Assembly (NCBI GenBank): GCA_037033225.1
Contig: JAZBLM010000002.1
Span: 10,084 to 74,083 of the forward strand
DNA: 64,000 nucleotides
DNA from: Pseudomonadota bacterium
GTDB taxonomy: Bacteria > Pseudomonadota > Gammaproteobacteria > Xanthomonadales > Xanthomonadaceae
Direction: 5' to 3'
Positions 1-64,000 of this stretch are shown here, piece after piece. A program made the position numbers and the translations under genes. The notes under the pieces are model-generated. The model was not told the DNA's origin and ran no database searches. It saw only the letters and a list, made by a program, of their open reading frames with translations. Position 1 is the stretch's first letter. The number at the start of each line of letters is the position of its first letter.

Positions 1-1380
1 TTCGCGCGCGAGCGGCTCGAAGGTTTCCCGCAGGCGCTGCAGCGCGCCCTCGACCACCACGATCTCGTCGGCCAGCTCCACGTGGCCGGCCTCGATCCGC
101 GCCAGGTCCAGGATGTCGTTGATCAGCGACAACAGGTCGTTGTTCGAGGACAGGATGGCCTGCGCGTACTTGACCTGCTCGGCACTGAGCGTGCCGTCAC
201 GATTGTCGGCCAGCAATTTGGCCAGGATCAGTGAACTGTTCAGTGGCGTGCGCAGTTCATGCGACATGTTGGCGAGGAACTCGGACTTGTAGCGCGAGGC
301 CGCGGACAACTCGTTGGAATTGCGCACCAGCTGCGCCTGCGCCACCAGCAGGGCCTGCTTCTGGCCCTCCAGCTCGTGCGTGCGCTCTTCCAGCTGCACG
401 TTGGTCTGCTCCATCTCGGCCTGCTGCTGCTCGAGATTGGTCTGCGAATGCAGCAGGCTCCGGCTCTGTTCCTCCAGCTCCTCGTTGGCTACGCGCAGCT
501 CTTCCTGCTGCGCCTGCAGCTCTTCACCCTGGCGCTGGGATTCCTCCAGAAGCTCGGCAAGCCGGGCACGCAGCACCGCCGCACGCAGGGCAATGCCGAT
601 GGTGTCCGCGCATCGCTGCAGCAGCTCGCGATCCAGTCGCGGCGCGCGACCGGGACGAATGCGCCCGAGCTCGACCACGCCCACGATCTGTTCGTCGCTG
701 AAGATCGGCGCCAACACGCGTTCGCGCAGGCTCGTGCTGCCCAGGCTGCTGCTGATCCGCAGCACGCTGCCTTCGGCCTCGTGCAGATGGCGCACCTTGC
801 CCGCGCGGATGACGTCTCCGAGCTGCCCCTCCTCCAGCCCCAGCGTGGCCGGGATTCCGGCAGGCAGGGCGATGCCGCCTGTCATCACCAGCTGATGGTT
901 TTCGATCCGGTACATCACGGCGGTCTGCGCCTTCAGCTGCTCGGCGAGTGTGGTCATCGCCGACTCGGCAATGCGCTCCGGCCCCAGGTCGCCACGCAGG
1001 CTCATTGCGACCATGTTCTCACTTTCCTGCAGCCACAGCGCTTCACTGGCCTCGCGCCGCGCCTGGATGGCGCGATTGACGATCACTCCGATCATCAGGA
1101 AGGCGATACCGCCGATCGTACGATTGATGTATGAGAAGGCAGAGTTGCTGCTCGAGGGCGCAATGTTGTAGCCCACCGCGAGGAACACGCAGGCCGCCCC
1201 GGCGACGATCAGGGGCAGCCCCGCATGGCGCTGGAATACCGTCACCCCGATCGCCAGGAAATACGCCAGCCAGACCGCATACCCAAGCGGCACAACCAGT
1301 TCAAGTGCAGCGGTGGCCACCAGCAGGCTGGCCGAAAGTCCCCATACCCAAGGGTCGCGCGGACTTGAAGCAGACGTCAT
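1..1380 (-). CDS. Membrane-anchored GAF-containing sensor histidine kinase, probably hybrid (3' end runs off the window)
   Basis: Manual translation from ATG 1380 (MTSASSPRDPWVWGL...): N-terminal TM helices, coiled coil, H-box LANMSHELRTPLNS and LINDILDLARIEAG; absent from the ORF track because there is no stop in the window. Confidence 0.85.
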   Translation of the reverse strand, partial: MTSASSPRDPWVWGLSASLLVATAALELVVPLGYAVWLAYFLAIGVTVFQRHAGLPLIVAGAACVFLAVGYNIAPSSSNSAFSYINRTIGGIAFLMIGVIVNRAIQARREASEALWLQESENMVAMSLRGDLGPERIAESAMTTLAEQLKAQTAVMYRIENHQLVMTGGIALPAGIPATLGLEEGQLGDVIRAGKVRHLHEAEGSVLRISSSLGSTSLRERVLAPIFSDEQIVGVVELGRIRPGRAPRLDRELLQRCADTIGIALRAAVLRARLAELLEESQRQGEELQAQQEELRVANEELEEQSRSLLHSQTNLEQQQAEMEQTNVQLEERTHELEGQKQALLVAQAQLVRNSNELSAASRYKSEFLANMSHELRTPLNSSLILAKLLADNRDGTLSAEQVKYAQAILSSNNDLLSLINDILDLARIEAGHVELADEIVVVEGALQRLRETFEPLARE

Positions 1381-1524
1381 CGTTGGAGATCCCGGCACAA
1401 AGAACGCTGATGTTAACTGAATGCACGTCGTCAACGGCACGACTTTCGGCACAGGTGCGCGTACACAGTTCCTTCACACTGTCGCTTCTAGCGTCACCGG
1501 CCTCAGGGGTTACAGCGCAGTCCC

Positions 1525-2682
1525 GTGGTAAACGCCGTCTCCAAGCTCACCTCACAGACCGATTCGTCCAGACAGCTGAAGCTGCTCATAGAGAGCGTCA
1601 CTGATCATGCCCTGTACCTGATGGATACGGATGGCCTTGTCTGTACGTGGAATCCTGGCGCGCAGCGCATCAAGGGCTACACGGCGGAGGAGGTGATCGG
1701 CACGCACTTCAGCCGCTTCCATTGTCCCGACGACCGAGAGTCGGGCGAACCGGAGCGCTCGCTGGCAATCGCTGCACGCGAAGGACGCTACGCCAGCGAA
1801 GGGTGGCGCCTGCGCAGCGATGGCAGCCGGTTCCGCGCGAGCGTGGTGATCGAGCCGGTCCATGAAGGTGAGGTCCTCGTCGGCTTCGTCAAGGTCACCC
1901 GTGACATCACCGAAAGTTACCAGGCCCAGGTGCTGCTGCGCGACGCCCAGCGTGCGCTGGCCAGCACCCAGCAGTTCGAGAAGGTCAGCCAGCTGAGCCG
2001 CGGCCTTGCGCACGAATTCAACAACCTGCTGACCACCATCCACAACGCGCTCGACCTGATCGGACTGCGCTGCGAAGGCGATGAAACCAGTACGCGACTG
2101 CTCGGCAATGCGCAGGCCGCGGCCGACCGGGGTGCGCTGCTAACGCGCCAGCTGCTGGCCTTCGGCGCGGGCCAGACGCTCGTACGCGAGCGGGTCACCA
2201 CTGCCAACTGGCTGCAACCGGCGATTTCGGCGCTGCAGCATCGCTGCCTGGCTCACCACAGCCTGACGCTGCAGTTGCGCAGCGACCTGCCGGACGTGCT
2301 GCTGGATCCCGCGCAATTGGAATCAGCGCTGTCCAACCTGGTCAGCAACGCGTGTGATTCGATGCCCGACGGGGGGCATGTCTGTATCATCGGCGACATC
2401 GAGCGCCGGCTGGACCCGCAGGCCGACAGCCCGACCTACCGCAATTTCGTTGCCATCCGTGTCCAGGATGAGGGCCACGGCATGGCGCCTGACGTTGCCG
2501 CGCGCGCCAGCGAACCGTTCTTCACGACCAAGGACATCGGCAAGGGCAGCGGTCTGGGCCTCAGCCAGGTGTTCGGTTTCATTACTCAATGCGGCGGTTT
2601 CGTCGATGTGTCCAGCACCGAAGGTGGTGGCACGACGGTCAGCCTGCTGCTGCCTGCCCTGGAGGTTCCTGCCAATGACTGA
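1525..2682 (+). CDS. PAS-domain sensor histidine kinase
   Basis: PAS (WNPGAQRIKGY), H-box AHEFNNLL, N-box NLVSNACD, G boxes DEGHG, FFTTK, GSGLGL. Confidence 0.9.
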   Translation: MVNAVSKLTSQTDSSRQLKLLIESVTDHALYLMDTDGLVCTWNPGAQRIKGYTAEEVIGTHFSRFHCPDDRESGEPERSLAIAAREGRYASEGWRLRSDGSRFRASVVIEPVHEGEVLVGFVKVTRDITESYQAQVLLRDAQRALASTQQFEKVSQLSRGLAHEFNNLLTTIHNALDLIGLRCEGDETSTRLLGNAQAAADRGALLTRQLLAFGAGQTLVRERVTTANWLQPAISALQHRCLAHHSLTLQLRSDLPDVLLDPAQLESALSNLVSNACDSMPDGGHVCIIGDIERRLDPQADSPTYRNFVAIRVQDEGHGMAPDVAARASEPFFTTKDIGKGSGLGLSQVFGFITQCGGFVDVSSTEGGGTTVSLLLPALEVPAND

Positions 2683-3031
2683 TTCCATCCGCGTACTCAT
2701 GGTTGAAGACCAGGATGACCTTCGCGACATGATCGGCCTGGCGCTGCAGGACATGGGCATCACCGTGGATACCACGGCTGATGGTCACGAGGCGCTGGCG
2801 ATGATGGAAGGCCAGCACCAGTACGACGTGGTGTTCAGTGACGTCAGCATGCCCAACGGCATGTCCGGCATCGAGTTGAGCGAGCACGTCGCACGCGCGC
2901 AACCCGGCGCACGGATGATCCTGTCGTCCGGTTATGCGCGTTCGCAGCTTCCGCCGCTGCCCGGCCATGTCGAGTTCCTGCCCAAGCCGTATCGCCTGCG
3001 CCAGCTGCTGGAGCTTCTGGCGCCGCGCTGA
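2675..3031 (+). CDS. Single-domain response regulator (receiver)
   Basis: MTDSIRVLMVEDQ, VFSDVSMP, SGY, FLPKPY; GGAGG upstream; overlaps the kinase stop. Confidence 0.9.
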   Translation: MTDSIRVLMVEDQDDLRDMIGLALQDMGITVDTTADGHEALAMMEGQHQYDVVFSDVSMPNGMSGIELSEHVARAQPGARMILSSGYARSQLPPLPGHVEFLPKPYRLRQLLELLAPR

Positions 3032-3101
3032 TCCCGGATGAACCCGCAGGCCTGCGGGCAGGTCCAGCTTCAGCCGATCACACGGGTAAGCGCCTGCGCG
3101 C

Positions 3102-3782
3102 CTAGCCGACGCCCCGCAGCCCGTTCAGATCCAGCCAGCCGGACCACACAAGCTGGATGCCGATGCACAGCAGCACGAATGCCACCAGTTGCTGCATCAC
3201 CTTCGCGCCAGACGGCCCAAGTCGTGTCACCACCACGATTGAATTGCGCAGGATCAGGTAGATCACCAGCGCCACCATCAGCGCACCGCCGACTGCGACG
3301 ATCGCGCCGGAGAGGAAGTGCAGCGGGTTCATCGACTCACCGTGCGCGCCCAGCGTGATGCAGGCTGAGATCACGCCCGGGCCCGTGGTGAGCGGAAACG
3401 TCAGCGGATAGAAGCTGCGCTGCATGAGCTGGTCATCGGCGATACCCGCCGCTTCTGTTTCCTGCGCGCTCGGTGCGGCATCCTCGCGGGGCGCCAGCAT
3501 CCGCCAGGCGCTGGCCGCTACCAGCAGGCCGCCGCCAAAGCGCACCACCGCCAGCGAGATGCCGAAGATCGTCAGCACATAGGTGCCGACGAGCATCGAC
3601 GCGATGATGACCCAGGCAACGTTCATCCCGATCTGCCGGGCCAGCATCCGGGCCAGGCCGTGCTTGGCACCGACCGTAGACACGAAGATGGAGGCGATGC
3701 TCAGGGGGTTGATGATGGGCAGCAGGGTGACGGGCACCAGCGCCATCTCTTTCATCAACGCAATCAGATACTCCATGGCCAC
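3102..3782 (-). CDS. MarC-family integral membrane protein
   Basis: IINPL, FGISL..RFGGGLL, PLTFPLTTGPG motifs; about 6 TM segments. Confidence 0.85.
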   Translation of the reverse strand: MAMEYLIALMKEMALVPVTLLPIINPLSIASIFVSTVGAKHGLARMLARQIGMNVAWVIIASMLVGTYVLTIFGISLAVVRFGGGLLVAASAWRMLAPREDAAPSAQETEAAGIADDQLMQRSFYPLTFPLTTGPGVISACITLGAHGESMNPLHFLSGAIVAVGGALMVALVIYLILRNSIVVVTRLGPSGAKVMQQLVAFVLLCIGIQLVWSGWLDLNGLRGVG

Positions 3783-3828
3783 TCCGCGGGACAGATGCCC
3801 GCTCGATATTCAGGGGGGAGAGACGCAG

Positions 3829-3860
3829 AAAAACGCCCCGCCACGTGTGCGGCAGGGCGT
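3829..3860 (-). terminator. Intrinsic terminator after the beta-barrel gene
   Basis: Minus strand ACGCCCTGCCGCACACGTGGCGGGGCGT followed by a T run. Confidence 0.7.
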
Positions 3861-3879
3861 CCTGGATCACGACCGGGTA

Positions 3880-4566
3880 TCAGAACCCGTAGCGGGCGCC
3901 CAGATAGATTTCACTGGAACCCAGGTTCGCGATCATCTTCTCGTCCTGCAGGCCGCGCGCGTTCGGGAACGCATTCCAGCCGCTTTCGGTGCGCCCCATG
4001 TTGACGTAGCGGTAGCCGAGGTCCAGGGTCAGCTGGTCCATCGCCTTGTACGCCACGCCAGCACCCAGCGACCACGACAGGTTGTCCTGGCGACCGACGT
4101 TGTACTGGCGGGCTTCGGTGCCCTGCCAGCCGCTCGACTTGATCCGGGTGATGCCCAGGCCTGCCGAGCCGTACACCGAGACCGTATCGGTGATCGCGAA
4201 ATCACGGTAGACGTTGGCCATCAAGCGCTGCGCTTCGATGTAGTGCACATTGCTGCTGGTCGGGAAGGCCGTCGAACCGCTGGTGAAGGTATCCGTCTTG
4301 GGCAGGGTGTACTCACCCTCGACGCGCCAGCCGTTGCCGTACTGGTAGCCGCCCGCGAACGAGCCGGTGGTGAACTTGTCCTTTTCCTGGCCCGGCACGA
4401 ACGCACCGATGCCCGGACGGGCGCTGGCGCCCATGTCGCGCGCCTTGTGCTCGGCGCCGACGACACGACCGGCTGCGTAGTAGTTGCCGTCTGCGGCCGA
4501 GGCAGCGGATGCCTGCAGGGCAGCCAGGGCCAGCAGGGAGACGGAGATGGATTTGATCATGGACAT
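3880..4566 (-). CDS. Outer-membrane beta-barrel protein (8-stranded, opacity/OmpA-like)
   Basis: Signal peptide, RVEGEY, LMANVYRDF, LDLGYRY, C-terminal GARYGF. Confidence 0.85.
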   Translation of the reverse strand: MSMIKSISVSLLALAALQASAASAADGNYYAAGRVVGAEHKARDMGASARPGIGAFVPGQEKDKFTTGSFAGGYQYGNGWRVEGEYTLPKTDTFTSGSTAFPTSSNVHYIEAQRLMANVYRDFAITDTVSVYGSAGLGITRIKSSGWQGTEARQYNVGRQDNLSWSLGAGVAYKAMDQLTLDLGYRYVNMGRTESGWNAFPNARGLQDEKMIANLGSSEIYLGARYGF

Positions 4567-5467
4567 TGGAGGGTTCCGGATGAGTAAGAGGCCTGGCCTC
4601 GCAGCCAGGCATGACGAAGCGAGCCACGTCGCTGGCGGAGAACGTAGCGAGGCGATCGCCCCGTTCGAATAGGACGCGACCCAAAGGCGACGTTGCCGGC
4701 CTCAGTTGTCGTCGTAGCGATGTGCCGAACGCAGGCGGGAGCGGCGCCACCCCCCGTGAGACCGCACGCGTCCGCTGTCCCCGGTCAGCGCGTATCGAAG
4801 CGCGCGGACGCAGGCCACCGGAAATGCGACGTGCCAACTGCGCAGCTTGCGGTAGGCATAGACGACGTCCATCAGGCGCATTGCGCGCCCCCGGAAGGTG
4901 CAACCGTCGCTGCCATGGCGACGCGCGTCCCCTTGGGACGATCACTCGATACAGGCTTCCCTAACACCACCACATCCCCGGAGCGCCATGTTCCGCTCAC
5001 AGCAGGGCAGGAGCACCGGCCGGGGAAACATGAACAGCAAACGCTGCGACTTCAACGCTAGGGGCGCGCAGTGAACCGCTCAATCAGACTCATCCGAAAC
5101 TTCACGACGGCGCTTCGCGCGCCGCCGCAGCTGGCCGCCGAGCTGGAGAAGACCGAGTACGAAGGCGAATGCAGCGGCGACCTTCAACACAGCGAGCAGC
5201 AGGTGCATGTGAGGCCCCGACGTGCGACAGCGAGAAGGGTTCCACGGTAGCGCGGCCGGGACGGGGGTTCTGCAGGACAGTCGTCATTTCCGCACGACAG
5301 GCCATCCCCCTGATGACGAACGCGGACCTGCCCTACTCCCCGCCGGGCGTGGAGCTGAATTCTTAAGTATTCCGCGACCTGCTGCGCTGCTCCATCGGAC
5401 CGCGCGCGGTGTCACAATCGCCTGCGACCGCCATGGTCGCATCCGCACCCACCGCACGCCGACACCC

Positions 5468-6688
5468 ATGCAGAAGCGATCCACCACGGAGGGTGTGCCT
5501 CCCTCGTTTCAATCGTGCCTGGAGCTGGCCTGTGCGGTCAGCGGCATGCGGGTGGCGCTGGTCGGCGAAGTCGGCGACCAGCAGTGGCAGGCCATCCATG
5601 CCCTGGATCGAGCTGGGCTGGGCATTTCGGCCGGGATGCGGCTCGACCTGGCCAATACGTTCTGCCGTGACGTGACCGCGACGCGTTCACCGGTCTGGTT
5701 CGGCGATTGCCAGCTCGATGCCGCTCGATGCAGCAGTCCCATTCCCGCCAGACATGGATTCCGCAGCTACGTTTCCGTTCCGATCATCGTCGATGGCGGG
5801 CGGGTCTTCGGCACGTTGTGCACCCTGGACCCCGAGCCCCGCGTCGTCACCGACGAGGTCCTCAGGGCGATGACGGCGCTTGCCGATGTTGTCGCGCAGC
5901 AGGTCATGCGGACCGCCCCCGACCACCGCGCGACGGCGGCGGATGATTACGCTGAGTCGCTGGCGACGTCAGAGCGCCGACTGCACGCATCGGAACAACG
6001 CAACAGCGCGCTGCGCCAGGAGGGCAAGGAGCGCGAGGAGTTCATCGCCGTGCTGGCCCACGACCTGCGCAATCCCTTGCAGGCAATCCGGGTGACCGCC
6101 GATCTGCTGGCCTTGTCTGCGACGTCGCCCGCCCAGCAGAACCTACTGCGCCATCTGGATGACAGCGCCAATCGCATGGCCGAACTGATCGAGGTGACGC
6201 TGGACTTTGCACGCGGACGCCTCGGCTCGGGCCTGGCGCTGCGCGTGCAGCCACAGCAGGATCTCGCGGCCACGCTGCGCACGGCCGGCAAGCAGGCGCT
6301 CGCCCCCTACCCCGCGTGCCCTTTGCAGGTGGACCTGGCCCTGCCCGGGGTGGTGCGCTGCGACGCCGATCGCCTTTGCCAGCTGGTAAGCAACCTGCTC
6401 ATCAATGCCGCGATCCATGGCACGGCAGGCCAGCCGGTCCTGCTGCGCGGCTACACCGATGCCGACGACATGGTGCTGGACGTAAGCAATCAGGGAATGA
6501 TCGCCGAGGCCTCAATGCCCGCCCTGTTCGAGCCCTTCCACCGCTCGGTTGACCAGCGGCTGGATTCCGGTCTTGGACTGGGGCTGTATATCGCCTCACA
6601 GATCGCCGTATCACACGGAGGGACACTCTCGGCCACGTCCACACCGGAGGACGGCACGACCTTCAGCTTCCGGATGCCGCTTGCCTGA
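5468..6688 (+). CDS. GAF-domain sensor histidine kinase
   Basis: GAF (SYVSVPI, FGTLCTLD), AHDLRNPL, NLLINA, GLGLGLYI; ATG 5468 chosen over upstream extension. Confidence 0.85.
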   Translation: MQKRSTTEGVPPSFQSCLELACAVSGMRVALVGEVGDQQWQAIHALDRAGLGISAGMRLDLANTFCRDVTATRSPVWFGDCQLDAARCSSPIPARHGFRSYVSVPIIVDGGRVFGTLCTLDPEPRVVTDEVLRAMTALADVVAQQVMRTAPDHRATAADDYAESLATSERRLHASEQRNSALRQEGKEREEFIAVLAHDLRNPLQAIRVTADLLALSATSPAQQNLLRHLDDSANRMAELIEVTLDFARGRLGSGLALRVQPQQDLAATLRTAGKQALAPYPACPLQVDLALPGVVRCDADRLCQLVSNLLINAAIHGTAGQPVLLRGYTDADDMVLDVSNQGMIAEASMPALFEPFHRSVDQRLDSGLGLGLYIASQIAVSHGGTLSATSTPEDGTTFSFRMPLA

Positions 6689-6760
6689 GCGCGGCAAGCG
6701 TGACGTGCGTACACGTCACGATGATCCCCACCGTCGAGGGATCAAGGACGTCATTGATTC

Positions 6761-6809
6761 TGGTGACCCCGGCCCGATTCGAACGGGCGACCTTCCCCTT
6801 AGGAGGGGG
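6761..6809. repeat. Prophage att core: copy of the 3' 49 bp of tRNA-Arg(CCT)
   Basis: TGGTGACCCCGGCCCGATTCGAACGGGCGACCTTCCCCTTAGGAGGGGG, identical to 56622..56670. Confidence 0.97.
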
Positions 6810-6847
6810 GCGACCCCGCTATGCGCGCCAACCGTCTCCGCGCCGAC

Positions 6848-6890
6848 TGTGCCAATGCTGTGCCAGAGGTCTGGCGCAATCAATGGATTA
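6848..6890 (+). promoter_or_regulatory. Putative integrase arm sites and IHF site
   Basis: TGTGCCAA 6848, TGTGCCAG 6859; AATCAATGGATTA 6878..6890 is a perfect WATCAANNNNTTR match. Confidence 0.6.
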
Positions 6891-7502
6891 TCAGGCTGCC
6901 GGGTCCACCTTCAGCCTGCTCAAAGACCGGCCATTCAGCCGCCTCAGTAGCAGAGGCATGATCCATCGGTGTGTTGGAGCCACCGGCACCATGTAAGCCC
7001 TTCCTAAGGCGTTATGAACGTGAACGACGGTGGACACGATCAGCTCGTCGCGCCCTTCCCTGCGGAGCCACCACAGCGCCAACTGGACTCTCAGGTGCTT
7101 GTCTTCATCCTCCAGAATGAGTCGGCTGAACTCGTTAGATTGCACGGTGAAGATACCGGCGCGCTGTCCTGGAAGGGCTTCGTCGTTAGGCTCAACGGAA
7201 CTGAGGGAGCCCAGGTCTTTCATTCCTAAAGCCCTCATCCCAACGTTCCGGAACCTCATCAGCGCGTCAAACCGAGCGGGGACGACAGCTGCAAGCTCTG
7301 CGTAGGTTTCATAGGCACTGCGGCCCGCGCGGGACAAGTTTCGCCTTGCCGAATGCACAAAATCCGCGTCCAGGCTGCAGTGGTAGAGGGGATCGGAGTG
7401 CGCTAAGCGATCACCTGAGATAACTTGCGCCGCGCCCGCCACGCCATTTTGCTTTACCGCATCCTTGCTTAACACCTGAAACCTCACCGTCTGAGCCATC
7501 AC
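6891..7502 (-). CDS. DUF2867-like protein (moron)
   Basis: LMRFRN..MRALGMKD, AGIF, EDKHL, TVVHVHNALGRAYMVPVAP.H pattern. Confidence 0.7.
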   Translation of the reverse strand: MMAQTVRFQVLSKDAVKQNGVAGAAQVISGDRLAHSDPLYHCSLDADFVHSARRNLSRAGRSAYETYAELAAVVPARFDALMRFRNVGMRALGMKDLGSLSSVEPNDEALPGQRAGIFTVQSNEFSRLILEDEDKHLRVQLALWWLRREGRDELIVSTVVHVHNALGRAYMVPVAPTHRWIMPLLLRRLNGRSLSRLKVDPAA

Positions 7503-7599
7503 AGAAGTCTAGTAAACGCAGGGACCCTGTCAATGAATCCACCGCTGCCTACGGTAGGGAACTGGAGCGGTAAACTGTGGCGCCCCCGACCTCACCGAT

Positions 7600-7893
7600 A
7601 TGGCTGACCAAACACGAGATTTGATCGAGCGCCTCGAACGCTGCGAGATGGAGCTGCTGGCGAGCCGAGGCTACCTAAAAGCGCTGGAGTACGGGATCCA
7701 TGCCCTCATCGCGCGGCACCCACAACCAGCAGCCTTGGCTGAGCTGTGGTCTCACGTCCTGCCCGAGCTGGCCGATGAGCAGGTCACTGCAGGCGGTCAC
7801 TCGGCCCTTTACCACGCGGCGTTCCAACAAGCACTGACATCCTTGACGACGCAAATCGAAGGCGCGGCGCGGCTAGGGGATCAGCTGGACTGA
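7600..7893 (+). CDS. Hypothetical helical protein
   Basis: 97 aa ORF, coding-like codon use. Confidence 0.6.
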   Translation: MADQTRDLIERLERCEMELLASRGYLKALEYGIHALIARHPQPAALAELWSHVLPELADEQVTAGGHSALYHAAFQQALTSLTTQIEGAARLGDQLD

Positions 7894-7914
7894 TGCCCGC
7901 GTTCGGGGCCTTTA

Positions 7915-8529
7915 TCAAATAGGTCCGAGGTCCGAGATGGTGGCCTGGCCAGCGGTCAGGGTAGCCGCTATAAGGCGGCCCCCGGCCACTACCCGCCCTT
8001 CCTGCTCATTCAAGTACTCGGCCTGCAGCCGGCCGGCGGCGAGAACGTCGGGAGCCGCGAAACTATCGGGCCTCCCGCGTAGCGGTTCGCCTGGCGATGC
8101 CAATCCGCCACTCAGTGGTTGCGCAATGGCAGGCTCACCTGTCGCGTCCTTGGCGTAGGCCCACGCCGCCATCTGCCCTCGTTCGTGGGACCACCCGCCC
8201 AGGACAAGTTCCGTACACAGACGGTCCTTCGATATCCCGGCGTGCGTCGCAGCCGCCTCGTATGCTGGCCAGAGCTGATCGATCAGGGGCGCCATTTCGC
8301 GGACCACCTGCTCAAGCCCGAAGTTTGCCCGGTAGCTGGCCAACAAAATGCGCTGGTACAGGTGCAGAAAAAACCGCGCCGAGCCACGGGTTGCGACCAC
8401 CATTTGATGTTGCGGGATCAGCAGGACCTTCGCACCGGCTGACTGCTCGCCGGTCTGCGCGTCTTCCGCCCAGGTGTCCACCGCGACAAGGAGCCGCTCA
8501 GGTGTTAGCAGCACGTTGAGGATGGTCAT
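7915..8529 (-). CDS. Putative Ntn-hydrolase of proteasome-beta/HslV type
   Basis: AAGGAGG SD before ATG 8529; after Met removal Thr1, Asp17, Lys33, Gly48. Confidence 0.55.
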   Translation of the reverse strand: MTILNVLLTPERLLVAVDTWAEDAQTGEQSAGAKVLLIPQHQMVVATRGSARFFLHLYQRILLASYRANFGLEQVVREMAPLIDQLWPAYEAAATHAGISKDRLCTELVLGGWSHERGQMAAWAYAKDATGEPAIAQPLSGGLASPGEPLRGRPDSFAAPDVLAAGRLQAEYLNEQEGRVVAGGRLIAATLTAGQATISDLGPI

Positions 8530-8587
8530 GTCGGGCGCCCCTCCTTCTGCCAACAGATGTTCCGGCAACGCAAGGCCGGTGTCCAGT

Positions 8588-8944
8588 TCAGTGCGTGAGG
8601 TCCACCTCTCCCAGCTGCCGGCCCCGGCCGCGGAGGACTACGTTGTCCTGGATCCACTGCAGCTTGATCGCCACCTTCTTTCGCAAGGCTTTCTCGTGCC
8701 GCAGCGCCCAGATCTCGCAGCCGCGCCGGCCCTCCTCGAACGATGTGCATCGACGGGTGATCAACGGCGCCTGTACGCCGTCCTCGATGTGCAGCCGGGC
8801 CAACCAAGCGCCGTCGATCCGCTGGTGCATGGTCGCGACCATCTCGCCGTGCAGGAAAAGGGCGGTCGGCAGGGTGTCGAGGTGGCAGCGCGGCTTCCAG
8901 TAGAAGCCGTCCGGCATGGGGGTGAGGGTCTGGGAGTCGTCCAT
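8588..8944 (-). CDS. Hypothetical protein, probably leaderless
   Basis: MDDSQTLTPMPDGFYW...; TATGCT -10 box 7 nt before ATG. Confidence 0.65.
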   Translation of the reverse strand: MDDSQTLTPMPDGFYWKPRCHLDTLPTALFLHGEMVATMHQRIDGAWLARLHIEDGVQAPLITRRCTSFEEGRRGCEIWALRHEKALRKKVAIKLQWIQDNVVLRGRGRQLGEVDLTH

Positions 8945-9030
8945 GCGGCGGAGCATAGGCCGGCCCGGTCTCACAGCCCGATACATTGGTGAAGGGTTCA
9001 CCCCGGACGCGGGGCCTCTTCGACAGAGCT

Positions 9031-9231
9031 CTACTGCTCAGCCAAAGGGGGAAGCAGGCCTGTGCGGCACAGGCAGTGCAGTCGGGCCTCCTGCGACGCG
9101 CAGCACGCGATGTACTCCAGCGCTGCAGATAGCATGCGAAGAAATTGATCCTCGGGGTATGCCGTGGCCCAAACCGGGAGCAGCGCATCTAATTCGGCAA
9201 CCATACCGTCTATTTCGAGGGCTGTGACCAT
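9031..9231 (-). CDS. Small hypothetical protein
   Basis: 66 aa amphipathic ORF. Confidence 0.35.
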   Translation of the reverse strand: MVTALEIDGMVAELDALLPVWATAYPEDQFLRMLSAALEYIACCASQEARLHCLCRTGLLPPLAEQ

Positions 9232-9503
9232 ATTGGTAACTCACTCAGTGACCACCTGAAGGCTCAAGCAAGATCACTGACGATGACGTCATCGAAATAC
9301 AGCCCACCATGATTTCATGTTTCTGGAATGCTCACGCGACCCTCATCCCCTCGGTTGCGTAAAGCCACCAAGGCCGCAGGGACGCCTAGGTCGGGGACAC
9401 AACGGCACATTTCTAAAAGGCTCGCAACGGCGTCACGGCCCGTGATCCCAAGCTACACACCCGCCGACCTATGGTGTGGTCCCCGACCCAGTGAAGGATC
9501 CAA

Positions 9504-9998
9504 ATGGCTATCAAGACAATGGAAGACCTGTTCATCCATGAGCTCTCTGACATCTACAGCGCAGAGAAACAGCTCACCAAGGCACTTCCCCGCCTCGCCC
9601 GCGCGACTACCAACCCTGATTTGGGGGCTGCATTTGAGCTGCACCTCGAAGAGACGCAGGTTCAGGTCGAACGCATTGACCAGATTGTCGAGATCCTCGG
9701 CATCCGGCTGAAGCGCATCAAGTGCGCCGCGATGGAGGGCTTGGTCGAAGAAGGCAAGGAAGTGATCGACTCGGTAGAGAAGGGCCCGGTCCGGGACGCC
9801 GCCCTGATCGGTGGGGCGCAGAAGGTCGAGCACTATGAGATCGCCTCATACGGAACCATCGCTGCGATGGCCAAACAGCTCGGCTACAAAGATGCGCTTC
9901 CTCTCCTTCTTGAAACTCTGGAAGAAGAGAAGGCTACGGATGAAAAGCTGACGATGCTCGCCCAGATGGGCGGGAACGCAGAAGCTTCCGCTGCCTGA
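9504..9998 (+). CDS. yciF: Ferritin-like DUF892/YciF-family protein
   Basis: ELSDIYSAEKQ, HLEET, AAMEGL, AQKVEHYEIASYG, TLEEEKATD. Confidence 0.9.
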   Translation: MAIKTMEDLFIHELSDIYSAEKQLTKALPRLARATTNPDLGAAFELHLEETQVQVERIDQIVEILGIRLKRIKCAAMEGLVEEGKEVIDSVEKGPVRDAALIGGAQKVEHYEIASYGTIAAMAKQLGYKDALPLLLETLEEEKATDEKLTMLAQMGGNAEASAA

Positions 9999-10009
9999 CT
10001 TAGGAGCTG

Positions 10010-10041
10010 ACGGGCACGCTCTTGGCATGCCCGTCTTTTTT
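10010..10041 (+). terminator. Intrinsic terminator after yciF-like gene
   Basis: GACGGGCA...TGCCCGTC followed by TTTTTT. Confidence 0.75.
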
Positions 10042-10133
10042 CAATACACCCGGCATGCGATCCTGCTCGGCAACCTGACTCAGGACTCCAGAACCACCCC
10101 CCACCTCCACGCACACCGCAACGGAGCTGCATC

Positions 10134-10607
10134 TCACGACAGGTGCGGCCTTCCCTTGGGGTGAGGGCCATTCACCGAGTCCAAGCCAAGGTGCGGCACC
10201 ACAATGCGTGCCAAGTCCTCCACGCCATACCGCTCGTCGCCATAGGGCACCACCTGACGTACCACGAAGCTGGACCAGTCCTTACCGACCGCGCCGCGCA
10301 GTTCAGCGGGCTCCGACGGCAGCATGCGCATTGCCCAGTAGGGGAAGTGCCGACGCCCGGTCCGCGCCCTGCCTAGCTCCACCATTCCTGTGTGATTCCG
10401 GGAATTCTGCACCCTGCTATAGACCACCGCGATGCCGTCCTCCGGCCCTTCCAGGTACTGGAGGAAACGCGCCCCGTCAAAAAGCAGCAACCCGGTCACG
10501 CCAGCGTGGGTATTGAACTCAGCTGCCCTGCGAGCTAAGTCGTCCGCCGCATCCAGGCCGAACCCGGGCACCGCCTCGCTTGTGTAGGCGATTGCTTGAA
10601 TCGGCAT
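10134..10607 (-). CDS. Stand-alone BLUF blue-light sensor
   Basis: AYTS (Tyr), FN...VTGLLLFDG.RFLQYLEG (Gln), RHFPYWAM (Trp/Met). Confidence 0.9.
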   Translation of the reverse strand: MPIQAIAYTSEAVPGFGLDAADDLARRAAEFNTHAGVTGLLLFDGARFLQYLEGPEDGIAVVYSRVQNSRNHTGMVELGRARTGRRHFPYWAMRMLPSEPAELRGAVGKDWSSFVVRQVVPYGDERYGVEDLARIVVPHLGLDSVNGPHPKGRPHLS

Positions 10608-10646
10608 TCCATGACCCCTGTCGTCTTCCTTGGACCCCCCCGCAGC
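10601..10646. repeat. Imperfect repeat copy A (BLUF 5' leader and start)
   Basis: Aligns by eye with 12689..12737. Confidence 0.65.
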
Positions 10647-11198
10647 GGAGTATAGCCCACTGCCACGCTGAGCGCCGGAAGCGGTCGCGCGTCGAAAGGA
10701 TGACCTACCCCTTCTGGCCGCGCCCGAGTAGTTGCGTCATCATGACACCCCGCTGCCAAGTACGCGGAACACTGGGGGCAACAGGATGAAAGCGACACAT
10801 TACTTTTCAGTAGAACGTATCGATTACTCCGACTTGGTTAGTGGAACTATCATTCTTTCGCTATTTTGAAATGGCTGCGGACAGCGCCAGCTTGAACGTG
10901 TCTCTACCCAGGCGCCTCAGCGGCTTGTCTGCATAAGTTGTCGCGCTGCGCAGCCGTTGTCGGAGGCGAGATTCCTCCCGAGTCACCACACTCCTGTCGC
11001 GCCAGTGAGCCTTGCTCTTGCGGCGAACCAACCGAATGGAACATCCTCACCGACGTTCGAGGCTCTTAATCCGCTCCCGGCTGTGAGCGTGCCGCATTGA
11101 CCCGCTGAACGATCAGTGACAGTGGACCTTGAGCGCTTACAAACGACCTTCATGGCAGGCCGGGTAGCGTGGCGCCGTGAAACTCAGCAGGCTCATTT

Positions 11199-11426
11199 AT
11201 GACAGACACTGGCGCATTCAAGATCATTTGCTTAGAGATGGCCACGCCCCCGGGCTCTGAAAGGGAAGTTGTCGAATGCATTTCGGCCCAATGTATTCGC
11301 TGTATGCATGTCACTACCGCCTCTGGAAATGCGATACACCGTCTACCGGGCGGGCTGGTAATCCGCTGCGAAGCGTGTGCGCGCGAACAAGCGGTTGCTA
11401 ACGCACGGCTATCCGCCGGACGTTAG
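11199..11426 (+). CDS. Small zinc-ribbon protein
   Basis: CIRC ... CEAC. Confidence 0.6.
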   Translation: MTDTGAFKIICLEMATPPGSEREVVECISAQCIRCMHVTTASGNAIHRLPGGLVIRCEACAREQAVANARLSAGR

Positions 11427-11527
11427 TCATCGGATAGACTGTTTAATGCTGCCTGCTCGCGGCTGGCGTTTGAGCGCCTATCAGCTCATGATCGGGGCTT
11501 GCCTCCGCCGCACACGTAAGGAGTTCC

Positions 11528-11770
11528 GTGCCTAATACCGGGCAATTTTACCTACTGAGTGTAGCTGGCATGCTTAGTGTCACGGGCGAGCTCGTGCAAG
11601 TCACGCGCGTCGATTGCACCTGCCTCCAGTGTAGACACCAGTTCGCTGCTATCGTCGGGCATGGGCTCACTGACCTGGATGGCGCGGCTGTTTTGACATG
11701 TTCGAGTTGCGGCAACAGGCAGGCTGTGAGCCGGCAGCGCCTTGAGGACTTTCGCGCGCGAACTCAGTGA
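11528..11770 (+). CDS. Small zinc-ribbon protein, paralog of 11199..11426
   Basis: TAAGGAG SD, GTG start; CLQC ... CSSC. Confidence 0.6.
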   Translation: MPNTGQFYLLSVAGMLSVTGELVQVTRVDCTCLQCRHQFAAIVGHGLTDLDGAAVLTCSSCGNRQAVSRQRLEDFRARTQ

Positions 11771-12233
11771 CCGGCATCGCGCCTTCCAAGCCCGAGCGGC
11801 CACCGTTATAACGCCTAAGAGCGCTGCGAATAGGCCCGCTGTTCCAAACACCAGTGTGAGGAGTTGCATTTGGGCGCGTCCCCGTATCGGGAAACCAGTT
11901 GACCATGCAGCCCATGCAGTGCGCGTGAATGTTGCGAGGCTGCGAGGTCTTACGCCCCCCTCCACCCCAGCTTGCCGATAGCAAGCAGCGACGCCGATCA
12001 CACATTTGATTGAGACGCTATGCCATCGTGTCCGTGTCCAGCACGTACCTCGTTGGACGACGCGTTGACTGGTCTTCGGACCGCTTTGTCACCCGGCTAC
12101 AGGTGGACTATGCGGACGGGATGTCCCCCACCTCGTAGTGACGCCCTCGGATAGGGGCTCGTCGTGATCGGGGCTTTGCCGTTCGAGGTCAATGTCGCAA
12201 ACGCCGACATGAACAGTCGCGGATCGAAACGTC

Positions 12234-12467
12234 TCAATGCAGGCTTACTGAACGCCCTAAGTGTTCTGTTGCAATGCGCTCAGCCTCCAACAGCACTTCT
12301 AAACATGACCCGGATTTTCCCGAGCCTGGTAGCCGCAGGCCCGATGCGAAAGATATGGTGATCAGTTCCCAACAATCGGCGTCTTTTTTTATGAGTGTCG
12401 CCTCGTAAGGATGATCTCCTACGGTCAGAGCCACCGCACTTATGTCTTCTGGTATTGCTTTATTCAT
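12234..12467 (-). CDS. Hypothetical protein
   Basis: 77 aa lower-GC ORF. Confidence 0.5.
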   Translation of the reverse strand: MNKAIPEDISAVALTVGDHPYEATLIKKDADCWELITISFASGLRLPGSGKSGSCLEVLLEAERIATEHLGRSVSLH

Positions 12468-12688
12468 ACGGCCAAGATGAGGCTGCGCGCTGGACGGTTC
12501 GCTGCTAATCCTACCCGTAACTGATTCTATCTGCGCATTCCAGTCACATTTTCATTTAGGCCAGCATCGCGGCCGGCGCTGCAACCGCCAGACTCTAATC
12601 AAGCCAGCATGGTGACCAATTGAGCGCCCAACAACGTGCAAGACGTGCCTCGCCGGCTGGATAGACTGCGTCGCCCGCGGATCCATAT

Positions 12689-12737
12689 TCGGCATTTCTA
12701 TGACCCCTGTTGCCTTCCTCGGGTCCCCCGGCGCAGC
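12689..12737. repeat. Imperfect repeat copy B, preceding a 47-codon minus-strand ORF (12552..12695)
   Basis: Aligns by eye with 10601..10646. Confidence 0.65.
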
Positions 12738-12784
12738 CGCATACCCACGCGTGGCCATCACGTGGCTGGCCCTATGGTCGGACC

Positions 12785-13450
12785 ATGTGCGGCCGATTTG
12801 TCCAGACCCCCATCTTCAAGCCTGACCAGTTCGGCCTGCCCGACCTGGCCCAGGACCTGCTCGAGCTGCCTGCCAGCTACAACATAGCCCCGACCCAGCG
12901 CGCGTCAGTCATCCTTGACCGCGGCACCGGCCGGCAGGTCACGCGCCTGGCATGGGGCCTGCTTCCCTTCTGGGCGAAGGCGAAGGGCCTGCAGGGCTCC
13001 ACGATCAACGCCCGCATCGAGACCGTGGCCACGAAGCCGGCGTTCCGCACCGCGTTCAAGAAACGCCGCTGCGTGGTGGCGATGGCCGGGTACTACGAGT
13101 GGTCTGTGAGCCCCGAGGACGGCAAGAAGGATCCGTGGTTCATCCATGCAGCCGGCCCGCTGCTGGCGGCCGGGCTGTGGGAGGACAGCAGCCCCCTGCT
13201 CCCCGATGGCAACCTCGGCACCTTCACCGTCATCACAGGCGACAGCAGCGGGGTATCGGCCGACATCCACGACCGGATGCCGGTGTGGTTGCAGCCCGAG
13301 CAGGTGGACGAATGGATGGCGGCAGCGCCCGACGACGCCATGGCGATGCTGCTGGCCAGCGATCCGCCTGCGATGGAGGCCTACCGAGTGAGCCGCGCGG
13401 TTAACTCGCCGCGCAATAACGTCCCGGAGTTGCTGGACCCTGCCGCTTAG
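12785..13450 (+). CDS. SOS-response-associated peptidase (SRAP/YedK/HMCES family)
   Basis: N-terminal MCGRF, YNIAPTQ, INARIET, YYEW, IHDRMP. Confidence 0.93.
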   Translation: MCGRFVQTPIFKPDQFGLPDLAQDLLELPASYNIAPTQRASVILDRGTGRQVTRLAWGLLPFWAKAKGLQGSTINARIETVATKPAFRTAFKKRRCVVAMAGYYEWSVSPEDGKKDPWFIHAAGPLLAAGLWEDSSPLLPDGNLGTFTVITGDSSGVSADIHDRMPVWLQPEQVDEWMAAAPDDAMAMLLASDPPAMEAYRVSRAVNSPRNNVPELLDPAA

Positions 13451-13644
13451 TCCGCGCCGGATGTTCCCGTGGTCACGTCCTTCACCAATACCCCGCGTTG
13501 GTCCAGCAGCTCGAGCAGGGCCCGAAGTCGTTGCATGCCGAAGTTGGCGCCGCCGGATGTCTCCCACCATCCGGTGTCATCCTCCATCTCGGTGAGGTCG
13601 ATGCCGGCGAGCACCTGGCGAACCTCTGACTCCTCAACTGCCAT
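13447..13644 (-). CDS. Hypothetical protein
   Basis: GGAGGAGG SD, overlaps the upstream gene end. Confidence 0.6.
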   Translation of the reverse strand: MAVEESEVRQVLAGIDLTEMEDDTGWWETSGGANFGMQRLRALLELLDQRGVLVKDVTTGTSGAD

Positions 13645-14083
13645 ACAGCGCCTCCTCCCCTGCGTCCGGGCCGGGCACATCGTAAATCTTTACCGCCTCG
13701 AAAAGGTAGGTAGCGCCGACGACTAGGCCCGCCGACACCTCCAGTCCCACGCGCATCGTGAGCTGGGGCAATCCGACGCTCGCCTCGGGCAGGAACTGCA
13801 GCTCCGCCGTGCCCGCTTGGGCTGCCGACTCCGTGCGAAGATTCAGCACCGCTCGGAAGGAGATCGTGCTGCCGGCAGTGCCCTGCCCTGGGGCAGCCGG
13901 ATCCACCCTGCTCGCGGTCCATTGGTAGGTCTCGCCAACCTCGAGCGCTGCGGCGACTGCGGGCGCCACGGACATGGTGAGCTGCGGGGCTCCGATGGCC
14001 TCCTGCGGCAAGAACTGCAGGATCACGATACCGCGCTGGCCAGCGCTTTCGGTACGGAGGTTCAGGACTGTGTTGAAGTTCAT
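13634..14083 (-). CDS. Two-repeat hypothetical protein downstream of the tail tip gene
   Basis: VLNLRTESA...LQFLP...PQLTM.V...VG.TY occurs twice. Confidence 0.75.
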   Translation of the reverse strand: MNFNTVLNLRTESAGQRGIVILQFLPQEAIGAPQLTMSVAPAVAAALEVGETYQWTASRVDPAAPGQGTAGSTISFRAVLNLRTESAAQAGTAELQFLPEASVGLPQLTMRVGLEVSAGLVVGATYLFEAVKIYDVPGPDAGEEALYGS

Positions 14084-14134
14084 GGCTTTCCCTTTGTTGG
14101 AAGAAGAGGTCGCCGATTCCGGCGACCCGCTGGT

Positions 14135-17100
14135 TTACTGTTCGATCGACACGACGGACAGGCTCTGCGTGATCGTCTGACCCTCAAACGTGCCGGATGT
14201 GTGGGTTACGGCCTGCTCGCTGTAGGCAACGATCTCGGCGCGGTAAGAGCGCTGCGCAGTACCGTCGATGCTGTCGTTCAAGGTGATGGACCCGTTCCAC
14301 ACCGAAGTTGCAACGTCGGGGCCGTCGATTTCGTTGAGGATCTCCACGCCTCCGCCTGCGGTGAACGACGTCCACAACGTTTCGCCTTGGCCTGCAATCT
14401 GCCGGTAGACGTAGACCGTGGCCGAGTTACTGCCAGCACCTGTCACAAAGCCGGTGCTACCCGATGCACCCTTCGTGCGCCGCACCCGGCGGCTCAGGCT
14501 GATCACCACCGCTTTGTTGTTGCCGTTGGTGTCGAAGTACCCCGTGGTCACGCCCGCGCCAACCGTGGTGGTCTGCGTGGACTGCACCGCGTTGCGACGG
14601 ATACCTGCAGCGATGGCACCGCCGAAGTACGCACCGCCATTGCGGTCAAACCAGATCGTGGCCAGCTGCTTCGACGCTCCAGCGATACCCACGTTCGGAC
14701 CGAAGTACAGCATCAGCGAGTCCGGGCCGAAGCCGTTACCCATGATGCCCTGCGAGTTGCCAGCCCATACACGAAGGTTGCCCTTGGTCAGCTCCATGCC
14801 GTCAGCTGCGCCAGGGCTGATGACGTTCAGCACACTGGCCAACATGTTGATCTCGCCCGTGGTGCCGTTGTTCTTCACCTGCATGCCCGCAACGTTGCCG
14901 TTGACGTCAGTGAACATGTTGATGCCCGCGTGATCTTCCGCGCCGCCCGCAGACCACGGGGAAGGTGTCAGCTGATCGTCGGGAACCTGCTCCAACATCG
15001 GCCGCACGGCCCACAGATACGGATCAGAACCGAAGCTGGAATGCGCACGCGCACGCCACCCCATCCTGACGGTACGCGTTGTCGGCGGAGCAACCATCTG
15101 CACAAACTGTCGCGGCATTTCAGCCAGCGAGGGATAGCCGCCCAGGCCATAAGGCCCAATTTCGGGCGACGTGACTTCGCCTACAATCTGCCCGGCGTGG
15201 TTGTAGAACGCGATCCAAACCACGGTCCCACAACGGTGGGCGTTCAGATACGCCGACGCAATGTACCTCTTGCCCGGCTGTGCCCCGATGGTGTTCTCGT
15301 TTCCTACCAGCCCGAACCGGCTTTCATTGTTGTTGGGCGTACCGGACGCCCTGAACCCCATGCTGTTCAAGCCAGTTGGCCAGTAAGTGGGATCAAGGAA
15401 GTTTTTCTGCACTTCCTGCCACACGCCCTGATCGTTCCAGATAAAGCCCCACGGCTTCCGGCCATTCTCCGAGAAAGACGCGTTGGTCAGCAGATTGCCA
15501 CCACCGGTCAGGTTGCGCCCGACTTTGGCGTCAAGTTCGATCACAGCCGATGCGTTCGCCTTGCTGCCAAGCGAGGCAGTCACCTGATTGATCTGCGTGC
15601 CCTGCGACGTCAACGTGTTGCCCTGCTGCGTCACCGTGGCATTGGTGGCACTCAAACCGCTGGCGGTGGCATCGGCCGTGGCCTTCGCACCGTTCGCCGT
15701 GGCCGTCACGTTGGTGATCGCCGTGCCCTGGCTGGTCAGAGTGCCTTCCGCCGAAGTCACACGCGTGGTCAGTGACGTGGTGGCCGCTGCGTTGGCTTCC
15801 GATGACAGCTGATCGGTGACGTCGTACAGCTCCACACGGTCGATGGCCACGCTGGTGTTGGACGGATACGCGAACACTTGCAACTGAATGTCAGTGTTTT
15901 CCACTGCCGTGACGGGGAAGTCCGCACCGCAGCTTTCGAACACCGTGGTGCTGAACGTCTTCTGGACGTCAGAAGAATAGGTGCTGCCATCAACGTGACG
16001 CCGACGCAGACGCAACAGCAACGTGCCAGTACCTGACAGCGCTTTTGCACGCACGCGGGCGCGATACCGGCGATTGGCACGCACGGCCATCCACAGCCCA
16101 TTGTTACTGGTCAGGTACGGATTCTGGCTTGCGGCTTTGGTGATGACATAGCCCGGACCGCCATCCCCTGATGTCGCGCCCCATACGCCCGTGTTGCCTG
16201 TGCCACCTCCGCTATTGAACAACCAGTCAGACATGCCCTGCGCGAAGTTGCTGTTGGGCAGAAGGTTGTCGCCGGTAAGCAGGACGCCATCGATGCGGGC
16301 ATTGACGTTTGTCAGAGCTGTTCCCTGGCTCACCAGCTGGCCTTCGGCGCTCGTCAGTCGCGTCGACAGCGCGCTGCTGGCAGCTGCGTTGGCCGCTGTA
16401 GCGTCGGCCACTTCAGCCACCGAAGGGGCGTAGCCCGTTGCCGCCTCGCCGATCTGCACTTGAACGTTATCGACCTCGAACCACTGGTCGGGCGTGTTGG
16501 TGCCATACACACGAACGTAGACGTTGCCCGTCACCGCATTGGCCGGGGCCGGCGGCGTGGTGAACACCTTGCGCTCGTAGGCCTCAGACGTGACCCGATA
16601 TGGCGCGACGTTCGTGGTGCCGCTGTAAGAGATCGCGGCCCCTGCTGCGTCCCGCCACGCCATCTGCAGGAACACGCGTGGCCCGATGGTTCCCCTCACA
16701 TACGCGGAAATCGTGACCGGCTTGCCAGGCTCCACGCGAAGCGTCCGCACCTGGGAGTTGCTGACCAATTCGCTGTAGCCGCTGGCCGGCAGGTTCGCGA
16801 TCGCCCAACGCCAGGCCTTGGTGCTGTTGGGCAGCGGTGAATCGACCAGGGTGCGCACGATGCTGCCGGCCACCGCACCGCTGGTGCTGGTGTTGTAGCC
16901 CAGTGTGCCGTTTTCGAAACCGCTATTGCCCAGCTGGTTGTCGCCGCCGATGTTGCCCAGCTGCGACTGCACCGCAGTCATCGCCGCGCCTTGGCTGGTG
17001 ATCTGGCCGTCATGAACATCCACGCGGCCGGAGAGGCTTTGCAGAGACGCGTTCGAGGCCTTGCCAGCCACATCCTGCTGGGTCTGGGTCAACGCGGCGC

Positions 17101-20100
17101 CCTGTGCCGTCAGAGTGCCCTTGACGTTGGAGACCTCGGTGGTCAGGGCCGCCGTTGACTGAGCATTGGCCGCGACACGGTTCTGCAGGTCACCGATGCT
17201 GCCCGGGGTCTGCACGACAACGTCATCGATTAGCACGTAGGCGCTGGACAATGGACGGATGCTGCCAGCAGCAAAGCGCAGGTAGAGCTGTTGCGGATTG
17301 AAGGTGCTCGGCACGGTCCACGTGTAGGACCGCAAGGCCCAGGCGCCACCCGTTGTGTTGATCCAGCTGTTCCAGCTCTGGACCCAGCCGGTCGGGTTGG
17401 ACAGGCTGGAGATCAATCCCACGGTCACCGCGTCGGTGCCGCTGATGTCCTCGCTGCTCTTGGTCCGGAACGTGACGGTGATCGCATCGCCCGGATTGAC
17501 AGTGATCGGCGTCAGGTTTGCCACGCGGAGCGATCCAGCACCCGATCGCAATGCCTTCTCCGTGGGATCCCAGCTGAAAGAGCTGCCGGAGCCCGAGGCG
17601 GCCCAGCTCGCCACGTCCAGATCAAAGGTGCCGTTGGGGATGGCGTTGAAGCTGCGCAGCACGCCGTCCAGGCCGCTCCGGACGTTGTTGATCGACTGCG
17701 CGTTGGCGTTGTCGCGCTCGACGCTGGCCTGCTCTGCCGCGGCGACCGATGCCTGGCTTGCCAGCTGGCCGCTGCCGGCCGGCAGCCGGCCCTCGATGAG
17801 GCTGGTGCGCTCGGCGATAACCCGGTCGCCCTCGATCCGTGCCGAGTTGACCTGTCCGATCATCCCCTGCGCGGCGGCGGCATCGTTGCCGGCGTAGTCG
17901 CCGCGCAGCTGCACGGCCAAGGTGTTGCGCTGGGTTGCCTCAGTGGCGTCGGCGGTCTGGCGTGCCAAGGTCTCCTGCTGCACCAGGGCCACGCTGGCGC
18001 CCGGCGTCGGGCGGCCGATGGCGATGTAATCGAACAGCAGGTAGGCGGTCGCCGTCTGGTTGCTGGCCAACGACAGCCGGATCTGCCTGATGGGCGAGGC
18101 GCCATTCCACGGCAGGTTGTCGACGTCGACCGTCGCCATGCCGGCGGCATCGAAGTTTGGCGCCGGCATGGTCACCGACTTGGCGGTGTTCCAGGTGGTG
18201 TCGGCGTCGGTGATCCACTGCACCAGCCCGCGCCAGGTGGGAGTGCCGACCCGCTGCAGGCGCATTTTGATGAAGCGGTAGGCCGCACCGTCCACCGCCA
18301 GTGCCGCCGGCGAGGTGATGTGCGGATTGCTGGCCTGGTTTGCCGGCCGCAGCCAGCCGTCCACGATGGTCGGCGCGCCGTTGCCGGTCCAGCCTTCGGC
18401 CGTGCTGTCGAAGTACCAGACCTGCTTGCTGTCGAACTGGGTGCCACTGCCGGCGGCCACCGAAGAGACCTGACGCGCCAGCGACTCAACATCGCTCTGG
18501 CGCGCAGTCGTCTCCAGCGCAATATCGGCCTTCCAGTCCAGCCTGGCGTTCAGGAGCGCTTGGATCCGCGCCGCCTCCTCATCGGCAACGGCCTCGGCCA
18601 CGCCGACGACCTGGTCACGCACGCTCTGCACGTCGGCCAGGCGCAGCGTTGCTTCGCCGACGAGGTCCGCCTGCGCCTGTGCGAAGGCAGCCGCCCGCTC
18701 AGCAGCCTCAGCGGCATCACGCGCAATGCTGTCGGCCTTATCGCGGTCGATCTGGTTTTGCTGTTCGATCAGCTGCTGGGTCTGCTCCTCGAGCGAGTCC
18801 TCGATGCCGCCAATGACCTCGCTCAGGTTCGCCTGCAGTGTCTTGGCCAGCAGCTGCATGCCCGTGGACAGCGTGCCGGAGGTGTTGCGCGAACGGCAGG
18901 CGAAGGTCCACTCACCCGCCGGTGGCAAGACCGCCTCAAAGGCCGAGGCGTGGTAGCCGTCGTCGCCCAGCGGGATCATCGCGTCCCACGCGGGGGCCGA
19001 GTGCGTCCCGGCGATGTACCGGATCTCCACGCCGGCAAAGTTGGCCGACTGGATGGTGTCGCTCAGGAATCCCCAGGTGTAGCGGCGCACACCGCCGCTC
19101 AGCTGCTCAACGTCAAACAGGTCCACCACCACCGGCGGCGCATCGGCGCCCAGGGTCGTGTAGATCACCGAGGCCGCCACGCCGGCGTTGCCGTCCGGGC
19201 TGTAGGGGCGCACGGTCACGGGATACGTGCCGGCGCCCGGGATGCGCCAGGTCGCGGTGCGGGTGACGGTCCTGGCCACTTCTTCCAGCGACGCGTTGCC
19301 GTCCAGGTCGGACAGCACAATGGTGTCGCCCACCGGGCCGGTGATGGCGAAGGTGGCCTGCAGCTCGGTGTACTCGGTATCGCCCTGAACCACCTGCCGC
19401 TCGGTGATCTTCAGGTCGCTGGCCACCGGCCGGGTCTGCAGCAGGGATTCGTTCGGATCCCGGACGTACTCGCCGGTCTTCACGTATTGCCAGAACTGCG
19501 GGCTCTCCGCTACCACTTCGACCGCGGCGCCCTTCAGGTCACTCTCGGGCCGGATGCTGGTCACGCGCACGCGCAGGCCCGGGGTCTGCTTGAAGTCGTA
19601 GATCCAAAGCGTGTCCCAAGCCGGGTTGGCCTCGCTGTTGCCCGGCAGGGCTGCGTCGGCAGGCCAGCCATCGGCCAGCACAAGAATGTCGCTGGTGCCG
19701 GCAAAGGGCTGTACACGCAGCACGCGGTACACGCGCTCTCCTGGGATGCGCAGCCCAACGAAGGCGTTGCCCTGCGCAGGCGCCGGCACGGGCTCGTCAA
19801 GCTGCAGGGTGGCCGTGCCGCCTGCGATCGATGCGCCCTTGACCCGCCCACCGAAGCCCCACTGGGTCATGTCGTGCTGCAGCGCCAACATCGACATGCG
19901 GCTGTACGACAGGTGTTCGATATCGGTGCTGTAGCTAATCGCCTTGTATTGGTACAGGCTCTGCGCCAGGTGCCAGCGGGCCAGCATCACCGCGTGGGCC
20001 TCACTGGTGATGCCCTCCCCGCTCACCTGCGCCGGGTTGAGCATGGTGGTGACGCCGGGGGCAGGCACGCGCAGGGTCTTGGGCTGCCAGGTTGCGCTGT

Positions 20101-21778
20101 CCAGGTACGTGTACTCGATGCCGTCGGCACCGTTGGTCAGGGTGTAGTCGACCTGGAAAGCGCCCTTCTTGATCGTGGCCATGTTGACCACACCGGACAG
20201 CGGCTGCTCATCGGCAGCCCAACCCACGGACAGTCGCCCGCGGGGCCAGCTGATTTGCCCGAACCCGGCCAGCGCCAGCACATCCAGCACCTGCTGGTGG
20301 CTACGGACATCGATAATCCAGTTGTTGTAGGTGAAGCCGCTCGCGGCGCAGTGGAGGATGAAGGCCTTGAGGCCCTCGAGGTCGATCTGCCGTTCGGGCA
20401 GCCCCATGCCGGCAACCAGCACGCGCCCACCTGGCGCGGTGGGATCAGGCGCATAGATGCCACGGGCATAGGCGAGGATCCAAGCCCCCGGATTGCTGGT
20501 CCGCTGCGTCACCCACTCCGTTCCCGTCCAGACCGGGATCGGCATGGAATGGGCGACGCAGCGAATCTCATCGGGGGCTCCGTTGAGCTGGCCGTTGGCC
20601 TTCATCCGGATCCCGATTCGCGAAATCCCGGCATAGCTCGCCGTGTCCCGCTGAACGCTGGTCAGCGTGGTCCAGACAAAGGAGGCTTCAGCACCGGATC
20701 CGTCGGTGTTGTTGCCCGCCACGCGCACGCGCACGTCGTACTGTCCCTCGGGCACGTCGATCGCGTAGCTTGCGCGCTGGCTCTTATTGTTGGTGCCGCT
20801 GACATTGAAGCTGCCGAAGTTCTGCCACGCCACGGCGCCGGCCGCGCGGTACTGGATCTGGATCTGCTCCTGGTTGCGCTTGTCCTTGCCCTTGGTCGTG
20901 CGGTCCCAGATCTGAAACTCCACGCCTACCATCAGCCGGATACTGCCGGCGGAGCTGGTGCGCTGCACCCACGCGCTGGGCTGGTTCTTGGGATCGTTGC
21001 TGGTGTCCAACAGCGTGCCGCCGTCGGTCACATCCGCATTGCCGTAGAGCGGGATGTCCTGGCCTACCATACCCGGGAAGCCGTTGTGCCACACGCGGAC
21101 GCCTTCGAAGGACGACAGCAGCGCATCGCCGTTGTAGAGCTGTTCCACGCTGTCCACGTTCAGCCCGGGCGTCAGCACAAAGGACAGGAACTGATCGTCA
21201 CCCTCGTAGTGGGTGTAATAGTTGCTAATCAAGTCCGGCGCGATGCGCATCGACCCGATCAGCAAGCCCACCGGCTGGTCGTGGCGCGCACGATTGCGGC
21301 CGGCCGCGATCGAGTACGCCGACTGGCCGGGAGCACTCTGCTTCGGCTGCTTGGGCTGCAGCACGCGGTTGATGAGCACGGAGCCCGCCATGTAGATACC
21401 GGTCGCGGCAGCGGCGCCAAGCCCCTGCACCGCGGCGCCGGCGCCCCACGTCGCCAAGGTGCCGAAGCCGAAGGTGAAGTAGGTCAGCGCCAGGGTGGCC
21501 ACCAGCGCAACGGCGGAGCGGCCCACAGCCCCTCGGGCCTCGATCACTTGACCATGCTTGGGGTACACGAAGGGCCACATGCCGCGCGGCACTGCTTTCC
21601 CGCCGATCAGCACCACCCAGTCCTGGGCGTCCAGATCGATCACGTGCCGATGCAGGAACGTGCACAGGGCTTCGCCCGGCAGCAGGTCCGCGGGCTGATT
21701 GCGCTGGCCATCGACCAGCACCGGGTGCGGCGTCACGATCAGGCGGCCGCTGGTGGCCGGGCTATGCATCAGACCCAT
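14135..21778 (-). CDS. Tail tip/host-specificity protein J with multiple carbohydrate-binding-like modules (~2547 aa)
   Basis: Position after the NlpC gene; tail-tip style N-terminal region (GQYDVRVR, SNPGAWIL); repeated N..N..F..W modules with coiled-coil linkers. Confidence 0.9.
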   Translation of the reverse strand: MGLMHSPATSGRLIVTPHPVLVDGQRNQPADLLPGEALCTFLHRHVIDLDAQDWVVLIGGKAVPRGMWPFVYPKHGQVIEARGAVGRSAVALVATLALTYFTFGFGTLATWGAGAAVQGLGAAAATGIYMAGSVLINRVLQPKQPKQSAPGQSAYSIAAGRNRARHDQPVGLLIGSMRIAPDLISNYYTHYEGDDQFLSFVLTPGLNVDSVEQLYNGDALLSSFEGVRVWHNGFPGMVGQDIPLYGNADVTDGGTLLDTSNDPKNQPSAWVQRTSSAGSIRLMVGVEFQIWDRTTKGKDKRNQEQIQIQYRAAGAVAWQNFGSFNVSGTNNKSQRASYAIDVPEGQYDVRVRVAGNNTDGSGAEASFVWTTLTSVQRDTASYAGISRIGIRMKANGQLNGAPDEIRCVAHSMPIPVWTGTEWVTQRTSNPGAWILAYARGIYAPDPTAPGGRVLVAGMGLPERQIDLEGLKAFILHCAASGFTYNNWIIDVRSHQQVLDVLALAGFGQISWPRGRLSVGWAADEQPLSGVVNMATIKKGAFQVDYTLTNGADGIEYTYLDSATWQPKTLRVPAPGVTTMLNPAQVSGEGITSEAHAVMLARWHLAQSLYQYKAISYSTDIEHLSYSRMSMLALQHDMTQWGFGGRVKGASIAGGTATLQLDEPVPAPAQGNAFVGLRIPGERVYRVLRVQPFAGTSDILVLADGWPADAALPGNSEANPAWDTLWIYDFKQTPGLRVRVTSIRPESDLKGAAVEVVAESPQFWQYVKTGEYVRDPNESLLQTRPVASDLKITERQVVQGDTEYTELQATFAITGPVGDTIVLSDLDGNASLEEVARTVTRTATWRIPGAGTYPVTVRPYSPDGNAGVAASVIYTTLGADAPPVVVDLFDVEQLSGGVRRYTWGFLSDTIQSANFAGVEIRYIAGTHSAPAWDAMIPLGDDGYHASAFEAVLPPAGEWTFACRSRNTSGTLSTGMQLLAKTLQANLSEVIGGIEDSLEEQTQQLIEQQNQIDRDKADSIARDAAEAAERAAAFAQAQADLVGEATLRLADVQSVRDQVVGVAEAVADEEAARIQALLNARLDWKADIALETTARQSDVESLARQVSSVAAGSGTQFDSKQVWYFDSTAEGWTGNGAPTIVDGWLRPANQASNPHITSPAALAVDGAAYRFIKMRLQRVGTPTWRGLVQWITDADTTWNTAKSVTMPAPNFDAAGMATVDVDNLPWNGASPIRQIRLSLASNQTATAYLLFDYIAIGRPTPGASVALVQQETLARQTADATEATQRNTLAVQLRGDYAGNDAAAAQGMIGQVNSARIEGDRVIAERTSLIEGRLPAGSGQLASQASVAAAEQASVERDNANAQSINNVRSGLDGVLRSFNAIPNGTFDLDVASWAASGSGSSFSWDPTEKALRSGAGSLRVANLTPITVNPGDAITVTFRTKSSEDISGTDAVTVGLISSLSNPTGWVQSWNSWINTTGGAWALRSYTWTVPSTFNPQQLYLRFAAGSIRPLSSAYVLIDDVVVQTPGSIGDLQNRVAANAQSTAALTTEVSNVKGTLTAQGAALTQTQQDVAGKASNASLQSLSGRVDVHDGQITSQGAAMTAVQSQLGNIGGDNQLGNSGFENGTLGYNTSTSGAVAGSIVRTLVDSPLPNSTKAWRWAIANLPASGYSELVSNSQVRTLRVEPGKPVTISAYVRGTIGPRVFLQMAWRDAAGAAISYSGTTNVAPYRVTSEAYERKVFTTPPAPANAVTGNVYVRVYGTNTPDQWFEVDNVQVQIGEAATGYAPSVAEVADATAANAAASSALSTRLTSAEGQLVSQGTALTNVNARIDGVLLTGDNLLPNSNFAQGMSDWLFNSGGGTGNTGVWGATSGDGGPGYVITKAASQNPYLTSNNGLWMAVRANRRYRARVRAKALSGTGTLLLRLRRRHVDGSTYSSDVQKTFSTTVFESCGADFPVTAVENTDIQLQVFAYPSNTSVAIDRVELYDVTDQLSSEANAAATTSLTTRVTSAEGTLTSQGTAITNVTATANGAKATADATASGLSATNATVTQQGNTLTSQGTQINQVTASLGSKANASAVIELDAKVGRNLTGGGNLLTNASFSENGRKPWGFIWNDQGVWQEVQKNFLDPTYWPTGLNSMGFRASGTPNNNESRFGLVGNENTIGAQPGKRYIASAYLNAHRCGTVVWIAFYNHAGQIVGEVTSPEIGPYGLGGYPSLAEMPRQFVQMVAPPTTRTVRMGWRARAHSSFGSDPYLWAVRPMLEQVPDDQLTPSPWSAGGAEDHAGINMFTDVNGNVAGMQVKNNGTTGEINMLASVLNVISPGAADGMELTKGNLRVWAGNSQGIMGNGFGPDSLMLYFGPNVGIAGASKQLATIWFDRNGGAYFGGAIAAGIRRNAVQSTQTTTVGAGVTTGYFDTNGNNKAVVISLSRRVRRTKGASGSTGFVTGAGSNSATVYVYRQIAGQGETLWTSFTAGGGVEILNEIDGPDVATSVWNGSITLNDSIDGTAQRSYRAEIVAYSEQAVTHTSGTFEGQTITQSLSVVSIEQ

Positions 21779-22164
21779 TCGTAGATTCCTTCGATGCGCA
21801 GGCCAAAGCTCTGCAGTTCGCGCACGCGGTGCAGGACGCTGCACCCGTGGCGTTCGTTGCTGTGGAGTACCCAGCCCTCATGGGCCAGAAAGAAGAAAAC
21901 CCCGGCATGGCCGGGGTTTCGTTGTCCGTGGTCGAACATCAGGACCAGATCGCCGTCCTGCGGCGGTCCCTCCCGCAATCGCGCATAGGGGCGGGAGAGC
22001 GCCCCCAGCTCGACCTCCCCGCGCGGCCCGCGCGGCCGGCGGCTGGGCATCTCGACATGCCGGCCGAACAGTTCGCGCTGGACGCTGACCACCAGGTCCG
22101 CGCAATCGGCTGAATCAGGGTCGTAGGGGATGAGCGTGAACGGCTCGACATCTGCGGTCCGCAT
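21769..22164 (-). CDS. Tail assembly protein, NlpC/P60 family (gpK-like)
   Basis: DCADLV, GDLVLM, HAGV, VLH. Confidence 0.85.
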   Translation of the reverse strand: MRTADVEPFTLIPYDPDSADCADLVVSVQRELFGRHVEMPSRRPRGPRGEVELGALSRPYARLREGPPQDGDLVLMFDHGQRNPGHAGVFFFLAHEGWVLHSNERHGCSVLHRVRELQSFGLRIEGIYEWV

Positions 22165-22625
22165 CAGTAGATCCCTGGGGCGACGTGCGCGTTGAAGCGC
22201 AACCGCACAGCCTGCTGCCGAGTGAAGTAGTCCACCCCGCAGGCGGACGTGGCAGCCTGCGGAGTTACCGATACGGTCATCATCGGCAGGTAGTGGTCCT
22301 GCTCGATGACGTTGACATCTGCCCGGTCAGTGATCATCAGACGCGCCGTGACCAGCTCCCCCGGCGCCAAGCGCTCGAGGTCCTCGGTGATCGCCCGGCC
22401 GACGTTGCTGATTACCAGCTGCGCGCGCGGGGCCTGCCCGTTGACGTCATCAGGCAGCTTGAACCCGAACTGCGCGCCAACGAACGTCTGGCCCTGGCTG
22501 ACCCAATCCCGCTGGTCGTTGCAGATGCGCAACGTCTCAGCAAAGGAGGGGGCTGATACTTCAAGCAGGGCCAGGGTGCCCACCGGATCAGTGACGCGCT
22601 GGCGGCGCTCGGTGAACGTGCTCAT
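22164..22625 (-). CDS. Minor tail protein (DUF1833-like)
   Basis: MSTFTERRQR start overlapping the upstream stop; LRICND, FKLPDD, ISNVG. Confidence 0.8.
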   Translation of the reverse strand: MSTFTERRQRVTDPVGTLALLEVSAPSFAETLRICNDQRDWVSQGQTFVGAQFGFKLPDDVNGQAPRAQLVISNVGRAITEDLERLAPGELVTARLMITDRADVNVIEQDHYLPMMTVSVTPQAATSACGVDYFTRQQAVRLRFNAHVAPGIY

Positions 22626-22978
22626 CGCATGTACTCCACTGCTGTGTCCCGCCGGTAGTCGCCAAGGGCGTGCTGGTCCGGCACCAGCACGCCGATATCG
22701 CCCTTGATGAAGCGGACGGTGATGGTGGTGCCGCGGTACGGGTGCCGCATGGTGAACCAGCCGATCCGACCGATCACATCGAAGTACCAGGCCTCGAACT
22801 CGTCGGCGGCCGCAAGGGTCTCGAAGTACAGCGAGAGCGCCTGTGTCATGGCGACCCTGCTGTTGAGGACCCTTTCCTTGGCCGGGCCGCGCTCCATCTC
22901 GTCCCGCTGGACAGAAGGGTCGAAGCCGTTCTGAAGATTGCTGAACATCACCAAGGCCGTGCTGGGCAGCTGTGCCAT
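22622..22978 (-). CDS. Distal/minor tail protein
   Basis: RDEMERGPAKER, FEAWY, GWFTM; directly follows tape measure. Confidence 0.8.
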   Translation of the reverse strand: MAQLPSTALVMFSNLQNGFDPSVQRDEMERGPAKERVLNSRVAMTQALSLYFETLAAADEFEAWYFDVIGRIGWFTMRHPYRGTTITVRFIKGDIGVLVPDQHALGDYRRDTAVEYMR

Positions 22979-25674
22979 CAGATCGTGTCCTCCAGTCCAA
23001 ACCGGCCTTGCATGGCCCTGTAGGTTGAGCCAGTGCCACTGGCGATGCGCCCGCCGAGCGCATCATCGAGCTGACCGAGCAGCACCTCGACATCGACACC
23101 GGCGGGACCTCGCGTGGCGGTCGCCGTCGTGCCGGCCGGTGCGTTCTTGACAATGACGTTGAGTGCGCCAAGTCCAGCCACGGAAGGACTGCCGCCGCCC
23201 ACCGCACCGCCGGACGCGTAGCCCAGCAGCCCACGGCGCATCGCTTCAACGATCCCAACGCCGCCGGCACGGGCGACATCGGCCTGCGACCAGACCACCT
23301 CACCTTTGTGCACGATGCCTGCGGGTTCATGGATGCCGCCTGGCCCCGTGTAGCCCCCCGTATCGAAGCTGATCTTCTCGCGCACCACAGGGCCGATGGT
23401 GCTGCCCAGCGCGGCATTGAAGATGCCCATCGCCGCCTGGCGGAAGGCAATACGGGACAGGTCAGCAATCACTGAGCGCGTGAGGTCGGAGAAGCTGAGC
23501 TTGCCGCCGGTCGTGAACTTCGTCCAGGCATCTTCCATGCCGCTGAACACGTTAGCGGCGGTCATGCCCAGCTGCTCGGCCGCGTTGGTCGCCTGCTGCT
23601 GGTAATCCGCCCATGCAGCGCGCGCACCGTTGAGCCAGCTGCCCTCGGCGACCGCCAGCTGGGCGTAGCCCTCTCGCACAATCTGCAGACGATCGGTGGT
23701 CTTTGCGAGCAGTACCGCACGCTCAGCTTCGAACGTCTCTTGATCGATCTGGGATGCGTTCAGCTGCAGCTGAAGCTCGCGCAGCTTGTCCGCCTGATCG
23801 GCGTAGGCATCGTTGATGCGCTGCTGAATCTCATACTCGCGCTGCCCTGCCCCGACACGTCCGGCCACAGCCCGCATCTGGCGCTCCAGCGCCTGATTGC
23901 TCACCTCGAGAGCATTGGCGTATGCGGCGATGACGTTCGTGCGCGTGCGCGCGGTCGCCGTCTCCTCGGTCGCCAGCACCTGAAGCTTGCTCGCACCCTC
24001 AGTGCGAACCTTGACCAGGCGTGCCTCGAGATCGCCCAACTGGCGGCTGACGTTGATGCCATCCTTGCCAGCAACGGTCTGCTGCTTCAGGAATGCGATC
24101 TGCCCCTCGAGCGAGTGTGCCTCGGCGTCGGTGCTGGCCTGCGCCAGATCACGCATGCGTCGGTAGTACTCGGTCGCCGTGATCTCACGGGCGGAGAACT
24201 GTGCGCGCAACAACTGGGTGCCGGCCGTGATCGTCGCCTGCTCCTGCAGAAGGTCGTCGCGGTAGCCCTGCAGCCCTGCAGCGCGCGACGCACTGGCTGT
24301 GCTGCCGCCCTTTGGCTTCTTCTCTTCGTATTTCTTCTCGATCGCGGCCAGGGCCTGCGCTTTCTTGTCCTCGAGTGTGGCCACCTCCTTCAGGAGGTTG
24401 GCTGCCTGAGCGCGCCGAATGGCATGGTCGGCCTGGCCGGAGACCTGGGCAATTTCCCGGCGCTTCTTCTCTTCCTTGCTGGCCTCTGCGTCGATGATGG
24501 CGTCCATGGCGCTGACGTAGTCGGCTGATACGGCCTGTGCCGCCTTCACTTCAGCGTCCTTGCGCTCCTTCGCCACGTCAGCGGCGATGGCCTTGATCTT
24601 GGCCGACCGTTCCTTGATGTCATTCTCGAGCTGGGAAATGTAACTCCTGCTTGCGCCTGGCAGCGCAATGAGCTGATTGAGCCGTGCCAGATCAGTCTGA
24701 TTGCGGGCCAACATCTCCTGCATCTGGGCACCAGCTGCACCAAAGCCAGCCTTTGCCTGCATCGCCCCCCACGCCTTGGTGGCCTCGGCGAACAAATCCT
24801 TGAACCCGCGGATGACAGGGTTCTGGCTGGCACGAACCTTCGCCAGCGCCATGACGGTTTCGTCAGAGGCGGCCCTGGTGATCAGGGTTGCGGCATCCTG
24901 ATTCCGCCCTTGCTCCTGCAACGCCTTGATCTGCTCGTAGAGCGCGACGGTCATGAAGTTGACCTGCTCATTAAGCTTCTGGGCGTTCTTGACCGGGGCG
25001 TCGGCCAGCTTTCCGTAGTTGGCCACGGTCTCGTCGACGGCTTGGCCGGTCAGCTCCTTCATCGCAATGGCTGCGTTGGCCACCGCCTGCATGTTCTGCG
25101 CAGCGACCTGTCCGTTGGCGCCAATCGCCTGAGCCACTTCGGCACCTGCGCCGGCAGTGACCTGCATCGCGTCAGTGGTCCGCTTGGCCACGTTGATCAA
25201 GCTGAGCGTGGTTGCCTCGCCCTCGTTACGGGACAGCACCAGCGCCCGCACGTAGGCTTCCTGCTGCTTCTCGGCGTCGTACCAGGCGTACATCAGCACG
25301 CCAACGGCGGCGGCCGCCGCGGTAACGGGGGTGACCATCCCCAGCATCGCCGAGGACACGCCCTTCAGCGCCGGCTCAACCCCGCCGAAGCTGTCCTTGA
25401 TCTGGCCGCCCTGCTGCACCAGCACCGTGAACCACGGCATACCACCCTGCAGGCTGGTGAAGATGTCGGTGAACTGTGCAGGCAGCTGCCGCAGCGCCTG
25501 CTGGGTCTGACCGGCGCTGACGCCAAGCTCGGCGATGCCGTTGTTCTTCGGCAGTGGCCGCGCCGCTTCGCTTTGCGTCTGCCGCAGCTCCCGGCGCAGC
25601 ACCGCCATGCCTTGCTTGATGTCGTTGATGTCCGCGCTGAGGCGCACACGCAGATTGGCAGTGGGCTCAGCCAT
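22978..25674 (-). CDS. Tail tape measure protein (lambda-type)
   Basis: RQLPAQFTDIFTSLQGG..VLVQQGGQIKDSFGG; Ala-rich helical; C-terminal GGYTG.GG..EPAGIVHKGEVV. Confidence 0.93.
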   Translation of the reverse strand: MAEPTANLRVRLSADINDIKQGMAVLRRELRQTQSEAARPLPKNNGIAELGVSAGQTQQALRQLPAQFTDIFTSLQGGMPWFTVLVQQGGQIKDSFGGVEPALKGVSSAMLGMVTPVTAAAAAVGVLMYAWYDAEKQQEAYVRALVLSRNEGEATTLSLINVAKRTTDAMQVTAGAGAEVAQAIGANGQVAAQNMQAVANAAIAMKELTGQAVDETVANYGKLADAPVKNAQKLNEQVNFMTVALYEQIKALQEQGRNQDAATLITRAASDETVMALAKVRASQNPVIRGFKDLFAEATKAWGAMQAKAGFGAAGAQMQEMLARNQTDLARLNQLIALPGASRSYISQLENDIKERSAKIKAIAADVAKERKDAEVKAAQAVSADYVSAMDAIIDAEASKEEKKRREIAQVSGQADHAIRRAQAANLLKEVATLEDKKAQALAAIEKKYEEKKPKGGSTASASRAAGLQGYRDDLLQEQATITAGTQLLRAQFSAREITATEYYRRMRDLAQASTDAEAHSLEGQIAFLKQQTVAGKDGINVSRQLGDLEARLVKVRTEGASKLQVLATEETATARTRTNVIAAYANALEVSNQALERQMRAVAGRVGAGQREYEIQQRINDAYADQADKLRELQLQLNASQIDQETFEAERAVLLAKTTDRLQIVREGYAQLAVAEGSWLNGARAAWADYQQQATNAAEQLGMTAANVFSGMEDAWTKFTTGGKLSFSDLTRSVIADLSRIAFRQAAMGIFNAALGSTIGPVVREKISFDTGGYTGPGGIHEPAGIVHKGEVVWSQADVARAGGVGIVEAMRRGLLGYASGGAVGGGSPSVAGLGALNVIVKNAPAGTTATATRGPAGVDVEVLLGQLDDALGGRIASGTGSTYRAMQGRFGLEDTI

Positions 25675-25942
25675 GCAAGTTCTCCTTCAGGTACTGCGCC
25701 CACGCGGCTTGGTCAGGCGTCATCGCAAGGCGCATGGCGACGGCCATGCCGGCACGCTGCTGCCGCTCGGCGCGGGCAGCAGCGGCGACAAAGGCCCGTA
25801 GCTGGGCCAAGGTGTAGGTCAGGATGTCGCGCCGCTGGTGTCCGCAGGCGATGAGCTGATGGATGAGGTCTCCCCATCCGGATTCGGATTCTTCGGCCTC
25901 ACCACCCTTGCCACCAGGTGCGGAAGCCGGCGGGCGAAAAAA
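25667..25942 (-). CDS. gpT portion of tail chaperone gpGT, reached by -1 frameshift
   Basis: T TTT TTC at 25942..25936; open -1 frame ...GWGDLIHQLIACGH..DILTYTLAQL... ending at TGA 25667 over the tape-measure start. Confidence 0.8.
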   Translation of the reverse strand, partial: FFRPPASAPGGKGGEAEESESGWGDLIHQLIACGHQRRDILTYTLAQLRAFVAAAARAERQQRAGMAVAMRLAMTPDQAAWAQYLKENLHG

Positions 25943-26274
25943 TCCCGGTTCAATTGGACCACCGCCTCCACCAGGCTGGCCACCTCATCCACGGTGCCCT
26001 TGGCGATCCAGTCAGCCGGCCGATCGGTGACGATGGAAAGGGCCGAGGCGAATGCTGGAGCATCCTGTTCCATTAGGTCCAACACCACGGCACCGCTTTC
26101 CATCTGGGCGCCCTCGCCCAGCAGCCCCGCCGCCATCACCACGCGTCCGATTATCGAACGCGATGCCGTGATGAAGGGGGACAGCTGCTCCAGCCGCAGC
26201 GGCCCCACTACCAGGACCTCGCCACGGAACGACACCTGCACCGTCGGCGGCGTCACCACTTCGAAGCCATCCAT
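25819..26274 (-). CDS. Tail assembly chaperone gpG
   Basis: Between tail tube and tape measure; NRDFF slippery motif. Confidence 0.85.
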   Translation of the reverse strand: MDGFEVVTPPTVQVSFRGEVLVVGPLRLEQLSPFITASRSIIGRVVMAAGLLGEGAQMESGAVVLDLMEQDAPAFASALSIVTDRPADWIAKGTVDEVASLVEAVVQLNRDFFARRLPHLVARVVRPKNPNPDGETSSISSSPADTSGATS

Positions 26275-26277
26275 GCC

Positions 26278-27030
26278 TTACTCCTCCTGCTCCCAGTAGA
26301 AGTAGGGCGAAATGTCCGGACCGGTAGCCTTGGCCGAGTCCTTGACCAGCGCACCGGCGACGGTGCCGGCGGCGAACTGATCGCCGAGCAGCCCCATTTC
26401 GTTGAGCATGCCGCCCTTCACCTTGTGAGCGATCGCAAGGACCAGCTTGCCGCCCTGGGCTTCGTTGATGCCAACGAAGTGGACCTCATAGAACTTCTGG
26501 GACGTGACGCCAACTTCCACACGGCCGATGGCACCGTGCTTGTAGGTGACCTTGATGTTGGGCACCCCGTTCACCGCCGCGGGGATCGTCGAGCCGGCCG
26601 GGATGAACAGCATGCCGCGCTCCAGGCGGTAATCCTTGCCGGCTTCGTAGGTAGTGGAACCGGCAGTGTTCTTGACGCTGGTGACCTCGGCGGCAATCCG
26701 GGCCAGCGGTACGAACGCACCGACCGCGGCAGCTGCCGGTTCGTCCGCGAGGGTGGCGGCGGCCACTGCCGTGGCCTTGCCGCGCAGCGAGCGCGCGAAG
26801 TTGGAGGGCTTGAAGTCGTGGAAGGTGTAGGACAGGTTGTACCCGGTAACGCGGTCGACGCTGTTGGCCGGCCCGCCGCCCGGGTTCTGCCCATCAGCCA
26901 GCTCGATGGTGTTGGTCTGCGGCGAAAAGCTGTACGCCGACACGTTGCCGATCTCTTCCAGCGGCTGGCCGCTGTTCCATTCGCGGATCAGGATGATGCC
27001 GCTACCCAGGTAGCTGTAATCTTTGGCCAT
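26278..27030 (-). CDS. Major tail tube protein
   Basis: YSYLGSG, IGNVS; position and high-expression codon bias. Confidence 0.8.
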   Translation of the reverse strand: MAKDYSYLGSGIILIREWNSGQPLEEIGNVSAYSFSPQTNTIELADGQNPGGGPANSVDRVTGYNLSYTFHDFKPSNFARSLRGKATAVAAATLADEPAAAAVGAFVPLARIAAEVTSVKNTAGSTTYEAGKDYRLERGMLFIPAGSTIPAAVNGVPNIKVTYKHGAIGRVEVGVTSQKFYEVHFVGINEAQGGKLVLAIAHKVKGGMLNEMGLLGDQFAAGTVAGALVKDSAKATGPDISPYFYWEQEE

Positions 27031-27063
27031 GGTTTTTCTCCGGTGAAGCCGCTGAGCGGCTGG

Positions 27064-27504
27064 TTACTTGGGGATGTGGGACTGATAGGTCACAGAGACG
27101 CCCACCCAGCCGGCGGCTGCCGACTCCGGCATCAGCGGTTCCATACCGAGATAGACGGGGTACGTGAAGCCAGGCGGGAACCTGCGTTGTTTCTGGGACA
27201 TCGCCATCTCGATGTCGGTTACCAGATCGTCCAGACGCTCCTGCAGGTGATCGGTGTCCGCTGGCAGCTTTGCGATGAGAGCTACGGTGGTAAGGCGGTG
27301 GGTCTGCACCTGAGCGGCGTCAGCGGCGCGCTGCTGCTTTTCAATCAGCGCGGTGAAAACGCCCGTGCTGGTCGCGTCACCAGGACGTGGCTCCAGCGTC
27401 CAGTCCGCTCCCACGTTGGTCCTGTAGCCGTTGTCGGTCGAGATGACCGACAGACACTCGGCAAAAGCGTTCAGCAAGAGACGACGCGGGCTCGGGCTAT
27501 ACAT
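27064..27504 (-). CDS. Tail terminator-like protein
   Basis: IS.DNGYRTNVG motif; synteny. Confidence 0.7.
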   Translation of the reverse strand: MYSPSPRRLLLNAFAECLSVISTDNGYRTNVGADWTLEPRPGDATSTGVFTALIEKQQRAADAAQVQTHRLTTVALIAKLPADTDHLQERLDDLVTDIEMAMSQKQRRFPPGFTYPVYLGMEPLMPESAAAGWVGVSVTYQSHIPK

Positions 27505-27829
27505 TGGATACCTCCCAGATCTGCGACGACTCATCGCCGCGGATCTTCTGCTCGAGCTTCAGCCGTCGGCCTGTTGCGTCGATCTGCACGATGCCACCGC
27601 CTCGCGGCGAGACTTCGGCCAGCTGCAGGGTCACGCGGTTATATGGCGTGCTGACGGCTACGCCGTCATCGTCGAAGTCCTGCACCCCCTCGTCGTGGAG
27701 GGCGGTGCACGGCACCGGCACCGGAGCGGTCACGCTATGCTGATAGGTCGCGCCGTCGGCGATGCCTGCGCCTCGGAAGGCGGCGAACATCACGGCGTCG
27801 ATTCCTTGGAGAAACGCGCTCTGGTTCAT
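27497..27829 (-). CDS. Head-tail joining protein
   Basis: ATGA-overlapping start MNQSAF; synteny. Confidence 0.65.
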   Translation of the reverse strand: MNQSAFLQGIDAVMFAAFRGAGIADGATYQHSVTAPVPVPCTALHDEGVQDFDDDGVAVSTPYNRVTLQLAEVSPRGGGIVQIDATGRRLKLEQKIRGDESSQIWEVSNV

Positions 27830-28590
27830 TCTCTGGGCCTGGCTGTTTGCATGGCCTTTTCCAGCTCGCGCTTCAGGAAGAACGGCATCAGCCGCTTCCA
27901 GGTGTCGTCGGCCATGCCGAAGATGTCGTAGCGCGGCCGGTATTTGGCGGTGCCGGTAAAGATGAAAATCAAGCGCACGGCCGAGCCCCACGGGGTGGCG
28001 ATGCGCTCATAGATGCCTGGCCGCAGAGCGCCCCGACGCTTGGGCAGCACGAAGTACTCGCCGCCGCGCTTCTTCTTGGACCGCCGCCGGCGCTTGGTGC
28101 TGACGTCGGTCTGGTCTTGGTACTGGTCGCGTGACGCGCCCAGTTGCGACAGGATCCTGGTGATCTGGCCTGCTGGAAGGTTCCCGTAGGCGTTGGCGTT
28201 CGCGCCCCTGCCCAGGACTGCGAACTGGCTGGGCGAAAGGAGGCCGCGCTGCTGCAGCAACCGCTCGAACCCCTTCTTTCGACGCTCCCCGCCCTCTACC
28301 TCGGCAAGCAGGTACTTGGCTGGCGGCGTGCCCTTGAACGCCTCATCACGGATGAAGATTTCCGCGTAGGGCTGCTCCTTCGTGGCCTTGCGGTACATGG
28401 CCGCGTTGATCGTGAGCGGCGTGGGCCTGTCGAAGACGCGCGGGGCCGTGCGCTTCCACCGCTCGCGGATCTCGAACGCCACTGCATTGGATGCCTGACG
28501 CGAAGCGAAAGGGATCTGCTGCGTTTCCAGCTCGGTGAGCTGTCGATCGAACAGGCCGTCCGGGTCGACGCCGATTTTGATCTGGGCCAT
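27826..28590 (-). CDS. Neck/tail-completion protein
   Basis: QIPFA, VFDRPTP.T, GG.R..KGFE; basic. Confidence 0.7.
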   Translation of the reverse strand: MAQIKIGVDPDGLFDRQLTELETQQIPFASRQASNAVAFEIRERWKRTAPRVFDRPTPLTINAAMYRKATKEQPYAEIFIRDEAFKGTPPAKYLLAEVEGGERRKKGFERLLQQRGLLSPSQFAVLGRGANANAYGNLPAGQITRILSQLGASRDQYQDQTDVSTKRRRRSKKKRGGEYFVLPKRRGALRPGIYERIATPWGSAVRLIFIFTGTAKYRPRYDIFGMADDTWKRLMPFFLKRELEKAMQTARPRE

Positions 28591-28638
28591 GGTGCTCTCC
28601 CTTACCCGGCCCGCTGATGCGGGCCGGGTGCCGGCGGA

Positions 28639-29655
28639 TTACTCTTCGGAGTCGTCCGCGCCACGCTTCAGCCGCACCACCGCGTCCGGGCGGGTGTTGA
28701 GGCTCAGGGGGTTCGACTGGCTCTCCAGCTCGATGCCCTTGTCCATGCGCAGCTTGGCCGTCTTGGTGTAGTACGGCAGGCCCTTGGTACGGACGGTTTC
28801 CAGGTAGTCGGCCGGGGCGAAGCGCGTGATGAACATGTCCGGCACGCCCAGCGGGAACGCGATGGCCTCGCCTTCCGGGATGAACGGATCCTCGCCGATG
28901 CCGCCCGGCAGCTCCTCGAAGGTCACGCCAGCAAAGGTGAAGCCCTGGCGCATGTCATCGCGCAGCGCGGCCCCGTCCTGCCAGCGCGAGTAGGCGTCCT
29001 TCACCTGCTTATGCTCGGTCAGATCGTCGAAGAAGCTGGCGCTGCAGAACACATGAATGCCACGGTGCGGAACGCCGCCCAGCTTGGCCTCGATCTGGCG
29101 CTTGATCGCCAGCACCTTCGCACGCACCCGGGTATCGGCAGTACCGAGCTGGAGGCCCAGTACGGTCTGCTCGACGCCGAACTCCTCGTACAGATTGACA
29201 ATGGTCGAGCCGTCGGCGTCCAGCACCTCACCGCGCAGGGCGCCGACGCGGTGGTACTCAATGGTGTAGTCCAGGTCGCGCTTGTGCACGGCCTGCAGGG
29301 CATTCACGACCGAGGCCACGTTGGTGCCCGTCGGGTCGTTGACCGGGTCATATACGCCCAGCAGCTGGTCGGCCATCACCGTGGAGCGCTGCGGCAGGTG
29401 GGTGGTCTCCAGCAGCTTGACCTTGCCACGGGCCAGGCCCTTGGGCTGAGCCGGCGAGCCGCGCGGCACGTTCGGCACCAGCACCAGCTTGTCGCCGGCC
29501 AGGCCGACCTTGACGATGGTGGTGCCGACCAGGCCGTCTTCCTGGAACAGGTTCATGTCCGCGATCCGGGTGTGGATACGCGGCAGGTTGTTGATGTAGG
29601 CGTTGAGCTGATCGAAGGTCAGTACGCCCAGTGCGAGCAGAGTTGCCAGATCCAT
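28639..29655 (-). CDS. Major capsid protein (lambda gpE-like)
   Basis: LVPNVPRG, TIEYHRVGALRG, FAPADYLETV.T.GLPYY, SQSNPL. Confidence 0.9.
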   Translation of the reverse strand: MDLATLLALGVLTFDQLNAYINNLPRIHTRIADMNLFQEDGLVGTTIVKVGLAGDKLVLVPNVPRGSPAQPKGLARGKVKLLETTHLPQRSTVMADQLLGVYDPVNDPTGTNVASVVNALQAVHKRDLDYTIEYHRVGALRGEVLDADGSTIVNLYEEFGVEQTVLGLQLGTADTRVRAKVLAIKRQIEAKLGGVPHRGIHVFCSASFFDDLTEHKQVKDAYSRWQDGAALRDDMRQGFTFAGVTFEELPGGIGEDPFIPEGEAIAFPLGVPDMFITRFAPADYLETVRTKGLPYYTKTAKLRMDKGIELESQSNPLSLNTRPDAVVRLKRGADDSEE

Positions 29656-29687
29656 AGTCGGTGGGTCCTGTGGTAGATCGGAGGAAT

Positions 29688-29717
29688 GAAAAAGGCCCCG
29701 ACTGAGCGGGGCCTTCG
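29688..29717 (-). terminator. Intrinsic terminator between decoration and capsid genes
   Basis: Minus strand AAGGCCCCGCTCAGTCGGGGCCTTTTT. Confidence 0.7.
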
Positions 29718-29736
29718 TAAGCAAGCGTTGCGGCTG

Positions 29737-30423
29737 TTACGCGCCGCCGGCGGCGGCAATGGTGATGGTTTCGGTGATGGCTTCGCCCAGGCCAGCAGCG
29801 GTGATCTTCAGGGCGTAGTCGCCCGCAGCCGAGAACGTCACCGCGTCCCAGGTCACCACACCGTTGACGGCAGCCTTCGCCCCGCCGCCGCCGACGTTGC
29901 CCGGGCCGGCGGCCTTCGCCAACGTCACGCTCGCCGAACTGCCAGTGACCAGGCCGCCGAAGATGTCACTGATCTTCGCCACAACCGGATCCACGACGAT
30001 ACCCGCAGTGCCGGCGGCCGGAGCGGACGCGAACTTCAGGTTATTGGCGGTGTTGGATGCAACCGGCTTCTTGGTCCAGCGCACGATGATTCCGGACTCG
30101 GCCAAGCTCAGCGCACTGAGCAGCTTCTGATCGTCGGTGGCATCGCCGTAGGACAGCATCTCGCCGAACACCTCGGCATCGCGCACCACCGCCGTGCCCT
30201 TGGAGGGCAACGCAGTGTCGTCGGCACCAGTGTCCACCGCGCCATAGAGCACCTTCACTGCGTCGGCGCCATCTTCAGCCGCGGTGTTATCGGCCTTCAG
30301 CAGTGCTCCCGCCGGCAGCACGCCCTGGCCGGCAGGCAGCACGACCAATTCGCGGCTCCGCTGGCCGCCGGCCTCCGACAGCAGGAACTCGGCGTTGCGC
30401 ACGCCCTTCAGGTTGATTTCCAT
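29737..30423 (-). CDS. Head decoration protein with C-terminal Ig-like extension
   Basis: EFLLSEA.GQRSRE...VRDAEV...GIIVR followed by a ~110 aa beta-rich domain. Confidence 0.8.
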   Translation of the reverse strand: MEINLKGVRNAEFLLSEAGGQRSRELVVLPAGQGVLPAGALLKADNTAAEDGADAVKVLYGAVDTGADDTALPSKGTAVVRDAEVFGEMLSYGDATDDQKLLSALSLAESGIIVRWTKKPVASNTANNLKFASAPAAGTAGIVVDPVVAKISDIFGGLVTGSSASVTLAKAAGPGNVGGGGAKAAVNGVVTWDAVTFSAAGDYALKITAAGLGEAITETITIAAAGGA

Positions 30424-30429
30424 GTTTCT

Positions 30430-31806
30430 TTACCTCGCTCGCATTTGATAGATGTGGTTGGGATCCAGCTGGGCCTTCGCCGGGTTGGACTGTTTCGCGG
30501 CGTCCGCCGCCGGCGTGGTGGTCACGATCTGGGTGCTCTCGCCTTCCGTTGCTTTCATGGACAGCAGCTGCGTGCGGACCGTCGCCAGATCGGTGTTCTC
30601 CTTGATGAAGCCCGGCGCAAGCGAAGCACCGTCCCTCAGTGCGGCCGCGCAGGCGTCCTGCACTGCGACGGCGTATGCGAGCGCTTCCTCTGCCCCCTCC
30701 TCGCCCTTGACGCCGCGGCGGAGCAGAGCGATTCCCACATCCGAGGGCAGGTCACTGCTAGCGACCGCGCTGGCCAAAGCGGCCGCAGGTGATGCCGTGT
30801 TCGAAGCCGTATCGGGTCCTGCTGCCGCAGCGTCAACCGGCGCAGCTCCCGGCTCGACGGTTGCAGCAGACGCCTCAACGTCGTCCGCTTCCGGATCACC
30901 AGGCGCCGCAGAAACCGGTGCCCCCTCAGCGCCGACGTGCGCCAGCAGGTCGTGCCACGTGCCAAGGCGCGTGGCGAAGCCCGCATCGACTGCCGCCTGC
31001 CCTTGGAAACACGCGGCCTCGGTGGCGCGCACGGCGTCCGCATCGACGCCCAGATTGCGGGCCACGGTATCCACGAACATGCCGTAGAGCGCATCAATGC
31101 GGGCCTGCGCCGACGCGCGCGCCTCTTCGCTCAGGGGAATGTGGGGGCTGAGGTCCACCTTGCGGGAACCGGCATAGATCGGTGTTGCTCGCAGGCCCAT
31201 GCGTTCGTCGGCCGCGCTCCAGTCGTAGTGGTAGGCGACCACGCCAACCGAACCGACGCCGCCAGTGCGGCTGATCCAGATTTCATCGCAGGCCGTAGCT
31301 AGCGCGAAGCAGGCCGAATAAGCGTTGTCGTCGACCAGCGCATAGATCGGCTTGGCGCCGCGGGCGGCGTATATGTGGTCGACCAAGTCGAAGCATCCGG
31401 CGGCCATTCCCCCGGGCGAATCGAGGCGCAGGATGATGGTGCCCACCCGGTCGTCCTCGAGCAGTTCGTCAAACGTATCGCGCAGAGCGGCATAGCTCAT
31501 GGGGCCGGAACCGCTGGGACCGGGCATCGGCCGATTGACCAGCCCGCCAGATACGTTGATGACGCCGATCAGCGAGCGGTCGGGGGCTACTGCGTTGCCG
31601 GCTTCAGGCAGCTCCAGACGCTCGGTGCGCATCACGGTGTCAGCGCTGGTGACCTCGCCGGTCAGGTAAGCGCCGATAATGGCTTCGCCGTGAGCCTGGT
31701 GCACAAGCAGGGGGCTGTTGAGCGCTACCGCCGCGAGCGACGACACGACCGGCGCGCGGCTACCGCGGCCGAAAATACGGGCCAGAAGGCCGGGCTTACT
31801 GTTCAT
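30430..31806 (-). CDS. Prohead protease/scaffold (S49 peptidase, gpC-like)
   Basis: LDSPGG, AYSACFALA, VGSVGV; Ala-rich scaffold tail. Confidence 0.9.
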   Translation of the reverse strand: MNSKPGLLARIFGRGSRAPVVSSLAAVALNSPLLVHQAHGEAIIGAYLTGEVTSADTVMRTERLELPEAGNAVAPDRSLIGVINVSGGLVNRPMPGPSGSGPMSYAALRDTFDELLEDDRVGTIILRLDSPGGMAAGCFDLVDHIYAARGAKPIYALVDDNAYSACFALATACDEIWISRTGGVGSVGVVAYHYDWSAADERMGLRATPIYAGSRKVDLSPHIPLSEEARASAQARIDALYGMFVDTVARNLGVDADAVRATEAACFQGQAAVDAGFATRLGTWHDLLAHVGAEGAPVSAAPGDPEADDVEASAATVEPGAAPVDAAAAGPDTASNTASPAAALASAVASSDLPSDVGIALLRRGVKGEEGAEEALAYAVAVQDACAAALRDGASLAPGFIKENTDLATVRTQLLSMKATEGESTQIVTTTPAADAAKQSNPAKAQLDPNHIYQMRAR

Positions 31807-33283
31807 CGTCTTCCTCATTGGGGTCCTCGACGCCGGCGGCGCCTTTGTCTTCCGCGGCGCCCTGCAGCGCGCCTGAGCCATTGGTACGGCGGGGATCGCT
31901 GTCGTAGATCAGACCCTTGTCATCGGTCCGCTGGTTGTCCGCCGCGTTCTCTTCGTCCACCTGCTCCGGATCCTCGCCCGCCCCCAGCACCACCTTCGAG
32001 CGCGACTTGAAGCCAGCGCGGACAGCCTTCAGCTCTGCGCTCACGTCCTGCACCGGGTGGCTCCACGGCCAGCCTTCCGGCACCCACAGGGTCTCGGTCA
32101 CTTCATCGCGCAGCTCGGCGTAGCCGGGCACCAGGAGCAGCCCCGCAAGTACCGCCTGGTCGTAAAAGGCATCACGGACCCGCTGGCAGAACATGGGAAT
32201 CATGTAGAGCCACTGGTCCTGCTCGATGACACGCCGGAACTCGTTGAGGATCAGGCGCAGGGCACGGTCGGAGACGTTGCGCAGGTCGCCCGTCAACACC
32301 TCGTACGGGACGTCCTGGCTCGCGCTGATTGCCAAGAGATGCCCTCGCAGGAACTCGGCGTAGTCCGACCCTGCGCTTGGCGGGTTGGCGAACTCCACCT
32401 TGTAGCCCGGCGGCAGCTCCTGCATGGTCGCAGGCTCGAGGCCGCCCAACGGCGTCCCGTCGATATCATCACCGCTGGTCAGATCACCCAGCGGTGATGC
32501 CTCGGCATCCTCCTGAGGCTCAGGCGTGGTGAAGAAGCCGGCAAACAGATTCGCAATCGCCTGTCGTTCAAGCACCGCGTCATCGAGGCGGTCCAGGTTG
32601 AACATCCGCAGCAGTGCCGGCGCGGAGGTCGGCACGCCCCGGATGGCACCGGCGCGGTTGGGGCGGTACAGGTGCATGACCTGCTCCGCCGGCACGCGGA
32701 CCAGCTCACTGCCATTGGTCGCGACATGGAAGTCGCCCGGGTGCTCGCGGTACATCCAGTAGGCCACGCGGCGACCGATGCGATCGAACTCGATGCCCTG
32801 GCGGATCGCATTGCCGTTGCTGGCCACGCCGTAGTAATGCTGCGGGCACTGTTCCGACTCGATCAGCTGCACCTGCAGCGGTACGGGCAGTCCGTCCTCC
32901 GGACGGCGGAACCGGATGCGCGCAAACACTTCGCCGGCCTCCTTCCATTCCCGCCAAGCCAATGCCTGCAGTCCGGACCAGTCCAGCACTCCGTCAGCGT
33001 CGGCATATTTCCCCCAGCGCTTCCACAGGCCTGCGACCTGGACTTTGTGGGCCTTACTGCCCCAAATGGCCTTGGCTTGGATGCCACTGGCGATCCCATT
33101 GGACACGCTTTTGTTGAGCGCGCTGACCATCCAGGGATCGTTGCGTGCCAGGTGGCGCGCGCGCGCCAGCACCGTTGGCAGGCCCAGCAGCGCGGCGTTC
33201 GGACCGAGCGACGCCGGATGGAACATCCGCAGCCTTCGGCCCACGCCCGCGGCGCGGTAGGTCCCCTCGTCGACCTCAGACAT
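31796..33283 (-). CDS. Portal protein (lambda family)
   Basis: RARHLARND, GIEFD.IGR, RGVP, YEVLTGD. Confidence 0.93.
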   Translation of the reverse strand: MSEVDEGTYRAAGVGRRLRMFHPASLGPNAALLGLPTVLARARHLARNDPWMVSALNKSVSNGIASGIQAKAIWGSKAHKVQVAGLWKRWGKYADADGVLDWSGLQALAWREWKEAGEVFARIRFRRPEDGLPVPLQVQLIESEQCPQHYYGVASNGNAIRQGIEFDRIGRRVAYWMYREHPGDFHVATNGSELVRVPAEQVMHLYRPNRAGAIRGVPTSAPALLRMFNLDRLDDAVLERQAIANLFAGFFTTPEPQEDAEASPLGDLTSGDDIDGTPLGGLEPATMQELPPGYKVEFANPPSAGSDYAEFLRGHLLAISASQDVPYEVLTGDLRNVSDRALRLILNEFRRVIEQDQWLYMIPMFCQRVRDAFYDQAVLAGLLLVPGYAELRDEVTETLWVPEGWPWSHPVQDVSAELKAVRAGFKSRSKVVLGAGEDPEQVDEENAADNQRTDDKGLIYDSDPRRTNGSGALQGAAEDKGAAGVEDPNEEDDEQ

Positions 33284-33494
33284 TGCCGCTACCCGACTGG
33301 TACAGGCGGATGGTGCGCCGCGTGCGCGGCCTGCCGGGCGCCCGCCCCGCCATCTCACCCCGCATCTGCCGTAGCGTGCTGCGCATCTCCTTCAGGCTCT
33401 GGTAGGTAACGGTGCGATCGGCGTACCGCACGGTCAGGATGCCGCTGGCGATCGCGCTTTCCAGCGCTGCGATTTGCTCATTGGTGAATGCCAT
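33276..33494 (-). CDS. Head-tail adaptor (gpW-like)
   Basis: AIASG...V.YADRTVTYQS..EM. Confidence 0.85.
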   Translation of the reverse strand: MAFTNEQIAALESAIASGILTVRYADRTVTYQSLKEMRSTLRQMRGEMAGRAPGRPRTRRTIRLYQSGSGNV

Positions 33495-33495
33495 A

Positions 33496-35577
33496 TCAGC
33501 GTCCCAGGTATTTACTTCGAATAACGCGTCGGGTGCGCGTGCGCGCCGGCGGCGGCGCAACGTCGTCAGCCCTGACATCGGGGTTTTCGTCCCACTCGGC
33601 GGCCCATGCCGGCGGCGCCTTCCAGTCGATCGACGGGACTTTCATCCAAAGCGCCAGACCTTCGGCGTACACGCTCAAGTCGAAGGCTTCGTTGCGTCGT
33701 CCAGCAAGGTTCTTCCAGCCAGTTGCTATACGCGTTTCCGCGGTCAGCTCCGCGTAGAACGCCTCCGGTAGCCAGTCCGGGAAGTGGTAGAAGCCAGGGC
33801 CCGGCTCGGCCCGCTTGACGTTCGCGTCGACGGTGTCTTTCAGCCGATCGGTATTCAGCAGCAGCTGGGGCACGTCGCCGGCGGAGCCGGACTTACGGTC
33901 CTTACGCTTGCTGCTGTCGGGATACGTTTCCTTGAACAGCGCGGCGTCCCGCTTCGTGCCGCCCTTCACCAAGCGGACGCGCCCGTGCAACTGTCGCTTC
34001 TTGAGCGACCGCCAGAACTCCAGCGCTCGCACCGACGTGCCTGACTTGCCGCCCCAGTCGATTCCGACGGCGCGAATCGGCATGCTGCGGCCGGTTTCAT
34101 CGGCCAGCGGATAGCGCCTGATGATGACCTTGTCGACCAGCCGCTCCCAGTCCTCGAGGTACTTCGGCGGGTCAAGCGGCAGGAACCCGCCGGAACCGTC
34201 CGAACGTGTCGACGTGCGCAGGGTGAAGGAATCCACCACCCAACGCTCCAGCTGGCCCGACTCGTTAACGCCGAACCCGAGAATCAGCACCACGAACCGG
34301 TTGGCCTGGTTGTCCACCGTTGCGACCAGGAAGCGCACGCCGGCAGGCACGTAGCCTGAGGGCCACGTCTCTGCCCGCTCCTTCATTTCGTTCGGGTCGC
34401 TAGAAGACCTGGCCGCCATCGGCACGTAATTGATGGCGCCGTCGACGTTGTGCGTCGTCTTCAACGGCCGTTCTTCGCCCGTGCTGGCAAAGGTGCGCAT
34501 CGCCTGCAGGTATCGCTCGATCAGCGACTCCCAGGACTGGTACGCCGCGGCGACGCCGCCCAGCCAGTAACTGGCGATGCGCGTCTCCAGCGGATCACCA
34601 CTGATGCTGCCGTCCGGATGAACAATCTGCCCCTCGCCGGCCCACACGCCGGCTTGGTTCATGACGTCCTTCCAGCGGTGGTCCAAGCCTACGCCGCAGC
34701 TCGGGCAGTGCAGCAGCGAGTAATGCCTGGCCATCTGCTGGATGTCGTCCACCAGCACGCGCTCGAGCAGCTCATCCATCGGCGGCAGCGCGAACCCGTC
34801 ATAGCCGGGCGCCGCCATGAACCGATCGCCGCATTCCGGGCAGGGCCAGTACCAACGCCGTCGATCGCCCCGCGCATACAGCGCCGCGATACCGGCCGCT
34901 GGCGGACCATGGTGAGGGTGCGTCGCCTTCCAGGCGCCGTCGGTGTAATCCGTGGCAGGGCTCGACTCGGCTACGACCATGCCCGCTGACATGAAAGTCT
35001 GCGTCCGCTTCAGTGCCAGGCCGAAGCATTCGTCGATTCCCAAGTCACCGGTGTAGTTATCCACGTCCGTCATCAGCACGTCGTGGATGTCCTTGCCGGA
35101 CAGCACCGAGATCGACGGCCATCCCATTCGCAGCGACATCCCTGACCGGAAGAACTTCAGCAGGATGTTGTCGTCATGCGCGCGGGGACTGAGCCGCTTG
35201 CGAAGCTCTGGGCTGGCCGCGATGCCGCGTGCGATACGGGTCTTGCTGTAGTCCTCAGCAGCGTCCTTGGACATCTGCACGACCATCGTATCGGCCGGGT
35301 TGCAGGTGATCAGGTAGGCCAGCCGGGCATCGATGAGAGAGATGGTCTTGCCGGACCGCGCAGGCCCGACGAACACCACGGCCTCGTAATGTCGGCTGCC
35401 CGTCATGTCGAGCGGCTGGACCATGTAGGGCGAAACCGAGGGATCCCACTTGCCTGCAGCGCCGCTGGCGTTGGCCACGTGCAGCGCTTTGGCGCCCTCG
35501 CTGACCTTGATGCGCCTGGGCGGCCTGATCATCTCCGCTACGCCGCCGCGCAGCTCACGCGCTGTCGCGTAGGTCAT
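33496..35577 (-). CDS. Terminase large subunit (GpA family)
   Basis: Walker A GPARSGKT, ESSP, WPCPECG, RNEAFDL. Confidence 0.95.
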   Translation of the reverse strand: MTYATARELRGGVAEMIRPPRRIKVSEGAKALHVANASGAAGKWDPSVSPYMVQPLDMTGSRHYEAVVFVGPARSGKTISLIDARLAYLITCNPADTMVVQMSKDAAEDYSKTRIARGIAASPELRKRLSPRAHDDNILLKFFRSGMSLRMGWPSISVLSGKDIHDVLMTDVDNYTGDLGIDECFGLALKRTQTFMSAGMVVAESSPATDYTDGAWKATHPHHGPPAAGIAALYARGDRRRWYWPCPECGDRFMAAPGYDGFALPPMDELLERVLVDDIQQMARHYSLLHCPSCGVGLDHRWKDVMNQAGVWAGEGQIVHPDGSISGDPLETRIASYWLGGVAAAYQSWESLIERYLQAMRTFASTGEERPLKTTHNVDGAINYVPMAARSSSDPNEMKERAETWPSGYVPAGVRFLVATVDNQANRFVVLILGFGVNESGQLERWVVDSFTLRTSTRSDGSGGFLPLDPPKYLEDWERLVDKVIIRRYPLADETGRSMPIRAVGIDWGGKSGTSVRALEFWRSLKKRQLHGRVRLVKGGTKRDAALFKETYPDSSKRKDRKSGSAGDVPQLLLNTDRLKDTVDANVKRAEPGPGFYHFPDWLPEAFYAELTAETRIATGWKNLAGRRNEAFDLSVYAEGLALWMKVPSIDWKAPPAWAAEWDENPDVRADDVAPPPARTRTRRVIRSKYLGR

Positions 35578-36052
35578 CGGTTATTGCCTCGAACATCGTC
35601 TGGCGCACGCCATCACAGGCGTCCTGGACCTTCACCACCTGTTCCGGGGTTAGCCCCGCCTTTCGCTCGAGGACGTCCGGAAGGGTGTCGAAGAACTGCA
35701 CTACCTTTTTGACCAACTCGGCGTAGTCGGCCTCGACCTCGGCGGCCGGTACAAGCTGTCCGGTCGTCGTCTCGACCTTCAGCCGTTCGTTTTCAGATTG
35801 GTAGAACGCCCTGCGCTCCATCGGGGGCAGGTCGCGCGGGTCGACGACGCCATCTGCACCTACGACGCTTGGCGCCTGCACCAAAGCAACGGCAGCGTCC
35901 GCCAAGCGGTAGACATCGTGGCCAGCGCGCTTGCCAAACGGCGCCACTCCGGCGTCTCGCAGCCGCTTTGCAGCGGTTCGCCGGTCCATGCCGAACTCGT
36001 CCGCCAGGCGGGCGACTGACCAGCCTGGAGAGAAGTCACGAATGTCGGCCAT
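35555..36052 (-). CDS. Terminase small subunit (Nu1/DUF1441-like)
   Basis: N-terminal HTH (WSVARLADEFGMDRRT), YQSENERLK. Confidence 0.85.
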   Translation of the reverse strand: MADIRDFSPGWSVARLADEFGMDRRTAAKRLRDAGVAPFGKRAGHDVYRLADAAVALVQAPSVVGADGVVDPRDLPPMERRAFYQSENERLKVETTTGQLVPAAEVEADYAELVKKVVQFFDTLPDVLERKAGLTPEQVVKVQDACDGVRQTMFEAITDDLRDSA

Positions 36053-36159
36053 GTCCTACTCGATGTACAGGTCGTCGTACCTAAAAAATGCGCTTTCTCC
36101 CGGCAAAAACCGCCAAAACGCGAGCCCTGTGGTGGAGCACCCTATGGCCCGAAAAACGC

Positions 36160-36771
36160 TTAATTACCGGGGTCCGAATCCCCCCCGGTCGCAACAGATG
36201 TCCTCAGGGGCCCCACCCGTTCAGCTTTCTGTTGATAACTTGTTGACAACTCGGCTCTTTTGACTTCCGTACTCATGTTCCACGGCTTGGCCTCCGCCGC
36301 CACTGCCGTGCCGCGATCCGCCGCGACTACGGCCTGACAGGCGCGGAGCTGGTCATCGGCGTCTCGGCCGATTCGAACAACTCGGCCCGCAAACTCTTCT
36401 CGGCGCTGGGTGGCCGCATCACGTTCGAGGGTGCCGGCTGCGGTATGGGACAGGAGATCGGTGCGGCAGGCGGCAAGGTCGTTGCGCAGGCGGAGAGCGC
36501 CAGAGCGCAGGTCAGCCACAACAGCATCATGGACGGCCGGGGCCGCAGCGCGGTCTTCTTCATGCTTCGCTCCGATGGTGGCCAGGGTGTTCGCCTGTTG
36601 GTACTCGGTGTCGCGTGTCTGGTTGACCTGGGTGACCGCAGCTACGGCTTGGGCCGTATCCTTCTCGGACGCCTTCAGATCATCGCCGCGGCCAGTAAAA
36701 GTGGAGCCGGCCCAGAACACCAGACCGGTCCAGATGGCGAAGCCGGTGGCGCCAGCGATCAGGCGGTTCAC
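36160..36771 (-). CDS. i-spanin (Rz-like)
   Basis: N-terminal TM, coiled coil, DLRSGALRLR, DADDQLRACQ; GTG start overlaps upstream stop. Confidence 0.8.
   Translation of the reverse strand: MNRLIAGATGFAIWTGLVFWAGSTFTGRGDDLKASEKDTAQAVAAVTQVNQTRDTEYQQANTLATIGAKHEEDRAAAPAVHDAVVADLRSGALRLRNDLAACRTDLLSHTAAGTLERDAATQRREEFAGRVVRIGRDADDQLRACQAVVAADRGTAVAAEAKPWNMSTEVKRAELSTSYQQKAERVGPLRTSVATGGDSDPGN
36327..36530 (-). CDS. o-spanin lipoprotein (Rz1-like) nested in the i-spanin
   Basis: Lipobox LSAC, Pro-rich, alternate frame inside Rz. Confidence 0.85.
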   Translation of the reverse strand: MMLLWLTCALALSACATTLPPAAPISCPIPQPAPSNVMRPPSAEKSLRAELFESAETPMTSSAPVRP

Positions 36772-36911
36772 GCCATCACCAGATGCAGCCACGGCTCGAT
36801 CAAACTCCACAGCCACGGAACGAGCCAGAACAGAACAACCATCAAGGCTGCGCCAGCGATCATTGCCAGCACGATCCCGGCAGCGAACATGTTGCCCAAT
36901 CCGTCGTACAT
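36768..36911 (-). CDS. 47-aa membrane peptide in the lysis cassette (not in ORF track)
   Basis: GGAGG SD; MYDGLGNMFAAGIVLAMIAGAALMVVLFWLVPWLWSLIEPWLHLVMA; GTGA overlap with i-spanin. Confidence 0.7.
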   Translation of the reverse strand: MYDGLGNMFAAGIVLAMIAGAALMVVLFWLVPWLWSLIEPWLHLVMA

Positions 36912-36912
36912 A

Positions 36913-37128
36913 TCAGCCTCCAGACCCGCGCCGGGTCATGCCGAAGAAGTAGCCAATCACCATGCCGGTGGCGTTGTTGAGGCCACCGATCAGCATGCCG
37001 AACGAATCCTTGTTTTCCGGGGGGATGGCCACCGCGATCAGCGCGGCCATGGCCATGCCCACCAGGAACAGCACCAGCACGGCGATGCCGACACGGGCCG
37101 CGCCGACGTTTCGAGTTGCGAAGGTCAT
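36913..37128 (-). CDS. Putative holin (2 TM)
   Basis: Two hydrophobic helices, GYFFG, basic C-terminus; in lysis cassette. Confidence 0.7.
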   Translation of the reverse strand: MTFATRNVGAARVGIAVLVLFLVGMAMAALIAVAIPPENKDSFGMLIGGLNNATGMVIGYFFGMTRRGSGG

Positions 37129-37448
37129 GCGGCACCTGCCAGTGCGTGGATTTCGCGGAGCGCCCAGTGGTAGAGCGGCTGGTCGATGACAGTCACACGG
37201 GTCAGTTCCTTGTTGCGCACCACGCGCACGACCACCTCCGTGGACTGCTGGATGGCCAGCAGCACAAAGGCGATCTTCTGCTTCGTCGCGTCCGGTTCCT
37301 GCATCACCGCCAGCGCGTCGCCCACCATTTCTCGGACGTTGGCGAGCATCTCCGCTGTAGGCCGGCCGCTACGGTTGTCCAGCACCAGCAGCACGCCCTG
37401 CAGCTGGCTGATCGGCGACAACTTGGCCACCTTCTTGCGCGCTGTCAC
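37125..37448 (-). CDS. Hypothetical soluble protein in the lysis cassette
   Basis: Start and stop overlap both neighbours. Confidence 0.65.
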   Translation of the reverse strand: MTARKKVAKLSPISQLQGVLLVLDNRSGRPTAEMLANVREMVGDALAVMQEPDATKQKIAFVLLAIQQSTEVVVRVVRNKELTRVTVIDQPLYHWALREIHALAGAA

Positions 37449-38110
37449 GCCGCAAGAACCTTGAGCGCACGCACATACCGCGCCTTACGATCAGACGCGC
37501 CGGTCTGGCCGTTGTTGATGCGCTGGGTAATCTCATCGAACCTGCCGGCGTCGGCCAGCTTGTTGAGGTTGTTGGCGTCCCAATACGCGGCAGCAGCCAG
37601 GGCGCCCCATTGAGGAGCCTCGAACAGCTCAGGGCTCGCTTCGAAGTCAGGCACTGCCTTGACGCCCTTTGCGCGCAGCGTGTCACGCATGCCCGCGTGG
37701 TTTGCCTTGCCAGTGTTCTGGATCGGACCACGGCCGCGGTGCTTCCACCCTTCGCCGCTGGATGCCGGCCCGTTACCCATCCGGTTCGCATAGGCGTTGT
37801 TGGCGATCGCCTGCGGCTTACGCTCCAGAGAACGCGCGAGCTGGTTCGGTATGCGCGGCCGCGCATTTGGGTTCACTGCGTAACGGGAGGGCCAGGTGTC
37901 AGCAAGGCCTTGCGCGCCGTAGTTTAGGTTCTCCACCAACTTCTTGAGGCTGGCCGACTCATGCCCAACCTGGGCGAGGAAGGCCGCCAGGCGCTTCGGC
38001 GTGCTGATCCCATACAAGGCGCACGCATCAGAGAGCGGCTTGGCCCAGAGCTGTGCGGTCGCGGCACTGCAGCCGACCGCCTGCTGGATTGTCGAGGCGG
38101 TCAGGAGCAT
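37445..38110 (-). CDS. Endolysin, glycoside hydrolase family 19
   Basis: AAFLAQVGHES, ENLNY, RGRGPIQ.TGK.N, ITQRIN.G. Confidence 0.92.
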   Translation of the reverse strand: MLLTASTIQQAVGCSAATAQLWAKPLSDACALYGISTPKRLAAFLAQVGHESASLKKLVENLNYGAQGLADTWPSRYAVNPNARPRIPNQLARSLERKPQAIANNAYANRMGNGPASSGEGWKHRGRGPIQNTGKANHAGMRDTLRAKGVKAVPDFEASPELFEAPQWGALAAAAYWDANNLNKLADAGRFDEITQRINNGQTGASDRKARYVRALKVLAA

Positions 38111-38125
38111 AGAGATTCCGGAATT

Positions 38126-38156
38126 AAAAAAGCCTCCGGAAAAATCCAGAGGCTTC
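38126..38156 (-). terminator. tR'-like late terminator
   Basis: Minus strand AAGCCTCTGGA-TTTT-TCCGGAGGC-TTTTTT. Confidence 0.75.
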
Positions 38157-38173
38157 TATGTCATCGTTACCGA

Positions 38174-38202
38174 AGAATGGCCCAAATAGTCCGGACTGTC
38201 AA
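38174..38202 (-). promoter_or_regulatory. pR'-like late promoter
   Basis: TTGACA-17 bp-CATTCT directly upstream of the terminator and endolysin. Confidence 0.65.
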
Positions 38203-39014
38203 GCGATACCGAGCAACGCGTCCTTGCACCTCAAAATTGAGGCGCGCTCCAAGGTGACCTTCACGAGCGGGCCGGAACCACTCACCCCACGGAAAGTCAT
38301 GCCCGCGCCCCAACCATCACGCTCCACGATTGCAACGCCCTGCAGGTGCTCGTTCACCAGCTCCTCGAGGCGATGGGCGGTCACCTCATCCATGATACCT
38401 ACCTCAGCACGAACGCCTGGTACAGTAGATGCTTCCGCAAAAGCTACGAAGTTTGGGATCTGCTGGGGAAGCATGATCATGCCCATCAGCTTGCAAAGGT
38501 TAGACTCAAGCGTATAGGTGTGTTCGAAGGCCCGGACCTTAGCAGCGAGCGCGTCAAAATCGGTTTTTAGTGCTCCTTTGCCGCCCACAGCTGCCTGAAT
38601 GGAACGAAAGGCGAACTCGAGACGAGATGACTGGTTCGCATCGACAGCGTTGAGGTTATTCAATGGTGCAGGCAGCGACCCGGCTCCTGATCCCGAGTGG
38701 CACAAGGGTAACGCAGGGATCTCTTTCCCCCCCGAGCGCACGCTCATGGCGCTTTTAATCCAGACCGCACCGAGCTCAAAATTGACCCAGTTCCTCCGCA
38801 CCGAGTACGGGCTAATGAGGTATATCGCCGCGATGCAGTCAACCAACCCATCTTCGATTCGTTTGAGGAAGTTTGAGCCGGCTGTGATGCTTACGCCATC
38901 CGAGGAAACGAACACATCGACGAAACCTGAGAACTCTTCCTCAAGAGCGTTTTTGAAGATTAGCGCGAGATCTCGCTCCTCGTGGATATGAGACAAAAAT
39001 ATTAACTTTTGCAT
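38199..39014 (-). CDS. TIR-domain protein (candidate anti-phage NADase), moron
   Basis: IFLSH, DVFVSS, ISPYS.RRNWVNFELG with catalytic-type Glu; lower GC than neighbours. Confidence 0.85.
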   Translation of the reverse strand: MQKLIFLSHIHEERDLALIFKNALEEEFSGFVDVFVSSDGVSITAGSNFLKRIEDGLVDCIAAIYLISPYSVRRNWVNFELGAVWIKSAMSVRSGGKEIPALPLCHSGSGAGSLPAPLNNLNAVDANQSSRLEFAFRSIQAAVGGKGALKTDFDALAAKVRAFEHTYTLESNLCKLMGMIMLPQQIPNFVAFAEASTVPGVRAEVGIMDEVTAHRLEELVNEHLQGVAIVERDGWGAGMTFRGVSGSGPLVKVTLERASILRCKDALLGIA

Positions 39015-39041
39015 TGCTCTTCCTAAGCCCTAAGTAAGCGG

Positions 39042-39070
39042 ATTGTCCTCCTGGGCGTCCGGTCAAGCAA
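39042..39070 (-). promoter_or_regulatory. Putative sigma70 promoter of the TIR gene
   Basis: TTGCTT-17 bp-GACAAT overlapping the stop of the Q-like gene. Confidence 0.5.
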
Positions 39071-39500
39071 CCTGCGCTAAACCGCTGAGGAACCCACGTA
39101 GCTCTGCCCTCCCTATCTCCTCCTCTGCGAAGAACCTTTGTCTAGGCAATCGATAAGCTGGATCACGCGCCGCTCTTCGAAACAGCTCCTGAGCAATGTC
39201 TAGCCGTTCAACGGACCGTCGCCCCCTGCCACAGTAGTATCCGCGCAGAACGCACGATCTGAGCAAGTTATAGCGGCCAATCCGTGCGACACAGTCTTCA
39301 ATCCGCTGAGCCCTTACGTCAGTCTCCTGTGGCTTATACCCTTGCGCCCTGCCCGGCATGTCGCCCTTGTGCTCGATCAGCACCTGCAGCATGTTCTTCG
39401 AATGGTGGCCCAGGTAATCGATATCCCGGTGCAGCGCGAACTCCCGGCCCCAATGCTCCAGCTCCGCCCGCACGTATGCCCCGAACGTATCAACCTGCAT
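39063..39500 (-). CDS. Late antiterminator Q-like protein
   Basis: LEHWG start motif, helical C-terminus; position before pR'/tR'. Confidence 0.6.
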
Positions 39501-39906
39501 TGCCCTGTTCCCCTTGCTGCTGGGCTGCTGCTGGCAGCTCGCCCGTGATCCGCATCACCACCTGACCGCCGGGACGGCGCTCGTCCTTCACATCCGGGTG
39601 GCATCTGAAGCGCCTGTCGTCGATCCCCAGAACCTGAGCGATTCCGTCCCTGTACGCCTTGCAGCGACCGATCATGTTGTCGTCGTCCGGCAGCTTCTTT
39701 CCCGGCGCCTGATAGCAGTCGATCCACAGGTCCAGGCGCCCCTCCGGCAGATGCAGCGCGCGCCAGCCCGCCTCATGCGCGAGGACGATCGCGGTCTGCC
39801 GCGCTGCCTTTGTGGCCTTCGCCTTCACCCGGAAGTGCACACGGGCATTCGGCGACAGGTCCTTGCTCGGCCAGGGCAGCACCAGCTCCAGCGCGCGCTC
39901 AGCCAC
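39490..39906 (-). CDS. RusA-like Holliday junction resolvase
   Basis: LPWP..LSPN, PDDDNM...K...DGIA..LGIDD. Confidence 0.8.
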
Positions 39907-40645
39907 CCAGCACCTCCACCCGCTTGAACTTGATCACCCACACCCATGGGTTGCTGTCCCAGTCGCCGCCGGGGCCGGTGCCGGACCATAGCGCCTTGAA
40001 GGCAATCCGCTCGTCGCCCGCATCCAGATCACGGATCGGCGTCTTCTGTTCGCGGGCCCATTCCATCGCGCCCTCGGCAAGGGCATCCTCAGCGCTGATC
40101 GCCTGCAACCGCTCCACGCGCACGTCGGTGATCTCCAGCACCAGGCGGCAGGCCCAGCGCGGCATGTGAACACTCGGTGTCCAGCGCGGCTCATCCACGA
40201 ACGCCTGCATACCGTTGCGCTCGAATGGCTCAAGGCTGCGGTAGGGCCACGGCTCCCCACCAAGCGAGTAGATGGCTGGGTATTCACCATCTGCCCTGTA
40301 GATCGTCCGATAGTTCACCGGAGGCGGGCCAGGAATGCCGGCCTTGCCGCGCTGGGAGTAACGGTCATCAGCGATTTGGATCGGATGAACCTGCTGCCAC
40401 GTCTCCCGCATCCACAGCCGGTCGCCGGGCTGGCCGAAGGGGCATCGGAAACCAGTCGACATCTCTTCACTGCCCGCGATTCGGAACTCGCCGGCATATC
40501 GGAAGGCCTGTGCTTGGCTGAAGTTCGGGTTGCAGCGATCGCGCCAAGGGATGCTCTTAACGACCCTCCGCGTCTGCGTCTTCGCGCCCGACAGGATGGC
40601 GCGCACCATGGCTCCGTTGAACAAGATCGGCTTCTCCTTGCTCAT
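39899..40645 (-). CDS. Conserved phage protein (ASCH/PUA-like)
   Basis: [39 protein letters not shown]. Confidence 0.7.
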
Positions 40646-41112
40646 GCCGCCTGCTCCAGCTGCTCCCAGTGCGTCGGCAGGCGCTCAACCTTCCCGCCGC
40701 GCGCGAGGAACTGGTCGACGGTCTCGCCAGCCTGAGTCTCGACGGGCACCGCGAGAACGGGTTTCGGGATCCGGCCGGCCTGGCACCCAACCCGCGAGGC
40801 GCGGCGCGCTTTGTCACGCTGCCGCCGCTGCTCCTGCCTGCGCTGCAGAGCTTCCCGCTCGTCGTAGAAGACCCTGCGCATGCCCTGACCGCTGAACTGG
40901 TAGGACGCATTCTTCCCACGGCCCGTGCGCAGCAGGAACCCGCAACGGATCAACCAGGGCAGCGTGTCCCGGATGGCGTTCCGCTCGTCGCCGTCGCCCA
41001 CGCCGTCGGCCTTCATCCGCTCGTAAATCGCCTGCAGCCGCAAGCTTTCGTTAGGCGCGGCGCTGAAGACTGCCCGCAGCTCCTTCGTCCTCACTCCATA
41101 GGCCTTGCTCAT
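40642..41112 (-). CDS. Hypothetical protein, possible winged helix
   Basis: ATGA-overlapping start MSKAYG; C-terminal ETVDQFLARGG. Confidence 0.6.
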   Translation of the reverse strand: MSKAYGVRTKELRAVFSAAPNESLRLQAIYERMKADGVGDGDERNAIRDTLPWLIRCGFLLRTGRGKNASYQFSGQGMRRVFYDEREALQRRQEQRRQRDKARRASRVGCQAGRIPKPVLAVPVETQAGETVDQFLARGGKVERLPTHWEQLEQAA

Positions 41113-41477
41113 GCTGCGCTCCGTAATTCGTTGATGTAGGTCTGCTGGGCGATCAGGGCGTCGTCCGAGCCATAGGTCTCGTGGAAGGTCCGCGAGCCAT
41201 CCATCAGGCTCGGGCCGTAGATCTCGCGCATGCGGGCGAAGCTCCGTCCCTCCATGGGCACGCGCATGTGGTGCCATTTGCACAGTGCGAAGCCGAAGGC
41301 GTGGCCGCAGCGGATGTTCCCGCTCTTGGTGTGGTTGTAGTCGCAGCCGTAGACCACCTGCCATGGCGCCAGCAGCTGCTGCTCGACCAGCGCCAGGCAC
41401 GCCATGCACGGGCCAACCTTGGCCAGCTCGATCCGGGCGGCCTCTTCCATCGTCGGCGGCGGAGCCTTAGACCACAT
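41109..41477 (-). CDS. Ref-family recombination enhancement nuclease
   Basis: CMAC, GH, LCKWHH, FHETYGSD. Confidence 0.75.
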   Translation of the reverse strand: MWSKAPPPTMEEAARIELAKVGPCMACLALVEQQLLAPWQVVYGCDYNHTKSGNIRCGHAFGFALCKWHHMRVPMEGRSFARMREIYGPSLMDGSRTFHETYGSDDALIAQQTYINELRSAA

Positions 41478-42391
41478 CAGGCGCGAGCCAGCTCGTGGTG
41501 CCGTGGCACGGTGAAACCTGCAGCGCGCGCGTGCCCGCCGCCGCCGTACAGCTTGGCCACCTCACTCACGTCCACGCCGTCGTCGGTCGAGCGCAGACTG
41601 AATACCCGGCCCTCGGCCTTGTCGTAGTAGCAGGCAGCGAAGGGCTGGCCCTTGGCCATCAGGTGGCCAGCGTCGCTCGCCAAGGTGTACGGCAGGCTGG
41701 CGACCGGAACCGAGTAGTGACCGATCACCATCGTCCGCTTGACCACCTTCACCAGCTCCGCAACGTCCTTGTGGTGCTTGCGCTCGATCGCCACGCCCTG
41801 GGCGCGTAGCGTCTCCATCGGCGTCTGCATCAGCAGGTCCCACACGTCGAACTCGTAGGGGTAGCTGAAGACCGCAGCCTGGATCTCCCGCGTACCGGGC
41901 AGCGCGAAGCGCCACAGGTCCCGGTCCTCCACGTGGTCGATCAGCTCCGGCCGCGATACGCCAGGATGGAAGAAGTCCCACGCGATGCCCGCGCCACTGC
42001 GCTCCATGTCGAACAGCGCATAGATCATCGCCTTCCGGATCCCCTCGCACTTGTCCTGCTCTACCCAGCCCCGGAACAGGCTCCAGGTCGCGCAGCCGTA
42101 CACGCGGACGACCGTCAGCTGGTCGTCTGCTGTCCTGGGATTGGCAGGCAGGTCGGCCTCGGCGCTCTTGTGGTGGTCCAGCACCAGGATCGACCGGGCG
42201 ACCAGCTGCAGGTCTCTCATCACATGCGGCGGGTAGCTGAAGTCCACGAGCACCAGGTCGCGTCCAGTCACGTCCGGCGGCGGCTCGCCGTGCACGCCTG
42301 GGTGGAAGTCGGCTTCTATCGCCTGACGGACGGCCCATGCGGCGGTGAAGCCGTCGGCGCAGTTGGCGTGGTAGATCACAAGGGGCTTCAC
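41477..42391 (-). CDS. DHH/DHHA1 phosphoesterase
   Basis: YH.NC.DG, VDFS, LDHH, DRDLW, SLRS, GGGH. Confidence 0.88.
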   Translation of the reverse strand: MKPLVIYHANCADGFTAAWAVRQAIEADFHPGVHGEPPPDVTGRDLVLVDFSYPPHVMRDLQLVARSILVLDHHKSAEADLPANPRTADDQLTVVRVYGCATWSLFRGWVEQDKCEGIRKAMIYALFDMERSGAGIAWDFFHPGVSRPELIDHVEDRDLWRFALPGTREIQAAVFSYPYEFDVWDLLMQTPMETLRAQGVAIERKHHKDVAELVKVVKRTMVIGHYSVPVASLPYTLASDAGHLMAKGQPFAACYYDKAEGRVFSLRSTDDGVDVSEVAKLYGGGGHARAAGFTVPRHHELARA

Positions 42392-42633
42392 GGTGACTGT
42401 CTCCTGCTGGATTTCGTGGGTACGGCGAGCGGCGGGAGCCCGTCGGGAATGGGGCCGGCATAGCCGGTGATCGGGATCTGTCTGCAGCCGTCGCGCCAGA
42501 CCGTTTGGCCGCGTGAGGCGTACATCACCAGCGGCTTCACGCCGTAGCCATATCCGAGATACCAGCCGGGCACCGAGACCGGCTCCGTGATCGGGCGGAT
42601 CTCCAGCTCGAAGCGAGTCGGCGCCGTGCTCAT
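42388..42633 (-). CDS. Hypothetical protein
   Basis: ATGA-overlapping ORF MSTAPTRF. Confidence 0.6.
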   Translation of the reverse strand: MSTAPTRFELEIRPITEPVSVPGWYLGYGYGVKPLVMYASRGQTVWRDGCRQIPITGYAGPIPDGLPPLAVPTKSSRRQSP

Positions 42634-43304
42634 GCAGCAGCCTTCGCCGGGGCCGCGCCCAGCAGCTCGGCCAGCTCTGCCAGCCGCGTACGGGTCGTGG
42701 CGCTTGCCACCGGCGACGGCTCGACACGGCCGGTCAGCAGCGCCAGCGGGTTGAAGGCGGGCGTGGCGGCTGGCAGGGCGAGGTGTTCGGCGACCTGTTC
42801 GTGAGCGATGCGGCCGGCGGCGATGGCCTGCTGCAGCACCGCGTCGCGGCCGGAGGCGTCGAAGCCGATGGAGGCGTGGTGCACTGCCATCTGCCCTGCA
42901 GCGCGCGCGTCCTTGATCAGCCGGGTGTAGACCTCGAGGAACGCCTGGCGCGCAGCGATCTTGTCGCCGGCTTCGATCAGCGGTAATGCCACGGCCCAGC
43001 TGTCGCGCGTCTGCTCGGTCCAGACCACCGTGGCGGACTCGTCGGCGGCGCGGATCGCGTTCGCCCATGCTTCGTTCGGCGCGGGGTGGCCGTCGTCGAT
43101 GCGCTCGAGGATCGCGGCCAGCGAAAGCCGGCCCTTCAGCTCCCGACGGCACGCGGCCAGTGCCTTCTCCAGCGACGGCAGCGGATAGCCGGCCAAGTCG
43201 GTGACCATGAAGGCTGCGGCGGTCGGGCGCATCTGGTCACCTATGACCTCGGCGGTGGCCACCAACAGCTCGACCAGCCTGTCCTGTTCGTGATCAGCCA
43301 GCAT
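42630..43304 (-). CDS. Replication accessory protein (gpP position, helicase loader-like)
   Basis: Follows the initiator; DGHP.PNEAW, ARQAF.EVY.R. Confidence 0.65.
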   Translation of the reverse strand: MLADHEQDRLVELLVATAEVIGDQMRPTAAAFMVTDLAGYPLPSLEKALAACRRELKGRLSLAAILERIDDGHPAPNEAWANAIRAADESATVVWTEQTRDSWAVALPLIEAGDKIAARQAFLEVYTRLIKDARAAGQMAVHHASIGFDASGRDAVLQQAIAAGRIAHEQVAEHLALPAATPAFNPLALLTGRVEPSPVASATTRTRLAELAELLGAAPAKAAA

Positions 43305-44184
43305 TGCGTGCCCTCCCCTGCGCCAGGATGGCTTTGGCCTCTGCGGCAGCGCTCAGGTTCGACTGGGTCTGGTCCGCCTGCTGGGCGCTGGTGGCGGTCA
43401 TCTGTCGCCCGGTCGCCCACTGGGTGCGGTAGGCCTCACAGCGCGCGAGCAGCAGGCCGAGGTCATGCATGCCTTGGACCACCATCCGCTCGTTGACCCG
43501 GAGGAACCAGCCGGCCACCTGCGGCGCCTCTACCGCGCCCAGCCGCTTCACCAGCTGCTTCACGTTGGCGTTGACCTTGGCGTTGCGCACCGGCATTGCG
43601 CCGTGGCGTTCGCGGTAGGCCATGGCGTAAGCCGTCCAGGTTGCCCGGCATGCTGCCTGCAGCTCGGTCTCCGATTCGACCACCGGCGGCGCGTCCGTCA
43701 GGACCGCCGGAAATGACGGTTCATCTGATGGTTCAATGATGGTTTTATTACGGTTAGGCGGCACGGGGCGCACCTCTGGACCTGCGCCCCGTGCCGGACC
43801 CCCTGCAGCGGGCGCACCCCCTACTGCATCGGGCGCACCCCCTGCATCTGCTGCACCCCCTGCGCCCGCTGCAGGGGTCTGCTTCGCACCCTTGCGCGTC
43901 GATTTCGTGCCCGTGGCAGCCGCATCGAACTTGGCCGGCGTCACCGAATACACGTTGCTGCTGTTGAAGCGGCGCTCCCGGCTCAGCAGGCCGACGGCCT
44001 CCAGATGGTCCATGGCAGTACGCACGGCACGTTCGGACATGCAGCAGCGCTTGGAGATGGTCCCGATGGCCGGCCAGCACACGCCGTCGTCGTTTGCCTG
44101 ATCGGCCAGAGAGATCAGCACCGCCTTCTGCGTAACGCTGAGCCCTTGGAGCGGCCAGCACTGGGACATGATGATCGTGGACAT
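43294..44184 (-). CDS. Replication initiator (gpO-like, N-terminal HTH)
   Basis: KAVLISLADQANDDGVCWP.I.TI..RC.MSER; internal repeats. Confidence 0.85.
   Translation of the reverse strand: MSTIIMSQCWPLQGLSVTQKAVLISLADQANDDGVCWPAIGTISKRCCMSERAVRTAMDHLEAVGLLSRERRFNSSNVYSVTPAKFDAAATGTKSTRKGAKQTPAAGAGGAADAGGAPDAVGGAPAAGGPARGAGPEVRPVPPNRNKTIIEPSDEPSFPAVLTDAPPVVESETELQAACRATWTAYAMAYRERHGAMPVRNAKVNANVKQLVKRLGAVEAPQVAGWFLRVNERMVVQGMHDLGLLLARCEAYRTQWATGRQMTATSAQQADQTQSNLSAAAEAKAILAQGRARNAG
43728..43861. repeat. Putative replication origin: iterons plus AT-rich tract inside the initiator gene
   Basis: GCACCCCCT at 43814, 43835, 43853, GACCCCCT at 43797; AT-rich 43728..43750. Confidence 0.6.
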
Positions 44185-44187
44185 TGT

Positions 44188-44502
44188 TCAGACCGCCAGG
44201 GTGTAGTTGTCGCCTTGGGCCACAGGCCACCAGGTGCATACGGTGATGTTGCTGATGGGGCACAGCGCCTTGGCGCCGCGGAAGGCGCGCCCTTCCTTCG
44301 CCAGATCTGGGAGCCGGCGGGCCACCATGTGTCGGTCCATGCCGGTGGCGCGTGCCAGCTGCATGCTGGTCATGCCCGGGTGGCGCTGCACGGCGGCAGC
44401 TGTGAGGTCCTTCTGCGCCGCGTGGGCGCCGCTCCGGACGATGCGCGCGGCGGCTTCGTGGCTTCCGCTGGAATCGGCGTTGCGAGCCAGCTGAGCGCTC
44501 AT
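44188..44502 (-). CDS. Winged-helix protein
   Basis: HPGMTSMQLA...DRHMVARRLPDL. Confidence 0.7.
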   Translation of the reverse strand: MSAQLARNADSSGSHEAAARIVRSGAHAAQKDLTAAAVQRHPGMTSMQLARATGMDRHMVARRLPDLAKEGRAFRGAKALCPISNITVCTWWPVAQGDNYTLAV

Positions 44503-44942
44503 GGCACGTCCCTCGCGGCAGCGGCGGCAGCATGGTTGGCCAGCTCGGCAAACACGGCCTGCAGCCGCGCGCAGTGGTGCGCGATTGCGCTGGCCTCGTT
44601 CGGCGTGATGCGCTGGTCCTTCGTGGCCTCGGCGATGATGTCCGCCAAGTCGCCCTTCAGCCCACTGGCTGCAAGCAGCGCCCCGATCAGGCTGCCGGTC
44701 TCCGGCGCCTCAGTACGGGACAGCGTGTAACCGTGTTGGGATGCCAGGGCGTGCAGGATGCAGTCATCGCCGGTCACACCCATCACCTCGCTGGCTTCGG
44801 CCAGCGTCAGGTGGTGCGTGGTGTTGTTTGGATTGACCTTATTCCGCAGCACGGCCGCCGACATCCCGATGCGCGGCGCCAGCGATTCGCTGCCGCCCGG
44901 GTAGGCGTGGACTGTCTTGTGGGCGGCATCGATGATGTTCAT
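44499..44942 (-). CDS. CII-family phage regulator
   Basis: YPGG..SLAPRIGMS..VLRNKVNP..HHLTL. Confidence 0.8.
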   Translation of the reverse strand: MNIIDAAHKTVHAYPGGSESLAPRIGMSAAVLRNKVNPNNTTHHLTLAEASEVMGVTGDDCILHALASQHGYTLSRTEAPETGSLIGALLAASGLKGDLADIIAEATKDQRITPNEASAIAHHCARLQAVFAELANHAAAAAARDVP

Positions 44943-45084
44943 TGGCGGGTCTCGTGAACGTGGATTCGGGCACTACTGCGGCGCAACATGTGCGTCATGG
45001 ACATCAACAACTCATGGACGACAGGCGCCGCCCCCCTTGCGTTACGCTGCAGTCACCACACGAACAGCCCGCAACGAGGGCGAC

Positions 45085-45330
45085 ATGAAGGACGAATCGC
45101 TGGCCATCTGGCCGACAAGCGGATGGGAAATGTTCGAGTTGGAGGGCCGCAAGGTCATGGCTTTGCGCTTTGTTTTCCCGGCAAATACGCACGACAGAAC
45201 GGAGGAATCTCGCTCTCCGGCGTTCGCGATGTCACCCGAAGACATGCGCGCACTAGCAGCGGACCTGACCAAAGCAGCCGACTCGATGGGAGGGAGCGGG
45301 ACAGGAGCGGCCGCAGTCGGACGACACTGA
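45085..45330 (+). CDS. Small antisense-oriented gene between cro and cII
   Basis: GAGGG SD, MKDESLAIWP..., 81 aa. Confidence 0.55.
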   Translation: MKDESLAIWPTSGWEMFELEGRKVMALRFVFPANTHDRTEESRSPAFAMSPEDMRALAADLTKAADSMGGSGTGAAAVGRH

Positions 45331-45350
45331 CATCGGGCAGCGCGTGCATT

Positions 45351-45809
45351 TCAGGCCACCTCCAGGTGGACGATGCGGTCGGCGTCCGGGTCCTGCGGGC
45401 GGCGCTGCTGGGCCGGCTGTTCTTCATGGCCCAGCAGCTTCATCACGGCAGGGGCCAGCGTGGCCGGGACGTTCTCACCCTCCCCCCACGCCTCGATCAC
45501 CTGGACGCCAACACCCAGCACCTTCGCCAGGTGCGCATCCGTCCTGAAGCCGAACTTCTGCCGCAGCGCGCGCTTGTTCATGCGGCTGTCGACCAGCTGG
45601 CGGATCTGAGCGACTCGGCTCTGCGAGCCCTCTCCTGCCGCGTCGTCAAATGCCTCGGGCCGAAGAAGGGCCAGGAACTGACGGCGCGCCGGCGGGATGC
45701 CCGTTGAGCGCCACTCACTCACTGAGGGTGGCTTGATCTGGCAGATGCGCGCCACCTCAGAGGTGCCACCAAGGCGGTCGATGATTTCGGAGTCAGTCGG
45801 CTTGTCCAT
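45351..45809 (-). CDS. Cro-like repressor with a second HTH-like domain
   Basis: IIDRLGGTSEVARICQIKPPSVSEW; divergent from cI. Confidence 0.8.
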   Translation of the reverse strand: MDKPTDSEIIDRLGGTSEVARICQIKPPSVSEWRSTGIPPARRQFLALLRPEAFDDAAGEGSQSRVAQIRQLVDSRMNKRALRQKFGFRTDAHLAKVLGVGVQVIEAWGEGENVPATLAPAVMKLLGHEEQPAQQRRPQDPDADRIVHLEVA

Positions 45810-45816
45810 ACAAGAA

Positions 45817-45884
45817 AGATTAGGACTAGCTAATTGGTAAGTCAATAGCCAGTCCTAATAAACTAATGGTTAGCCTTACCTAAT
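45817..45884. promoter_or_regulatory. OR region: three 16-bp operators with pR and pRM
   Basis: ATTAGGACTAGCTAAT 45819, AATAGCCAGTCCTAAT 45844, GTTAGCCTTACCTAAT 45869; minus strand TTGACT-17-TAATCT. Confidence 0.8.
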
Positions 45885-46572
45885 GACTACTCTTGCAGAA
45901 CGTTTGACGGCTGCTATTGCACACGCCGGGTTGACGCAAGCCGAGCTCGCGCGGCGCGTTGGAATAAGCGCCCCCAGCGTCAATGGTTGGTTCAGTGGCA
46001 AAGCCAAATTCCTCCGTGGGGAAAACCTCCTCGCGGCAGCGCGCGCCCTTGCGGTGGACGAGAACTGGCTCGCAACCGGCAAAGGACAGATGGCCTCAGG
46101 TGTGGATGCGTCGCACTCGGTCGCAACAGTCGCGGAGACTGAGACCAAGCCCGGCTATGTTCGCTTCGACGTTTTCGAAGGAGCAGCGGGCATGGGGGTG
46201 GGAGTGGTCAACCAAGATTTCCCGGAGGTCGTCGAGTCAATCGAGATTGCCGAATGGGAGGTGCGCCGGAAGCTCGGCTTCATGCCGCAGCCTGGTCGCA
46301 TACAGTTGATCACGGGACGCGGCCCGTCCATGCGCCCCAAGCTCGAAGACGGCGATATCATCTGGATCGACACCAGCTGCGATTACTTTGACGGCGACGA
46401 CTACTACCTGATCAACATCGGGGGCGAAACGCAGATCAAGATGCTGCAGCGGCGGGGCGACGGGCTGCACGTTGTAAGCGTGAACCCGGACTTCCCTCCC
46501 TACCGAGCAGAGGATGGTGAAGTCAGCATCTTGGGCAAAGCGTTGATCCACGCGGGCCTGCGGAAGTTCTAA
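45883..46572 (+). CDS. cI: CI-like repressor (HTH + S24 peptidase)
   Basis: LTQAELARRVGIS..SVNGW; AAGMG cleavage region; GPSMRP Ser and IKML Lys. Confidence 0.93.
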   Translation: MTTLAERLTAAIAHAGLTQAELARRVGISAPSVNGWFSGKAKFLRGENLLAAARALAVDENWLATGKGQMASGVDASHSVATVAETETKPGYVRFDVFEGAAGMGVGVVNQDFPEVVESIEIAEWEVRRKLGFMPQPGRIQLITGRGPSMRPKLEDGDIIWIDTSCDYFDGDDYYLINIGGETQIKMLQRRGDGLHVVSVNPDFPPYRAEDGEVSILGKALIHAGLRKF

Positions 46573-46575
46573 TGC

Positions 46576-46599
46576 GAAGAGGCCCCGTAGGGCCTCTTC
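46576..46599. terminator. Hairpin between convergent genes
   Basis: GAAGAGGCCC-CGTA-GGGCCTCTTC. Confidence 0.65.
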
Positions 46600-46608
46600 A
46601 TGTATCGG

Positions 46609-47064
46609 TCAGCGATTCTTCCTTGGGTCGGCAATCACGCGCGAAGGTGACCCGTAGAGCACCAGGACGCTGTGGCCAACCTCAAATGCAGGTTCGGGAC
46701 CCTGCACAACTGTCATAAGGTTCCCATTTTCGGTCTGAACCACATACTCGAGGCCAGTAGTGTTAGACGCCGAGCGTTCGGCTGCCGCACCCGCAATGGC
46801 CCCTACGACCAGCCCGCCAATTGCTCCGATCACTGCGGCCTCGCTACTACCGCCGATTGTCGAGCCAGCCACGCCACCAATTGCGCCGCCGGCAACAGCG
46901 CCGCCGCCTCCGCTACCGTCGATCGACACCGGGCGCACGCTGATCACCGAACCTGAGACGGTGCGATTCACTTGACCTACTGAACCGACCGAGTAGCTAT
47001 CCGTCCGAACGTTTGGCGCGCAAGCAACCAGCAAAAACGGCGTCAGGAGCAAGGCTCGCTTCAC
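46609..47064 (-). CDS. Glycine-zipper outer-membrane lipoprotein (SlyB-like)
   Basis: Lipobox LVAC; GAVAGGAIGGVAGSTIGG. Confidence 0.85.
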   Translation of the reverse strand: MKRALLLTPFLLVACAPNVRTDSYSVGSVGQVNRTVSGSVISVRPVSIDGSGGGGAVAGGAIGGVAGSTIGGSSEAAVIGAIGGLVVGAIAGAAAERSASNTTGLEYVVQTENGNLMTVVQGPEPAFEVGHSVLVLYGSPSRVIADPRKNR

Positions 47065-47627
47065 GGAGCACCCTGCTTACTCGGGAACATCGGCTTGCTC
47101 ACGTCGACAGCCTCGAGCGCCTGCAGGAACTGAGTGATGTTGTTCTGTGCCGAGCGATTTATCGACTCGCGGACGCGGATCACGCCAGCAAAGGCGTAGG
47201 TAGCAGGCACGACGCCCTCCGCGCTGACGTCCTGGGTATAGACAATCGCCCCAGTCGCGCGATCGATAAGCTCATATCGCGCAATGGTCTTGGTGGTCAT
47301 CGATGCGCCGAAAGCCGGGATATCGAGCGCGAGAATCTTTACCGACAGGCTCAGCTTGTTGGAAGAATCGTCGCGGAACACCGCCATCTTGTTGATCGCC
47401 TCAGTCAGTGCGGTCTCCCACATCTGCGGGATCTCGTGTTGGGCTGCGGCCGGGATCTTTCCTTTCGCCTCGTCCGGCCGCGCCAAGGTCACAGTCAGCG
47501 AACGAAGCTCGCCGTCCACCTTCTTAGTACTAACGCCGACATCAGGCACTGAGAAGTTCAGCGGAGGATTGCTGGCACAGCCAGACAATAAAAGCACTGC
47601 CGCAATGACGGCCCAGATCTTGTTCAT
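47061..47627 (-). CDS. Lipoprotein of unknown function
   Basis: Lipobox LSGC; GTGA overlap with the next gene. Confidence 0.8.
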   Translation of the reverse strand: MNKIWAVIAAVLLLSGCASNPPLNFSVPDVGVSTKKVDGELRSLTVTLARPDEAKGKIPAAAQHEIPQMWETALTEAINKMAVFRDDSSNKLSLSVKILALDIPAFGASMTTKTIARYELIDRATGAIVYTQDVSAEGVVPATYAFAGVIRVRESINRSAQNNITQFLQALEAVDVSKPMFPSKQGAP

Positions 47628-47789
47628 CCATGTCCCCTGTAAATTAGCGGTGCCGTTGCGGCACGGCTATCGCAGTGATAGCCGCGTGATGATGCCACTC
47701 GCCCATGCCCGGCGCCAGCGCATGCGGTTGAGGGGAAACCGCGTAAACATGAACGGAATAGCTTTGCGTTCATAAAGCGAAGCAGAATA

Positions 47790-47832
47790 ATTAGCCACTC
47801 CTATTGCTTGTTAGGTTAGCTACTCCTAATAT
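47790..47832 (+). promoter_or_regulatory. OL operators and pL promoter
   Basis: ATTAGCCACTCCTATT 47790, GTTAGCTACTCCTAAT 47815; TTGCTT-17-TAATAT. Confidence 0.8.
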
Positions 47833-47883
47833 TGCCCTGTCGCCGAAGACGCCCCATCCCGGGGCCGGGCGCAGGAGCCTTGC

Positions 47884-48141
47884 ATGTCCCCATCCCCATT
47901 CCAGCAAGCAGTACTCGCCCTCGCCCTCGCCTCCCAAGGCCCGATCACCGCAGAGGCCAGGCCCCGCGCCGGCGTCGTCTGCATCCAGCTCCCCGGCGGC
48001 GGTTACCTGCACGCCAACCCCGAGGAAGCCGCGCGTCTCGTCCAGGACATCGAGCGCTCGCTCGTCGAACTGCGGATGGCCGACACCTCGGCCCAGCAGT
48101 ACGCCGACGCCCTTACCTTCACCAAGGCGGAGGCCGCATGA
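47884..48141 (+). CDS. Early-left hypothetical protein
   Basis: AGGAG SD; first gene after pL. Confidence 0.7.
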   Translation: MSPSPFQQAVLALALASQGPITAEARPRAGVVCIQLPGGGYLHANPEEAARLVQDIERSLVELRMADTSAQQYADALTFTKAEAA

Positions 48142-48383
48142 GCGCCATCATCCTCCCCTTCCGCGCCGCTCCGGACGTGCGCGAGCAGCGCGCGCACGGT
48201 GCCGCCGTCTGCGTGGCCATCGCAGACGCCCGCATGGGCTACCGCGCCGCACACATCGTCCGTGCCGCTGCCCTCGCTCGCCGCGAAGTGCTCGACGGCC
48301 GTAAGAGCGCAGCGCGCGCCGTCTCCGATATGACGCGTGACCTGGCCGTGGCCGCTCGCCCAACCGGAGGTAGCGCCGCATGA
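48138..48383 (+). CDS. Early-left hypothetical protein
   Basis: GGAGG SD, ATGA overlap. Confidence 0.7.
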   Translation: MSAIILPFRAAPDVREQRAHGAAVCVAIADARMGYRAAHIVRAAALARREVLDGRKSAARAVSDMTRDLAVAARPTGGSAA

Positions 48384-48577
48384 GCTGCATCCCTGAGCTG
48401 CTGGACTGCCCGTTCTGCGGCGGTGAGCCCACCCTCGAAACCACCACCGACCCGCAGGACAGCTGCAACTGCGTCCGCTGCGACGAGTGCGACTTTGACC
48501 TGATGGGCGGCCCGGTGGGCGTCGGCTGGTGGCCTACCCCCGCCGCTGCCGCAGCAGCATGGAACCGCCGCGCATGA
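48380..48577 (+). CDS. Lar-family restriction alleviation-like protein
   Basis: LLDCPFCGG, C..C, AWNRR. Confidence 0.75.
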   Translation: MSCIPELLDCPFCGGEPTLETTTDPQDSCNCVRCDECDFDLMGGPVGVGWWPTPAAAAAAWNRRA

Positions 48578-48732
48578 CCGAGCACGATTTCATCGCCGCC
48601 ATGCAGACCGGCATGCCGCCCCTGCCCGCCCCGAACTCGCTAGCGCCCGCCGAGATCCTCAAGGGCAACGCCGATATCGCCACCCACCAACCCGACGCCA
48701 TCGGCGCAGGAGCACACGTTGAACACGATTGA
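48574..48732 (+). CDS. Hypothetical protein
   Basis: ATGA overlap, MTEHDF. Confidence 0.5.
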   Translation: MTEHDFIAAMQTGMPPLPAPNSLAPAEILKGNADIATHQPDAIGAGAHVEHD

Positions 48733-49069
48733 TATCAGCGTCCCCACGGAGCAAGGCCCGTGGGATATCCAGGCGCTCAAGGTGAGCGAGAACTTCTGCG
48801 TCCACGGTGCTATCGGCGGTGATCACGAGGTCGTAGTCACCCACGTGCCGACCGGACGGGTGGCCATGACCGCCAATACGGTCGCTGCGGCAGCCGAGGC
48901 CGCTTGGGCGCTGGAGCGCCTGCCGATCAACTGGTCGTTCGATGACTGGACTGTCAGTTCCCGCCTTGCTGCCTCGCATGGCGATGTTTTGAAGCAGATC
49001 GGTAAGGCTTGCGCATTTTCCGATCTTGAAGGGCTGCGACAGATCGGTAGCGCGGAGGTGCGCCAGTGA
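48719..49069 (+). CDS. Hypothetical protein
   Basis: AGGAG SD, TTG start; VTHVPTG. Confidence 0.6.
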   Translation: MNTIDISVPTEQGPWDIQALKVSENFCVHGAIGGDHEVVVTHVPTGRVAMTANTVAAAAEAAWALERLPINWSFDDWTVSSRLAASHGDVLKQIGKACAFSDLEGLRQIGSAEVRQ

Positions 49070-49320
49070 TCCACCTAACCGTGCCCGTGTACTGCGCCCT
49101 CGTCGCCGGCTTTTGCCTGGCGCTCCTGCTGCGCGCGCTCCACACCGGCGCCCATAGCTTCACCCTCCTGGCCGTCCTCGGCCTGCTGTTCTTCGGATGG
49201 CGCGCGATCGCCGAGGCTCGCAACAACTGGCCGGCCTTCCGTAAAGAGATGCGCCTGCGCACCGAGTTGCGCCGCCGCGAGGCGCAGCAGAAGCGCTGCC
49301 GCTACACCGACACCCACTGA
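49066..49320 (+). CDS. Small two-TM membrane protein
   Basis: GGAGG SD, GTGA overlap, hydrophobic N-terminal half. Confidence 0.65.
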   Translation: MIHLTVPVYCALVAGFCLALLLRALHTGAHSFTLLAVLGLLFFGWRAIAEARNNWPAFRKEMRLRTELRRREAQQKRCRYTDTH

Positions 49321-49393
49321 ATCCGCCCGCTCGGCCATGCCGAGCCCCGCGCCGGCCGGGTTCCACGCGCCGGTAACCCTTTCAGGAGTCGCC

Positions 49394-50299
49394 ATGTTCT
49401 TCCGCAACCTTGTCATGTTCCGCTTCCCCGTCGGTCTCGACTTTTCCCAGGTCGCCGAGCTGCTGCCTGCCGCCACCCTCAAGCCGGTTGGACCGTTGGA
49501 AATGTCATCCCGTGGCTTCGTCTCGCCGTTCGGGCGCGAAGAAACCGAGCAGCTGCACCACGCCATCGGCGACTGGCTTTGGCTGACAGTCGGCGCCCAG
49601 GACAAGATCCTGCCGGCTTCAGCTATCGGCGAAGCGCTCGAGCAGAAGCTGGCCGAGCTCGAGCGCAGCGAAGGGCGCCGCCCCGGTGGGCGCGAGCGCA
49701 AGCGCATGAAGGACGACCTGCTGCACGAGCTGCTGCCGAAGGCACTCGTGAAGTCGTCCCGCTGCGATGTGTTCCTCGACCTGGCACGCGGCGTCGCCTT
49801 CGTGGACACCAGCAGCCGCAAGCAGGGCGAGTACCTGATGTCGGACATTCGTGGCCTGCTCGGCAGCTTCCCGGCCATGCCGCTGAATGCCGAAGTCGCG
49901 CCGCGGTCGGTGCTGACTGGCTGGATCGCAGGCGAGGCGCTGCCGGCCGGCATTTCGCTGGGCGAGCAGTGCCAGTTGGAAGATCCCGTCGCGGGAGGCG
50001 CCATTGCCAAGCTCGACCGGCAGGAACTCTTCAGCGACGAGATTCGCAATCACCTCGATGCTGGCAAGCAGGTGACGCGCCTCGCCCTCGTGGTCGAGGA
50101 CACCGTCTCGCTGGTGCTGGGCGATGACCTTGTTGTGCGCAAACTCCGTTTCCTCGACGGCGCCCTGGACAAGCTGGAAGACACCGACGACGACGGGCGG
50201 CGTGCCGAGCTGGACGCCCGCTTCTCGCTGCAGATGGGAGAGTTAGGTGCGCTGTTCGACCGCCTAGCTGATGCATTCCATGTGAGCAGCGCCAAGTGA
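49394..50299 (+). CDS. rdgC: Recombination-associated protein RdgC
   Basis: MFFRNL..FRF, SRGFVSP, KILP, ELLPKA, GKQVTRLAL. Confidence 0.92.
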   Translation: MFFRNLVMFRFPVGLDFSQVAELLPAATLKPVGPLEMSSRGFVSPFGREETEQLHHAIGDWLWLTVGAQDKILPASAIGEALEQKLAELERSEGRRPGGRERKRMKDDLLHELLPKALVKSSRCDVFLDLARGVAFVDTSSRKQGEYLMSDIRGLLGSFPAMPLNAEVAPRSVLTGWIAGEALPAGISLGEQCQLEDPVAGGAIAKLDRQELFSDEIRNHLDAGKQVTRLALVVEDTVSLVLGDDLVVRKLRFLDGALDKLEDTDDDGRRAELDARFSLQMGELGALFDRLADAFHVSSAK

Positions 50300-51126
50300 G
50301 ATCTATGCCACGCCTCTATCCAAAGCGGAAACCGCGCAGGCTTTCAGATGGAACGAGTATTCCGTGGAACTACTTTCGGCGTCTCAACGGACGGAAGGAA
50401 GTCGTCTGCCAGCTCCAAGACTCTTTCTCTGATGCGCGATACCTCTTGCAACATTGCGTGCAACTCCGCTTCGCCCCCGTCGAAGCGAGCACCCATCAAG
50501 ATATTGGATTCAAAAGGCTCAGCGGAATCGATGTAGAGAGGCGGATGCAGTCTGGACGCCCGCGAAGCGGCGTCGCTCATAAGTCGCCGCGTATCTCCCA
50601 TGAGTTGTGCAATGAGCGAACCATGGTTTCGTTCGAGCAGATGCAGCCGACTCTCGACGCTTTCCGCGACAGGAAACCAGGGCCGTTGGCACGCGGCCAA
50701 CGCCTCAACCAGACGAGCGTAGTCCTTGATAAACGGGTAATCAGTGAAGCCGATTGCAGCAGACAGGCTATCCATAACGTGATCGGTCCGCATCACCAGG
50801 TCCGCAACTTCCTGCCAAAGCATTTGCGACAGAACGATGCCTTGCAGATGTCGGTCACGATCAGCGCTGACCTTCTGTTCCGTGGCGATTTCTGTCGCCT
50901 TCTGAGCGGCCAGCGCCGCAGAACGGGAGGCTCGCCAAGCTGCTACACCCACCAACGTGGCAGCTATTGTCCCCCAGGCATCCCAGTTAACCGAGCACGT
51001 ACTGCCGAGCAACCAGCACTGACTGACCCCGTCCAACATGCTCATTTCTCTGTCCCGCTATGGACTTGGCAGCATTCTGCCACGGAGCAAGCACTCTTGC
51101 CGCACGCGGAGCTGATTCATGGCTAA
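50296..51126 (+). other. Sense-strand bridging ORF 1 spanning an antisense gene
   Basis: GTGA overlap with rdgC stop; ATGGCTAA overlap with the next ORF. Confidence 0.45.
50344..51045 (-). CDS. Antisense moron: N-terminally membrane-anchored helical protein
   Basis: 233 aa; WDAWGTIAATLVGVAAW TM followed by coiled coil. Confidence 0.75.
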   Translation of the reverse strand: MSMLDGVSQCWLLGSTCSVNWDAWGTIAATLVGVAAWRASRSAALAAQKATEIATEQKVSADRDRHLQGIVLSQMLWQEVADLVMRTDHVMDSLSAAIGFTDYPFIKDYARLVEALAACQRPWFPVAESVESRLHLLERNHGSLIAQLMGDTRRLMSDAASRASRLHPPLYIDSAEPFESNILMGARFDGGEAELHAMLQEVSRIRERVLELADDFLPSVETPKVVPRNTRSI

Positions 51127-51490
51127 CGTAAGCCGCAATGTCACCGGCTCGATCGCAAGGGTTCCGCCGATGGTTAATTCTTCAGGCGAGCGACTGATCA
51201 ATCGCTGCACGAGCGGCCCCTCGAGCATCCGCGAGTGCTTCGGGGCCAGTTGCAAAGAGGGCTTCGCATCGTACCCATTCGTCTTCCTTCTGGGTTCCGA
51301 TTCGGTATTCCCCGAAGTAGCGGCCTTGCGGCGAGAAGCGTCCCTTTGCGCTATAGGCAACGCCTCGGTACGTGTTCGAGATCATCTCGGTGTTGAGAAC
51401 TTTGAGCATTGCAATCTCCCGGGAAAATGTGTGCCAGGGAGAGTATCTGGCTGCGGCGTACGTGTCCAAACAGCAGAGGATTTCGCTTGA
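51119..51490 (+). other. Sense-strand bridging ORF 2 spanning an antisense gene
   Basis: GGAG SD; TTGA overlap with the methyltransferase start. Confidence 0.45.
51182..51409 (-). CDS. Antisense moron: small hypothetical protein
   Basis: GGAG SD; MLKVLNTE...F.TGPEALADAR..A...ID. Confidence 0.65.
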   Translation of the reverse strand: MLKVLNTEMISNTYRGVAYSAKGRFSPQGRYFGEYRIGTQKEDEWVRCEALFATGPEALADARGAARAAIDQSLA

Positions 51491-52263
51491 ATTACTACAA
51501 CGAGTTCGAGCCCTACGCCGCGCAGTGGCTGCGCAACCTGATTGCCGCGGGGTTGATCCCCGCCGGGCATGTGGACACCAGGAGCATCATCGATGTTGAA
51601 TCAGCAGACCTCGCCGGATACCGGCAGTGCCACTTCTTCGCAGGCATCGGGGGATGGTCCCTCGCAGCCCGACTTGCTGGGTGGCCCGACGATCGAGAGC
51701 TGTGGACCGGCTCCGCGCCGTGCCAGCCGTTCTCCGTCGCGGGTAAAGGAAAAGCCCAGACTGACGATCGGCACCTGTGGCCTCACCTTTTCCGGCTCGC
51801 CCGTGCCCGACGGCCCGCTGTCCTCATGGGAGAGCAGGTTGCGGCGGCGGTTGGCAAGAACTGGCTCGACGGAGTGTTCGCTGACCTGGAAAGCATCGGC
51901 TACGCCTGCGGGGCGTCCGTTGTCCCGGCTTGTGCCGTCGACGCGCCCCACCGGCGGGACCGTCTCTGGTTTGTGGCCCACGCCAACCGCCAGGGATCAT
52001 ACGAACTTCGGCACCGCGGAATGGGCAGTGCGCCGGGCCCAGGAATCCGCCCGAGGATTATGCCTCCCGGAGGCGGTGGCAGATCACATTGGGCCGACAG
52101 CCAGGTCGAGAGAGGAAGGCGCGTTAACGCCTGCATTCCTGCTCTGGCTCATGGGGTTCCCGCCAGAGTGGGAAAGATGCGCGCCGGAGGCAATGCCATC
52201 GTCCCGCAGGTCGCCACAGAAGTGATCGGTGCCTACATGGACTGCTATCCGGAGGTCGCATGA
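51487..52263 (+). CDS. C5 DNA cytosine methyltransferase (large polypeptide)
   Basis: GAGGA SD, TTG start; FFAGIGG (I), PCQPFS (IV), EQV (VI), HRRDRLW (VIII), GNAIV (X). Confidence 0.9.
   Translation: MNYYNEFEPYAAQWLRNLIAAGLIPAGHVDTRSIIDVESADLAGYRQCHFFAGIGGWSLAARLAGWPDDRELWTGSAPCQPFSVAGKGKAQTDDRHLWPHLFRLARARRPAVLMGEQVAAAVGKNWLDGVFADLESIGYACGASVVPACAVDAPHRRDRLWFVAHANRQGSYELRHRGMGSAPGPGIRPRIMPPGGGGRSHWADSQVERGRRVNACIPALAHGVPARVGKMRAGGNAIVPQVATEVIGAYMDCYPEVA
51593..52225 (+). CDS. Overlapping alternate-frame polypeptide carrying a motif IX-like segment
   Basis: AGGAG SD 8 nt before ATG; WPTPTARD; LTPAFLLWLMGFPPEW. Confidence 0.7.
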   Translation: MLNQQTSPDTGSATSSQASGDGPSQPDLLGGPTIESCGPAPRRASRSPSRVKEKPRLTIGTCGLTFSGSPVPDGPLSSWESRLRRRLARTGSTECSLTWKASATPAGRPLSRLVPSTRPTGGTVSGLWPTPTARDHTNFGTAEWAVRRAQESARGLCLPEAVADHIGPTARSREEGALTPAFLLWLMGFPPEWERCAPEAMPSSRRSPQK

Positions 52264-52799
52264 CTCTGCTAATGCCTCAACAGCTCCAGCTCAGCCAGCA
52301 CTTCGGCCAGGCCACGGTTGCTGGCCAGCGCGCGTGCGTGCCGGGTCGGCCCAGCCTCGCCAGCCTCCAGCCACGCCGCCGCGTGCGTCCGCAGGGCCAC
52401 GTTCGCGGCTTCCAGCACGACGTGGTGGCGAGCGTTCCGCTGCAGCTCCACCAGCTTCGGGCCGAACACGCTCAAGAGCGTTGCGGCCGGGTCCTGCAGA
52501 AGCTGCTCTGCATCTCCCTGCATGTGCGCGCCGTGGTGCACCTGCTTGGCCAGCGCGTCGAGCAGGTCGGCCAGCCTCCGGTCAGTGCCAGGTGCGGGGG
52601 TTCGCACCTGACGCCGCTGGTGCGCACTCACATAGCGTTTCTGATGCAGCAGCTCCAGGACCGCGGCGCTCGTCCGCAGCTCGCCGGCCTCGGCGCCAGC
52701 CGTGAGCCACAGCTCCGCATGCGTCGAATTAGCGAACAGATTCATCTGTCCCATCGTATTGGCTTCCGCTCCTTTTATTCCAGTCGAGGTGTCCCATGA
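52260..52799 (+). other. Sense-strand bridging ORF 3 spanning an antisense gene
   Basis: GGAGG SD; ATGA overlaps at both ends. Confidence 0.45.
52269..52754 (-). CDS. Antisense moron: helical hypothetical protein
   Basis: 161 aa, typical GC3-rich codons on the minus strand. Confidence 0.7.
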   Translation of the reverse strand: MGQMNLFANSTHAELWLTAGAEAGELRTSAAVLELLHQKRYVSAHQRRQVRTPAPGTDRRLADLLDALAKQVHHGAHMQGDAEQLLQDPAATLLSVFGPKLVELQRNARHHVVLEAANVALRTHAAAWLEAGEAGPTRHARALASNRGLAEVLAELELLRH

Positions 52800-53101
52800 C
52801 CCAGTGCCAGATCGACCACCCCGAGGGCCTGCCGCCCTGCGCCGCTGGTCACAGCGCGCGGCATATCCATGACGGCCGGTGCGCCAGCGCCGGCGGCGGC
52901 CACTTCGTCGAGTGCCGCTGCAAGAAGACGGCCAAGCACGCCGATCCGGACGCGGCGCTGGCCAGCTGGCGCCGACTGAACCGTCCCGCGCGCAGCGCGC
53001 GGAAGGCGCGCCTACCCGTTGAGCCCGGCAACATCCTGCAGATGCCGCTCCGCCTTAACCATGCGGAGCTGCCGCGAAGGAGGGCCAGTGGGCGCGGCTG
53101 A
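52796..53101 (+). CDS. Cys/His-rich phage protein
   Basis: GAGGT SD; LPPCAAGH, HFVEC.C. Confidence 0.7.
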   Translation: MTQCQIDHPEGLPPCAAGHSARHIHDGRCASAGGGHFVECRCKKTAKHADPDAALASWRRLNRPARSARKARLPVEPGNILQMPLRLNHAELPRRRASGRG

Positions 53102-53423
53102 AAGTCTCGACCTCTCCGGAAAGGACTGGCTGACCGTTGAGGAAGCCGCGCATTACTGCGGCGTCTCAAACAGCCAATTCCGAAAGAACGCCCTGAGCTA
53201 CGGCCTAACGCCGCGACGCTTCATGGGGAAGCAGTTGTACGAAAAGGCGGCGCTCTATGCCGCGATCCAAGGTGCTGAAGAATGGCGAAGGTCCGACTCT
53301 ACTGGCGAGGCACAAAGGCCTACATCGACTGGGTCGAGGGCGGTGAGCGCTTTCGTCGGTCGATTGGGCAACTTAGCGCCCGTGAGGCGGAGGGAGTACG
53401 TAGCGCGAAAGAAGCCGAGCTGA
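53088..53423 (+). CDS. xis: Excisionase-like HTH protein
   Basis: AAGGAGG SD, GTG start; WLTVEEAAHYCGVS; immediately before int. Confidence 0.7.
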   Translation: MGAAESLDLSGKDWLTVEEAAHYCGVSNSQFRKNALSYGLTPRRFMGKQLYEKAALYAAIQGAEEWRRSDSTGEAQRPTSTGSRAVSAFVGRLGNLAPVRRREYVARKKPS

Positions 53424-54271
53424 CCCACGGGGTTCGGATACTCGCACGGCTGCCGAAGGTCAGGGACTACCTTGAGTGGTATCTCGACTGGTACGCCGCT
53501 GAGCATCCCACTACCATCACGAAAGCCCGAAGCGAAATGAAGCGCTTCATTGAGCGCTTTGGCCACAGGCCGATAGACAGCATCCGCGCGGTGGAGGTGG
53601 AGCAGTACAAGCGCTCCAGGCTGCTGGACGACAAGGCCGCAAAGGAGACAGTGGGGAAAGAGATCCGCAGGCTCAAGGCGGCTTTCAATCGGGGCATGGA
53701 ATGGAAGGAGCTGGACGTGAATCCGCTGGCGGCCGTGAAAGCACCAAGGGGGGTTCGCAGCGTCGCGGTGAAGTTCTACGACCGGGCGGCCATGCGCCGG
53801 CTCTATAGGGCCAATCCGACCCGCGCGCCGCTGTGGGTGTTCATGGCTCACACCGGGCTTCGCCGCGGCGAGGTCATCGGCTTGGAGAAGTCTGCGGTTG
53901 TAGCTGGCCGGCTGCTTGTGGAAAGCGATCCAGATGAGACCGGTGCAGGCCGTACCAAGTCAGGCAAGTGGCGGGAAGTTCCCCTCAACCGCTACGCCAA
54001 GTGGGCGCTTCGACACCTGCCTGATCCGCTGGTGACAGTGCACAAGGACACCGTTTCGGATTGGTTCGCGAAGGACGCCGCTGCGGCTGGCATTGGTGGT
54101 CACCTGCATCGACTGCGCCACACCTTCTGCGCTCACCTGGTTACCAACGGAGTATCGTTACGTAGAGTACAGTTGCTAGCAGGTCACGCTGACTACGCAA
54201 CAACTGAGAAGTACTACGCGCATCTAACTCCTGACGGGGACTGTCAGGCCGTCAATTATCTCCACTTCTAA
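53282..54271 (+). CDS. int: Tyrosine integrase
   Basis: TGLRRGE, TKSGK.R, HRLRHTF, LAGH, TTEKYY. Confidence 0.95.
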   Translation: MAKVRLYWRGTKAYIDWVEGGERFRRSIGQLSAREAEGVRSAKEAELTHGVRILARLPKVRDYLEWYLDWYAAEHPTTITKARSEMKRFIERFGHRPIDSIRAVEVEQYKRSRLLDDKAAKETVGKEIRRLKAAFNRGMEWKELDVNPLAAVKAPRGVRSVAVKFYDRAAMRRLYRANPTRAPLWVFMAHTGLRRGEVIGLEKSAVVAGRLLVESDPDETGAGRTKSGKWREVPLNRYAKWALRHLPDPLVTVHKDTVSDWFAKDAAAAGIGGHLHRLRHTFCAHLVTNGVSLRRVQLLAGHADYATTEKYYAHLTPDGDCQAVNYLHF

Positions 54272-54273
54272 AC

Positions 54274-54894
54274 ATGCCGCTCGCAGCCAATACAATGATT
54301 GACATCAACAACTATACGCTGCAGCTAATACAACTAACTCTTCAGGAGCCCCACCAAAAATCGAGTCAATTTTCTTCATCAGACTTTGTGGCGATGACAT
54401 CCGCATTTATCGCGCTCTTGGCACTTTTTGCGACAATCTACACCTCTCTGATACAAAGAAAGCACAATAGACTCAGTTCGAAGCCTCTTCTCAACATTGT
54501 CCTGAATTCGGCAGAAAAGAAGCTTTCTATTGCAAATTCGGGACTCGGTCCAGCGATCATTAAAGAGGTCGAGGCGATTCTCGACGGAAGAATATACAAC
54601 TTACTTATTGAAAGTGACGCTGATTCTTTCGCTGAGGCAGCATGTGCAGGACTGAGAACCGACACCTATTATGCCTGGATGGCGCTCGACCAAGATGCAG
54701 TTATCGCAGCAGGATCGAGCGAGCTTATGCTGTGGGTAAAGACTGATCAGCGGGACGAGTGGAACCTGACATATGGAGCGCTGGACAGGACTGCCCTTAA
54801 AGTTGTGTACCAGAGCATCTATAAAGAATCATCAACCTGTACTCACCTCGGACAAAACCATTATTCGGCCCACCCTAAGCCTCCGGAATCTTAG
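54274..54894 (+). CDS. Low-GC cargo protein with one N-terminal TM segment
   Basis: FVAMTSAFIALLALFATIY then RLSSKPLL; N.GLGPAII. Confidence 0.7.
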   Translation: MPLAANTMIDINNYTLQLIQLTLQEPHQKSSQFSSSDFVAMTSAFIALLALFATIYTSLIQRKHNRLSSKPLLNIVLNSAEKKLSIANSGLGPAIIKEVEAILDGRIYNLLIESDADSFAEAACAGLRTDTYYAWMALDQDAVIAAGSSELMLWVKTDQRDEWNLTYGALDRTALKVVYQSIYKESSTCTHLGQNHYSAHPKPPES

Positions 54895-54930
54895 GCTTTA
54901 CAACACTGACAAGGCATACCATCGACAGTC

Positions 54931-56406
54931 TCATTGGCTCCCATCAGGGACATCATCGAGCTCGAAGCTGTCAATCTTCCATCTCTCTTCACCTAGAAGG
55001 TTTGCACCAAGTGTGTATGCGTATTCAGCAGCTGGAACGAAACGGAATTTATAACCCTCGAATTCTACATTTCCGGATTTCGTGCGGCTCGTAACCATCA
55101 TGTCGCGCTCAAGAAGCTTCGGATTCTTTCTCAGGAATTCGACGCAGTTTTTTAGCTCGCCAACGCTATGAAATGGCTTGTCGGTCCACTTCACCTCAAC
55201 TGCCCAGTGAGGCTTTTGCGTGCGCCTGTCTAGAGAAACGATATCAATCTCACCCGCATTCCACCGAGCATAGTAGAGGTCAGTTCGATCACTATGCTGC
55301 CATTGGGAGTAGATAGCAGTTTCGACAAGATGACCAAAATGCGGATCATCCTGACCAATTCTCCCAAAGAGTGCGGAGCGCATTGAGGGATTAGTTAGAT
55401 AAACTTTGAAGGACATTGCCCGCTTAAACTGCCGCGCATTGCAATCAATCCTATCTACTCGACGGATTAGAAAAGCGGCCTCCAAGTATTCCAGATACCT
55501 TTTTATAGTATTTTTGGCCACACCTGAGGATTTTGAAAGCCCCTCAAGATTAACCTCATTCCCAGTATTATAGGCGAGAGTATTAAAAAGCTTATTAAGC
55601 TCTTGAATATCATTGATGCCATAAAGGCTTGGAAGATCCCTCAGCAATACCTTATCAATAATGTCGCTCTTGATATATTGCTCAGGATTGTCCCGGACAT
55701 CCTCTACTATCACAGCCTCCGGGTAGCCACCGTAGTTTAGATAATTTACAAATTCAATATTGAGAGCTTCAATATTTGTCGCCTTGTACATCGTTCGCTC
55801 AGGATCAATGAACGTTTCGACTTTTATTAAACTGACATCTTTCCCAACGAATGTTAGATATTCCGCAAAAGTAAGAGGCGGAAGCACGTAGTCGGAAAAT
55901 CTCCCAGCGCCCGACTCTTGGCTTTTTAGCCGTAGGGCAGCCGCCGCAGAACCCGTCGCAACAAATCTATAATCCGGAAATGAGTCAACCAAAGACTTGA
56001 GATGAACCTCCCAGTTCTTCAAATACTGAATTTCATCAAAGAAAATATAAGCAGTATCACGACGCCCGACGCCCTGGTCCTCCAGAAACATCCGCAGCAG
56101 CGACTCAAGAGAAAATCCAGTATAAATCGGCGTCTCGAGCGACAGGTAGAACACCTTGTCCCCGCTAACGCCCGCCTTTAGCAGTTCACCGATAGCTTGG
56201 TACACCATTACCGTCTTACCAACGCGCCGCGGCCCCATGAGAATTACGGCCCGCCTTAACTTCGTGTTCTTGATCTTGTTGAGAAAAGACGGGAAGTAGC
56301 GACGGCGTGGCGCGTCATCAAACGGCGTTTCGGCCTGCTTGTCTGCCCACCAAGGATTATCGAACCTCATACGAGATACGACGTCGTGTTTGGCAATTTC
56401 AAGCAT
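54931..56406 (-). CDS. AAA+ ATPase (AAA_14/DUF4143-like) with wHTH and C-terminal PD-(D/E)xK-like motif
   Basis: GPRRVGKT, FFDEIQ, TGS, ESGAGR, GGYPE, EIDIV...VEVKW. Confidence 0.9.
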   Translation of the reverse strand: MLEIAKHDVVSRMRFDNPWWADKQAETPFDDAPRRRYFPSFLNKIKNTKLRRAVILMGPRRVGKTVMVYQAIGELLKAGVSGDKVFYLSLETPIYTGFSLESLLRMFLEDQGVGRRDTAYIFFDEIQYLKNWEVHLKSLVDSFPDYRFVATGSAAAALRLKSQESGAGRFSDYVLPPLTFAEYLTFVGKDVSLIKVETFIDPERTMYKATNIEALNIEFVNYLNYGGYPEAVIVEDVRDNPEQYIKSDIIDKVLLRDLPSLYGINDIQELNKLFNTLAYNTGNEVNLEGLSKSSGVAKNTIKRYLEYLEAAFLIRRVDRIDCNARQFKRAMSFKVYLTNPSMRSALFGRIGQDDPHFGHLVETAIYSQWQHSDRTDLYYARWNAGEIDIVSLDRRTQKPHWAVEVKWTDKPFHSVGELKNCVEFLRKNPKLLERDMMVTSRTKSGNVEFEGYKFRFVPAAEYAYTLGANLLGEERWKIDSFELDDVPDGSQ

Positions 56407-56437
56407 CGGGACCACCTTTACCAAGTTCAGCGCACTG

Positions 56438-56488
56438 ATCTTAGTGTAGCACCCGTGGTAGCAAGATCAGGCTCCTAATCTTAGTGTA
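56438..56488 (-). repeat. 11-bp direct repeat (tandem -10 boxes) upstream of the ATPase gene
   Basis: ATCTTAGTGTA at 56438 and 56478; reads TACACTAAGAT on the minus strand. Confidence 0.6.
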
Positions 56489-56537
56489 ACCAGCATCTCG
56501 GCACATGATCGCGGCAGATACGTGCGGCTGCTCTCCC

Positions 56538-56619
56538 TGTGCCAAGTGTGCCAAACCGTGGGCAAATAGACGTAGATATCGCAGACTGGAGGCGAAGCCG
56601 AGTGCCTAAGTGACTGATT
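56538..56619. promoter_or_regulatory. Putative integrase arm sites and IHF site
   Basis: TGTGCCAA 56538 and 56547, TGGGCAAA 56559; minus strand AATCAGTCACTTA 56619..56607. Confidence 0.6.
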
Positions 56620-56621
56620 AT

Positions 56622-56698
56622 TGGTGACCCCGGCCCGATTCGAACGGGCGACCTTCCCCTTAGGAGGGGGACGCTCTATCCAGCTGAGCTACGGGGCC
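56622..56698 (-). tRNA. tRNA-Arg (CCT), prophage integration site
   Basis: GGCCCCGTAGCTCAGCTGGATAGAGCGTCCCCCTCCTAAGGGGAAGGTCGCCCGTTCGAATCGGGCCGGGGTCACCA, 77 nt cloverleaf with CCA. Confidence 0.97.
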
Positions 56699-56785
56699 AG
56701 ATCGAGGGTGTGAAGGATACAGGCTGGCGGCGCGAAGGACTAGCGCATAGGGCCTGCAGTCAGACTGCTGGCTTCCCTGCCCCGT

Positions 56786-57478
56786 ATGCTGGCCTACCTT
56801 CCTGCGGTCCCCGTTTCCATGCCGTCGATCTGGCACCTGCTCTCCACGCTGGGCGACAGCCGACTCCTGCTTCCTGCCGCGGCGCTGCTGATCGGCGCAG
56901 GCGCGTACTACGGCAGCCGGTGGCACCGCCGATGGGCCGCCGGAATCTGTCTCGTCGCATCGGCCGTGCTCGTTTCCAAGCTGGCCTTCCTCGGTTGGGG
57001 AATCGGATCGGCCCGGTGGAACTTCACGGGCTTCAGCGGCCATGCGGCCATCTCCGCATCGGTATGGCCCGTGCTCCTTGCACTATTGGCGCCGCCACGC
57101 CGCTGGCGCTGGGCGGCGGCAAGCGGGGTGTTGATGGCGGCAGCCATCGCAGGCTCACGGCTCCCGCTGCAGGCCCATTCCTGGCCTGAAGTCGTCACGG
57201 GGTGGGCGCTGGGCCTGCTGTGCACGCTATGGGTGGTGCGGCGATGGCAGCCGCTTCCGTCGCGGCGCTCGGCATGGGCCGTGGCGGCCGTGGCGCTGGG
57301 CCTTTGCCTGCCAGTGGGCTTGCCGCAGGCGACGACCCACCAGCTCGTCGTGCGCATGGCGACAGCGCTGTCGGGAGCGGCGGCCCCGTATGGTCGATCG
57401 GCGCTGCGTGAGACGTCCCTCACGACTCCGGCGCGCGAACCGTTGACGTCGACACCCCAAATGTCGCAATTGCCTTGA
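56786..57478 (+). CDS. PAP2-family membrane phosphatase (start may be 56819)
   Basis: SK.AF.GWG, FTGFSGHA, SR....AHSWPEV. Confidence 0.8.
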   Translation: MLAYLPAVPVSMPSIWHLLSTLGDSRLLLPAAALLIGAGAYYGSRWHRRWAAGICLVASAVLVSKLAFLGWGIGSARWNFTGFSGHAAISASVWPVLLALLAPPRRWRWAAASGVLMAAAIAGSRLPLQAHSWPEVVTGWALGLLCTLWVVRRWQPLPSRRSAWAVAAVALGLCLPVGLPQATTHQLVVRMATALSGAAAPYGRSALRETSLTTPAREPLTSTPQMSQLP

Positions 57479-57548
57479 CATCCAGCGTGCAGTGCCGCAA
57501 CTATAGGCCTGTTCAAATCCCCCCAGACGGAGTAGGAGACCCCGTTTT

Positions 57549-57890
57549 ATGAAGAAGATCTTTGCGGTACTGGCCCTGGCAGGCCTCTCTTCCCCCGTCC
57601 TGGCTCAGGATGCATCGGTTCAGTCCTCGACCGACGGCTCGGCGACCAGCGCTGAAATCGCAGGCGCTGAAGCCACCGGTTATTCCACCGTGGCCATCGC
57701 GAGCACGGTCGTTGCGGCCGTTGCAACCGCTGCAGTGCTCTACAGCGTTGGCGGCGACAGCTCCAGCGGTGAGAACGATGCAGGCGGCGGCGGCGGTGGC
57801 GGTGGCGGCGACGGCGGCGGTGGCACCGGCGGTACGGGTGGCACCGGCGGCACGGGTGGCACCGGCGGTACGGGCGGCACCGGCGGCTGA
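57549..57890 (+). CDS. YjbE/GfcA-like small secreted Gly/Thr-rich protein
   Basis: AGGAG SD, signal peptide, C-terminal (GGT)n; first gene of the operon. Confidence 0.7.
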   Translation: MKKIFAVLALAGLSSPVLAQDASVQSSTDGSATSAEIAGAEATGYSTVAIASTVVAAVATAAVLYSVGGDSSSGENDAGGGGGGGGGDGGGGTGGTGGTGGTGGTGGTGGTGG

Positions 57891-57911
57891 TTGCCTGCCA
57901 GCTTGAATCCC

Positions 57912-57948
57912 AGCCCTCGCCGGGCAATGCTTGGCGAGGGTTTTTTTT
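57912..57948 (+). terminator. Intrinsic terminator after the yjbE-like gene
   Basis: AGCCCTCGCCGGGC-AAT-GCTTGGCGAGGG followed by T8. Confidence 0.75.
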
Positions 57949-57972
57949 GCCTGCCGGAAACCAGATCGATCC

Positions 57973-59082
57973 ATGAAAACCAAACTCACCTGCCTTGCGG
58001 TTGCCCTTGCGGCGTCGGCCACTCTTTCCGGCTGCCTGCTCGCTCCGGGTCAACACCTGCGTCAAAGCGATGTTTCGCAATCCCAACGCAGTGACGATGG
58101 CCGGTTGGAGATGGTGACGATCACGCCGAAGCTGATCGCCATGGATCGCGCCACGCAGGCCGAACAGGTGCTTCCGCCGGATCTGTTCGATTACGCCCCC
58201 CAGGATTACCAGGTCGGAATCGGCGATGTACTTTACGTCACGGTATGGGATCACCCCGAGCTGACCGTGCCGGCAGGCTCCCAGCAGCAGGGCAACCTTG
58301 CTGGCCGCCTTGTGCAGAGTGACGGGACGATGTTCTACCCGTACATCGGCAAGATCACTGCACAGGGCCGTACGCCGGTGCAGCTGCGCGAAGAAATCAT
58401 GCAGCGGCTGTCCAAGTACATCGAGTCGCCCCAGGTCGATGTCTCCATCCTGACCTACGGCAGCCAACGCGTCTGGATCACCGGTGCGGCCGAGCGCTCC
58501 ACGCCGATCGCGCTCGGCACTTCGCCGCTGACGCTGGCCGATGCCATCAGCCAGGGTGGATTGAACGCGACGCAGGCCGACCTCTCCGGTGTGCGCCTCA
58601 GCCGCGGTGGCGTGACCTATACCATCAACCTGGAAACGCTTGCGAACCAGTACGGTGGGCGCCAGCTGTACCTGAAGAACGGCGACTCGATTTTCGTGCC
58701 ATATCTGGATCGCAAGGAGATCTTCGTCGTCGGCGAAGTCAATCTGCCCGGCGCCTACAGCTTCCGCACCGGCGATGTATCGCTCAACCAGGCCCTTGGC
58801 CGTGCACGTGGATTGACCCAGGCGACCGCAAGCGGCAACTCGGTTTACGTGATCCGCGGCTCGCATGACCTGATTGCCGAGCCGTCAATGGTGTACCAGC
58901 TCGAGGCGAGGTCGCCGACCGCCTTCGCGGTGGGAAGCCAGTTCATGCTGCAGCCGGGTGACGTCGTCTTCGTTGGCGCTGCGGGCGTGACGCGCTGGAA
59001 CCGGTTCGTCAACCAGCTGCTGCCCTTCACCAGCATCCTGTACAACGCCGCGCGTACGGAAAGCGAAATCGGAAACAACTGA
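57973..59082 (+). CDS. wza: Polysaccharide export lipoprotein Wza/GfcE
   Basis: Lipobox LSGC; YQVGIGDVL.VTVWDHPELT; DG..FYPYIG; RWNR. Confidence 0.92.
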   Translation: MKTKLTCLAVALAASATLSGCLLAPGQHLRQSDVSQSQRSDDGRLEMVTITPKLIAMDRATQAEQVLPPDLFDYAPQDYQVGIGDVLYVTVWDHPELTVPAGSQQQGNLAGRLVQSDGTMFYPYIGKITAQGRTPVQLREEIMQRLSKYIESPQVDVSILTYGSQRVWITGAAERSTPIALGTSPLTLADAISQGGLNATQADLSGVRLSRGGVTYTINLETLANQYGGRQLYLKNGDSIFVPYLDRKEIFVVGEVNLPGAYSFRTGDVSLNQALGRARGLTQATASGNSVYVIRGSHDLIAEPSMVYQLEARSPTAFAVGSQFMLQPGDVVFVGAAGVTRWNRFVNQLLPFTSILYNAARTESEIGNN

Positions 59083-59083
59083 C

Positions 59084-59773
59084 ATGGCTGCCCGCAACGC
59101 GCCTGACGCAGGTGCCGGAGCACCCCGGCGCGCGCTTGAGCTGTCCGTAGGGCTGGCGCTGCTGCTCGGCCTGTCGGCGTGCACCTCCGCCAGCCGCTCC
59201 ACCAGCGACGCTTTCCGCCTGTTGTTCAACCGGACGGTGGAGGCCACACCCGAACAGGTGGCGGCCAATCGCTTCCCACAGGTCCAGCTGCGTGCGCCGG
59301 ACATGAGCGCGGTGATGGTGCTGGGATATGTCGACGGGGGCGAGCAGATCTGGTATGCAGGCAGGGAAGCGGTGTTCGAGCTGGATCGCGACGGTCTGGT
59401 CATCGGGACCTCTGGCCACGGCCGCCGGATCAGGAACCGCATCATCGGCCCCTCGCCGTTCCACCAGCTTGCCAGCGTCAATGGCCCGATCAAGGTACAG
59501 CGCAGCTACGACGCGGTGCCGGCCTACGCTGTGTCGGTGCCGGTCACCGGCACGCTGACCCGCCACGGGCCGGATACGGTCGAGATCCTTGGCAACAAGC
59601 GGCAGCTCATCCGTTTCGACGAACGCCTGGAGGGTGCCGGCATGAAGGCAACGAACCTGTACTGGGCGGATCCGGACACCGGATTCATCTGGAAGAGCCG
59701 GCAGCACCTTGCGCCTGGCTACATGGTCGAGCTCACCCAGCTCAAGCCTTATCGTCCGGCGGCACGACAATGA
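59084..59773 (+). CDS. YjbF/GfcB-family lipoprotein
   Basis: Lipobox LSAC; N.YW.D..G.IWKSRQ; synteny. Confidence 0.8.
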   Translation: MAARNAPDAGAGAPRRALELSVGLALLLGLSACTSASRSTSDAFRLLFNRTVEATPEQVAANRFPQVQLRAPDMSAVMVLGYVDGGEQIWYAGREAVFELDRDGLVIGTSGHGRRIRNRIIGPSPFHQLASVNGPIKVQRSYDAVPAYAVSVPVTGTLTRHGPDTVEILGNKRQLIRFDERLEGAGMKATNLYWADPDTGFIWKSRQHLAPGYMVELTQLKPYRPAARQ

Positions 59774-60537
59774 TCGCGCTGCGCATTGCGGTATGGCTCG
59801 CCCTGCTCGGCTGCCCTCTCCGGCTTGCTGCACAACCAGCACCCGACACGCTGGTGGTGGAGGTGGAAGGTGCGGTCGCTCAGCCCGGTACCGTTGAGGT
59901 CAAGGCCGGCGGGCGCCTGTCGGACGTACTCAATGCCGTCCGTCCGGATCCGGATGCCTATCTGTTGGGCGCGAGCCTGCAGCGTGTGAAGGAACGTCGC
60001 GACCAGGTACGCCTGCACGCGGGGCTGCAGTACACCGTCGACCAGCTGCCAGCACACGATGACCTGCACGTGCGCGCCATCGGTGCGCAACTTGATGATT
60101 GGCTGCAGTCGCATCCGGCTACCGGCCGCACGCGGCTGGTGCTGGAGCGCCGGCTGATGCAGGCGCATCCACGCCTCGACCCGCCCGCGCAGGCGGGTGA
60201 TCGTGTGCTGGTTCCGCTTCGGCCGCACACCGTGCGGGTGATGGGGGCCGTGGAGCACCCCTGCGAAGTACCCCACGAGCCGCTGCTTGACGCGCCCGGC
60301 TATCTGGCCCGGTGCCCGGCGTCAGCCGCGGCCGATCCCGATCTGCTGTTTGTCATCCAGCCCGACGGGCTGGTGCAGTCGTTGGGCGTGGCCGCCTGGA
60401 ACCGCGCCGATCCGCAGCCCGTGGCAGCGGGCGGCACGGTCTATGTGCCCATCCGCCAATCGGCGATGAACCACCTCGATGCCACGTTCAACGAAGCATT
60501 TGCCTCGTTCATCGCCACGCAACCTGTAGAACCTTGA
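59770..60537 (+). CDS. YjbG/GfcC-family capsule protein
   Basis: ATGA overlap; signal peptide; VIQPDG, AAWN. Confidence 0.8.
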   Translation: MIALRIAVWLALLGCPLRLAAQPAPDTLVVEVEGAVAQPGTVEVKAGGRLSDVLNAVRPDPDAYLLGASLQRVKERRDQVRLHAGLQYTVDQLPAHDDLHVRAIGAQLDDWLQSHPATGRTRLVLERRLMQAHPRLDPPAQAGDRVLVPLRPHTVRVMGAVEHPCEVPHEPLLDAPGYLARCPASAAADPDLLFVIQPDGLVQSLGVAAWNRADPQPVAAGGTVYVPIRQSAMNHLDATFNEAFASFIATQPVEP

Positions 60538-62747
60538 TGATCGTTTCCGCCACAACCCCGCGCGCTCGTCGCCGCGCCGCGCTGGCACTGAGCCTGCTGG
60601 CAATGAGCCTTTCCGCAGCGCTGCACGCGCAGCAGGCGCCGCCGGTGACGGCCAGCGAATGGGGCAGCAGCGGACTCCTGCAGACGCCGTCCGCGCGGAT
60701 GAATCAAGCGGGCGACATTGCCTTCACCGCATCGCACAACTCGCCCTACAGCCGCTACAACGTCACGCTTCAGCCTTTCAGCTGGTTCGAAGGAACGTTC
60801 CGTTACATCAACGTGTCCAACATCCGCTATGGGCCAACCATCGCCGGAGACCAGAATTACAAGGACAAGTCGATCGACTTCAAGGTCCGTCTCTGGGAGG
60901 AGTCGCGCTGGCTGCCCGACGTGGCCTTCGGCGTACGTGACATCGGCGGCACCGGCTTCTTCTCCAGCGAATACGTGGTGGCGAGCAAGAACTTCGGTCC
61001 GGTCGACGCGTCGGTCGGACTGGCCACCGGCTACCTCGGCAATCGCGGGGACTTCTCCAATCCGCTTGGCGTCATCGATGACCGCTTCAAGGACCGCCGC
61101 CCCATTGCAAACAGTGACATCACCCAGGCGGGCAAGTTCGGCGTCAGCAACATGTTCCGGGGGCCGGTCGGCGTGTTCGGCGGCCTGACCTACCAGACAC
61201 CGCTGGATCAACTGCTGGTCAAGGTCGAGTACGACGGAAACGACTACAAGCGTGAGCCGAGGGGCAACAATCTCAGGCAGCGCACACCGGTCAACGTCGG
61301 CCTGGTCTACGTGCCGAACCGCAATGTTGAACTGACGGCCGCGTGGGAGCGCGGCGATGCGGCGATGTTCTCGCTGACCCTGCGCGGCAACCCCGGCGGT
61401 GCTTCGTCCGCCCCCAAGCCGTTCGATCCGCCGCCGCTCGATCCACACGCAGCGTCTGCCGCCGGCACGCGGGCCAGCGGGCCAGAGGCGTCTGCTTCCA
61501 TCGGCTCCGGCGAAGCGATTGCTGCGGGCGCCGGCGTGAAGGACCCTGACTGGGCGTCGGTCGCGGCCCAGCTGAGGGACAATGCCGGATTCCGCGTCGA
61601 TGCCATATCCCGGCGCGGCGGCGAGCTGTTCGTGGACGGTTACCAGACCCGCTTCGCCAGCCCCGCCAAGGGGCTGGGCCGTGCGGCCCGGATCCTGTCC
61701 GTGGAGGCTCCCTCGGACTACGCGTGGTACACGCTGAGGACGACGCGCCTGGGGATGCCGATCGTCGACATGTCCGTCAAACGCGATGCACTGCTGGGGA
61801 CACTGGACGGCACGGTCAGCGAGGATGTCCTCCGTCGCAGCACGGAGATCTCGGCGCCCGCGGAGGTCATTCGGGAAACCCTGTACGAAGCGCCCCACCG
61901 CCCGTTCGGTGGCGGCTTCAACATCGGTTACCGCCAGAACCTCGGCGGTCCCGACGGTTTCATCCTGTACCAGGTGGCGGCGAACTACTCGGCAAGTTTC
62001 TTCTTCAGGCCCGATATGTGGCTGACCGGCACGTTCAGCGCCGATCTGCTTAACAATTACGACAAGTTCAAGTACAACGCGCCCAGCCGGCTGCCACGCG
62101 TGCGGACGGACCTGCGGCGCTACATGGTGGACAACGATTTCACCCTGCCCAACCTGCAGCTCAACGTGGCCCACCGGTTTGGTCGCGACGTGTACGGCAT
62201 GGCCTATGCCGGTTACCTGGAATGGATGTATGCGGGCGTAGGGGGCGAGCTGCTGTATCGGCCGATGGACCAGCCCTGGGCCGTTGGAGTCAACGTCAAC
62301 CGCGTCCAGCAGCGTGATTTCGACCAGCAATGGGGACTGCGTGACTACCGGATGACCACCGGCCATGCGACGCTTTATTACGCTTTCGACGCACGCGAGC
62401 GGATCGTTGGATCCCTGTCGGTCGGACGCTATCTCGCCGGTGACTACGGTGCGACGGTCAACGTCGCACGCGTGTTCGACAACGGCGTGACCATGGGCGC
62501 CTACGCCACCAAGACCGATGTGTCCGCGCGCGACTTCGGCGAAGGCAGTTTCGACAAAGGCCTGTACTTCAGCATTCCCTTTGACCACATCCTCCCCCGC
62601 TCTACCCGGGCACGCGCTGCGATCAACTGGAACCCGCTGATCCGCGATGGCGGCGCGATGTTGTCGCGCAAATACTCGCTGTACAACGTCACGGGCGAGC
62701 GGGACGAACGCTTCTTCTATGACAACCTGAAGTCCATCACGGACTGA
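60537..62747 (+). CDS. YjbH/GfcD-family outer-membrane protein
   Basis: GLLQTPSARM, YKDKSIDFK, GRYLAGD.G, FGEGSFDKG. Confidence 0.9.
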   Translation: MIVSATTPRARRRAALALSLLAMSLSAALHAQQAPPVTASEWGSSGLLQTPSARMNQAGDIAFTASHNSPYSRYNVTLQPFSWFEGTFRYINVSNIRYGPTIAGDQNYKDKSIDFKVRLWEESRWLPDVAFGVRDIGGTGFFSSEYVVASKNFGPVDASVGLATGYLGNRGDFSNPLGVIDDRFKDRRPIANSDITQAGKFGVSNMFRGPVGVFGGLTYQTPLDQLLVKVEYDGNDYKREPRGNNLRQRTPVNVGLVYVPNRNVELTAAWERGDAAMFSLTLRGNPGGASSAPKPFDPPPLDPHAASAAGTRASGPEASASIGSGEAIAAGAGVKDPDWASVAAQLRDNAGFRVDAISRRGGELFVDGYQTRFASPAKGLGRAARILSVEAPSDYAWYTLRTTRLGMPIVDMSVKRDALLGTLDGTVSEDVLRRSTEISAPAEVIRETLYEAPHRPFGGGFNIGYRQNLGGPDGFILYQVAANYSASFFFRPDMWLTGTFSADLLNNYDKFKYNAPSRLPRVRTDLRRYMVDNDFTLPNLQLNVAHRFGRDVYGMAYAGYLEWMYAGVGGELLYRPMDQPWAVGVNVNRVQQRDFDQQWGLRDYRMTTGHATLYYAFDARERIVGSLSVGRYLAGDYGATVNVARVFDNGVTMGAYATKTDVSARDFGEGSFDKGLYFSIPFDHILPRSTRARAAINWNPLIRDGGAMLSRKYSLYNVTGERDERFFYDNLKSITD

Positions 62748-62786
62748 GCGGTCCCCGAAGGGGGCCGCGCAAGGCAGCCCCCTGCA

Positions 62787-63221
62787 TTAGAGATGGCGCG
62801 CCCAGCTGGCGACACCTTCGGCCATCAGACCGTAGACGTGCTCGAACGCTGCACGGTGCTGGCGATAGGGGTCGGCGATTTCCCGATCCTGTTGCCACTT
62901 GCCAAGGAGGAACGTCTTGCCCGACGCCTCCGGGGCGATCTCCGTGATCCGACGCACGTGCTTGCGCTCCATGGTCAGTACGAGGTCGGCCTGGGCCAAG
63001 ATGCTGCCACTGATCTGCCGGGCACGGTGCGCACTGGCGTCCAGGCCATGCTCGAGCAGCAGCGCCTGCGCGGTCGCATCCACACCATGGTCGACCAGCG
63101 CGCCAAGTCCTGCGGAAGCGACCTGGATGCCCCGCCCGGCCACTGCGTCACGCAGCATGTATTCGGCTGAAGGGCTACGGCAGATATTGCCGACGCATAC
63201 GAAAAGAATATTCTTGAACAC
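62787..63221 (-). CDS. wzb: Low-molecular-weight protein-tyrosine phosphatase
   Basis: VCVGNICRS, DPY. Confidence 0.9.
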   Translation of the reverse strand: MFKNILFVCVGNICRSPSAEYMLRDAVAGRGIQVASAGLGALVDHGVDATAQALLLEHGLDASAHRARQISGSILAQADLVLTMERKHVRRITEIAPEASGKTFLLGKWQQDREIADPYRQHRAAFEHVYGLMAEGVASWARHL

Positions 63222-63277
63222 TGCCTGTTCCTGTTGCCATCGGCGCACAGCCTAACGCAGTCGCCAGGCCTGGTGCA

Positions 63278-64000
63278 TCAGTAGGCCGACTTCTGCCCAA
63301 GCACCTTGAACGCGGTGAGGGCGATGATGCGCACATCCAGCGTCGGGCTCCAACGACGGATGTAGTCGATATCGTATTGCACGCGCTTCTTCATTGATCG
63401 CAGCTCCGGCGTCTCGCCACGCAATCCATGCACCTGCGCCCATCCGGTGATGCCGGGTTTGACGTAGTGCCGATGCATGTAGCGCACGATCAGCTTCTCA
63501 TACTGCGTGTTGTGCTGGATCGCGTGCGGACGCGGCCCGACCACCGACATGCTGCCGCCGAGCACATTGAAGAACTGGGGAAGCTCATCCAGGCTGGTGC
63601 GACGCAGGAAGGCACCGAAGCGGGTGATGCGCGGATCATGGCGGGTGGCCTGGGTGATCGTATCCGGCGTCTCGGCGTGCACGCGCATCGAACGGAACTT
63701 CAGCATCCAGAACTCCTTGCCGCCCAGGCCGTGCCTGCGCTGGCGGAACAGGACCGGTCCGGGGGAGCTGAGCTTGACGCCTATCGCGAGCAGGGCAAAT
63801 ACAGGCGCCAATGCCAGCACGGCCAGCCCGGCCACCACGATGTCCTCGATGCGCTTCACCAGGCGGAAGTGCTGGTCCGGCAACCCTTGGCGGACGCCGA
63901 TCATCGGGACATTGCCCACCAGATGGACACCGGGATTGAGCGCGCCATAGCCGCTGATGTCGGGGATGATGCGCACGGGTACCGGATAGCGCTCTATCTT
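63278..64000 (-). CDS. Undecaprenyl-phosphate sugar phosphotransferase (WcaJ/GumD-like), 5' end outside window
   Basis: KFRSM, DPRIT, SLDELPQ, GPRP, KPGITGWAQ. Confidence 0.92.
   Translation of the reverse strand, partial: KIERYPVPVRIIPDISGYGALNPGVHLVGNVPMIGVRQGLPDQHFRLVKRIEDIVVAGLAVLALAPVFALLAIGVKLSSPGPVLFRQRRHGLGGKEFWMLKFRSMRVHAETPDTITQATRHDPRITRFGAFLRRTSLDELPQFFNVLGGSMSVVGPRPHAIQHNTQYEKLIVRYMHRHYVKPGITGWAQVHGLRGETPELRSMKKRVQYDIDYIRRWSPTLDVRIIALTAFKVLGQKSAY

Follow-up and report, generated by a model that had tools for sequence, protein, structure and literature searches.

Morons of temperate phages, a class reportedly defined by Juhala et al. in 2000, and the leader peptides or upstream ORFs in which translation rather than the product matters, such as the trp and pheA leaders and the Salmonella mgtA and corA leaders that control the access of Rho, are two of the described systems closest to the locus reported here. 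Long codon-aligned antisense frames are also known as the shadow ORFs of GC-rich genomes, where they are explained by codon bias (PMC3454372), and antisense overlapping genes have been described in Pseudomonas aeruginosa (olg1/olg2; PMC8850804), Escherichia coli O157:H7 (PMC9927249), and phage Fc02 (gene 10/olg1; PMC9936078). Finally, translational coupling by stop/start overlap and Rho-dependent polarity on untranslated RNA have both been reviewed (PMC12360218).

The window analyzed here, a whole stretch of 64,000 nt (contig JAZBLM010000002.1, positions 10,084 to 74,083 of the forward strand; GCA_037033225.1), carries a Stenotrophomonas prophage of the lambdoid type. The early-left operon of this prophage lies on the plus strand and has the order rdgC (49337..50299; Pfam RdgC, E 3.6e-87), a C-5 cytosine DNA methyltransferase (51487..52263; TTG start at 51487, MNYYNEF...; phrog_363, E 6e-73; Pfam DNA_methylase), a gene for a small Cys-rich protein designated g52796 (52796..53101; phrog_34716, E 3e-36), an excisionase-like HTH ORF (53019..53423; phrog_66 excisionase/regulator, E 7.5e-5; weak Pfam HTH_17) whose true start is probably internal, and a tyrosine integrase (53282..54271). 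The integrase, the last gene on this strand, was taken from the ORF listing, and related loci have integrase genes (PF00589) in the equivalent position. The plus strand was assigned as the early-left direction because a cI-like repressor (45883..46572; phrog_4 transcriptional repressor, E 2e-48) lies on it; to the left of the repressor, cro-like, CII-like, and O-like genes were recognized on the minus strand by family matches. Family matches and gene order thus gave the lambdoid early-left arrangement, with the direction of the repressor shared, xis and int terminal, and the cro, cII, and replication genes divergent.

Genes pointing backward were found in two slots of this operon. The first, downstream of rdgC, contains A1 (50344..51045, minus strand), which encodes 233 aa with a hydrophobic N-terminal segment, together with A2 (51182..51469, minus strand), and the second, upstream of g52796, contains A3 (52269..52754, minus strand), a cargo or leader gene of 161 aa. 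On the plus strand, each of them is spanned by a codon-aligned open frame, which we called a bridge: B1 (50296..51126, 276 codons) over A1, B2 (51119..51490, 123 codons) over A2, and B3 (52260..52799, 179 codons) over A3. The bridges and the operon genes form one chain, in which each of the five joints is an overlap of 4 or 8 nt: the GTG of B1 overlaps the rdgC stop (GTGA, 50296-50299), the stop of B1 lies within the start of B2 (ATGGCTAA, 51119-51126), the stop of B2 overlaps the TTG start of the methylase (TTGA, 51487-51490), and B3 has an ATGA overlap at each end, with the methylase stop (52260-52263) and with the g52796 start (52796-52799). These joints have the form of coupled junctions (a 1-8 nt stop/start overlap, usually with an SD in the upstream ORF). 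SD-like motifs (GGAG, AGAGGA, GGAGG, and GAGG) precede four of the five, including a GGAG 7 nt upstream of the B2 ATG and a GGAGG 5 nt upstream of the B3 ATG, and none was seen ahead of 50296. The other two plus-strand frames contain 6 and 11 stops over A1, 3 and 2 over A2, and 4 and 2 over A3. An earlier note on this DNA had described the ORFs, the chain, and the five joints, which we recovered base for base, as well as the four SD motifs and the in-register nesting, which likewise held. Its codon register for A2 was also right, but A2, placed there at 51182..51409 from ATG 51409 (75 aa), may start at TTG 51469 (95 aa) instead, because the alignment of its sole relative begins at residue 5.

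The contents of the slots vary between phages, in keeping with the cargo-slot idea of that note: behind rdgC, A1 was observed with or without A2, and the slot behind A3 was empty or contained a 73-aa, 195-aa, or 211-aa gene. The family of A1 is wide (76 representatives at E<=1e-3) and was found also outside such operons. The only relative of A2, in locus G011, is 51% identical over residues 5-92 and is likewise divergent from the methylase, whose start is 17 nt away. A3 has 42 database relatives, forms a conserved divergent pair with g52796 (23 distinct loci), and gave an all-helical AlphaFold2 model (pLDDT 66). The GC content of A1 and A2 (57-58% vs ~66% in the flanks) is a moron-like composition, and both genes look imported; the composition of A3 (69%) is not of this kind.

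The pattern of change at codon positions pointed to the minus strand as the one under protein selection. Third positions changed two to three times as much as first positions in A1, A3, and an A3-like subfamily; in the comparisons of A1 with its homologues, the differences at codon positions 1/2/3 were 20/12/52, 24/18/61, and 23/14/37, and for A3 the third-position change was about twice the first-position change in every pair compared. These results show that the minus-strand proteins are the selected products, and the earlier view of them as the real proteins was borne out. In the bridges, the change at the first codon position (0.39-0.55) matched the neutral rate of the locus. In addition, the third-position divergence of A3 (0.40) equaled that of the neighboring g52796 (0.41), and the bridge peptide therefore adds no constraint. 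Profile searches gave no family match for B1-B3, B3 had zero homologues among 5.8 billion (5.8e9) proteins, and the bridge peptides are rich in Arg, Pro, Ser, and Gln, that is, shadow-like, as had been proposed.

In-register shadows had also been said to be common in GC-rich DNA, and among host genes of 120-270 codons, called crudely with a home-made codon-usage caller, the codon-aligned antisense frame was indeed open in 50-65%. A full relay was present in 5 of 345 host forward-backward-forward slots (1.4%) under strict overlap-only rules and in 14 (4%) with a 10-nt tolerance; at convergent host junctions, an in-register NTGA occurred in 6.7% and ATGA in 1.4%. An open frame is ordinary in this genome, but the joints stand well above its background. 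Both slots of the window passed the strict test, and two relay slots side by side would arise by chance at roughly 1e-3 to 1e-4. A very large scan could yield such an event by luck, and the verdict therefore rests on comparative data. The frequency of open frames and the ~4% of host slots that pass the tolerant test speak for chance plus descent, in which the bridges would be GC-rich shadow ORFs, their starts and SDs would be left from displaced operon genes, their ends would match the ATGA or TTGA of the neighbors by luck, and the recurrence would reflect modules inherited together.

We addressed the openness of the frames through the codons that read as stops on the opposite strand. A1, A2, and A3 contain zero TTA, CTA, or TCA codons, as had been noticed for the 233-codon gene; rdgC has 5, the methylase 3, g52796 1, and int 4, and the other genes of the prophage have 4.9 per 1000. 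In the A3 family, these codons occurred 1 time in 4377 codons, compared with 13.8 expected from host usage, whereas the adjacent g52796 of the same loci had 11 in 2392 (8.4 expected). Non-nested relatives of A1 had 8, 1, and 1. The codons were thus rarer in the A3 family than in the adjacent gene of the same loci, and rarer than in the non-nested relatives, a comparison of the kind that the earlier note had set out. In a tree-aware simulation, the depletion gave P 0.014-0.045 under host codon usage and <0.003 under that of the phage, and the control gene was as expected; under the most conservative model P was only about 0.02-0.045, a point in favor of chance plus descent.

Among related prophages, the relay crossed nearly every slot examined, and did so from at least 10 different left junctions and over cargo genes of several unrelated kinds; many of the loci are related by descent, and the counts therefore overstate independence. 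Of 27 distinct A3 left junctions, 26 have an in-register ATG that overlaps a stop or lies behind a canonical SD, and the genes upstream are an N6-methylase, a PAPS reductase, C5-methylases of three kinds, and a 64-aa gene. Additional cargo was also covered: one ORF spans a 73-aa gene plus A3 in L022, and a 3-ORF relay spans a 211-aa gene plus A3 in L066. Two A1 loci that differ in their downstream gene, L068 and L070, passed the relay test and kept the B1 hand-offs (ATGA in L070). The relay of G011 is homologous to B2, with a ATGCCTAG overlap and TTGA at the methylase, and passes via a 22-codon relay ORF, and the bridges over distant A1-family genes that are nested in other operons (two in L076, one each in L078 and L079) run from ATGA or GTGA to ATGA. 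Of the related loci examined, only L023, whose bridge carries CTA, and the disrupted copy L043 lacked an open B3 frame; further exceptions were a three-gene cassette without a bridge (L077) and an 81-aa backward ORF with in-register stops (L053/L062). Thus, apart from exceptions such as L023 and L077, different antisense cargo in related slots kept an open, end-overlapping sense frame, as the earlier note would have it, and the position, start, and open state of the bridges were kept across loci while the peptide was not.

Several features of these junctions are as expected from chance plus descent. The methylase of the window has a shorter C-terminus (CYPEVA-stop) than its relatives (CYPDPAEQLRVALATN-stop), and it ends like an unrelated N6-methylase (...EVA-stop/GTCGCATGA); a DSPQEASDA-stop tail is likewise common to unrelated upstream genes. 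The G011 bridge opens with codons 1-23 of a small gene that was displaced and truncated, and the downstream ATGA is accounted for by the conserved Met-Thr and Met-Asn with which the next genes start. Therefore, the claim that the bridge ends all fall on neighbor overlaps stood for the five joints, but part of this coincidence did not evolve independently and is inherited or relic. A relic start, however, would be in register one-third of the time, yet at least 9 of ~14 independent junctions, with independence judged by sequence dissimilarity, have an in-register open NTGA (vs 6.7% in the host), and spacers of 2, 5, and 8 nt, lengths that preserve the frame, occur at the junctions. In the A3-like subfamily, a 30-nt AGGAGG-N6-ATG..TGA tail is common to five different upstream genes; the 30-nt start region of the bridge differs by ~7% vs 39-55% at adjacent synonymous sites, and its conservation is ~7-fold better than theirs. 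Moreover, the A1 family differs between nested and non-nested members, and the minus strand has no relay across the methylase or rdgC. With these observations, we regard chance plus descent as rather unlikely.

Overprinting, in which the plus-strand ORFs would be the original operon genes, the minus-strand genes would have arisen de novo in antisense, and the plus-strand proteins would later have become functionless, would account together for the nesting, for the register in common, and for the normal SD/ATGA joints on either side. Under this model, however, the lack of any B3 homologue, the lower GC of A1 and A2, and the variation of cargo among phages with constant flanks would all be unexpected; the A1 family is wide and was seen outside phage operons without an open antisense frame, and the methylase and the small gene of G011 are truncated at the junctions, as insertion predicts. 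We therefore consider overprinting highly improbable. True dual coding, with B1-B3 as functional proteins in addition to A1-A3, has precedents in the translated antisense overlapping genes of GC-rich Pseudomonas (PMC8850804) and a Pseudomonas phage (PMC9936078) and a hint in the NCBI gene calls at L078, which include both bridge and cargo, but it is the least credible reading, as purifying selection was not seen on both proteins: bridge first positions change as fast as the neutral third positions of the neighboring gene, family matches are absent, the peptides are shadow-like, and the synonymous rate of the cargo is not depressed beyond the needs of start, stop, and stop avoidance.

We propose, with a probability of about 0.6, that the locus reflects selection for continuous translatability of the operon strand across backward genes. 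In this model, imported genes pointing backward (A1 with A2, and A3) would occupy the two slots, a frame in the codon register of the backward gene would be opened by a start codon that overlaps the stop of the operon gene upstream, and this frame would be handed on through 4- or 8-nt stop/start overlaps until it reaches the next operon gene and finishes on its start codon. Only in this codon-aligned register can stops be removed through synonymous choices of Leu and Ser codons with the cargo protein unchanged, sense TAA, TAG, and TGA corresponding to TTA, CTA, and TCA of the cargo. The bridge peptides would be irrelevant, and their function would be that of being translated: the long transcript would always be covered by ribosomes, so that Rho-dependent polarity and decay would be avoided, and termination-reinitiation would supply the methylase, g52796, xis, and int with ribosomes. 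The anatomy, the strand under protein selection, and the repeated occurrence and conservation of open frames and joints are observed, and from them we infer that the bridges are translated, that Rho plays a part, and when the cargo is expressed. Expression of the cargo in the lysogen and its silencing by pL transcription, as proposed in the earlier note, are likewise putative. The host genome encodes Rho; C exceeds G mildly in the plus-strand RNA of the slots, and Rho sensitivity is therefore not evident from composition. The interpretation offered in the earlier note thus gained from the recurrence of the relay, the stop depletion, and the peptide-neutral bridges, and lost where the coincidence of ends is partly inherited or relic and at the exceptions.

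The proposed relay resembles each of the known systems in part. The bridges are like shadow ORFs in their register, in the lack of protein-level constraint, and in an openness that stems largely from the scarcity of TTA, CTA, and TCA; unlike plain shadow ORFs, whose ends are unrelated to the neighbors and whose stops follow codon usage, they start on the upstream stop and end on the downstream start, with a conserved SD and ATG, a hand-on through overlapping mini-ORFs, and extra stop depletion relative to the neighboring gene. As in antisense overlapping genes, a long ORF on either strand covers the same GC-rich DNA, and one of the pair is unannotated and probably translated; both products are argued to be functional in those cases, whereas here the sense product is evolutionarily ignored and only the open state and the joints are kept. 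The ATGA, GTGA, and TTGA joints with an upstream SD are those of translational coupling, and ribosome-free operon RNA would invite Rho, but coupling is known between real genes, and the units here are peptide-neutral ORFs over genes of the other strand. For leader peptides, too, the function lies in being translated, and conservation holds for position and open state but leaves the sequence free, as we infer for the bridges; leader peptides are short 5' regulatory elements, whereas the bridges are 120-500 codons long, operon-internal, and apparently constitutive. A1 and A2 sit like morons between conserved phage genes, look imported, and have no assigned phage-cycle function. Classical morons have their own promoter and terminator; here, a consensus scan of 50.2-52.8 kb, crude for this organism, gave no promoter-like or terminator-like site, and the gaps to the neighbors are 5-44 nt. 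We found no published description of such a relay architecture.

We judge it slightly better than an even chance that a general rule applies, namely that backward cargo in long early operons is tolerated by temperate phages only where translation of the operon strand can continue, and that selection maintains a peptide-neutral, codon-aligned bridge relay, with hand-offs and its own SDs, across every antisense cassette. Such a rule would filter the insertions that survive and would give rise to a hidden class of translated but meaningless ORFs. If true, it would explain how prophages load defense or exclusion cargo in the direction opposite to an operon while the genes behind are still reached, and viable insertions would be predictable as codon-aligned cargo free of TTA, CTA, and TCA. 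It would also make transcription-translation coupling and Rho polarity in phage operons directly accessible to genetics, as a stop that is silent in the cargo but interrupts a bridge should be polar on xis and int. Bridge-type ORFs would be discarded by gene callers, and studies of overlapping genes may mistake them for dual coding. Taken together, the relay would add long ORFs translated for their position and not for their product, and the stop-free antisense frames in GC-rich phage DNA would not all be artefacts.

A lambdoid prophage of a Stenotrophomonas genome lies in the window (genus taken from the organism names of homologues). Its minus strand carries the structural, lysis and replication genes between ~13.6 and 45.8 kb; the tail region includes a 2569-codon ORF (14135..21844, minus), a great length for a tail or host-specificity protein. 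Cro-like, CII-like and O-like genes diverge from a rightward cI-type repressor gene (45883..46572, phrog_4). The plus-strand early-left operon begins at ~47.9 kb and comprises a Lar-like gene, rdgC (Pfam E 3.6e-87), a C5 DNA methylase gene (51487..52263, phrog_363), a small Cys-rich gene termed g52796 (52796..53101, phrog_34716), an excisionase-like HTH gene and, at its end, the integrase gene (53282..54271). The Lar-like restriction-alleviation homologue (48380..48577, phrog_599) is, like g52796, small and Cys-rich, and both have a similar C-terminal W(N/R)R(L/R) motif. Between the repressor gene and the first gene of the early-left operon sits a backward lipoprotein-like gene (47061..47627, minus; phrog_12521, E 2e-76), which is unbridged, with two stops in the codon-aligned plus frame; because it precedes the operon's first gene, it bears on neither side of the question addressed here. 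Directly 3' of the integrase gene, a low-GC island (45-50%; 54274..56424) carries a 206-aa gene (phrog_35671) and a minus-strand 497-aa ATPase gene matching the PADLOC candidate defence system PDC-S01 (E 6e-61); AAA_21/AAA_15/SMC_N ATPases occupy the same end in related prophages. DNA searches found conservation in phages and relatives limited to rdgC and the methylase gene, and no Rfam family was matched between 45 and 55.5 kb.

Three plus-strand ORFs, here called bridges, link the operon genes across three minus-strand cargo genes, and all of the ORFs, joints and nestings listed in an earlier note were present in the sequence. B1 (50296..51126) opens with a GTG that shares bases with the rdgC stop. 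B2 (51119..51490) shares its first 8 nt with the end of B1 and runs to the methylase TTG start, a start that fits the family N-terminus MNYYNEF. B3 (52260..52799) extends from the methylase stop to the start of g52796, overlapping both, and SD-like motifs stand ahead of four of the five joints. The cargo genes A1 (50344..51045), A2 (51182..51469 or ..51409) and A3 (52269..52754) lie on the minus strand inside B1, B2 and B3, respectively, each in the same codon register, and none contains TTA, CTA or TCA, the codons that would read as stops on the operon strand. A general lack of stops on the plus strand was rejected, since the other two plus frames over A1-A3 hold 2 to 11 stops each. A2 and the methylase gene (51469..51487) form a conserved divergent pair 17 nt apart, likewise in the related genome G011, and the A3-g52796 gap is 41 nt; with gaps this short, the promoters of both directions must sit within coding sequence. 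Neither the cargo genes nor the bridges matched Pfam, PHROGs or PADLOC, and in the protein atlas A1 hit unnamed clusters only and A3 nothing. In A1, a hydrophobic N-terminal segment accompanies a helical body; A3 was modelled by AlphaFold2 as all-helical, at a confidence (pLDDT 66) too low for a fold search. A consensus scan for promoters and terminators, crude for this organism, detected neither between 50.2 and 52.8 kb.

We compared these slots, defined as backward genes between two operon genes, with the host background, using approximate gene calls made on the 3.5-Mb assembly with a crude caller based on codon usage. Host genes contained 3.3-3.6 TTA+CTA+TCA per 1000 codons, and the codon-aligned antisense frame was open in 50-65% of those 120-270 codons long. 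The openness of the antisense frame is not beyond chance, but the joints exceed it: of 210 oriented convergent junctions in the host, 6.7% had an open NTGA in register and 1.4% an ATGA. In a graph search for relays (chains of ORFs joined by overlaps across forward-backward-forward slots), 5 of 345 host slots were crossed by overlaps only and 14 of 345 with a 10-nt tolerance, and both window slots passed the strict version. On the mirror strand, no relay crossed the methylase gene or rdgC, and all four plus genes tested contained antisense-stop codons (rdgC 5, methylase 3, g52796 1, integrase 4). The double pass has a probability of ~1e-3 to 1e-4, which a scan of very large size could still meet by chance, and the decision therefore rests on the relatives.

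A3 had 42 database relatives; from the genus, IMG/VR and metagenomes, 27 different coding sequences were collected. With g52796, A3 makes up a conserved divergent pair (spacing ~41 nt), and the gene upstream of A3 varies by locus (a 258-aa C5-methylase, an N6-methylase, a PAPS reductase, C5-methylases of 494, 666 and 720 aa, and a 64-68-aa gene). In some phages A3 leads variable downstream cargo, which fits the proposal of a cargo slot. In the comparison that the earlier note asked for, slots with different neighbours or cargo mostly kept an open, end-overlapping frame; L023, with one CTA in the bridge, is an exception. At 26 of the 27 distinct left junctions, an ATG in the A3 register overlaps a stop codon or follows a canonical SD, as in AAGGAGG-acaac-ATG of loci L053 and L061; the usual form is GCATGA, then 2, 5 or 8 nt, then the A3 stop, all spacers preserving the frame. 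One locus has a single 274-codon ORF running from the methylase ATGA over a 73-aa backward gene and A3 to the g52796 ATGA (L022); in others, a 211-aa backward gene and A3 are together spanned by three overlapping ORFs (L066), a methylase ATGA located 285 nt ahead of A3 provides the ORF start (L059), or the ATGA lies inside the 3' end of A3 (L056). In an A3-like subfamily, a terminal stretch of 30 nt, gacagcccgcAGGAGGcgagcgATGcgTGA, is common to five different upstream genes and has the layout of a classic translation start for the bridge; its divergence between loci is ~7%, versus 39-55% at adjacent synonymous sites. Where the SD has decayed, an in-frame ATGA on the real upstream stop replaces it (L032), and elsewhere an 18-codon ORF passes the relay to the next gene's ATGA (L034). 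An 81-aa backward ORF (L053/L062) has in-register stops, though it is spanned by another plus frame. The A3 homologue L043 (= L030/L038, G092:C2:749383-749857), from a metagenome-assembled Stenotrophomonas genome, is a probable pseudogene, broken into two frames, with three stops in its bridge frame.

The rdgC slot behaved similarly in relatives. Two loci (L068, L070) kept rdgC-NTGA-B1; from B1, an overlap of 8 nt leads into a 60-codon ORF, whose end lies 8 nt inside the next gene, which is different in the two loci. In G011, the initial 23 codons of a displaced small gene form the start of the bridge, which then covers a 252-aa A1-like gene; a 22-codon ORF (ATGA, then ATGCCTAG) connects it to the A2 bridge, whose end falls on the methylase TTGA. 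A relay from the 80-aa gene was rejected at an 88-nt gap, the chain beginning at the truncated small gene instead. Distant A1-family members (29-36% identity, other genomes, public gene calls) provide the cleanest natural experiment: members nested tightly and in reverse within an operon (L076 twice, L078, L079) had no stop-equivalent codons at GC3 0.59-0.75, each under one covering ORF from ATGA or GTGA to ATGA, whereas the non-nested L071, L073 and L075 had 8, 1 and 1. At L078:2959-3729, the NCBI assembly gene calls list both a 256-aa operon-strand bridge and the fully overlapping 241-aa A1-like cargo. One three-gene cassette was unbridged (L077).

The predicted depletion of TTA/CTA/TCA was also found, with 1 in 4377 codons of the A3 family versus 11 in 2392 codons of g52796 from the same loci (8 alignment columns, mostly single sequences). 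The frequency in the remaining genes of the prophage is 4.9 per 1000, and the rare Leu codons TTG (25 per 1000) and CTT (16 per 1000) are commoner in the A3 family than in the host. The naive comparison (1 vs 13.8 expected) overstates significance because the sequences are related; we therefore used a simulation of codon turnover along the family's tree, scaled to match the codon divergence observed. The probability of at most one such codon was 0.014-0.028 with host codon usage, 0.024-0.045 when further conditioned on the stop-free window copy, and <0.003 with phage usage, the control gene lying at its simulated expectation. Stop depletion is supportive, though not overwhelming by itself.

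The strongest rival is that chance, descent and relic starts together produced the pattern, and the junctions are indeed partly inherited or relic. The window methylase is truncated after CYP, lacking the relatives' C-terminal tail (CYPDPAEQLRVALATN, then stop) and ending CYPEVA-stop, and this end (EVA-stop, GTCGCATGA) is common to an unrelated N6-methylase, which places a recombination joint within the methylase's last codons. The G011 bridge took over its start from the displaced gene, and the downstream overlaps arise because of conserved Met-Thr and Met-Asn starts. Relic starts account for the presence of a start and an SD, but leave unexplained the near-constant cargo register, the lasting openness and the hand-offs repaired by mini-ORFs; we consider this rival unlikely, though a serious contender.

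We also asked which strand codes. GC by codon position (0.62/0.47/0.62 on both strands of A1/B1 and A2/B2) does not tell the strands apart and is uninformative for slot 1, so relatives were used. In every A3 pair, the cargo third position changes ~2x as fast as the first and second (0.39-0.55 vs 0.14-0.27 in the 133-aa A3-like subfamily), and the A3 third-position divergence of 0.40 equals that of its neighbour g52796 (0.41). A1 and two close homologues show 52, 61 and 37 third-position versus 20, 24 and 23 first-position differences, and the A1 family is broad (190-270-aa proteins, 76 representatives). A2 carries no statistical power because it has a single relative in the genus (51% identity, same place beside the methylase), and B3 had no homologue among 5.8 billion proteins. 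Selection therefore acts on the minus-strand proteins, and the bridge peptides are under no constraint. Of the two remaining rivals, overprinting of former operon genes is improbable, since B3 lacks any family, A1 is widely distributed, A1 and A2 have lower GC and the neighbours are truncated. Still less probable is true dual coding, as the codon-position substitution patterns by which we rejected the plus ORFs as real genes also argue against it.

Taken together, we proposed, with a probability of roughly 0.6, that the operon strand is maintained in a translatable state over backward cargo, by selection or by the filtering of insertions. Our literature searches turned up work on the statistics of shadow ORFs, on antisense overlapping genes and on Rho polarity, but no account of peptide-neutral bridge ORFs over antisense cargo. 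The codon-aligned register would be used because stops in it correspond to three Leu/Ser codons, which can be avoided synonymously. The host genome has a Rho gene, and the RNA of the slots is only mildly C-rich. The benefit would probably be that the long transcript is shielded from Rho and decay, and probably also that ribosomes are delivered to the methylase, g52796, excisionase and integrase genes.
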